This document shows positions 1 to 32,836 of a DNA stretch of 32,836 bases, in pieces (the first letter of the stretch is position 1; each line of letters opens with the position of its first letter). Under the pieces are notes generated by a model, which made no database searches, was not told the origin of the DNA, and saw nothing but the letters and a program-made list of their open reading frames with translations. The stretch lies in NCBI GenBank assembly GCA_963619075.1, contig CAVEVJ010000022.1, forward strand, positions 1 to 32,836. Reading direction: 5' to 3'. The DNA comes from Acidaminococcaceae bacterium. GTDB lineage: Bacteria; Actinomycetota; Actinomycetes; Actinomycetales; Bifidobacteriaceae. Position numbers and translations under genes: made by a program.

Positions 1-1
1 A

Positions 2-1594
2 GTATCCCTGATCGTCGGTGCGCGCAAGGTGCATGCCGATCGTAAATTCTCGAATTACTCGCGAATCGGCGAAATACCGTTCACATCCGAACGAAAGCGC
101 ATGTCGATCGTTGCGCAGGACAACGCCGATGCCGGCAAACTTACGGTCTTTTCGAAGGGCGCTCCGGATGTGTTGCTCGGCTATTGCGACAGAATCGCGG
201 TCGGCGGCGCCGTTCGGCCGATGACGGAAGGTGACCGCCAGCAGATTCTTGCTACCGTCGAACGACTTTCCTCGGAAGCGTACCGTACGTTGGGGCAGGC
301 CTACCGTCCGCTCGGCAGCGCATCGCTCGCCGACGTGGAAGGCATCACGCTCAATACGGCAGGCCAGGTGGCCGATATCGCGGAACAAAGCGACGTGCTG
401 GAAAGCGATCTGATCTGGGTCGGCATGGTCGGTATCATCGATCCTCCGCGTACCGAAGTGCGAGACTCCGTTGCCGAAGCGCATCGCGCGGGCATCCGTA
501 CGGTCATGATTACGGGCGATCATCCGCTCACAGCGGCCCGCATAGCCGCCGATCTGGGCATCATTGAACCGGGCGGCAAGGCCATGACCGGCAGCCAACT
601 GGACGCATTGCCCGACGAAGCGGCGTTCGACAAGGTGACTTCGCAGATTTCCGTATATGCGAGAGTCGCGCCGGAGCACAAGCTGAAGATCGTGGAGTCG
701 CTGCAACGGCAAGGCAACATCGTGGCGATGACCGGTGACGGCGTGAACGACGCTCCGGCGGTCAAAACCGCCGACATCGGCGTGGCGATGGGCATCACCG
801 GCACTGAAGTGACCAAGCAAAGCGCCAAGATGATTCTTGCCGACGACAATTTCAGCACCATCGTCGCCGCAGTGCGTGAAGGACGCGGAATCTTCGACAA
901 CATCAAGAAGTTCCTGCGCTACCTGCTGAGCTCCAACGTGGGCGAGGTCTTTACCGTATTCGGCGGTGTGATGCTTGCCGGATTCCTCGGCATCACCCAG
1001 CCGGGCACGCAAGGCGTGACCGTGCCGTTGCTCGCTACGCAGCTGCTGTGGATCAACTTGCTGACTGATGCGGCTCCGGCGCTCGCCATGGGCGTGGACC
1101 CCTCCACCGATGACGTGATGAAACGCAAGCCGCGTCGACTGACCGATCGAGTGATCGACGCGGAAATGTGGCGCGACATCATTTTCATCGGCGTGATCAT
1201 GGCCGCGGTGACGTTGATCGGCATGGACATGCATCTCGCCGGAGGCTTGTTCACGGATCGTTCCGTGGAGGCCATCGGCCATGAAGCCCAGATGACCGAA
1301 GCCCGCACGATGGGATTCACGATTCTTGTGTTCGCCCAGATGTTCAACGCGCTCGCCTCGCGTTCGCACGAACAATCGGTGTTCGTCGGACTGTTCGCCA
1401 ACAAGTGGCTGTGGGGCGCCATCGGTGTTTCCGTGGTGCTGCAGCTGGTGGTGATCTACGTGCCGTTCCTCAACACCGCGTTCGGCACCGTGCCGCTTTC
1501 GGCTGGTGCGTGGGTGGAATGCATCGGACTTGCGTTGTTCGTGCTCGTTGCGTCCGAACTACGAAAGTGCGTGCTGCGGATGATGCATAAGTGA
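2..1594 (+). CDS. Cation-transporting P-type ATPase (type IIA/Ca2+-like), 5'-truncated by window edge
   Basis: Frame open from position 2; motifs PFTSERKRMS, KGAPD, DPPR, MITGDH, TGDGVNDAPA, QLLWINLLTD; hydrophobic C-terminal helices; TGA at 1592-1594. Confidence 0.95.
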   Translation, partial: VSLIVGARKVHADRKFSNYSRIGEIPFTSERKRMSIVAQDNADAGKLTVFSKGAPDVLLGYCDRIAVGGAVRPMTEGDRQQILATVERLSSEAYRTLGQAYRPLGSASLADVEGITLNTAGQVADIAEQSDVLESDLIWVGMVGIIDPPRTEVRDSVAEAHRAGIRTVMITGDHPLTAARIAADLGIIEPGGKAMTGSQLDALPDEAAFDKVTSQISVYARVAPEHKLKIVESLQRQGNIVAMTGDGVNDAPAVKTADIGVAMGITGTEVTKQSAKMILADDNFSTIVAAVREGRGIFDNIKKFLRYLLSSNVGEVFTVFGGVMLAGFLGITQPGTQGVTVPLLATQLLWINLLTDAAPALAMGVDPSTDDVMKRKPRRLTDRVIDAEMWRDIIFIGVIMAAVTLIGMDMHLAGGLFTDRSVEAIGHEAQMTEARTMGFTILVFAQMFNALASRSHEQSVFVGLFANKWLWGAIGVSVVLQLVVIYVPFLNTAFGTVPLSAGAWVECIGLALFVLVASELRKCVLRMMHK

Positions 1595-1644
1595 TTGCGA
1601 TTCGTGCGCAATTCGCACGCGACGTCGGCAGACACGTCGGATAT

Positions 1645-1682
1645 CCGGTTGCGATTCGGAATCGATTCGGAATCGCAACCGG
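1645..1682. terminator. Near-perfect palindrome between convergent genes (probable bidirectional terminator)
   Basis: CCGGTTGCGATTC (1645-1657) / GAATCGCAACCGG (1670-1682) arms around a self-palindromic GAATCGATTC core; lies between the ATPase and dcd stop codons; no clear U-tract. Confidence 0.65.
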
Positions 1683-1713
1683 TCCGGAATTCGGGATTAA
1701 TCCGGATTCAGTA

Positions 1714-2295
1714 TCAGTCTAGGATTTCGGCCTTGTAGAAGTTCTCGTAGGAGCGGCTGGGCGTGGGGCCGCGCTGGCCTTGGTAATGCGAACCGGTGGC
1801 TGCGGAACCGTAAGGATGTTCGGCGGGCGAGCTCAGTTGGAAGAAGCACATCTGACCGATCTTCATGCCCGGCCACAGCTTCACCGGCAACGTGGACACA
1901 TTCGACAATTCCAGCGTGATATGGCCTTCGAAACCAGGGTCGATGAAGCCTGCGGTGGAGTGTGTGAGAATGCCCAGTCGTCCCAGCGAGCTTTTGCCTT
2001 CCAAACGTGCGGCGATGCTCGAATCGAGCTTCACATACTCCCAAGTGGAACCGAGGGCGAATTCGCCGGGGTGCAGAATCCAAGGTTCGCCTGGCCTCAC
2101 TTCGAACTGCTCGGTCAGTTCGCCCTGGTTCTCGGCGGGATCCACATACGTGTATGCATGGTTGTTGAACAGGCGGAAGAACCGATCCAGACGCACGTCG
2201 ATCGACGCCGGCTGCACCATCTCCGGAGTCCACGGATCGAGCGAGATATGACCTTCGGACTGGGCGGCGAGAATGTCGCGATCGGACAGCAGCAT
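1714..2295 (-). CDS. dcd: dCTP deaminase
   Basis: MLLSDRDI start with [56 protein letters not shown] motifs. The ORF-track extension to 3180 is spurious. Confidence 0.97.
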
Positions 2296-2365
2296 CGAAA
2301 CTCCTTCAAATGTATCCGCGCGCATTCCTCGCACGCAAAAATCAAACTGTCCCCAGTCTAGCGTG

Positions 2366-2407
2366 CCGTTACTATATCGGCCGTCATATTCGATTCCGTC
2401 ATATTCG
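2366..2407. repeat. 15-bp-period direct repeats in the divergent dcd/PucR-regulator promoter region
   Basis: CCGTCATATTCG at 2381 and 2396, degenerate CCGTTACTATATCG at 2366; TAGACT -10-like hexamer on the minus strand at 2355-2360. Confidence 0.55.
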
Positions 2408-2457
2408 GTGTCGGTAACGGCAATCTTTCCGATACAGTCGCGTGAGAGCATGCAGCG

Positions 2458-4080
2458 ATGACGGTGACGATGAGACAGCTGCTTACCGATGAGGACCTGC
2501 ACCTCCGAATCGTGTATGACGGCGGCAAAAACAGTTTGGACGGCGGCGTGATTTGGGTGCACGCCACGGATGTGGTGACGGCGGCCGAATATTCGGAACC
2601 CGGTGAGATTCTGCTGACGTGCTCCACGAACTTTCCCCTCGAGGATATGAGCAGCGCCAACGATCTGTCGTTGCTCAAACGCAATCGCCGCAAACTCGGA
2701 TTGAGCTCCCATTTCAAAAACGTCGAAGACGCTTACGACGAGATGTGGATGAAGTATGTGGAGACGCTGAGCCACGCCGGCATCCAGGCGATCGGACTCG
2801 GCGTCGTGATAAAGCATCACGTCGTTCCCAAAGCCCTGCTCGCCGCCGCGGTCAAGTACCATATCGTGCTGTTCGAAGTGCCGGGCGAAGTCAGCTTCTC
2901 CATGATCATGAAGGCGTTCCTCCGTTATCAGTCCGAAGAGGAGGAAACGGCCCAACGTCGAATGTATTCGATCCAGCATGACATGTTCAAAGCGCTGGGC
3001 TCGGACACCCCGCTGGAAAACGTCGTGTCGATGACGACCAGACTCGTCGGGGGATGGGCGGCTTTCGTGGACCATGAAGGCAACGTGCGGTTCGTGTCGA
3101 ACCGTAATATGGCCAAACGCGCCGGCGACCTCTACCGTGAATTCCAAAAACAGCTGGAAACCGAACCCGGCGATATTCACATGATGTACGGCGTCACCTC
3201 TGAAAGGAACCGCTATTTCGTCAGGTCATTGGAATCGGGTGGCAGATCATTGGGATGCGTGATGGCCGCTAGCGGCACTCGTTCCGATAACGGCGAGATA
3301 CTCCGTCCGATTGTGGCCGCGGCAGCCGAAGCAATCACATGCGTGCTTCCGCAGTTGATCGAACGATTCAATGGTATCTCGCGGTTGCGTACCGCGGTGT
3401 TCTGCGAGCTTGCCGGAGGCAACGCGCAATCGGCCATGACGTTCGCCGACGAGCTGTGGCCGACCAGATTCACATTCCCCGCGCGCGTGATGTGCGTGGC
3501 GCAGTCGGGGATAGACGCTTCGCGGCTATATCGGATCTTCGACAGGGAGGTTCCACGGAATCTGCGGATCAACTACGCCATTCATGACGGGCATCTATGG
3601 ATTGTGGCCGCGGAGGATGACCTGGAATGGGTGGGGCAATGGATGGAGGCGGATGGGTCGAGGACTTCCGCGGATAAGACGGTTGAAGGTTTTCCTGCGC
3701 TCGCGGAAGCCTTCGACGAGGTGAAGCGGAGTTTCAGCTTGAGGGAATACGGGCATCGTTCCGGCATATTGGATATCTCCCCGCATGAGCTCGTGCGCCC
3801 GGATGTCGCCCAAGCGTATGCCACGGAACTGCTAGGGCCCTTGCGCGAATTGCCACAGACCGAAACGAACAATCTGCTGCATACCATGCGGGAGCTGCTG
3901 GTAAGCGCGTTTAACGTGGGAGAGGCGGCCGCCCATATGCACGTGCACCGCCATACCGTCGAAAACCGGATGAGGAAAGTGGAGAATCTGCTGGGACTTG
4001 ACCTTTCGACGGAGTCCGATCGAGTGAAATTGTGGATCGCGTGCGCCTTCATTCGAGATTCCATGTCAACTTCATGTTAA
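2458..4080 (+). CDS. PucR/CdaR-family transcriptional regulator
   Basis: N-terminal purine-catabolism regulator domain ([25 protein letters not shown]) and C-terminal HTH ([27 protein letters not shown]). Confidence 0.9.
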
Positions 4081-4369
4081 CTTCAGCATGCGCGTAAGTT
4101 CGGCGACGATACAGTGTCGTATTTCCGCCGATTCCTCTAGGGGGAAAATTTTTTCCACGAAAAACGTGATGATTTCAATGATTATGATACGTGACGGTCG
4201 GTTCTCCGGAAGTTTGTTACCGTCTCTTGTATTCGGATGATATGTCCATCGAAAATCGTTTGCCTGTACAACAAGTACATTGCATCCAACGAACGCTGTC
4301 TCCATAATTTCCAACCATCAAACGCTTGAGAACGAGAGTTCCGGCAGCGACCAAGGAGCAGGGGAAGAG

Positions 4370-5320
4370 ATGCTGAAATACATGTTGAAGCGGCTGCTAT
4401 CCGCCATACCGGTGTTGTTGATCGTTGGAATCATCGCCTTCATGCTTTCTCACATGAGTGGAGGCGATCCGGCGCGAGTGATCGCCGGAAACGATGCGAC
4501 CGATGCCCAGGTGGAAGCCATCCGAGAGCAAATGGGATTGAACTCGTCATTGCCCGACCAGTTGTGGTCGTGGTTTGTCAATCTGCTGCACGGCAATCTG
4601 GGATATTCGTACATCCTGAACGAGGACGTCACGCCCACGATTCTCTCTCATATTTTCCCGACGTTGTCCGTGGCTATCTTTGGAGAGCTCATCTCGCTGA
4701 TCATCGCCATTCCGCTTGGCGTTCTCGCCGCCGACAAGCACGGACGATTCGCGGACAAGGTGGTGCTCGCCTTCGCCACGCTCACCACGTCGTTGCCGAG
4801 CTTCCTTGCCGGACTTCTGCTGATGATCGTGTTTGTGCTGCAGCTGAAACTGCTGCCGGCCAGCGGTTTCGTCGAGCCGTCCGAAAGCATTTCCGGATAT
4901 CTGTCGCATTTGGTGTTGCCGGCGCTTTCGGTGGCCACTTTGCAAATCGCGATCATCTCCAGAATGAGCCGGTCGTCGATGATCGATTCCCTGAGCAGCG
5001 ACTACATTCGGACGGCCAATGCGAAGGGCCTGACACGAACCAGGCAGCTGTGGGTGCACGCTTTCAAAAACGCGGCGATTCCCATTCTGACGATCGTCGG
5101 ACAATCCTTCGGAGAGCTCATCGCCGGCGCCATCGTGGTGGAAACGGTGTTCAACGTTCCGGGAATAGGCCAGCTGGTCGTCAATTCGATTCTGAGACGT
5201 GACTATCAGATGATCCAGGGCGTGATGGTGTTCGTGGCGTTGGCGTTCATCGTGGTCAATCTCGTTACTGATCTGCTGTATGCGGCCATTGATCCGCGCA
5301 TCAGGGAAAGGTCGTTCTGA
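4370..5320 (+). CDS. dppB: Peptide/nickel-family ABC transporter permease (DppB-like)
   Basis: MLKYMLKRLLSAIP start after a purine-rich RBS; GDPA, GNLGYS, DYIRTANAKGL, ETVFNVPGIG, RDYQMIQG. Confidence 0.92.
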   Translation: MLKYMLKRLLSAIPVLLIVGIIAFMLSHMSGGDPARVIAGNDATDAQVEAIREQMGLNSSLPDQLWSWFVNLLHGNLGYSYILNEDVTPTILSHIFPTLSVAIFGELISLIIAIPLGVLAADKHGRFADKVVLAFATLTTSLPSFLAGLLLMIVFVLQLKLLPASGFVEPSESISGYLSHLVLPALSVATLQIAIISRMSRSSMIDSLSSDYIRTANAKGLTRTRQLWVHAFKNAAIPILTIVGQSFGELIAGAIVVETVFNVPGIGQLVVNSILRRDYQMIQGVMVFVALAFIVVNLVTDLLYAAIDPRIRERSF

Positions 5321-5322
5321 TT

Positions 5323-6177
5323 ATGGCTCAGGCAACTCGGAAATCATCCGGCAACAGCTGGATCGCGGCGGTCAAATCGTCGCCGACGACCATCATCGGA
5401 GGTCTGCTTCTCCTACTCATCGTAATCGCATGCTTCCTGCTGCCGTGGGCGCTCAACATGGACGCCTACACCACGGATACCGCGTCGATGACGCTCAAAC
5501 CAAGCGGCGACCATCTGATGGGAACCGACAACGTGGGACGAGACATACTCGCGCGAGTGCTCTTGGGCGGCAAATCGTCGCTCACCGTCGGAATCAGCGC
5601 GGCCGCGATCGCCGGCATCGCAGGATTCATCATCGGCCTGTATTCCGCCTACTATCCGAGGCTCGGATACCTGTTGATGCGTCTGTGCGACGGATTGATG
5701 GCATTCCCCGCGATCCTGTTCGGCATCGTGTTCATCACTTCGTTCGGACAGAGCACGCAGAGCGTGGTGTTCGCACTGTCCATCGTGTTCACGCCGATGG
5801 TCGCACGAGTGGTCCGTTCGGCCACGATGTCGAACATGAACGAAAACTACGTGCAGGTCCTCATCAATCTCGGTGCCAGCTCCTTCCGCATTCTCTGGAG
5901 GAACATAGCGCTCAATGTGATCGCATCATGGCTGGTCGAGGTAACGTTCGTCTTCGCCGACGCGATCCTCGTGGAAGCGGCCATGAGCTTTATCGGCGCC
6001 GGCATCCCGCAGCCGCTGCCAAGCTGGGGCAACATGCTGTACGACAGCCGAACCTACATCTATTCGGCCTGGTGGATGACCGTATTCCCGGGAGTCGCAT
6101 TGGCCCTCACCGTATTCATCATCAACATGTTCGGCGACGGTCTGCGCGAAGTGCTCGACCCCAAGAGAAGGAAGTGA
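5323..6177 (+). CDS. dppC: Peptide/nickel-family ABC transporter permease (DppC-like)
   Basis: HLMGTDNVGRDILAR, EAAMSFIGAG, PSWGNML, GDGLREVLDP. Confidence 0.92.
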   Translation: MAQATRKSSGNSWIAAVKSSPTTIIGGLLLLLIVIACFLLPWALNMDAYTTDTASMTLKPSGDHLMGTDNVGRDILARVLLGGKSSLTVGISAAAIAGIAGFIIGLYSAYYPRLGYLLMRLCDGLMAFPAILFGIVFITSFGQSTQSVVFALSIVFTPMVARVVRSATMSNMNENYVQVLINLGASSFRILWRNIALNVIASWLVEVTFVFADAILVEAAMSFIGAGIPQPLPSWGNMLYDSRTYIYSAWWMTVFPGVALALTVFIINMFGDGLREVLDPKRRK

Positions 6178-6180
6178 CCC

Positions 6181-7188
6181 ATGACGACGCAGACACTACT
6201 CGACGTCAACAATCTCAAGGTGAGCTTTAAAAGCGGCCGCAAGGAATGGAACGCAGCCGTGGAAGGGGTCAACTTTTCCGTGGGATGCGGCGAGATCCTC
6301 GGCATCGTCGGAGAATCGGGATGCGGTAAAAGCGTCACCTCGTTCTCCGTGCTCAGACTGCACGACGAGCGAACCACCCGATACGAAGGCACGGTGACGT
6401 TCGACGGAAAGAACATTTTCGAACTTTCCGATCGCGAACTGCAGAAGCTGCGCGGCAGCGACATCGGATTCATCTTCCAGAACCCGATGTCCAGCCTCAA
6501 TCCGCTGATGACCATCGGCAAGCAGCTGGCGGAAACCGTGACCGCGCACAACAAGAACCTTTCCAAGGAGGACATCAACGGCCGCTGCCTCCAGGCGCTG
6601 GAAGAAGCGGGCGCGAACGATCCGGAAGGATGGTTGCCCAAGTATCCGTACCAGATGTCCGGCGGCCAGCTCCAGCGAGTCGTCATAGCCATGGCTCTGA
6701 TCAACAAGCCGAAACTGCTCATCGCCGACGAGCCGACCACCGCCTTGGACGTGACCATCCAGATGCAGCTGCTCCGCGTGCTTCGACAGCTGCGCGACGA
6801 ACAGGGGATGAGCATCATCCTGATCACCCACGATATGGGCGTTGTGGCGCAGATGTGCGACAAGGTCGCGGTCATGTACCTCGGCCAGGTCGTGGAAAGC
6901 GCTCCGGTCGACGAACTTTTCGCGAACCCGAAGCATCCATACACCCAAGGTCTTCTCGGAGCCACCCCACCTCTTGAAGGAGACCGGCCGGAACGGCTTG
7001 AAACGATTCCCGGTTCGGTGCCGAGATTGTCCGACGTCAAGGCCGGTTGCCGATTCGCATCGCGATGCCCGTTCGCCACGGATCTGTGCAAGACCGGAAA
7101 TATCGGCATGAGCGACATCAACGACCATCACCAGGCGAGATGCGTTCGGCTCTCTCAGAACGATGGATTCAGAAAGACGGTGGCATGA
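6181..7188 (+). CDS. dppD: Peptide ABC transporter ATP-binding protein (DppD-like) with Cys-rich C-terminal extension
   Basis: Walker A GESGCGKS, MSGGQLQRV, IADEPTTALD, HPYT, GCRFASRCPFATDLC...C. Confidence 0.94.
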   Translation: MTTQTLLDVNNLKVSFKSGRKEWNAAVEGVNFSVGCGEILGIVGESGCGKSVTSFSVLRLHDERTTRYEGTVTFDGKNIFELSDRELQKLRGSDIGFIFQNPMSSLNPLMTIGKQLAETVTAHNKNLSKEDINGRCLQALEEAGANDPEGWLPKYPYQMSGGQLQRVVIAMALINKPKLLIADEPTTALDVTIQMQLLRVLRQLRDEQGMSIILITHDMGVVAQMCDKVAVMYLGQVVESAPVDELFANPKHPYTQGLLGATPPLEGDRPERLETIPGSVPRLSDVKAGCRFASRCPFATDLCKTGNIGMSDINDHHQARCVRLSQNDGFRKTVA

Positions 7189-8015
7189 TGAATGAAGAAC
7201 CACGGCCGATCCTGCAGGTCAACAGCATTTACAAGGATTACGTGACGAGAAGTTTCTCGCACGGCAAGGCGGATGTGTTCCATGCGCTGAACAACGTATC
7301 GTTCGAATTGTTCGAAAAGCAGACGTACGCGTTGGTCGGCGAATCCGGCAGCGGCAAGAGCACCACGGGAAAAATCATCTGCGCATTGGAAAAGCCGACA
7401 TCCGGTTCGGTGGTGTTCGAAAACGAAAACTATGTGGACGTCTCACCCCGCAGACTTCGTGAACGCATCCGCGGCAACATCCAAATGGTGTTCCAGGATC
7501 CGTTCTCCGCGCTGAACCCGCGAAAAACCGTCGGCGATGCGATTGTGGAGGCGTTGGAAATCCAGCATATCGGGGCTGACCACGCCGAAAGAAAGGCCAT
7601 CGCCGCGCAAACCCTGGAAAAAGTGGGATTGTCCACATGGCATATGGACCGGTATCCACACCAGTTCTCCGGCGGCCAGCTCCAGCGAGTGAACATCGCT
7701 AGGGCGCTCGCGGTCAAGCCGAAGATCCTCATACTCGACGAATCGGTTTCCGCATTGGATGTGTCGGTCCAGGCGCAGGTGCTCAACCTTCTGCAGGACC
7801 TCAAGGAGGAATTCTCCCTGAGCTATCTGTTCATCACGCATGATCTCAGCGTCGTGCGGTTCATCGCCGATCGTGTAGGCGTGCTGTGTCGTGGAGACCT
7901 GGTCGAGGAGGGGAGTGTCGAGCAGATCTTCTCCAATCCGCAGACCGAATACACGCGCAATCTTCTGAACAGCATTCCGGTTCCCAACCCGGCCCGTCGC
8001 CAACTTGCGGTCTGA
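7185..8015 (+). CDS. dppF: Peptide ABC transporter ATP-binding protein (DppF-like)
   Basis: ATGA overlap with the upstream stop; GESGSGKS, FQDPFSALNPR, YPHQFSGGQLQR, LDESVSALD, ITHDL. Confidence 0.93.
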   Translation: MMNEEPRPILQVNSIYKDYVTRSFSHGKADVFHALNNVSFELFEKQTYALVGESGSGKSTTGKIICALEKPTSGSVVFENENYVDVSPRRLRERIRGNIQMVFQDPFSALNPRKTVGDAIVEALEIQHIGADHAERKAIAAQTLEKVGLSTWHMDRYPHQFSGGQLQRVNIARALAVKPKILILDESVSALDVSVQAQVLNLLQDLKEEFSLSYLFITHDLSVVRFIADRVGVLCRGDLVEEGSVEQIFSNPQTEYTRNLLNSIPVPNPARRQLAV

Positions 8016-8115
8016 CGGGCGCGCCATACGAAACGTCACAACACACAACACGAACAAAACCACAAGGAACAAGCAAACAGACTTTGCCAAACCATTTCAG
8101 GAAAGAGAGGAAATC

Positions 8116-9669
8116 ATGAACAGGTTCGGTAGGAAGATAGTGGCCGTCGCAGCGGCGGCCGCCATGCTCGCCAGCTTCTCCGCCTGCGGATCCGGCTCCA
8201 GCTCGAGCGCGGCCGATGGCGGAACTATCAAAATCGCCCTGGGCGCCAATATCACCAGCCTTGATCCGATGATCACCGGAGCCTATGTTGCCCGAGACAC
8301 GATGCGCAACATGTACGAGTCCTTGGTGACGCTGACCGAAAGCGGCGATGTCGCACCGCTCCTCGCCGAAAGCTACGAGGTCAGCGACGACTATAAGACC
8401 TTCACGTTCAAGCTCCGCCAGGGCGTCAAGTTCCACAACGGCGACACCATGGAAGCGGAGGACGTCGTGGCCTCCATGGAACGCTGGATCGAACTTTCCC
8501 AGGTGGGAAGCACGTTCTTCACCGGCGCCACCGTGGAAGCCACGGACGACGAAACCGTGGTGATCACCTCTCCGGAAGCAGTGTCGACAGGACTGTATCT
8601 GATGGCCGACAGCGCAAGGTCCGCGGCCATCATGCCAAAGGAAGTGCTTGACGCGGCCGACGACACCGGTGTGAAGGAATACGTGGGCACCGGTCCGTAC
8701 AAGTATTCGGATTGGACCAAGGACGTCTCCATCGTGCTGGAAAAGTTCGAGGACTACACGTCTCCGGAAGGCGAGACGGACGGCTATTCGGGCGCACGCA
8801 CCCCTTCGGTCGACAAGCTCGAATTCGATTTCGTCACCGACGGAACGACACGACTGACGGGCGCGCTCAGCGGACAGTACGAAATCGGCTATTCCCTGGC
8901 CGACTCCCAGTACGATCAGGCGAAGTCCGATTCGAACGTGACCGTGGAGAAGGACGAAATGCTCGAAACCCTGGTCTTCAACAAGAAGAAGGGCATCTTC
9001 GTCGACAACCAGAAGCTGCGTCAGGCGATCCTTGCGGCGCTTGATCTGAGCAGCGTGGCGAAGGCCGGCCACCAGAACTCCGACCTGTACACCAACGATG
9101 GCGGTCTGATGCCGGAAGGCAATCCGCTCCGAAGCGAATCCAGCCTTGAGAAGTACAACAATCCGGATCTCACCGAAGCCAAGAAACTCGTTGAGGAATC
9201 GGGCTACGACGGCTCCACCATCAGGCTCATGACCACCAAGGATTATCCGTACATGTACGACGAAAGCATGGAGATCCAGAACGAGCTCAAGGGAATCGGC
9301 ATCACCGTCGACGTGCAGGTTCTCGACTGGGCCAGCGTGATGCAGAAGCTCTTCCAGGAAGACGCTTGGGACATGGCGATCACCAGCTACAGCTATTCCT
9401 CCACTCCGATCTGCTACTCCTTCTTCCAGAGCTCCGGCGCGGGCTGGAACACGGATCCGGAATTCATGGAGATCGCCAACGCCATCAACGCAGCCACCAG
9501 CGAGGATGCGCAGAAGGAAGGCTACGACAAGCTGCAGGACTGGTTCTACGACTACGTGCCGAACATCATCATCAGCAAGTACCAGCAGATCAGCGTGGTC
9601 TCCAACAAGATCTCCGGCTACGGAGCAGGCTTGCAGGGCCCGGTCTACTACAACATGAAGCTCAGCTGA
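8116..9669 (+). CDS. Family 5 ABC substrate-binding lipoprotein (DppA/OppA-like)
   Basis: RBS GAAAGAGAGG; signal peptide with lipobox FSAC; SLDP, YESLV, FTFKLRQGVKFHNG, GTGPY motifs. Confidence 0.92.
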   Translation: MNRFGRKIVAVAAAAAMLASFSACGSGSSSSAADGGTIKIALGANITSLDPMITGAYVARDTMRNMYESLVTLTESGDVAPLLAESYEVSDDYKTFTFKLRQGVKFHNGDTMEAEDVVASMERWIELSQVGSTFFTGATVEATDDETVVITSPEAVSTGLYLMADSARSAAIMPKEVLDAADDTGVKEYVGTGPYKYSDWTKDVSIVLEKFEDYTSPEGETDGYSGARTPSVDKLEFDFVTDGTTRLTGALSGQYEIGYSLADSQYDQAKSDSNVTVEKDEMLETLVFNKKKGIFVDNQKLRQAILAALDLSSVAKAGHQNSDLYTNDGGLMPEGNPLRSESSLEKYNNPDLTEAKKLVEESGYDGSTIRLMTTKDYPYMYDESMEIQNELKGIGITVDVQVLDWASVMQKLFQEDAWDMAITSYSYSSTPICYSFFQSSGAGWNTDPEFMEIANAINAATSEDAQKEGYDKLQDWFYDYVPNIIISKYQQISVVSNKISGYGAGLQGPVYYNMKLS

Positions 9670-9681
9670 GCTGAAATCTGA

Positions 9682-9731
9682 GAACGCCTGCCTGCATCGC
9701 AGGAGTCGCTTAGCGATGCAGGCAGGCGTTC
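9682..9731 (+). terminator. Long stem-loop after the SBP gene (mRNA stabiliser or partial terminator)
   Basis: Perfect 19-bp arms GAACGCCTGCCTGCATCGC (9682-9700) / GCGATGCAGGCAGGCGTTC (9713-9731), 12-nt loop, no real U-tract. Confidence 0.7.
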
Positions 9732-9798
9732 ATTATGCGAACAAGGTGCCGTTGCGAACACCGCATCTGACGAATACCGCACCTGAGGGGAGAGAACG

Positions 9799-11457
9799 AT
9801 GATCAAGCTGGATGCCATCATTGAAAACGGCAATATCCAAACCATGGATCCGCAGCATCCGTATGCGAACCGTATAGGAATCTTCGACGGCAAGATCATA
9901 GGCGTCGACGATGAGATCGAAGGCCTTGACGCCAAGGAACATGTGGACTTGCAAGGCAGGTACGCATGCCCCGGATTCAATGACGTGCACATGCATTTCT
10001 CCCTGCTGGGAGCCAACCTCAACCAGGTGGATCTGCGCAAGCAGACCATATCCACCATGCAGGAGCTGTATCAGAAGGTTGAGCAAGCCTGCCTTGAGGC
10101 TCCGGAAGGCGAATGGGTTCTCGGATGGGGTTTCGACCAGTTCTCGCTCGGCGCGTTCCCGGACATCGACGTTCTTGACGCCATATCGCACGGGCATCCG
10201 GTTCTGGTGCTGCATCTCACCAACCATGCCGCGGTCATCAACACGGAAGCCTTCCGACGTGGAGGCTACGAGCATCCCGACGAAATCGACATTCCCGATC
10301 TGGTCATCAAGGAAAACGGCAAGGCCACGGGACTCGTCAAAGACAAGATGTGCTTCATGTTCACCGGCATAGCCAATCGTGTGACGGAACGAACGCTGCT
10401 GCACCAGCTGAAGCTCGCCGCCGATCAGACGCTGGCGGACGGCATTACCAGCTATTCCGACGCCGGCACCGGCACGGATCGCAATTGGGAAGGCATCGGA
10501 CAGTCCCCGTACGATGTCGGTCTGTTCCAGACCGCATACGAGCAGGGGCTCATCCAACAGCGCGGCACGTTGATGCCGTATTTCTCGGCCTTCCACGATC
10601 TTGGACAGCTTGCCGGAGACCTTCCTGAAGGATTCGGACTCGATTTGGGCATCCGCACCGGTTTTGAAGGCGGGCTGCTGGATATCGGTCCGTTCAAAAT
10701 CATTCTCGATGGCGCGTTCAACAGCATGAGCGCGTATCTCAAGGAGCCGTACGTCAATCAGCCCGACAACCATGGCGTGTTCAGCTGGGATCCGGAAGCC
10801 TTCAAGGAGCAGGTGGCGAAGCTGCATCGCCAAGGATGGCGCATGGCCGTGCATGCCATCGGCGATCAGGCCGTGGATATCGCGTTGGACGCCATCGAGA
10901 ACGCGCAGCGCCTCTACCCGAGGAAAGACATTCGCCACCGTCTCGAACATTGCGGCCTGTGCAGCGAATCGACGGTCGAACGCATCATCCGCGACGGAAT
11001 CGTGCCGAATCCGCAAGGAAGCTTCATCAAAAACAACGGCGACGGATATCTGCCGCTGCTAGGGGAGGAACGGGCAAGGCACGTATACCGGATGGGCTCG
11101 TTCGTGCACAAGGGCGCGATCATCCCCGGATCCACCGACGCCCCATGCGCCCCGCTCGCCCCGATGACCTCAATCGAAGGCATGGTCAGCAGAAAAACGG
11201 CCAACGGTTTCATCCTCGGAGAAAACGAACGCCTGACGATCGACGAAGCGCTCTACGCGTACACATACGGCAGCGCGTACGCCTCGTGCAAGGAAAATGT
11301 GCTCGGCAGCCTGTCGAGAGGAAAGTACGCGGATCTTGCGGTGCTCGACGAAGATCCCCACGACGTGGACGTCGACGCCCTGCATGAAGTGACGGTGGCT
11401 CAAACCATCGTCGGAGGCAAGGTTCTGTACGAAAAGTCGGATTTCGCGGGAAAGTAA
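9799..11457 (+). CDS. Metal-dependent amidohydrolase (Amidohydro_3, YtcJ/NfdA-like)
   Basis: PGFNDVHMH metal motif, KIILDG, VHAIGD, RLEHC, GSTDAP, GSLSRGKYADLAVLD, TIVGGKVLY. Confidence 0.9.
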   Translation: MIKLDAIIENGNIQTMDPQHPYANRIGIFDGKIIGVDDEIEGLDAKEHVDLQGRYACPGFNDVHMHFSLLGANLNQVDLRKQTISTMQELYQKVEQACLEAPEGEWVLGWGFDQFSLGAFPDIDVLDAISHGHPVLVLHLTNHAAVINTEAFRRGGYEHPDEIDIPDLVIKENGKATGLVKDKMCFMFTGIANRVTERTLLHQLKLAADQTLADGITSYSDAGTGTDRNWEGIGQSPYDVGLFQTAYEQGLIQQRGTLMPYFSAFHDLGQLAGDLPEGFGLDLGIRTGFEGGLLDIGPFKIILDGAFNSMSAYLKEPYVNQPDNHGVFSWDPEAFKEQVAKLHRQGWRMAVHAIGDQAVDIALDAIENAQRLYPRKDIRHRLEHCGLCSESTVERIIRDGIVPNPQGSFIKNNGDGYLPLLGEERARHVYRMGSFVHKGAIIPGSTDAPCAPLAPMTSIEGMVSRKTANGFILGENERLTIDEALYAYTYGSAYASCKENVLGSLSRGKYADLAVLDEDPHDVDVDALHEVTVAQTIVGGKVLYEKSDFAGK

Positions 11458-11544
11458 CGACTACGAAAGCTGCCGGCCATATGGAAAGCGCAGCATTGCG
11501 CGTATCAAGGTTCGGTGGCCGAACGGCGGAATTGGAGGAATTCC

Positions 11545-12639
11545 ATGCATGATCTGAGCGGATATCAGGCAATCGCAACACCGCATGAACAAGTGTCGGA
11601 GGATCAGGCGGCTGCGCTGCTGGAACGTGAGTACGGATTGCGGGGCGCGGTGCTGCACCGCATCACCACGGAACGCGACGATACCTTCGAAGTGGCTTTT
11701 CCGCAATCGCGGGAAACGGACGCGGAATCGAATATTGAACCGGACGCGGATCGCCACTATATCCTGAAAATCGAAAATCCCGCGGAATCCTACGAGACCA
11801 TATTGCTGCGCGCGAACGTGCTGCGTCTCCTGCAAGCCGAGGACCCCCAGGTGCCGGCCACCCGGCTGGTCGCATGCGAGGATGGCGGACTACTGTCTTG
11901 CCATGGCGGCGATGAGACGAAACGGTGGGCCACCCTGACCACATTCCTTCCGGGAAGCGTGCTTTCGGGGAAGGACGAACGCCCCACGGAACCGCTGTTG
12001 CAGGACATCGGCAACAAGCTGGCGCGCATGCAGCAGGTGCTCGCCTCACGCAACGATTATCAGGATGAATTGGGACGAGTGCTGTGGGACGTTCGGCTGC
12101 TTCCATTGCTCGCCGAAGACATTCTGCCGATCATCTCCGATGCGCAGACCCGCGGGTTCGTCGAACGCGCGGTACGTGATTACGTAAGCGTCGAACAGGA
12201 AATTGAAAGTCTGCCCGAAACCCTGTGCCACGGCGATTTCCACCCGGGCAACATAACCGTGCGCGACGATGATCCGAACAACATCGCGGGCATCCTCGAT
12301 TTCGGAGACATGCACAAGATGCCCGCGGTGTGCGATTTGGGCACCTGCCTCGCATACCTTGCCGACGACCATGCCTCCCGTCCGTTCCTGCCCTGTGCCG
12401 AGACGGTACGTGGATACCTTCGCATCAATTCCGGCATGAGCAAGGACGAGCTGCGACTGCTTCCCGGCATCATCGAAGCCCGGTACGCGCTGATCATCCT
12501 GCTTCCCACGTTGGTGGAGCACGTCACCGGCCCCAAGGAAGGCCATTATCTTTCCGATCCGGTTTCGCGCGCTCGCAGACTTGCCGGAATGCAGAATTAC
12601 GGATTCGACGCGGTTCTGCGGGATCTTTTCGGTGAGTGA
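11545..12639 (+). CDS. APH/choline-kinase-fold phosphotransferase (hydroxylysine kinase / homoserine kinase type II-like)
   Basis: GGAGG RBS before ATG 11545; ERDDTF, YILKI, LWDV, catalytic HGDFHPGNI, ILDFGD. Confidence 0.85.
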   Translation: MHDLSGYQAIATPHEQVSEDQAAALLEREYGLRGAVLHRITTERDDTFEVAFPQSRETDAESNIEPDADRHYILKIENPAESYETILLRANVLRLLQAEDPQVPATRLVACEDGGLLSCHGGDETKRWATLTTFLPGSVLSGKDERPTEPLLQDIGNKLARMQQVLASRNDYQDELGRVLWDVRLLPLLAEDILPIISDAQTRGFVERAVRDYVSVEQEIESLPETLCHGDFHPGNITVRDDDPNNIAGILDFGDMHKMPAVCDLGTCLAYLADDHASRPFLPCAETVRGYLRINSGMSKDELRLLPGIIEARYALIILLPTLVEHVTGPKEGHYLSDPVSRARRLAGMQNYGFDAVLRDLFGE

Positions 12640-12718
12640 TTGCCGGGCGGCCATTGAAGCCGGTCGGCGATTGACATCGATCGGACATTGAAGTTTTGAG
12701 ATTCATGAGGAAAGGAAC

Positions 12719-14125
12719 ATGGTTATGAAAGTTGCAAAAGGACGCAGTACTTTGGCCAACGCGTTCGACTTTTCCAAGGAGCCGGACTATTTGACGCCAG
12801 ACGAGGCCGATCTGCTTCGCCGTCGCAAGAACGTTCTCGGCACGTTGGGACCGCTGTTCTACGATCATCCGATTCATGTGGTGCGTGGCAGTGAGGCCCA
12901 CCTGTTCGATGCGGCCGGCACCGATTATCTGGACTGCTATAACAATGTGGCCTGCGTGGGCCATGCCAATGAGCATGTTCGTGAAGCGGTGGCCGATCAG
13001 CTGGCCAAGCAGGACACGCATTCACGTTATCTTCAGGATGAGATCATCGACTATGCGGAGCGGCTTCTTGGATATTTCACTCCCGACTACGGCAGTGTGA
13101 CCGATCCGTATCTCGGCGGATTCGACCGCGTGAGCTTCACCAATTCGGGTTCCGAATCCAACGATCTCGCATTGCGTATGGCAAGGGTGTATACGGGCGC
13201 GCAGGGCGTTGTGGTCACGGATAACGCATACCACGGCGTCACTTCGCTGGTGTCTTCCGTATCTCCGAACTTCGGAACGGGCGTTCCACTCGCGCCGTTC
13301 CTGGCCACCGTGCGCGTGTCCGACGTGCTTTCCCAGCTAAGCACGGGCGCGATGGGCGGCGAGGAAGTCACCCAGATTCTTCTGCAGCGTTTCGAGGAAG
13401 CCTTCGAAAAGCTGCATAACGGGGGCTTCGGTGTGTCCGCCGTGTTGCTCGACCAGATTTTCTCGTCCGACGGCGTGCTCCCGGGGAACGCGGGATGGGT
13501 TGCCGCGGTGGCACAGGCCACGCATAATGCGGGCGGTCTGTTGATCGCCGACGAGGTCCAGTCGGGATTCGCGAGGACGGGAGAGGCGTTCTGGGGCTTC
13601 CAGCGTCATCATGCCGACGCGGATATCGTGAGCATGGGCAAGCCGATGGGCAACGGCATTCCGGTCGGAGCCGTCGTCTACAAGTCGCCGATTGGCGATG
13701 CCTTGGCCTCCTGCACCCGGTATTTCAACACGTTTGGCGGCAATCCGGTATCCATGCGTGCCGCCGGTGCCGTATTGGACGAGATTGAAAATCGTGATCT
13801 GCTGCAGCATGCAAAGACCATGGGAGACCGTATCTGCGCCGATATGGAGGCGTTGCTGGGCGACACCCCGCGATTCCTGATGACTCGCCATGCCGGACTG
13901 TTCATCGGCATCGACATCGGTGCGGCGGACGGTTCCGGCGCTCCGGACGCTTTGGGCGCACGAAAGATCATCAGCGCTCTGCGGGATCGCAATATTCTGA
14001 TCTCGGCTTCCGGTGCAAGCGGAAGCTCGCTGAAGCTGCGTCCTCCGCTGGTATTCTCGGATGCCGACGAAGCCCGTCTGATGCAAGCCGTCGAGGACAT
14101 GAAGAAGGAAGATCTCTTCGGCTGA
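12719..14125 (+). CDS. Class III PLP-dependent aminotransferase-family protein, probable amino-alcohol phosphate phospho-lyase (PHYKPL/ETNPPL-like)
   Basis: YLDCYNNVACVGH, FTNSGSESNDLALRMAR, AYHG, IFSSDG, IADEVQSGFAR, SMGKPMGNG (PLP lysine), YFNTFGGNPVS, LKLRPPL. Confidence 0.85.
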   Translation: MVMKVAKGRSTLANAFDFSKEPDYLTPDEADLLRRRKNVLGTLGPLFYDHPIHVVRGSEAHLFDAAGTDYLDCYNNVACVGHANEHVREAVADQLAKQDTHSRYLQDEIIDYAERLLGYFTPDYGSVTDPYLGGFDRVSFTNSGSESNDLALRMARVYTGAQGVVVTDNAYHGVTSLVSSVSPNFGTGVPLAPFLATVRVSDVLSQLSTGAMGGEEVTQILLQRFEEAFEKLHNGGFGVSAVLLDQIFSSDGVLPGNAGWVAAVAQATHNAGGLLIADEVQSGFARTGEAFWGFQRHHADADIVSMGKPMGNGIPVGAVVYKSPIGDALASCTRYFNTFGGNPVSMRAAGAVLDEIENRDLLQHAKTMGDRICADMEALLGDTPRFLMTRHAGLFIGIDIGAADGSGAPDALGARKIISALRDRNILISASGASGSSLKLRPPLVFSDADEARLMQAVEDMKKEDLFG

Positions 14126-14224
14126 TGCCGAGGTGGCGTTGATTCGTTATCGGAAGCGAAGTCGAGGTGGTGCCGAACTACTGTTGGATTGGTTCTGGTT
14201 AAGGAAGGTTCGGAAGGGTTCCGT

Positions 14225-15559
14225 ATGAAGAGTAGGGTTTCGATGGGCGGTTCCCGCGCCTATCTGATGTGGGCGTTGGGCATGGCCGGATATATTTTCG
14301 CGGCCGCGTGCAGGTCGTCTCTTTCGGCAAGCGGAACCCAGGCCGCCGAACAGTTCCATACGACCAGCGCTGCGTTGTCGTCGTTCGTCTATCTGCAGTT
14401 GTTCGTGTATGCGATCATGCAGATTCCCGCCGGCGTGCTGCTGGACAGGTTCGGCCCGCGTCGGCTTATCACGTCGGGATGCCTGTTGATGGCGATCGGT
14501 CAGGCGCTGATGGCGTTGGCGCTGTCGACTCCGGTGGCGGTGTTGGGACGCGCCATTGTGGGTGCGGGCGATGCCACGATCTTCATTTCCGTGGTGCGGT
14601 TGTCGGCGTCGTGGTTTCCTCTGCGCAGATTGCCGTTGATCAATCAGCTGACGGGGCAGATCGGTAGCGTCGGGCAGATCATATCCGTATACCCGTTCGT
14701 GTGGCTGATGGACGCGCAAGGCTGGACTGCCGCGTTCCTGACGGCTTCGGGAACGGGAGTGTTCATTGCGTTCTGCGTGGTGCTCTGCGTGCGAGATAAT
14801 CCGAACCAGTATGGTTTGAAATCCGGAGCGTCGGGAAAGGAAATCGATTTGTCCGCGGTTCTGGGCGGCCTGCGTAAGGCTCTGCGTGTGCCCGGCACGT
14901 TCTGCGGATTCTGGGTGCATAACATAACGTGGTTCTCCAATAGCGTGATGAGCCAGCTGTGGGGTATTCCGTTCCTCATGGCGGTGGAGCAGTACAGCAA
15001 GCAGCAGGCGAGTGCCTTCCTGGCCATCGGTGTGGTGCTGTGCCTGCTGTGGGCTGTGCCGTATGGGCAGATAGCGGCGAAGCATCCGGTTCACGGGAGG
15101 GCCATAATCGTCTACGCGTCGGTCTTGGCGCAGATGTTCGTGTGGGCTGTGCTGCTCGTGGTTCCGGGCCCTCATCCCGTGTGGCTGATGGGTCTGCTGC
15201 TGATCGCTTTGTCGAGTGGCGTCTCCGCGGCCAGTGTTGCGTTCGACTACGTGAGGGACACCAACGAAATCGAGAATCTGGGGTCGGCTACGGGGTTCGC
15301 CAATATCGGCGGTTTCCTTTCGAGTGAACTTGCCTTGCTGGGAGTGGGTGTTCTGCTCGACGTCCAGCATGCCTCGACTCCCGCGTTGTACACGTCTCAG
15401 GTCATGCGCGTTGCGTTCTGCGTGCAGTTCCCGCTGTGGATTATAGGATTGATCGGTTTCACCGTTACCCTGCCTGGAACGCTGCGAATCGTCAGGCGTC
15501 GATTTCGTCGAATCAGTGAGAATCTTGCTTCACAGTCGGATGCAAAGTCGGAGTTGTAG
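14225..15559 (+). CDS. MFS transporter
   Basis: About 12 hydrophobic segments; motif A GVLLDRFGPRR; GSATGFANIGGF. Start uncertain (14225 or 14243). Confidence 0.88.
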   Translation: MKSRVSMGGSRAYLMWALGMAGYIFAAACRSSLSASGTQAAEQFHTTSAALSSFVYLQLFVYAIMQIPAGVLLDRFGPRRLITSGCLLMAIGQALMALALSTPVAVLGRAIVGAGDATIFISVVRLSASWFPLRRLPLINQLTGQIGSVGQIISVYPFVWLMDAQGWTAAFLTASGTGVFIAFCVVLCVRDNPNQYGLKSGASGKEIDLSAVLGGLRKALRVPGTFCGFWVHNITWFSNSVMSQLWGIPFLMAVEQYSKQQASAFLAIGVVLCLLWAVPYGQIAAKHPVHGRAIIVYASVLAQMFVWAVLLVVPGPHPVWLMGLLLIALSSGVSAASVAFDYVRDTNEIENLGSATGFANIGGFLSSELALLGVGVLLDVQHASTPALYTSQVMRVAFCVQFPLWIIGLIGFTVTLPGTLRIVRRRFRRISENLASQSDAKSEL

Positions 15560-15611
15560 CGACTCTGGTTGCGATGCTGCCGACCGTAGCTTCCCGATCG
15601 CAACTTCCTGG

Positions 15612-16397
15612 TCATAGCACTCCGGGCGCTATGTCGTGGTCCGCAAGCCATGCGCGCAGATCGCTGAATTCCTCAAGGCTGACTGAATGGTCGAGTCCGC
15701 GGTAACTTTTCGACGTCAGGAACGTGTGCTCGTCCAGCCATGCCGAGGTCGCGAAAAGCTCCGGCTTCGGAATCACCGTGTCGCTGTTGCCGTAGCCGTA
15801 GAACACCGGTTTGTTGAGCGGGGCAAGGCGTTTGTCCGCCGGGGCGGTGCCGGCAACCGATCCCGACGCAAGAAAACCGGAAAGTGAGATCGCGGCAAGG
15901 TAGCGTTCCGGATTGACGCGTAGCAGGTGAATCGCAAGCAATCCGCCCTGTGAGAATCCGATGGGCACAACGGAACGGTCCTGCGTAACGTTTTCGGAAA
16001 CCCAATTGTCGATGGCGACTGCCGCGGCATAAGCGTCGCGGTCCAAATCGTCTCCGGACGGCACGCAGTCATGGAACCATGAGTATGCGCCCTTGCTGAA
16101 ACCGAAGCCTGCGAAACCAGCCTTCTGCAACACCAAGGGAGCTCGCAGTGAAGCGAAATCGTTGTACGGCGCAACGTAGCGCATCATGTCGGCCAGGTCT
16201 TCCTCGTTCGATCCCCAGCCGTGCAGGCATAGGAACAGCGGTCGTTTCGGCGCGGCATTGCCTCCGCCGCGCGAATACTGCACCTGCGTGACCTGCAAGG
16301 GTTCTCCGAAACGGCCGGGAACCACGTTCGATTCACGTCCGATCAGATTGTTGTCCGAATTGCCGTCGATTGCGTTGTTTTCGGTTGCTTCGCTCAT
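15612..16397 (-). CDS. Alpha/beta hydrolase (phospholipase/carboxylesterase family)
   Basis: LHGWGSNE, nucleophile elbow GFSQGG, D in DTVIP, H in GLDHSV. Confidence 0.9.
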   Translation of the reverse strand: MSEATENNAIDGNSDNNLIGRESNVVPGRFGEPLQVTQVQYSRGGGNAAPKRPLFLCLHGWGSNEEDLADMMRYVAPYNDFASLRAPLVLQKAGFAGFGFSKGAYSWFHDCVPSGDDLDRDAYAAAVAIDNWVSENVTQDRSVVPIGFSQGGLLAIHLLRVNPERYLAAISLSGFLASGSVAGTAPADKRLAPLNKPVFYGYGNSDTVIPKPELFATSAWLDEHTFLTSKSYRGLDHSVSLEEFSDLRAWLADHDIAPGVL

Positions 16398-16475
16398 GAC
16401 TTCAATATAGCGCGTTGCGATGTCGTGGAACGTGGCCGTATTGTGCTGGCTTGGGATTGCTGCTGACGCTGTTGG

Positions 16476-16511
16476 AAAAAAGAAACCCCGGCGTTGCTGT
16501 CGACGCCGGGG
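16476..16511 (-). terminator. Rho-independent terminator
   Basis: Minus strand CCCCGGCGTCG-ACAG-CAACGCCGGGG followed by TTTCTTTTTT. Confidence 0.85.
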
Positions 16512-16592
16512 AGAGAGAAAGGAGAGAGAAGAAGAAAGGGTTCAATTTTCGGGAACTTGCTGCGGTTCCTGGTCGGCTTGTTCTGCTGACAT
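16476..16592 (-). ncRNA. Candidate small RNA with CU-rich anti-SD tract
   Basis: Minus strand: AT-rich TTATATAAG (about 16595-16603), non-coding body, CCCTTTCTTCTTCTCTCTCCTTTCTCTCT tract, then a terminator; 5' end approximate. Confidence 0.5.
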
Positions 16593-16691
16593 TTCTTATA
16601 TAACCATGCGATGCTGTGCACAGGTCTGATGTTTTCTGTGAACTTCCTGAGAATTGTGAGCTTCTTTTGAAGTCGGATGAAAAACGTGTGG

Positions 16692-16707
16692 TGTTTCACG
16701 TGAAACA
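16692..16707. promoter_or_regulatory. parS: parS centromere-like site (ParB binding)
   Basis: Exact TGTTTCACGTGAAACA, the canonical bacterial parS palindrome, inside a perfect 30-bp palindrome at 16685-16714. Confidence 0.88.
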
Positions 16708-16753
16708 CCACACGCGAGGTCGTGTATGTTGCTGTGTGTTGCGGTGAATGAGG

Positions 16754-18826
16754 TCAGGACTGCGAGTCCGCGTCCACGCTCATCACGTACACGTTGCGGC
16801 GCAACTGCTTGGACTGGGCGCGGGTGATCTCCCCGGCTTCGAGCATGTCTTGAATCACGCTAAGTTCGATGCCGTAGCTCTCGCGTTTCACGTCCTCCGC
16901 CTGGCTTTGCGCTTCCGCGCTGTTACCTACGTTCGGGCGTGAGCGCAAGGCGGCTTCGCCTCGACGATAGTCGAGCAGCAAGCCGGAGCAGTGCTCCGTG
17001 TTGTAGGTGTCCCGGCCCATTTCCTCATACAGACGATCGATCACGTGCTCGATCGCGTCCACCTGCACCGCGCGGGTGTGGGCGAACAACTCGTCGTCGC
17101 TGAACAACGGCGTGGTGCGCCTGATATGGCTGTTGACGCGACGGACCATGGTGTTGGCACGGCGCTGCAAAGCCCTGTAGCGGCCCTTGAGCCTCCACAC
17201 GGTATGACCGGAATCGTGTTCCGTCTCAATGTGGCGCAGCGATCTCATGATCTGGTCGAGCAGGCGCTCGCAGGCCTCGGCCTCCAGGTCGTCGAAGGCC
17301 TTGTTGTCGGAGGGGTGCTTCTTTACGTCGGAGAGTCGTTTCTTTACGTATTCCTTCTCCCAGTTGAGCGCGTCGATCTGCAGCTGCATGTAGCCCTGCG
17401 GGTCCTCCTCGCCGATGCGCTGCTTCAGCCGTGTGATGCGCTTCGTGTAGGAATCGATGACCATGAGCACCGCGCGTCGGTTTTCGGGCGTGACTCGTCC
17501 CGTCAGCTCCTCGACGGTGCGCCTGAGCACTTCGATGGTGATCTCGTTCATCTTCACGGACATGCCCTCGTTGCGGTTGGGGGCGAGCAGTGGCAGCAGG
17601 AAGTTGGCGAGCAGCAGTGTCACCACGATTACGCCGCCCGCTATGAAGATGAGTTCGTCTCGCATCGGGAACCATCCACCGTTGCTTACGGTGTAGGGGA
17701 TGGTGAACATCAGCGACAGCGTGATGGTGCCTTTGGCTCCGCCGAACGTCATAATCGCTGCCGAGCGCCAGCGCTCCTTCGTCATCTTGCGGCGCTGGTG
17801 AGTGACGGTGTCTCGGACCAGCCGCAGCATCGTCGATATCCAGATGAACCGCATGACTACCACCACGGCGGAGACTGTTGCGATCGCGACCAGCAGCAGC
17901 GAGTTGCTGACGCCCGGATCGTCCCAGCTGGTGCTCATCGCGTCGGGCAACAGCATGCCCAGCAGAATGAACACGGTGCCGTTGAGCGTGAATGAGAACA
18001 CACCCCACACACTGGACGAGACGATGTTCGTACGGGCCACGTTCGGGCCGATGCCGGTGTGGTCGAATCGGATGATCAGTCCGGCCGCGACCACCGACAG
18101 AATGCCCGATACGTGCGCGGCTTCGGCGCCCAAATACAGGATGAACGGCAGGAACAATTCCATAAGGATGCGACTGGTGGTCGTTTCCCAACCCATGGAA
18201 CGCAGGAATTCGAACAGCACGTCGGCAATCATGCCCACGGCGATGCCGAAAATAGCGCCGCCGAAGAACGAAACGACGAACTGCGCTGCGGATTGTCCTA
18301 TTTCAAAGACTCCGCTGACGGCGGCCGCAATCGCGAACTGGAAGCCGACGATGCCGGAAGCGTCATTGAACAGCGATTCGCCTTTCAACACGCTTGTCTG
18401 ACGTTGCGTGAGCGCCGCCTCCTTGCCGAGGGACGATACCGCGACCGCATCGGTAGGGCCGAGCGCCGCGCCAAGCGCGAGTGCCGCGGCAAGCGGAACG
18501 GCCGGCCATATGGCATTCAGCGCGAATCCTACGGCGGCCATGGTCGCAATTGCCAGTCCTATGGCCAGCGAAAGCGATAGTTTTGCGGATTTCAGCAGCT
18601 CTCTCTTGTCGATTTCGTGCGCTTCCAGGTACAGCAGTGGTGCGATGAACAGCACCATGAACAGTTCCGGATCGAGTGTCACGTCCGGAAAGAACGGAAG
18701 CTCGGCCGCCAACGCGCCCAGTGCGATCTGCACGAGCGGTGTGGAGACCTTTGGAATAAAGCGACTTATGAACGAAGAGAGCACAACGGCGGCAATAATA
18801 CATAAAATCAACTCGAATACCGCCAA
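16754..18826 (-). CDS. CPA1-family Na+/H+ antiporter (NhaP/YvgP-like) with long cytoplasmic C-terminus
   Basis: TTG start after AGGGAGG; LFIAPLLY, LGPTDAVAV, GESLFNDASG, HVSGILSVVAAG, GAKGTITLS. Confidence 0.92.
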   Translation of the reverse strand: MAVFELILCIIAAVVLSSFISRFIPKVSTPLVQIALGALAAELPFFPDVTLDPELFMVLFIAPLLYLEAHEIDKRELLKSAKLSLSLAIGLAIATMAAVGFALNAIWPAVPLAAALALGAALGPTDAVAVSSLGKEAALTQRQTSVLKGESLFNDASGIVGFQFAIAAAVSGVFEIGQSAAQFVVSFFGGAIFGIAVGMIADVLFEFLRSMGWETTTSRILMELFLPFILYLGAEAAHVSGILSVVAAGLIIRFDHTGIGPNVARTNIVSSSVWGVFSFTLNGTVFILLGMLLPDAMSTSWDDPGVSNSLLLVAIATVSAVVVVMRFIWISTMLRLVRDTVTHQRRKMTKERWRSAAIMTFGGAKGTITLSLMFTIPYTVSNGGWFPMRDELIFIAGGVIVVTLLLANFLLPLLAPNRNEGMSVKMNEITIEVLRRTVEELTGRVTPENRRAVLMVIDSYTKRITRLKQRIGEEDPQGYMQLQIDALNWEKEYVKKRLSDVKKHPSDNKAFDDLEAEACERLLDQIMRSLRHIETEHDSGHTVWRLKGRYRALQRRANTMVRRVNSHIRRTTPLFSDDELFAHTRAVQVDAIEHVIDRLYEEMGRDTYNTEHCSGLLLDYRRGEAALRSRPNVGNSAEAQSQAEDVKRESYGIELSVIQDMLEAGEITRAQSKQLRRNVYVMSVDADSQS

Positions 18827-19026
18827 CGTGCCCTCCCTTGCGCGTTTTTGTTCTGTTTTGGTTTGTTTTCCAAAATACGGGTTCCAGACTATCAGGGAGC
18901 TTTTATGCGCGTGTTTCGTGCAGGAGGTTTTACACGCAAAGCTTACGACTTGCGTGTTCGGCTGTGATGTTGGCACGTTTCGCTTTGGCGGTTGCCTGGG
19001 TGATTCGGCATCTACACTTGGGCTGC

Positions 19027-19476
19027 ATGCAGTGGGATGAACGAATGATGCTGGCGATTGATCTTGCGCGGGATGCGGCGGCCGATGGCGAAGTGCCCGT
19101 CGGTGCCGTGGTACTGAACAAGGATGGCCAGGTGATCGGCGGTGGTCGGAATCGTCGTGAGGGGCATATCGATCCGTTGGCGCATGCGGAGGTGATGGCC
19201 ATGCGCCAGGCGGCCCTTGCGCTCGGCACATGGAATCTTTCCGAATGCACGCTGCTGGTCACCTTGGAGCCTTGTCCGATGTGCGCAGGAGCGTGCCTGC
19301 AGACGCATATCGGACGTATCGTGTTCGGAGCGTGGGATGCCAAGCTTGGCGCTTGCGGATCAATTTGGGATATTCCGCGAGATCCGCATGTGGGGCATGT
19401 TCCGGAAGTGGTGGGCGGTGTGCTCGAATCGGAATGCGCGCGCATTCTGACGGATTTCTTTACCGATCGCAGATAA
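19027..19476 (+). CDS. tadA: tRNA-specific adenosine deaminase
   Basis: GEVPVGAV, DPLAHAE, TLEPCPMCAGA, VFGAWDAKLG; TACACT -10-like hexamer 8 nt before the ATG. Confidence 0.9.
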   Translation: MQWDERMMLAIDLARDAAADGEVPVGAVVLNKDGQVIGGGRNRREGHIDPLAHAEVMAMRQAALALGTWNLSECTLLVTLEPCPMCAGACLQTHIGRIVFGAWDAKLGACGSIWDIPRDPHVGHVPEVVGGVLESECARILTDFFTDRR

Positions 19477-19478
19477 AT

Positions 19479-19497
19479 ACTTTCCGAAAGAAACAAA
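19479..19497 (+). promoter_or_regulatory. Candidate ROK (RafR-like) operator upstream of the alpha-galactosidase
   Basis: ACTTTCCGAAAGAAACAAA matches 23421-23439 (ACTTTTCCAGAATAACAAA) at 14/19 positions. Confidence 0.4.
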
Positions 19498-19584
19498 CAC
19501 GCGGTGTCAGGTCAAGGAATAATCGCCGTCGTACCATCGAAGGTGACCAGTAACGACCATATTCCATATCGTAAGGATGCTGCA

Positions 19585-21879
19585 ATGACGCTCATTCAAA
19601 CCGTTCAGGGCAAGTCCTCCAACGGAACCCGACTCACCGCGGTCTACGCCGAACAAACGCCGGCGAACGTCGCGTTCGCAATCGTCTTCCCCGGCACCGA
19701 TCTGCCGCGACTCGTGCACTGGGGTCGCCCGCTTTCCGCGCCCGAAACCGTGATCGACCTGTTCGACGCACAGGCTCCGCAGCGTGTTTCCGGAGCGCTC
19801 GACTACACCGCATGGCCGAGCGTGCTGCCGACCCAGTCCGAAAGCTGGATCGGCGCCACCCGCTTCAGCGTAAGCCGTGACGGAATCGAACTGTTCTGCA
19901 AGTTCGTAGTCGACGACATCGCCGTCGAAAACGTGAAATCCGGCAACACCTACGAAATGAACGAAAAAGACGGTTACCCGGCATGGACCGTCTCCGACCA
20001 GCCCAAGCAGACGCCGACCGTCACCGTCACCGCCCGAGATGCGGAACAAGGCGTGAAGCTCGTCTGGACCTGCGAACTCGACGAAAGCGGCCTCATCCGC
20101 CAGAACGCCAACGTTATCAACATCGGCGACAGCAAGCTGGAAGTCGGCAAAGTGGAACTCGCGTTCACCGTTCCCGCCGACGCCAACGAAATCCTCACCA
20201 CCACGGGTCACCACCTGCGCGAACGCTCCCCGCAGCGCCAGGACCTCACCGTTGGACGCTTCGAAAAGACGTCCATGACCGGACGCCCCGACTTCGACGC
20301 AACCCTGCTGCTCAACGTGGGCGAGAAAGGCTTCGGATTCACCCACGGCAACGTATACTCCGCACACGTCGCATGGAGCGGCAACAGCGAACTCTCCGTG
20401 GAACGCCTGCCGTACACAAGCGGCATCATCGGCGGCGGCGAAGTGCTGTTCGGCGGTGAAATCGTCCTCGACACCAACGAGGGCTACACCACACCGTGGC
20501 TCATCGGCTCCTACGGCAAAGGACTCAACGAAGTGGCGTCCCACTTCCACTCCTACTTGCGCCGCGTACACCGCGACTGGCTTGCCGAACACAACATCGC
20601 ACCCAAGCCGCGCCCGGTAATCCTCAATACTTGGGAAGCCGTGTATTTCGGCCACGACTACGACACCCTCACCGCGCTCGCCGACAAGGCAGTGGAAAGC
20701 GGCGTCGAACGCTTCGTGGTGGACGACGGCTGGTTCGGCTCCCGCCGCGACGACACCTCCGGCCTCGGCGACTGGGAGATCTCGCAGGACGTGTGGCCCG
20801 ACGGAGACAAGTCCCTCAAGGCGCTCGCTGACTACGTGCATGGCAAGGGTCTTGAATTCGGCCTGTGGTTCGAGCCGGAAATGGTGAACCCCGATTCCGA
20901 CATGTTCCGCGCGCATCCGGATTGGGTGCTCATGCCGACCCGTAACCGTATGCCGATGCAGGGCCGTACCCAGCAGGTCGTGGATTTGACCAATCCCGAA
21001 GCGTACGCCTACATCTACAGCGCGATGGACAAGCTCGTCGGTGAGCTCGGCATCGACTACATCAAGTGGGACCACAACAAGCTCGTCACCGAAGCGGTCT
21101 CCCCGTACTCCGGTCGTCCCGCGGTTCATGAGCAGACGCTGGCCGTATATCGGATCTTCCATGATCTGAAGGCCGCGCATCCTGGTCTTGAAATCGAAAG
21201 CTGCTCTTCCGGCGGTGGCCGCGTGGACCTCGGCATTCTCGAAGTGGCCGACCGTATCTGGGCATCCGACTGTGTGGATCCGCTGGAACGTGCCGACATC
21301 CAGCGTTACACGTCGCTGCTCGTGCCGCCGGAAATGATCGGCGAGCATGTTGGAGCGTCCCCCGCGCACTCCACGCATCGCGCGACCACGCAGGAACTGC
21401 GCATGGCGATGGCGTTCTTCGGACATATGGGCATCGAATGGAATCTGCTCAAGGAACCGCAGTCCGACATCGACAAGCTTGCCGAATGGGTCGCCGAATT
21501 CAAGAAGCATCGCGAATGGTTCGCGGTCGATACGGTGGTGCATTCCGATGCGGCCGATCCGGCCGTGCGACTGGACGGTGTGGTCATGCCGAACAAGGCG
21601 GCGGCAATCTACCGCTTCACCCAGGTGACCACCTCGCAGACCTATCCGGCCGCACCGGTCCGTCTGCCCGGCCTCGATCCGGACACCGTGTATGTGGTTT
21701 CGCCGCTTGATGTGAGCCTTGATCTGACCAAGCAGGACATCACCAATGGTCAGAGCCCGCTCGGCTGGTGGAGCGCCGATGGCGTGAAGATGACCGGTCG
21801 CGCGTTGGCCACCTACGGTGTGCGCCCGCCGTCCCTCCACCCGGCTCAGGCTGTGCTCTTCAAGGTCGTAGCCGCCTGA
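19585..21879 (+). CDS. aga: Alpha-galactosidase, GH36
   Basis: LNTWEAVYF, FVVDDGWFG, FGLWFEPEMVN, YIKWDHN (nucleophile), ESCSSGGGR, WASDCVD (acid/base). Confidence 0.96.
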   Translation: MTLIQTVQGKSSNGTRLTAVYAEQTPANVAFAIVFPGTDLPRLVHWGRPLSAPETVIDLFDAQAPQRVSGALDYTAWPSVLPTQSESWIGATRFSVSRDGIELFCKFVVDDIAVENVKSGNTYEMNEKDGYPAWTVSDQPKQTPTVTVTARDAEQGVKLVWTCELDESGLIRQNANVINIGDSKLEVGKVELAFTVPADANEILTTTGHHLRERSPQRQDLTVGRFEKTSMTGRPDFDATLLLNVGEKGFGFTHGNVYSAHVAWSGNSELSVERLPYTSGIIGGGEVLFGGEIVLDTNEGYTTPWLIGSYGKGLNEVASHFHSYLRRVHRDWLAEHNIAPKPRPVILNTWEAVYFGHDYDTLTALADKAVESGVERFVVDDGWFGSRRDDTSGLGDWEISQDVWPDGDKSLKALADYVHGKGLEFGLWFEPEMVNPDSDMFRAHPDWVLMPTRNRMPMQGRTQQVVDLTNPEAYAYIYSAMDKLVGELGIDYIKWDHNKLVTEAVSPYSGRPAVHEQTLAVYRIFHDLKAAHPGLEIESCSSGGGRVDLGILEVADRIWASDCVDPLERADIQRYTSLLVPPEMIGEHVGASPAHSTHRATTQELRMAMAFFGHMGIEWNLLKEPQSDIDKLAEWVAEFKKHREWFAVDTVVHSDAADPAVRLDGVVMPNKAAAIYRFTQVTTSQTYPAAPVRLPGLDPDTVYVVSPLDVSLDLTKQDITNGQSPLGWWSADGVKMTGRALATYGVRPPSLHPAQAVLFKVVAA

Positions 21880-21911
21880 TTCGCGACGGTTCGGGAGTAC
21901 TGACCAAACCC

Positions 21912-22144
21912 GACTATCCCCGTATCGACGCAGGACGTATCACCTGCGTCGATACGGGGATACCAGCCGAGTTTGACTATCTCCATACCGACGCAAACGC
22001 AGGGTTTCGCGGTTGTATGGGCATAGTCGTCAGTCTCCGGTATGTCCAAACCGACGCAAATACGGGAGTTTGCGGTCGTATGGGTATAGTCGCCGGACTT
22101 CAGTATGTCCGTATCGACGCAAACCGTCGAATCTACGGGCATGC
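21912..22144. repeat. Four degenerate 63-bp tandem units, each an inverted repeat (REP/BIME-like)
   Basis: TATxxCCxxAxCGACGCA core in units starting 21912, 21975, 22038, 22101; the first unit has a perfect 20-bp stem (21915-21934 / 21943-21962). Confidence 0.8.
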
Positions 22145-22191
22145 AGGCATGCAGGCATGCGGATGGTAATGAACGCAGCGTTGCGGCGCAT

Positions 22192-23394
22192 TTACTCCAC
22201 GTATTGACGAATGGCTTGCGTTGCGGCGGCCTTCCCCCACAGAGCCCAATCGTGGTTGGGTATTTCGAAATCCACTGGCGAGGCTTGGCTGTGCCGATAA
22301 TGGTTGATGCCATTGCGCAGATCGTCGATGCCGAGTCTTGCGATGAACGACGATTCGCCTGCGATCATGATTTTTTCCGGCATGGCCAGATTGGCGATCG
22401 CCGCCACCATCGTGCCTAGGCGGAAGCAGGTGCGATTCACCAAATTCGTGGCTTGCGGTTTGTTCGCACGCGCATCTCGCGCAAAGTCTTCGAATGAGAC
22501 AGGAACGCCAAGTATCTGCGAATATTCGGCTGTGATCGAGTTGTCGGACAGGCACTGCGCGCACCCCTTATGACCGGAAACGCAACGCGGTCCATCCGGG
22601 TCGAGCGGTATGTGGCCCACCAGACCGTAGCTTTTATCGGGGCAGCTCACCATTTCCCCGTTTATGGCAAGCGAATATCCCACGCCGGCGCCAATCGTCA
22701 GCACGGCGTAGCTGTTCAGTCCGACTCCCGATCCAAACCAGCATGCGTCGACCAGCAAAGAGTCGATATCGTTGTAGATGCCGGTCGGAAGTCCGGTTTC
22801 GTTATATACCATCTCCGACAGGTTCACCGGTTGCGACCAGTGCAGGAACGGCGCGAACGTGACTATCGAATCGTCAATGGTATGGCCTCCGAGAGAGACG
22901 CCGACGGCGCAGGGCTGCGGCCATCCCGTCAGCACAGCTTCCGTAGCGCAGTCGGTCACCAGTTGTTTGACGACTGCGACAACCGATTCGGGTGAGGTTT
23001 CGGTGAGCGGCAGGTCGTGGCATCCGGTGATGATTCGACCGAGCGCGTTCACTGCTACGGCCGATATGTGCGTCGCGTTGATTTTCATACCGACGAACGT
23101 ACGTGCGTTCTTGATCACGCGCAGGCCGACCTGTGGTCTGCCACGGCGTTCCGAACTGTCCTTCACCGCGAATCCTTTCGGCAGTTTGCCGCAATGTCCG
23201 GCGGTGATCGGAACCTCTTCGATTACTCCGTTGTAAATTAAATCGCTGGTGATACGGGAGACGGCACCCTGCGAAAGTCCAAGAATCTGGGCAAGCGTGA
23301 TGCGAGAGATCGGCCCGTATTTCATAATGCTCGCCGCAACCTTATGCGTATATTCCGAGCCCTCGAACCACTGGGGGAGGGGGTGTCTTGCCAT
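22192..23394 (-). CDS. ROK-family transcriptional regulator (RafR-like)
   Basis: N-terminal HTH (ISRITLAQILGLSQGAVSRIT...RGRP), YNDIDS, TIGAGVG, GHIPLDPDGPRCVSGHKGC zinc region; lies between aga and the sugar ABC genes. Confidence 0.92.
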   Translation of the reverse strand: MARHPLPQWFEGSEYTHKVAASIMKYGPISRITLAQILGLSQGAVSRITSDLIYNGVIEEVPITAGHCGKLPKGFAVKDSSERRGRPQVGLRVIKNARTFVGMKINATHISAVAVNALGRIITGCHDLPLTETSPESVVAVVKQLVTDCATEAVLTGWPQPCAVGVSLGGHTIDDSIVTFAPFLHWSQPVNLSEMVYNETGLPTGIYNDIDSLLVDACWFGSGVGLNSYAVLTIGAGVGYSLAINGEMVSCPDKSYGLVGHIPLDPDGPRCVSGHKGCAQCLSDNSITAEYSQILGVPVSFEDFARDARANKPQATNLVNRTCFRLGTMVAAIANLAMPEKIMIAGESSFIARLGIDDLRNGINHYRHSQASPVDFEIPNHDWALWGKAAATQAIRQYVE

Positions 23395-23420
23395 CGGTGT
23401 CACGTCCTTAGAACAACTTA

Positions 23421-23439
23421 ACTTTTCCAGAATAACAAA
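23421..23439 (+). promoter_or_regulatory. Candidate ROK operator in the divergent regulator/SBP promoter
   Basis: 14/19 match to the site upstream of aga; TAAAAT -10-like hexamer at 23489-23494. Confidence 0.4.
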
Positions 23440-23581
23440 ATCTCGGTCTTTTTCTTTTCAGCCTGCGCAAGGCACGCGGAGGTAGGAATAAAATCTACTC
23501 CTCCTTACCATCGATAGGGGTGACGGACCAGTGAAGGAGCTGAGTTCCGCCGCCGACAATGAGGTAGTAAAGGAGTCGAGA

Positions 23582-24874
23582 ATGAAACCTGATTCCGTAT
23601 CCAGTGTAGGAAAGATCAGGAGAATTGCATACCGTGCGTTCGCATCCATGTGCGCGGTGGCACTCACGGCCGGTCTCGCGGCCTGCGGAAACGACACTGC
23701 GGCAACAGTGACCTTGGACTTTTTCCAGTTCAAGGCCGAGGCGGCCGACTGGTTCTCCGCCAAAGCAAAAGAATTCGAAAAAACCCATCCCAACATCACA
23801 ATCAATGTCAACAATTCCTCCGACGCAACCACCGATCTGCGCACGAGACTGGTGAAGAACCGTGAACCCGACGTGATCACCATCAACGGCGACATCAACT
23901 ATGGCATGCTTGCCGAAGCGGGCGTGTTCTACGACTTCACCGACGATCCGATCGTGGACGAGCTCAATACGGGCATGGTGAAAATCGCCAAGAGCCTCGT
24001 CCAGACCACTGACGAATCCAAGAAGCGACTGTATGGCCTTCCGTATGCGGGCAACGCCAGCGGATACATCATCAACGCTGATGTGTGGGAGCAGGCGGGC
24101 GAAGATCCCGACAATCCTCCGCAGACATGGAGCGAATTCATCGCGTTGCTGCAGCGATTCAAGGACAAGGGCATCGTGCCGATCGAAGCGAGCACCGCCG
24201 ATCCGTGGACTTTGCAGGCTCCGCTTTCCTCGCTGAACTCCACGCTGGTTCCGGAATCCGAATACAGCTCGCTGAAGGACGGAACGAAGAAATTCTCCGA
24301 TTTGTGGGGCACCGTCAGCGAGCAGCTGGTGGAAATCTACCAGAACTACACGCAGGCGAATCCCGCCGTCACCTATCAGCAGGCGACACAGGATCTTGCG
24401 GCCGGCAAGGCTGCGATTCTGCCGCTCGGCACCTACGCCATTCCGCAGGTGCGTCTGATCGATGAGAACGCGAACCTGCGATTCGCGCAGATGCCGGCCA
24501 CCGACGATGTCGACGAGCAGCAGCTCACCGCCGGCGACGACGTGATCCTTACGATCGGCGCGCATACCAAGCATTACGAGGAAGCCCGCGAATTCGTCGA
24601 TTTCCTGATGGAAGAGGAGAACGTGGAGGACTATTCCAAGCAGCAGTCCGCGTTCACCCCGTATAAGGAAACCTACGTGGGCGACGAAGCGCTCAACGGC
24701 GTGCTCGATTTCTATCAGGAAGGCAACCTGACCGACTTCTGCGATCATTACGTTCCTGCCAGCATCAACATCGCAGGCTTCCTGCAGACGTTGATCCAGT
24801 CGGGAGACGAGCAGAAATTCCTCGACAACATGCAATCCGAATACGACAAGATCCAGGCGAGAAACTTTAGGTGA
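23582..24874 (+). CDS. Sugar ABC transporter substrate-binding lipoprotein (raffinose/MsmE-like)
   Basis: AAGGAG RBS; lipobox LAAC; LDFFQFKAEA, PDVITING, LPYAGNASG; adjacent to the GH36/ROK genes. Confidence 0.9.
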   Translation: MKPDSVSSVGKIRRIAYRAFASMCAVALTAGLAACGNDTAATVTLDFFQFKAEAADWFSAKAKEFEKTHPNITINVNNSSDATTDLRTRLVKNREPDVITINGDINYGMLAEAGVFYDFTDDPIVDELNTGMVKIAKSLVQTTDESKKRLYGLPYAGNASGYIINADVWEQAGEDPDNPPQTWSEFIALLQRFKDKGIVPIEASTADPWTLQAPLSSLNSTLVPESEYSSLKDGTKKFSDLWGTVSEQLVEIYQNYTQANPAVTYQQATQDLAAGKAAILPLGTYAIPQVRLIDENANLRFAQMPATDDVDEQQLTAGDDVILTIGAHTKHYEEAREFVDFLMEEENVEDYSKQQSAFTPYKETYVGDEALNGVLDFYQEGNLTDFCDHYVPASINIAGFLQTLIQSGDEQKFLDNMQSEYDKIQARNFR

Positions 24875-24888
24875 GGGGAGGAAAGAAA

Positions 24889-25827
24889 ATGACTGGCAAT
24901 ACCGCAAATCCGAGCGCTGCCAAGCAGGGCAGGAAGCCGGCGAAGAAGAAAGTGTCGCAATTTTCCAATCGCAAGGTCGATCCGGCATTCTATTGGATGA
25001 CCATTCCGGCCGCGATTCTTGTAGCGGTCTTCCTGTACTGGCCCTTCCTGCAAGGTGCGGCATACTCGTTCACCAATTCGCAGGGATACGGTGATTTCAA
25101 GTTCATCGGCATCAAGAACTACATTGCGATGTTCCAGGATTCGCGTGTGGGACATGCGTACCTGTTCACCATCTTCATCGCGGTGCTGATTACCATCGGA
25201 ACGAATTTCATCGGCATGTTCCTGGCGGTGCTGCTGAATTCCAGAATCGCCTTCAAGAACGGATTCCGTGCCATCTTCTTCATTCCGTACACTCTGTCGG
25301 TGCTGGTTATCGGCTACGTGTTCAAGTACATCTTCATGACTCCGCTTCCGGCTCTCGGCCAGGCCCTGCATATCGATTGGCTGTCCACGTCGATGATTTC
25401 CAATCCCGACCTGGCGTGGTTCCCGATCGTGTTCCTTTCCATTTGGCAGGGCGTGGCGTATTCCACACTGCTGTACTTGGCGGGCCTGCAGACCATCGAC
25501 AACGAGATCTACGAGGCCGCATCCATCGACGGCGTGAACGCGTGGCAGAACTTCTGGCAGATTACCTTCCCGCTGATCGGCCCCTTCTTCACGATCAACA
25601 TGGTGCTGAGCCTCAAGAACTCGCTTGGCGCGTTCGATCAGGTCATGGCGTTGACCAAGGGTGGCCCGGATTCCAAGACGGAGACCGTCTCCTACCTGAT
25701 CTTCCAGAACGGCCTTGGCAATGGCGAGTACTCCTACCAGATGGCGAACGCGGTCACGTTCTTCATCGTGCTTGCGGTTCTCGCGTTCGTGCAGCTGAAG
25801 TTCTTCAGCGGCAAGGAAAAGGTCTGA
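24889..25827 (+). CDS. Carbohydrate ABC permease (MsmF-like)
   Basis: YSFTN, FIGIKNY, EAA loop YEAASIDG, LTKGGP. Confidence 0.93.
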   Translation: MTGNTANPSAAKQGRKPAKKKVSQFSNRKVDPAFYWMTIPAAILVAVFLYWPFLQGAAYSFTNSQGYGDFKFIGIKNYIAMFQDSRVGHAYLFTIFIAVLITIGTNFIGMFLAVLLNSRIAFKNGFRAIFFIPYTLSVLVIGYVFKYIFMTPLPALGQALHIDWLSTSMISNPDLAWFPIVFLSIWQGVAYSTLLYLAGLQTIDNEIYEAASIDGVNAWQNFWQITFPLIGPFFTINMVLSLKNSLGAFDQVMALTKGGPDSKTETVSYLIFQNGLGNGEYSYQMANAVTFFIVLAVLAFVQLKFFSGKEKV

Positions 25828-25846
25828 GGGTAAAGGGGAAGAAAAC

Positions 25847-26725
25847 ATGACTAACGCAACTGTTTCGTCAAAGGCTTCGTCGAACACTTCGTCGAAGACT
25901 GAAAAATACCGCAAGGACCATAACGTCAACTGGTGGCTTACCGCGGCCGTGGCCGTGCTGAGCCTCACCGTGCTCGTGCCGCTGTATTTCACCGTAGTCA
26001 CCGCGTTGAAAACTCCGGGAGAGGCCGGCACGTTCAGCCTGCCGACCTCGTGGGAATGGCATAACTTCGTGGATGCGTGGAACAAGGTGGATTATCCGAA
26101 GGCCGCGCTGAATTCCGCGATCATCACCGTGTGTGCGGTGGTGCTGACGCTGCTGACCAACACGTTCGTCGCGTATGCGGTGGCGAGGAACATGGATAAA
26201 CGATTCTTCCGCTTTCTGTACTACTTCTTCCTGGCCATGATGTTCGTGCCGTTCACGGTGATCATGCTGCCGATTGCCAAGGAGATGGGTACGCTGCATC
26301 TCGACAACCAGCTTGGTCTGATCATTCTGTACACGATTCTCGGCATCGGCACGAATCTGTTCATCGCGATCGGTTTCATCCGTTCGATTCCGGTGTCGTT
26401 GGAAGAGGCGGCGCGCATTGACGGCGCTTCCACCTGGCGCATTTTCTGGACGATCATCTTCCCGCTGATGGGACCGATCAACGCTACCATTGCGATTTTG
26501 ACCGCGCTGTGGGCTTGGAACGACTTCCTGCTGCCGTTGATCACGCTGACCGATCAGAGCAACCAGACCATTCCGCTGGCCCAGTACGTGTTCCAGAGCC
26601 AGTTCACCTCGAATTATCCGATGGCCTTCGCATCCTACTTGATGGCCATGGCTCCGGTGCTCATCGTCTACATCTTCGCCCAGAAGTGGGTCGTCGGAGG
26701 CGTAATGCGCGGAGCCGTAAAGTAA
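25847..26725 (+). CDS. Carbohydrate ABC permease (MsmG-like)
   Basis: LEEAARIDGAS, WNDFLLPL, AQKWVVGGVMRGAVK. Confidence 0.93.
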   Translation: MTNATVSSKASSNTSSKTEKYRKDHNVNWWLTAAVAVLSLTVLVPLYFTVVTALKTPGEAGTFSLPTSWEWHNFVDAWNKVDYPKAALNSAIITVCAVVLTLLTNTFVAYAVARNMDKRFFRFLYYFFLAMMFVPFTVIMLPIAKEMGTLHLDNQLGLIILYTILGIGTNLFIAIGFIRSIPVSLEEAARIDGASTWRIFWTIIFPLMGPINATIAILTALWAWNDFLLPLITLTDQSNQTIPLAQYVFQSQFTSNYPMAFASYLMAMAPVLIVYIFAQKWVVGGVMRGAVK

Positions 26726-26731
26726 GCGGTC

Positions 26732-26831
26732 CGGTGAACTGCCTATAGGCTCCGCCCGAGCGAGACGATAGTCAAGCGAAGGCAGGAATAACGTGACCGC
26801 AGGTCTCAGTAGGTAAAGCATTCCTTCACCG
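26732..26831. other. Candidate structured RNA or small repeat element (multi-stem junction)
   Basis: Nested complementarity: CGGTGAA/TTCACCG, CTGCCT/AGGCAG, GGAAT/ATTCC plus small internal hairpins. Confidence 0.4.
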
Positions 26832-26836
26832 CGCCG

Positions 26837-26877
26837 AAGCGGGGGTTCTCGAATCACTTTCGAGAACCCCCGCTTTT
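26837..26877 (+). terminator. Rho-independent terminator (possibly bidirectional)
   Basis: Perfect 17-bp arms AAGCGGGGGTTCTCGAA / TTCGAGAACCCCCGCTT ending in a T-run, between convergent genes. Confidence 0.85.
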
Positions 26878-26914
26878 CATTATGTTGACCTTGTGCAGGG
26901 CTGCCTGAAATCCA

Positions 26915-27934
26915 CTATTCGTGGGCGATGGGTCGGGTTGTGATGCCCGGTGTCAATACGGTCTGAATGATCGTGCGCGGATCGTCCAGTGATTTCTTGG
27001 AAGCGAGGTCGAGTGCCTTATGCGCGGCGATGTGCCCGATTTCGCGCGCGGGCTGCATCATCGTGGTCAGGTTGATGCTTGTCGCGACGTCCGATCCGTC
27101 ATGTCCCGCGACGGACATGTCTTCCGGTACGCGCACACCATTGCAACGCAGCTCATGTATGACGGCAAGCGCGTAGTAGTCGGACCATACGCACAATGCG
27201 GTCGGTCGTTCCGGCAACGCGAGGATCGTGGCGATGGTCTGTTTGACGGATAGTGGATCTGCAACGTCGATGTAGTATATGCCGCAATCGGTGAGGTTGA
27301 GATCGGCGATCGCGTTGCGGTAGCCGGTGGTGCGGTCGTCGTGGCCCCATTCGCTGCCGGGCAGTGGCTCCTTGCGTCCGATGTAGCAGAATTTTCTATG
27401 GCCGATGGCGGCCAGATAGCGCACCAGCGTGGCTTCGGAGGTTTCGTCGTCGATGGCGACGGAGCCTTGGCAGCAGTTCACGTCGGGGGAGTTGACCAGA
27501 ACGATGGGCATGCCCATATTGGCCAGTGCCTGTTCTTCTTGTTCCGTGGCGGAGAAGCCGGATACGATCAGTGCGTCGGCATTGCGATTGGCGGGTAGGT
27601 TGGTGAAGAATCCGGATCTTTCTTCGGCGCTACCTGCGCGGTAGATGAGCAGGTCGTAACGTGCGGGGTTGAGCACATCGTACAGGCCGTCCAACAGTTC
27701 GCCCATGAACCAGCCGGCGATGCGGTCTCGGGCCAGCAGCGCGATGCGGTTCGTTTGTCCGCTTGCCAATGATGATGCGGCTTTGGATGCGGTGTAGTTC
27801 AGATCTTTCGCGGCTTTCAGGACTTTTTCCCGTGTGCGGGGCGCCACGTGGTCCATGCCGCGCAGCGCCCGTGAGACGGTGAATGTGGAGACTCCCGCCG
27901 CTTTCGCCACGTCTTCGATGGTTGTCTGCGCCAT
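26915..27934 (-). CDS. LacI-family transcriptional regulator
   Basis: TTIEDVAKAAGVSTFTVSRAL HTH; VPEDMSVAGHD, LTTMMQP. Confidence 0.95.
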   Translation of the reverse strand: MAQTTIEDVAKAAGVSTFTVSRALRGMDHVAPRTREKVLKAAKDLNYTASKAASSLASGQTNRIALLARDRIAGWFMGELLDGLYDVLNPARYDLLIYRAGSAEERSGFFTNLPANRNADALIVSGFSATEQEEQALANMGMPIVLVNSPDVNCCQGSVAIDDETSEATLVRYLAAIGHRKFCYIGRKEPLPGSEWGHDDRTTGYRNAIADLNLTDCGIYYIDVADPLSVKQTIATILALPERPTALCVWSDYYALAVIHELRCNGVRVPEDMSVAGHDGSDVATSINLTTMMQPAREIGHIAAHKALDLASKKSLDDPRTIIQTVLTPGITTRPIAHE

Positions 27935-27963
27935 GATATCTCCCTATGAATGTCCGTCTATGT

Positions 27964-28024
27964 ACTAAGCGATTATATGACTTTCCTTTGAATTTCCGAG
28001 GACTTGCATTGCTAAGCGCTGAGA
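27964..28024. promoter_or_regulatory. Two degenerate LacI-type operator copies
   Basis: ACTAAGCGATTATA (27964-27977) and GCTAAGCGCTGAGA (28011-28024) resemble the perfect palindrome at 28167. Confidence 0.6.
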
Positions 28025-28133
28025 TTGTTGTATGGGCCTTTTATGGCATCTGTTGGCGATGGTATGTTAAAAACGTTGAAATAACAGCAATAAATTATTT
28101 CAACACGCCGAGATAACGCCCGTATAAGCGAAT

Positions 28134-28180
28134 TTGACAGCTTGCCGTCTCGTCTCATATTCTATAGCTAAGCGCTTAGC
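28134..28180 (+). promoter_or_regulatory. Sigma-70-type promoter with adjacent LacI operator
   Basis: TTGACA (28134-28139), 18-bp spacer, TATTCT (28158-28163), then perfect palindrome GCTAAGCGCTTAGC (28167-28180) with the central CG typical of LacI sites. Confidence 0.8.
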
Positions 28181-28247
28181 AAAAAGATAGGCGTGAGGGA
28201 ACCGAATAAAGGCATTCGTAATGATTCCCGCAAGGAAAGGAGCATCA

Positions 28248-29573
28248 ATGAAGATCGGAAAAACCGTTAAAACCGTCATCGCGGGGGCAATGGCCGTGGC
28301 CTGCCTCGCATCCGTCGCGGCCTGTGGTCCGGGATCGTCATCCTCGAAATCCAATACGAATTCCGAAGCGGTAAGCACCGACCTGGGCGATGAGAAAATC
28401 GAGCTGAAACTGTGGGACGGCGCGGGACTCAAGACCTTCGACGACCAGCTCATCGCAGCATTCCAGGAAAAGTATCCGAACGTGACCATCACGGCGACCT
28501 ACGATCCGGACAACACCTCGGCGCAAAACGGTCCGCGAATCATCTCCGCATCCGATACTCCCGACATCGCGCGTATCACCGACATCAACTCCGCGGTGCG
28601 AGGCAACCATCTCGTCAATCTTGACGAATATGCAAAAGCCTACGATTGGAACCTTCCCGAATCGCAGACGGAGGTCTACCAGGTCGACTCCGACGGCAAA
28701 ATCGGGTCCGGCAGCCTGTACGCCGTTCCGGACGGCGTTTCCATGACGGGTCTGTACTGGAACAAGAAGGTGGCGAAGGAACTCGGCATCACGGAGGCTC
28801 CGACCACCATCGAACAGCTCGAAGCCGATATGAAGAAGGCCAAGGACGCAGGCAAGCTCGCCATGATGATGCCGGCCAAGGAAGGCGGCACGTCGTACAT
28901 CTACCAAGCCCTGCTCACCAGCTATGAAGGCCGTGACGCGGTACAGAATTGGATTCTGCAGAAGGACGACGCCACCTTCGTTACCGATGGTGCGCTGAAA
29001 GCCGCGGAACAGGTTAAGAACTGGCAGGATGCCGGATACTTCTCCTCGGATGCCCTCGCTCTCGACGGATCCACCGCACTGAGCCGTTTCTGCAACGGTG
29101 AAGCGCTCTTCTTCCCCTCCGGCAGCTGGTATTCCGCATCCATCAACGACGCTCTCGGCGACGACGCCGGTTGGGTGGCGTTCCCCGGTATGAACGAAGG
29201 TGAGGAATCGGCCGCATCCAACGCGGTGACGGCATTCGGCATTCCCGCCAACGCCAAGCATAAGAACGCGGCAGCGGCATTCCTCAACTTCCTGCAGTCC
29301 GATGAGGCACGTCAGATTGCGGTCGACAACGGATATCCGCCGATTGGTGAAGGCGATGTTCCGGACACCGACAACCAGCTGCTGTCCCAGGTGCTCACCT
29401 CCTACGAAAGCCTCGTGGCAAGCGGCAACACCACCGACTACATCAACAACGCGACCGCCGGCATTCAGTCCAGCGCGATCATCCCCGGTTTCCAGTCCCT
29501 GCTTGACGGCACCATGACGCCGCAGGAATTTGTCGATTCCATCCAAAAGCAATACGAAAAGGAAACCAAGTAG
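28248..29573 (+). CDS. Sugar ABC transporter substrate-binding lipoprotein
   Basis: GAAAGGAG RBS; lipobox VAAC plus Ser-rich linker; FQEKYPNVTI, PDIA, LYWNK. Confidence 0.92.
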   Translation: MKIGKTVKTVIAGAMAVACLASVAACGPGSSSSKSNTNSEAVSTDLGDEKIELKLWDGAGLKTFDDQLIAAFQEKYPNVTITATYDPDNTSAQNGPRIISASDTPDIARITDINSAVRGNHLVNLDEYAKAYDWNLPESQTEVYQVDSDGKIGSGSLYAVPDGVSMTGLYWNKKVAKELGITEAPTTIEQLEADMKKAKDAGKLAMMMPAKEGGTSYIYQALLTSYEGRDAVQNWILQKDDATFVTDGALKAAEQVKNWQDAGYFSSDALALDGSTALSRFCNGEALFFPSGSWYSASINDALGDDAGWVAFPGMNEGEESAASNAVTAFGIPANAKHKNAAAAFLNFLQSDEARQIAVDNGYPPIGEGDVPDTDNQLLSQVLTSYESLVASGNTTDYINNATAGIQSSAIIPGFQSLLDGTMTPQEFVDSIQKQYEKETK

Positions 29574-29607
29574 CCGCATACGGCATAAGCCATATGCAAG
29601 CACAGAC

Positions 29608-29653
29608 TTCGGGCGGGACGGTTCATCCAACCCCTTTTCCCATCCCGCCCGAA
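29608..29653 (+). other. Stem-loop between the SBP and permease genes
   Basis: TTCGGGCGGGA (29608-29618) / TCCCGCCCGAA (29643-29653). Confidence 0.55.
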
Positions 29654-29722
29654 CACATCCCCTCATCCCGCATTTCCGTACAAATGCATTGAAACAAGCG
29701 TCCCAAATCAACTGAGGCAATC

Positions 29723-30622
29723 ATGTCAACTCGCAATCCATCCAGAACGAAACGGCCGTTGCCGCTTGGCGCGATCAGTTTGCTGTTCCTCCTGCCCGCG
29801 CTGCTGTTCTATGCAGTGTTCGAACTCTGGCCGATCGTGCAGACCATCTGGTATTCGCTGTATGACTGGAACGGCATCGACGAAAGCACTTTCGTCGGAC
29901 TTGACAACTACAAGACGGTGTTCACCGACCCCGATCTGTACGGGTCGATTCTTCACTCGTTCTACCTGATCATCTTCTTCTCCATCGCCCCAATCGTGAT
30001 CGGCCTGATTATCGCGGTGCTTATCAAAGACATGAAATCCAAGACGGGGCGCGGTTTCGCACAGGTCTGCCTGTTCCTGCCACGAGTCATCCCAGGAGCC
30101 GCGGCAGGCGTGGCATGGACCTGGATGCTCGCCGACAAGGGCACCGTCAACCAGATCCTTCGCACGATTGGGCTCGGAGACGTCGCGCACGTGTGGCTCG
30201 GCGACCAATCCACATCGCTCAACGCCGTTGGCGTGATCGGCTTTTGGCTGCAGCTCGGCTTCTGCGTGGTGCTGCTGCTCTCCGGAATCGGTGGCATCGA
30301 CCAGTCGCTCTACGAAGCGGCAAGCCTTGACGGAGCCGGCTGGTGGCGTCAGCTCTTCCACATCACCCTGCCCGGACTGCGTGGGCAGATCGGCGTATGC
30401 CTGACCATGACCATCATCTCCGCACTTGCCAGCTTCGACGTGGTGTACATGTCCACGCAAGGCGGCCCGGGAACCTCAACCATGGTGCCCGGCGTGCAGG
30501 TCTACCGACTCGCGTTCACCCAGCAGAGCGTGGGACTCGCATCCGCACTCGCCGTGGCCCTGATGGTGCTTGTGCTGCTGGTCGTCGGACCTTTGCAGCG
30601 ACTCGTCAACGGAAAGAAGTGA
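29723..30622 (+). CDS. Carbohydrate ABC permease
   Basis: YSLYDWNG, FVGLDNY, LYEAASLDGA, TQGGPG. Confidence 0.93.
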   Translation: MSTRNPSRTKRPLPLGAISLLFLLPALLFYAVFELWPIVQTIWYSLYDWNGIDESTFVGLDNYKTVFTDPDLYGSILHSFYLIIFFSIAPIVIGLIIAVLIKDMKSKTGRGFAQVCLFLPRVIPGAAAGVAWTWMLADKGTVNQILRTIGLGDVAHVWLGDQSTSLNAVGVIGFWLQLGFCVVLLLSGIGGIDQSLYEAASLDGAGWWRQLFHITLPGLRGQIGVCLTMTIISALASFDVVYMSTQGGPGTSTMVPGVQVYRLAFTQQSVGLASALAVALMVLVLLVVGPLQRLVNGKK

Positions 30623-30627
30623 TTACC

Positions 30628-31452
30628 ATGCAGCAATCGAAAACGACTCGCATCGCCGGCGGCGCGATGCTCGCACTGACCGTACTGTTCTGCGTGCTGC
30701 CTTTCCTGAGCATGCTCTCCGCAGCCTTGCAGCCACAAGGATCCATGCCGGAAGGCATTCAGTTCACCGCGCATCCGCACTGGGAGAACTTCATTGACGC
30801 ATGGAATATCGCCAACATCACACCGTTGTTGCTGAACAGCGTCATCCTGGTGATCGTCGTGGTGCCTTGCGTGGTGATTTTCTGCTCGCTTGGCGGATAT
30901 GCGTTCGCCCAATTGAAAGTACCGTGCAAAGGCCTGATTTACACCCTGTTTTTGGTAGGTCTGACGATTCCGTTCGAAACGATGGTCACTCCGCTGTATT
31001 ACGAAATCAGCGACATGGGAATTCTCAACACCCGTCTTGCGCTGATTCTGCCGCTGATCGGTCTGAACATTCCCTTCGGCATTGTGTGGATGCGTTCCTG
31101 CTTCGAGCAGATGCCGCGAGATCTGATGGAGGCCGCCAGTATTGACGGTGCCGGATACTTCCGTACATTCCGTTCGATCCAGCTTCCTCTGGCACTGCCT
31201 GCCATCTCCTCGCTCGGTATTCTGACGTTCCTCGCCACGTGGAATCAGTTCCTTCTGGCGGTGGTGCTGGAAAGCGACCCGAACAAGCGCACCATGGCCG
31301 GCGCTCTGCAGGCATTCGTCGGCCAGTATCAGACGGACGTGGTGCTGCTCAACGCGGGTGCGCTGCTCATCATGGCACCGACCATGCTGCTGTTCATCTT
31401 CTTGCAGCGTTACTTCATCCGCGCCATGCTGGCAGGTTCCGTCAAGGGGTGA
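30628..31452 (+). CDS. Carbohydrate ABC permease
   Basis: MQQSK start just after the upstream stop; HWENF, LMEAASIDGA, WNQFLL, LQRYFIRAMLAGSVKG. Confidence 0.93.
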   Translation: MQQSKTTRIAGGAMLALTVLFCVLPFLSMLSAALQPQGSMPEGIQFTAHPHWENFIDAWNIANITPLLLNSVILVIVVVPCVVIFCSLGGYAFAQLKVPCKGLIYTLFLVGLTIPFETMVTPLYYEISDMGILNTRLALILPLIGLNIPFGIVWMRSCFEQMPRDLMEAASIDGAGYFRTFRSIQLPLALPAISSLGILTFLATWNQFLLAVVLESDPNKRTMAGALQAFVGQYQTDVVLLNAGALLIMAPTMLLFIFLQRYFIRAMLAGSVKG

Positions 31453-31457
31453 TTTTC

Positions 31458-32836
31458 ATGGTTGATTTTTCCGTACATTCCAATCCGAAATTCACGGAGA
31501 ACGAGTTCTCCGAATCCAAGTCCGGTGCCGATTGGTGGCGCGACGCAGTCGTCTATCAGATTTATCCGCGCTCCTTCGCCGATGCGAATGGCGATGGCGA
31601 AGGCGATCTTGCGGGCGTGATCGGCAAACTCGATTATTTGAGCCGACTCGGTGTGGATGCGATTTGGCTTTCGCCGTTCTATCCTTCGCCGTTGGCGGAC
31701 GGTGGTTACGATGTGGCCGATTATCGGGCCGTCGATCCCCGGTTCGGCACGATGGCGCAATTCGACGAGCTGGTAAAACGTTCGCACGAACTCGGTATCA
31801 AAGTCATCATCGATATTGTGCCGAACCATACTTCCGACCAGCACCGCTGGTTCCAAGAGGCCTTGCATGCGGCTCCCGAATCGCCGGAGCGCGCCCGCTA
31901 CGTGTTCCATCGAGGCAAAGGCGAGCATGGTGAGATCCCTCCGACCAACTGGCTGAGCAATTTCGGCGGTTCCGCATGGGAGCCATGCGGCGACGGCTGG
32001 TATTACCTGCACACGTTCGCCAAGGAGCAGCCCGACCTCAACTGGGACAATCCGGAAGTGCACGCGGAATTCCTTGACGTATTGCGTTTCTGGTGCGACA
32101 AAGGCGTGGACGGCTTCCGCATCGACGTTTCCCACGGTCTTGCCAAGGATCTGCGCGAGCCATTGCGTGATCGGCCTGACCCGACCAAGATGTATCCGCA
32201 AGCCACGGACGGTTCCGACCCGATGTGGGACAGGGACGCGGTCCATGACATTTACAGAGAATGGCGTGAGCTGTTCAACGAATACCAGCCCGCGAAATAT
32301 GCGGTCGGGGAGTCGTGGACACCATTCAGCGAACGTGTATTCCAATACGCCCATCAGGACGAGCTCGGTGCCATCTTCGATTTCTCCCTTGAAAAGGCGG
32401 CATGGAATCGAGACGAATATCGTCAAACCATCGAACGGACAAGACGATATGCCATCGAAGCCGGCACAGCACCGACCTGGGTGCTCGGCAATCATGATGT
32501 TCCACGTATAGCGTCCCGACTTGGCGTGCCATCCGGTACGGATATCGAAGCGTGGGTTACATCCGACGGCAAGAATCCGCCTATCAGCCCGGCATCCGCC
32601 GCGCGACGTGCGCGTGCCGCTGCCCTGATCATGCTGGGGCTGCCCGGTACCGCCTTCGTCTACCAAGGTGAGGAGCTTGGACTTCCTGAAGATTTCGATC
32701 TGCGTCCGGAAGAATTGCAGGATCCGATCTGGGAACGTAATCACCATACGTTCAAAGGACGCGACGGTTGCCGTGTGCCGCTGCCGTGGACCGGCGACCA
32801 AAGCCAGGCTTTCGGCTTCAACGATTCCGGCAAATC
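31458..32836 (+). CDS. GH13 alpha-glucosidase, 3'-truncated by window edge (absent from the ORF track)
   Basis: Manual translation: MVDFSVH...WWRDAVVYQIYPRSFADANGDGEGDL, DGGYDVADY, DIVPNHTS, QPDLNW, GFRIDVSH, VGESW, LGNHDV, YQGEELGL, RDGCRVPLPW. Confidence 0.94.
   Translation, partial: MVDFSVHSNPKFTENEFSESKSGADWWRDAVVYQIYPRSFADANGDGEGDLAGVIGKLDYLSRLGVDAIWLSPFYPSPLADGGYDVADYRAVDPRFGTMAQFDELVKRSHELGIKVIIDIVPNHTSDQHRWFQEALHAAPESPERARYVFHRGKGEHGEIPPTNWLSNFGGSAWEPCGDGWYYLHTFAKEQPDLNWDNPEVHAEFLDVLRFWCDKGVDGFRIDVSHGLAKDLREPLRDRPDPTKMYPQATDGSDPMWDRDAVHDIYREWRELFNEYQPAKYAVGESWTPFSERVFQYAHQDELGAIFDFSLEKAAWNRDEYRQTIERTRRYAIEAGTAPTWVLGNHDVPRIASRLGVPSGTDIEAWVTSDGKNPPISPASAARRARAAALIMLGLPGTAFVYQGEELGLPEDFDLRPEELQDPIWERNHHTFKGRDGCRVPLPWTGDQSQAFGFNDSGK

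Follow-up and report, generated by a model that had tools for sequence, protein, structure and literature searches.

Conserved ten-gene cluster of Bifidobacterium with a predicted route for the import and breakdown of amide-linked amino alcohols

The window analysed here, a 32,836-nucleotide stretch of contig CAVEVJ010000022.1 from a Bifidobacterium genome, carries ten co-oriented open reading frames (ORFs) on the + strand between positions 2458 and 15559. Domain scans with Pfam, which covered 26 ORFs of the window (14 + 12), and with NCBIfam reproduce the coordinates and domains of a preliminary description that had listed a regulator, an importer, an amidohydrolase, a kinase, a PLP enzyme and an MFS transporter. 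The features are as follows.

2458..4080, + strand: PucR-family transcription regulator, 540 aa (Pfam PucR 6.9e-13, HTH_30 1.1e-16)
4370..5320, + strand: DppB-like ABC permease; ORF from 4280, likely start ATG 4370 (BPD_transp_1 1.6e-43, and BPD_transp_1_N)
5323..6177, + strand: DppC-like ABC permease, with DppB 3 bases upstream (BPD_transp_1 5.6e-22)
6181..7188, + strand: DppD-like ABC ATPase (ABC_tran 4.1e-27, oligo_HPY 6.8e-21)
7185..8015, + strand: DppF-like ABC ATPase; ORF from 7047, likely start 7185 (ABC_tran 9.2e-34, oligo_HPY)
8113..9669, + strand: family-5 substrate-binding lipoprotein (SBP); ORF from 8005, likely start 8113 (SBP_bac_5 1.8e-71)
9682..9731, + strand: strong GC-rich hairpin without a T tract, directly 3' of the SBP gene
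9799..11457, + strand: YtcJ-like metal-dependent amidohydrolase, 552 aa (Amidohydro_3, PF07969, 1.8e-79, residues 49-544)
11545..12639, + strand: APH-fold small-molecule kinase, hydroxylysine-kinase-like; ORF from 11515, likely start 11545 (APH 3.1e-28)
12719..14125, + strand: class-III PLP enzyme, predicted member of the ammonia phospho-lyase group, 468 aa (Aminotran_3 1.3e-57)
14225..15559, + strand: MFS transporter; ORF from 14189, likely start 14225 (MFS_1 5.6e-29)

Five genes (those for DppB, DppF, the SBP, the kinase and the MFS protein) have a likely start downstream of the opening of the reading frame, and the start chosen for DppF overlaps the DppD stop. A weak terminator-like site (4132-4146) follows the PucR gene.

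As judged from its fold and catalytic motifs, the kinase belongs to the hydroxylysine-kinase-like group of APH proteins (HYKK/AGPHD1). Specifically, the motifs HGDFHPGN and DFGD are conserved, and in an alignment of 18 sequences H239, D241, N246, D262, G264 and D265 show no variation and K85 hardly any. By analogy with the APH family, we take these residues to form the HxDxxxxN motif, the DFG-type metal-binding site and the ATP-binding lysine. A search of solved structures with the single sequence returns no match, and a profile search finds 6ef6 (best, 5.8e-13), which we take to be the aminopropanol kinase of Mycobacterium smegmatis, followed by amicoumacin kinase and homoserine kinase (range 6e-13 to 7e-11). 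The nearest Atlas clusters bear the automatic name 'Hydroxylysine kinase family', and the Atlas structural neighbours are APH domains of kinase-aminotransferase fusions. 5-Hydroxy-L-lysine, the label carried by these cluster names, is one possible substrate among several.

The PLP enzyme is encoded 80 bases beyond the end of the kinase gene. Its best matches in the PDB are the phospholyase 5g4i (2e-88) and human ETNPPL 6tor (8.1e-76), whereas the best transaminase match (GabT) reaches only 8.8e-35; the enzyme is closer to characterised lyases than to the transaminases, racemases and decarboxylases of its class. Both 5g4i and 6tor align with the window enzyme at the GKPMGNG lysine and at the DEVQ motif, and K308, D278 and E279 are invariant among 14 homologues. 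Fold and motifs, closeness to lyases and the adjoining APH kinase would all place the enzyme in the ammonia phospho-lyase group (ETNPPL / PHYKPL / 5G4I), with a predicted 1,2-elimination as its reaction. Family matches, motifs and closeness to solved lyases thus bear out the earlier proposal that the two genes form a pair of the HYKK/PHYKPL-ETNPPL kind.

It is nonetheless conceivable that the PLP enzyme acts as a transaminase, or has another PLP activity, on a phosphorylated or free amine, such that the pair makes a keto-phosphate or serves some other role. The enzyme lies in a deep Bifidobacteriaceae clade whose stem is long (0.6 changes per column), fully supported and separates it from every other sequence sampled, its assignment to the family is based on roughly 45% identity to 5G4I, the nearest characterised lyase (residues 26-448), and its NCBIfam matches, topped by the C-terminal part of PRK06148 (1e-101), stay below cut-offs. 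We nevertheless judge this quite improbable. The two nearest characterised proteins are lyases, which score 40-50 orders of magnitude above any transaminase, and a separate GabT-like transaminase is already present in a fuller form of the cluster described below. Moreover, close pairing with an APH kinase typifies the lyase group across phyla: a same-strand APH kinase adjoins the lyase gene in 51 of 80 wider loci from many phyla, and among 15 Bifidobacteriaceae loci the two are neighbours in 14, the remaining one being interrupted by a contig end.

The kinase/phospho-lyase pair is of a known kind, here in an uncharacterised version with an importer and a hydrolase. Human HYKK/AGPHD1, PHYKPL/AGXT2L2 (5-phosphohydroxylysine phospho-lyase) and ETNPPL/AGXT2L1 (ethanolamine-phosphate phospho-lyase), reportedly described by Veiga-da-Cunha and colleagues in 2012, likewise pair an APH-fold kinase with a class-III PLP enzyme, but the window genes are bacterial and separate, and their operon also encodes an ABC importer, an amidohydrolase, an MFS transporter and PucR. 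The best solved match, 5G4I (with 5G4J), is presumably A1RDF1 of Arthrobacter aurescens TC1, a phospholyase that, in work of Cuetos and colleagues from 2016, is said to be active on O-phosphoethanolamine. An APH kinase is likewise found directly upstream in Paenarthrobacter and Arthrobacter loci, although the window enzyme differs from 5G4I by its separate clade and by an insertion at about residues 117-131. Kinase-then-phospho-lyase logic is shared, within Actinomycetota, by the aminoacetone / 1-amino-2-propanol utilisation (RMM) locus of M. smegmatis, whose (S)-1-amino-2-propanol kinase was reportedly studied by Mallette and Kimber in 2018. However, the window has a family-5 ABC importer and an amidohydrolase rather than a permease, and none of its 26 ORFs scanned with Pfam contains a BMC shell or amino-acid permease domain as expected of an RMM locus. 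Finally, among the kinase-aminotransferase fusions PRK06148 and PRK06149, the former is the best NCBIfam match for both window proteins (its N-terminal part matches the kinase at 1.5e-36, below cut-off), yet the window holds two separate genes without an M23 domain, and their scores are far below the cut-off of 1128 bits.

By fold and metal-ligand positions, the amidohydrolase appears to be a YtcJ-like, TIM-barrel member of the amidohydrolase superfamily. Residues H64, H66, K300, H352, H384 and D447 are invariant in 18 homologues, and we take them to be the metal ligands (HxH, a carboxylatable lysine, two histidines and an aspartate). The nearest folds to an AF2 model (pLDDT 90) are the uncharacterised structures 3icj and 3igh (E 1e-36). 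We predict that this enzyme performs an amide-cleaving step. Its substrate could be unrelated to that of the kinase: these nearest structures are uncharacterised, and none of ten weaker homologues (31-36% identity) from other Actinomycetota has a kinase or lyase gene nearby.

The genomic distribution of the cluster bears on this point. When 200 Bifidobacteriaceae genomes are sampled, an amidohydrolase orthologue (68% identity or more) occurs in ten of them, and in every case the locus also holds the kinase-lyase pair and the same ABC importer. These ten carriers span three genera, and the linkage is kept even where the MFS gene has moved and three genes have been lost. The linkage of importer and amidohydrolase to the kinase-lyase pair is therefore genuine. 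Among the carriers with species names are Bifidobacterium aquikefiri, B. aquikefiricola, B. tibiigranuli and B. subtile, which presumably originate from water kefir and sewage. Gene order is identical in three other genomes (86-100% protein identity) and rearranged in seven further Bifidobacteriaceae loci (39-88%). In comparison with the three same-order genomes, all ten genes have dN/dS values of 0.01-0.22 and are thus under purifying selection. Given the shared order, the rearranged loci and the low dN/dS values, the arrangement is more than chance.

These data weigh on the view that the cluster does not constitute a single pathway, and that an importer for peptides or metallophores, together with its regulator, just happens to adjoin an amidohydrolase of unrelated function, an amino-alcohol module and a transporter. 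Family-5 ABC sets occur widely, at least three cluster parts fall within 10 kb in only 14 of the 80 wider loci, the kinase-lyase pair is joined to a different importer in other genomes, and the best NCBIfam matches of the permeases are nickel-type models, below cut-offs. In addition, the hairpin 3' of the SBP gene could terminate the transcript. When folded, positions 9660-9760 give an MFE of -50 kcal/mol (z = -4.5 against 200 shuffles), and a hairpin of differing sequence follows the SBP gene in eight of nine relatives checked. This element may divide the cluster into two transcripts, and we infer a role as transcript stabiliser or partial terminator. Set against this are the joint retention in ten of ten genomes and three genera despite rearrangements, the gaps of 58-130 bases between cluster genes with no strong internal terminator, and the independent assembly of analogous sets in Proteobacteria. 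We therefore regard a mere juxtaposition as very unlikely.

The importer has the complete family-5 ABC architecture, with two permeases, two ATPases bearing an oligo_HPY tail and one SBP_bac_5 protein whose signal peptide ends in a lipobox-like LASFSAC, which marks it as an exported lipoprotein. All NCBIfam equivalog models that might indicate its substrate class score below cut-off, as do all matches of the DppB-like permease. The best solved relative of the SBP is the agropinic-acid binder AgaA (6hlx, 4.4e-37), followed by 8vdx and 5u4o, whereas E. coli DppA reaches only 1.6e-15. The five-component architecture is that of both the AgaA (Agrobacterium) and DppA (E. coli) importers, but the SBP is nearer AgaA. 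A PucR homologue also heads the cluster in four of five extended relatives (42-45% identity), and the fifth has a divergent one (26%). The MFS protein has weak similarity, far below cut-offs, to D-galactonate, oxalate/formate and L-lactate transporters, which hints at an anion-type transporter. It is present in nine of ten loci with the amidohydrolase and in none of four readable loci without it. The earlier statement that it exports the carbon skeleton was a guess: the gene tracks the hydrolase part of the cluster, and export of a released acid or import are equally possible.

Relatives carry a 13-gene form of the cluster that adds a GabT-like aminotransferase, an amidase and a Zn alcohol dehydrogenase (Zn-ADH). 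All three are missing from the window, and their orthologues were not found elsewhere in the same genome (76.6%-complete). The window cluster is a trimmed form of this set and not, as first described, self-contained. The extra genes suggest a parent pathway in which an omega-amine and its beta-hydroxylated analogue are converted to a common aldehyde that is then reduced or oxidised. A second variant, found in four genomes, combines the same kinase-lyase pair with an importer whose SBP is DppA-like (7.9e-65 against E. coli DppA) and lacks the amidohydrolase, so deacylation is not obligatory.

A literature search returned no paper on such a pathway in bifidobacteria, in agreement with the preliminary description. 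Bifidobacteria do have other pathways of this type, namely two further kinase-lyase systems, one of them in the same genome and both with APC (amino-acid) permeases. One of the two, made up of kinase, APC permease, lyase and GntR genes, is more similar to the RMM locus than the window cluster is. Because the window cluster uses a family-5 ABC importer where these systems use amino-acid permeases, its substrate is likely to be bulkier than free ethanolamine or aminopropanol.

Taken as a whole, the cluster probably serves to import an amide-linked compound, release an amino alcohol from it, phosphorylate this product and split it into phosphate, ammonia and a carbonyl compound. We infer both the chemical steps and their order. 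The family-5 importer would take up the amide-linked compound, from which the amidohydrolase likely frees a molecule that bears an amino group next to a hydroxyl group. The kinase would then phosphorylate the hydroxyl with ATP as donor, and the PLP enzyme would remove both phosphate and ammonia, so that an aldehyde or ketone remains. The MFS protein would probably export the released acid or end product, and PucR may mediate induction of the cluster. Candidate substrates include hydroxylysine-containing peptides, GABOB-type and hydroxy-polyamine-type compounds and N-acyl amino alcohols.

Is the substrate specifically 5-hydroxylysine from collagen, taken up in peptide-bound or acylated form, deacylated, phosphorylated by a true hydroxylysine kinase and finally split into 2-aminoadipate semialdehyde, ammonia and phosphate? 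The Atlas names point in this direction, although they are automatic labels from the human enzyme and no sequence feature is specific for hydroxylysine. An ABC importer in place of a permease suggests a larger substrate, and the DppA-close SBP of the second variant, with its adjoining M1 aminopeptidase gene, fits uptake of an amino-acid-type amino alcohol as a dipeptide; the window SBP, however, is nearer the opine binder, and Amidohydro_3 and amidase-signature enzymes are atypical as peptidases. The aminotransferase of the fuller cluster (class III; 350 bits against a 2-aminoadipate transaminase model with a cut-off of 650) and an adjoining 2-hydroxyacid dehydrogenase gene could process the alpha-amino-acid end, but that cluster has a Zn-ADH rather than the aldehyde dehydrogenase expected for aminoadipate semialdehyde. 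Collagen is also no obvious nutrient in water kefir or sewage, the habitats we assume for the carriers. We consider this substrate assignment unlikely.

Analogous sets occur in Variovorax (Dpp ABC importer, 2-hydroxyacid dehydrogenase, class-III aminotransferase, EamA transporter, GntR, kinase, lyase and amidase) and in Bradyrhizobium (SBP5-DppBCDF, 2-hydroxyacid dehydrogenase, kinase and lyase). Tentatively, and with more doubt than confidence, we suggest that these sets and the window cluster represent a widespread, previously unreported bacterial route for amino alcohols bound in amides or peptides, which would have arisen by independent assembly in the Bifidobacteriaceae, the Comamonadaceae and Bradyrhizobium. 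Such a route might combine family-5 ABC import with an amide hydrolase (of the Amidohydro_3, amidase or M20 type), an amino-alcohol kinase and a phospho-lyase, as well as a GabT-like transaminase and a dehydrogenase. Hydroxylysine-containing peptides, or some amino alcohol of comparable complexity, might be its natural substrate. The most likely benefit of the window cluster to a sugar-fermenting bacterium is a supply of ammonia. If the widespread route is real, it would constitute a dedicated nitrogen-harvesting pathway for sugar-fermenting bifidobacteria.

Gene calling with Pfam and NCBIfam searches confirms the gene-level observation of the preliminary description. Between positions 2458 and 15559, ten plus-strand open reading frames encode the following products, with one RNA structure embedded among them.

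Features of the cluster, with protein domains named according to Pfam and NCBIfam
First gene of the cluster, + strand: PucR-family regulator
From 4370, + strand: two BPD_transp_1 permeases and two ABC ATPases with an oligo_HPY tail
8113-9669, + strand: SBP_bac_5 binding protein
9682-9731, + strand: long, very stable GC-rich hairpin without a T tract, directly after the binding-protein gene
9799-11457, + strand: Amidohydro_3 (YtcJ-like) enzyme
11545-12639, + strand: APH-fold kinase
12719-14125, + strand: Aminotran_3 enzyme
From 14225, + strand: MFS_1 transporter

Five gene starts were shifted after reading of the N-termini, specifically those of DppB (4370), DppF (7185, which overlaps the DppD stop), the binding protein (8113), the kinase (11545, also indicated by comparison with the ESM Atlas) and the MFS protein (14225). 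The binding protein carries a lipoprotein-type signal ending in LASFSAC. The last five genes are separated by gaps of 58-130 bases, a search for terminators inside the cluster gave none that were convincing, and the gene downstream lies convergently on the opposite strand. The 101-nt stretch around the hairpin folds with -50 kcal/mol (z -4.5). A hairpin occupies the same position after the binding-protein gene in eight of nine relatives checked (L036-L038, L040, L042, L044, L048 and L050), where its sequence is unrelated to that of the window. The structure is conserved without conservation of sequence, a pattern that fits an intercistronic stabiliser or attenuator.

Positions 19504-32834 hold ordinary bifidobacterial sugar metabolism genes (GH36 alpha-galactosidase, ROK, two family-1 sugar ABC systems, LacI and GH13). 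Between the P-type ATPase and PucR genes lies an open reading frame of uncertain coding strand, either 1780-2361 (+) or 1697-2233 (-), that has no Pfam or NCBIfam match and retains just 79-82% identity in three near-identical genomes, versus 98-99% for its flanking genes.

The Aminotran_3 protein most closely resembles phospho-lyases rather than transaminases. Among solved structures it is closest to the phospholyase 5G4I (2e-88) and then to human ethanolamine-phosphate phospho-lyase (6TOR, 8.1e-76), versus 8.8e-35 for the best transaminase, and its PLP-lysine motif GKPMGNG and its DEVQ motif align with both lyases. A single-sequence search of the PDB with the kinase found no solved relative, and a profile search alone gave matches: 6ef6 ranks first (5.8e-13), followed by amicoumacin kinase and homoserine kinase. 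The database title of 6ef6 is 'Aminoglycoside phosphotransferase', and we take this protein to be the Mycobacterium smegmatis kinase for (S)-1-amino-2-propanol. The amicoumacin and aminoglycoside kinase matches raise the possibility of an antibiotic-resistance kinase, which we judge unlikely because the kinase is constantly paired with the lyase. Its HGDFHPGN and DFGD motifs are invariant in an 18-sequence alignment, its nearest ESM Atlas clusters bear the automatic name 'Hydroxylysine kinase family protein', and its nearest Atlas structures are APH domains fused to Aminotran_3. PRK06148, a model of such a kinase-aminotransferase fusion, is the top NCBIfam match of both enzymes, at scores far below its cut-off. 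Bacterial kinase fusions are said to have prompted the human assignments made by Veiga-da-Cunha in 2012. The kinase is also the fastest-evolving gene of the cluster, with 85-91% identity where its neighbours have 95-100%.

Conservation across the family argues that these genes belong together. Among 200 sampled Bifidobacteriaceae genomes, 47 encode a protein that matches the PLP enzyme with an E value no higher than 1e-80, and the matches fall into three classes: orthologues with 64-96% identity (15 genomes), a class at 44-46% (7 genomes) and a widespread class at 40-44%. Three of the 15 orthologue loci, from near-identical genomes, carry the same ten genes and the same flanks. Seven more, bringing the total to three genera, retain the same importer (66-88%), the amidohydrolase (68-77%), the kinase (39-51%) and the lyase (59-70%); across the family the kinase is the less conserved of the last two. 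In four loci the importer ahead of the kinase-lyase pair is a different one and the amidohydrolase is absent, and one locus is truncated by a contig end. Amidohydrolase orthologues (68% or more) occur in exactly ten of the 200 genomes, namely those with hydrolase-bearing kinase-lyase loci, and so within this sample they are never seen apart from the pair. When the genomes of the four hydrolase-free loci were searched for the amidohydrolase at E 1e-40, three gave no match and the fourth only a 42% paralogue elsewhere. An MFS gene is found in nine of the ten amidohydrolase-bearing loci, at two different positions, and is absent from loci without hydrolases. Importer, amidohydrolase, kinase and lyase are therefore kept together in ten genomes.

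Relatives also reveal that the cluster can be larger. Seven more distant loci hold additional co-oriented genes that the window does not have: an amidase-signature protein of about 680 aa (PF01425, NCBIfam PRK06565) between the binding protein and the amidohydrolase, and a zinc alcohol dehydrogenase of 347-368 aa immediately before the kinase. Both were confirmed by Pfam in three scanned loci and by tblastn in Bifidobacterium subtile and B. aquikefiri; in three further loci, open reading frames matched by size occupy the two gaps. In all five loci that were extended upstream, a GabT-like class-III aminotransferase (1.3e-87 to E. coli GabT) lies between the PucR gene and DppB. The gene order of this fuller, 13-gene form is PucR, aminotransferase, DppBCDF, binding protein, amidase, amidohydrolase, MFS, zinc alcohol dehydrogenase, kinase and lyase. 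The top match of the amidase is Tse8 (1.8e-137), with peptide amidase next at about 2e-42. The closeness of L040:9538-11559 (-) and its orthologues to Pseudomonas aeruginosa Tse8 (PDB 6te4, 1.8e-137) indicates that Tse8-like amidases are also ordinary members of catabolic operons in bifidobacteria.

The description of the window's cluster as self-contained was consequently wrong, since the aminotransferase, amidase and zinc alcohol dehydrogenase of its relatives are missing. The intergenic gaps of the window leave no room for their remnants, and tblastn of the whole genome (contig C22, the window, being one of 382 contigs of a 76.6%-complete Bifidobacteriaceae assembly) found no orthologues. 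Because the window's group nests among full-set loci in the lyase tree, loss is the simpler reading, by which the window would represent a trimmed form that has shed three genes. We rejected the idea that this ten-gene form is a decaying remnant because, across four genomes, each of its genes is intact and evolves under purifying selection. Specifically, dN/dS values against the three near-identical genomes are 0.01-0.22 for all ten genes, with the kinase (0.12-0.22) and PucR (0.10-0.13) the least constrained.

The lyase tree is a quick maximum-likelihood estimate from 97 sequences. HSPs were admitted from 380 covered query residues upward, and two loci that repeated DNA already present contributed no rows. 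The ABC-linked lyases form a clade of 16 rows (SH-aLRT 100, stem 0.6) that is separate from the two permease-linked classes; these pair up as sisters (98) within a group of Actinomycetota. The attachment of the ABC-linked clade to a Microtetraspora sequence was flagged by the tree program as a place where long branches meet. The widespread 40-44% class is represented by an operon (L054) of APH kinase, APC-type amino-acid permease, lyase and GntR/UTRA regulator. In the 44-46% class, sampled as three Bifidobacterium genomes (L051-L053) with a Pfam scan of L051 alone, L051 has the lyase, an APH kinase about 0.9 kb further and then a permease. The window's own genome also carries an APH kinase-APC permease-lyase-GntR/UTRA system, 80-96% identical to L054 and split over the short contigs C335, C172, C95 and C209 (loci L002 and L003). 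Within the orthologue class, L039 and L040 have near-identical lyases (tree branches 0.02-0.03) and different modules upstream of the kinase, one with the amidase/amidohydrolase importer set and the other with a different Dpp set and an SDR, which suggests that modules around a constant kinase-lyase core were exchanged recently.

Beyond the family, 80 lyase loci were collected from genome contigs. Greedy longest-ORF calling gave several wrong frames without Pfam match in high-GC loci, and those rows were disregarded. An APH kinase is the lyase's same-strand neighbour in 51 of the 80, and at least three family-5 ABC parts lie within 10 kb of the lyase in 14, on the lyase's strand in eight of these. 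A Variovorax locus (L135) combines DppBCDF, a 2-hydroxyacid dehydrogenase, a class-III aminotransferase, an EamA transporter, GntR, kinase, lyase and amidase. One from Bradyrhizobium (L105) has a family-5 binding protein with DppBCDF, 2-hydroxyacid dehydrogenase, kinase and lyase, with the class-III aminotransferase on the opposite strand. An M20 peptidase gene follows the lyase in Acidovorax (L063), as a 2-hydroxyacid dehydrogenase gene does in the bifidobacterial L040. Together with a second Bradyrhizobium locus (L103), these proteobacterial loci parallel the 13-gene form, their combined parts being a family-5 ABC importer, 2-hydroxyacid dehydrogenase, class-III aminotransferase, amide hydrolase (amidase or M20) and the kinase-lyase pair. 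Such analogous sets indicate that the same functional set was assembled more than once. The link between amidohydrolase and kinase-lyase pair is specific to the Bifidobacteriaceae orthologues: ten weaker amidohydrolase homologues (31-36%) from 400 sampled genomes of other Actinomycetota lack kinase, lyase and amidase neighbours over a range of about 9 kb.

Taken together, the gene content is best explained by import of an amide, its hydrolysis, phosphorylation of the product and elimination of phosphate and ammonia, and we consider this mechanism probable. Several observations may bear on the substrate. The agropinic-acid binder AgaA (4.4e-37) is the best match of the window's binding protein, and DppA is distant (1.6e-15). 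Nickel or metallophore import, the function named by the top NCBIfam models, was rejected as unsupported because all of the scores fall below cut-offs. The amidohydrolase has all expected metal-ligand positions and a confident predicted model (pLDDT 90); its close fold matches are two uncharacterised Pyrococcus proteins only, followed by generic superfamily members, and the fold thus offers no substrate clue. The same aldehyde would result from a kinase-lyase pair that uses H2N-CH2-CH(OH)-R and from an omega-transaminase that uses H2N-CH2-CH2-R, and the fuller cluster may therefore process such an amine pair. Candidates may include lysine/hydroxylysine, GABA/4-amino-3-hydroxybutyrate and putrescine/2-hydroxyputrescine. 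Hydroxylysine, proposed in the preliminary description, is a minority candidate that we regard as rather improbable. Hydroxylysine peptides would fit the aminotransferase and 2-hydroxyacid dehydrogenase, as well as the sister variant that lacks the amidohydrolase, whose binding protein is DppA-like (7.9e-65) and encoded downstream of an M1 aminopeptidase gene, but the carriers identified by name (B. aquikefiri, B. aquikefiricola, B. tibiigranuli and B. subtile) come from water kefir and sewage.

Pairs of kinase and phospho-lyase are frequent in bacterial genomes. To our knowledge, assays are limited to a few members: the human enzymes, a phosphoethanolamine lyase from Arthrobacter and the aminopropanol kinase of mycobacteria. 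Our literature searches turned up neither assays of the fused bacterial proteins nor any account of comparable bacterial clusters, and for bifidobacteria they yielded no paper describing one. According to passages of one review, ethanolamine use in actinobacteria proceeds by a gamma-glutamylation route, not by kinase and lyase (PMC9397018).

The cluster couples the kinase and lyase to an importer with a binding protein and to a hydrolase whose family is uncharacterised, and thereby offers three handles on the natural substrate: the ligand of the binding protein, the substrate of the hydrolase and that of the kinase. It is thus a tractable way to the substrate both of this hydrolase family and of a widespread kinase-lyase lineage. 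Bifidobacteria are usually regarded as pure sugar specialists, and they carry up to three different predicted modules for amino-alcohol deamination. If hydroxylysine peptides or another host- or food-derived amide are the true substrate, this would give the YtcJ-like amidohydrolases a function and would be a new nitrogen-scavenging trait.
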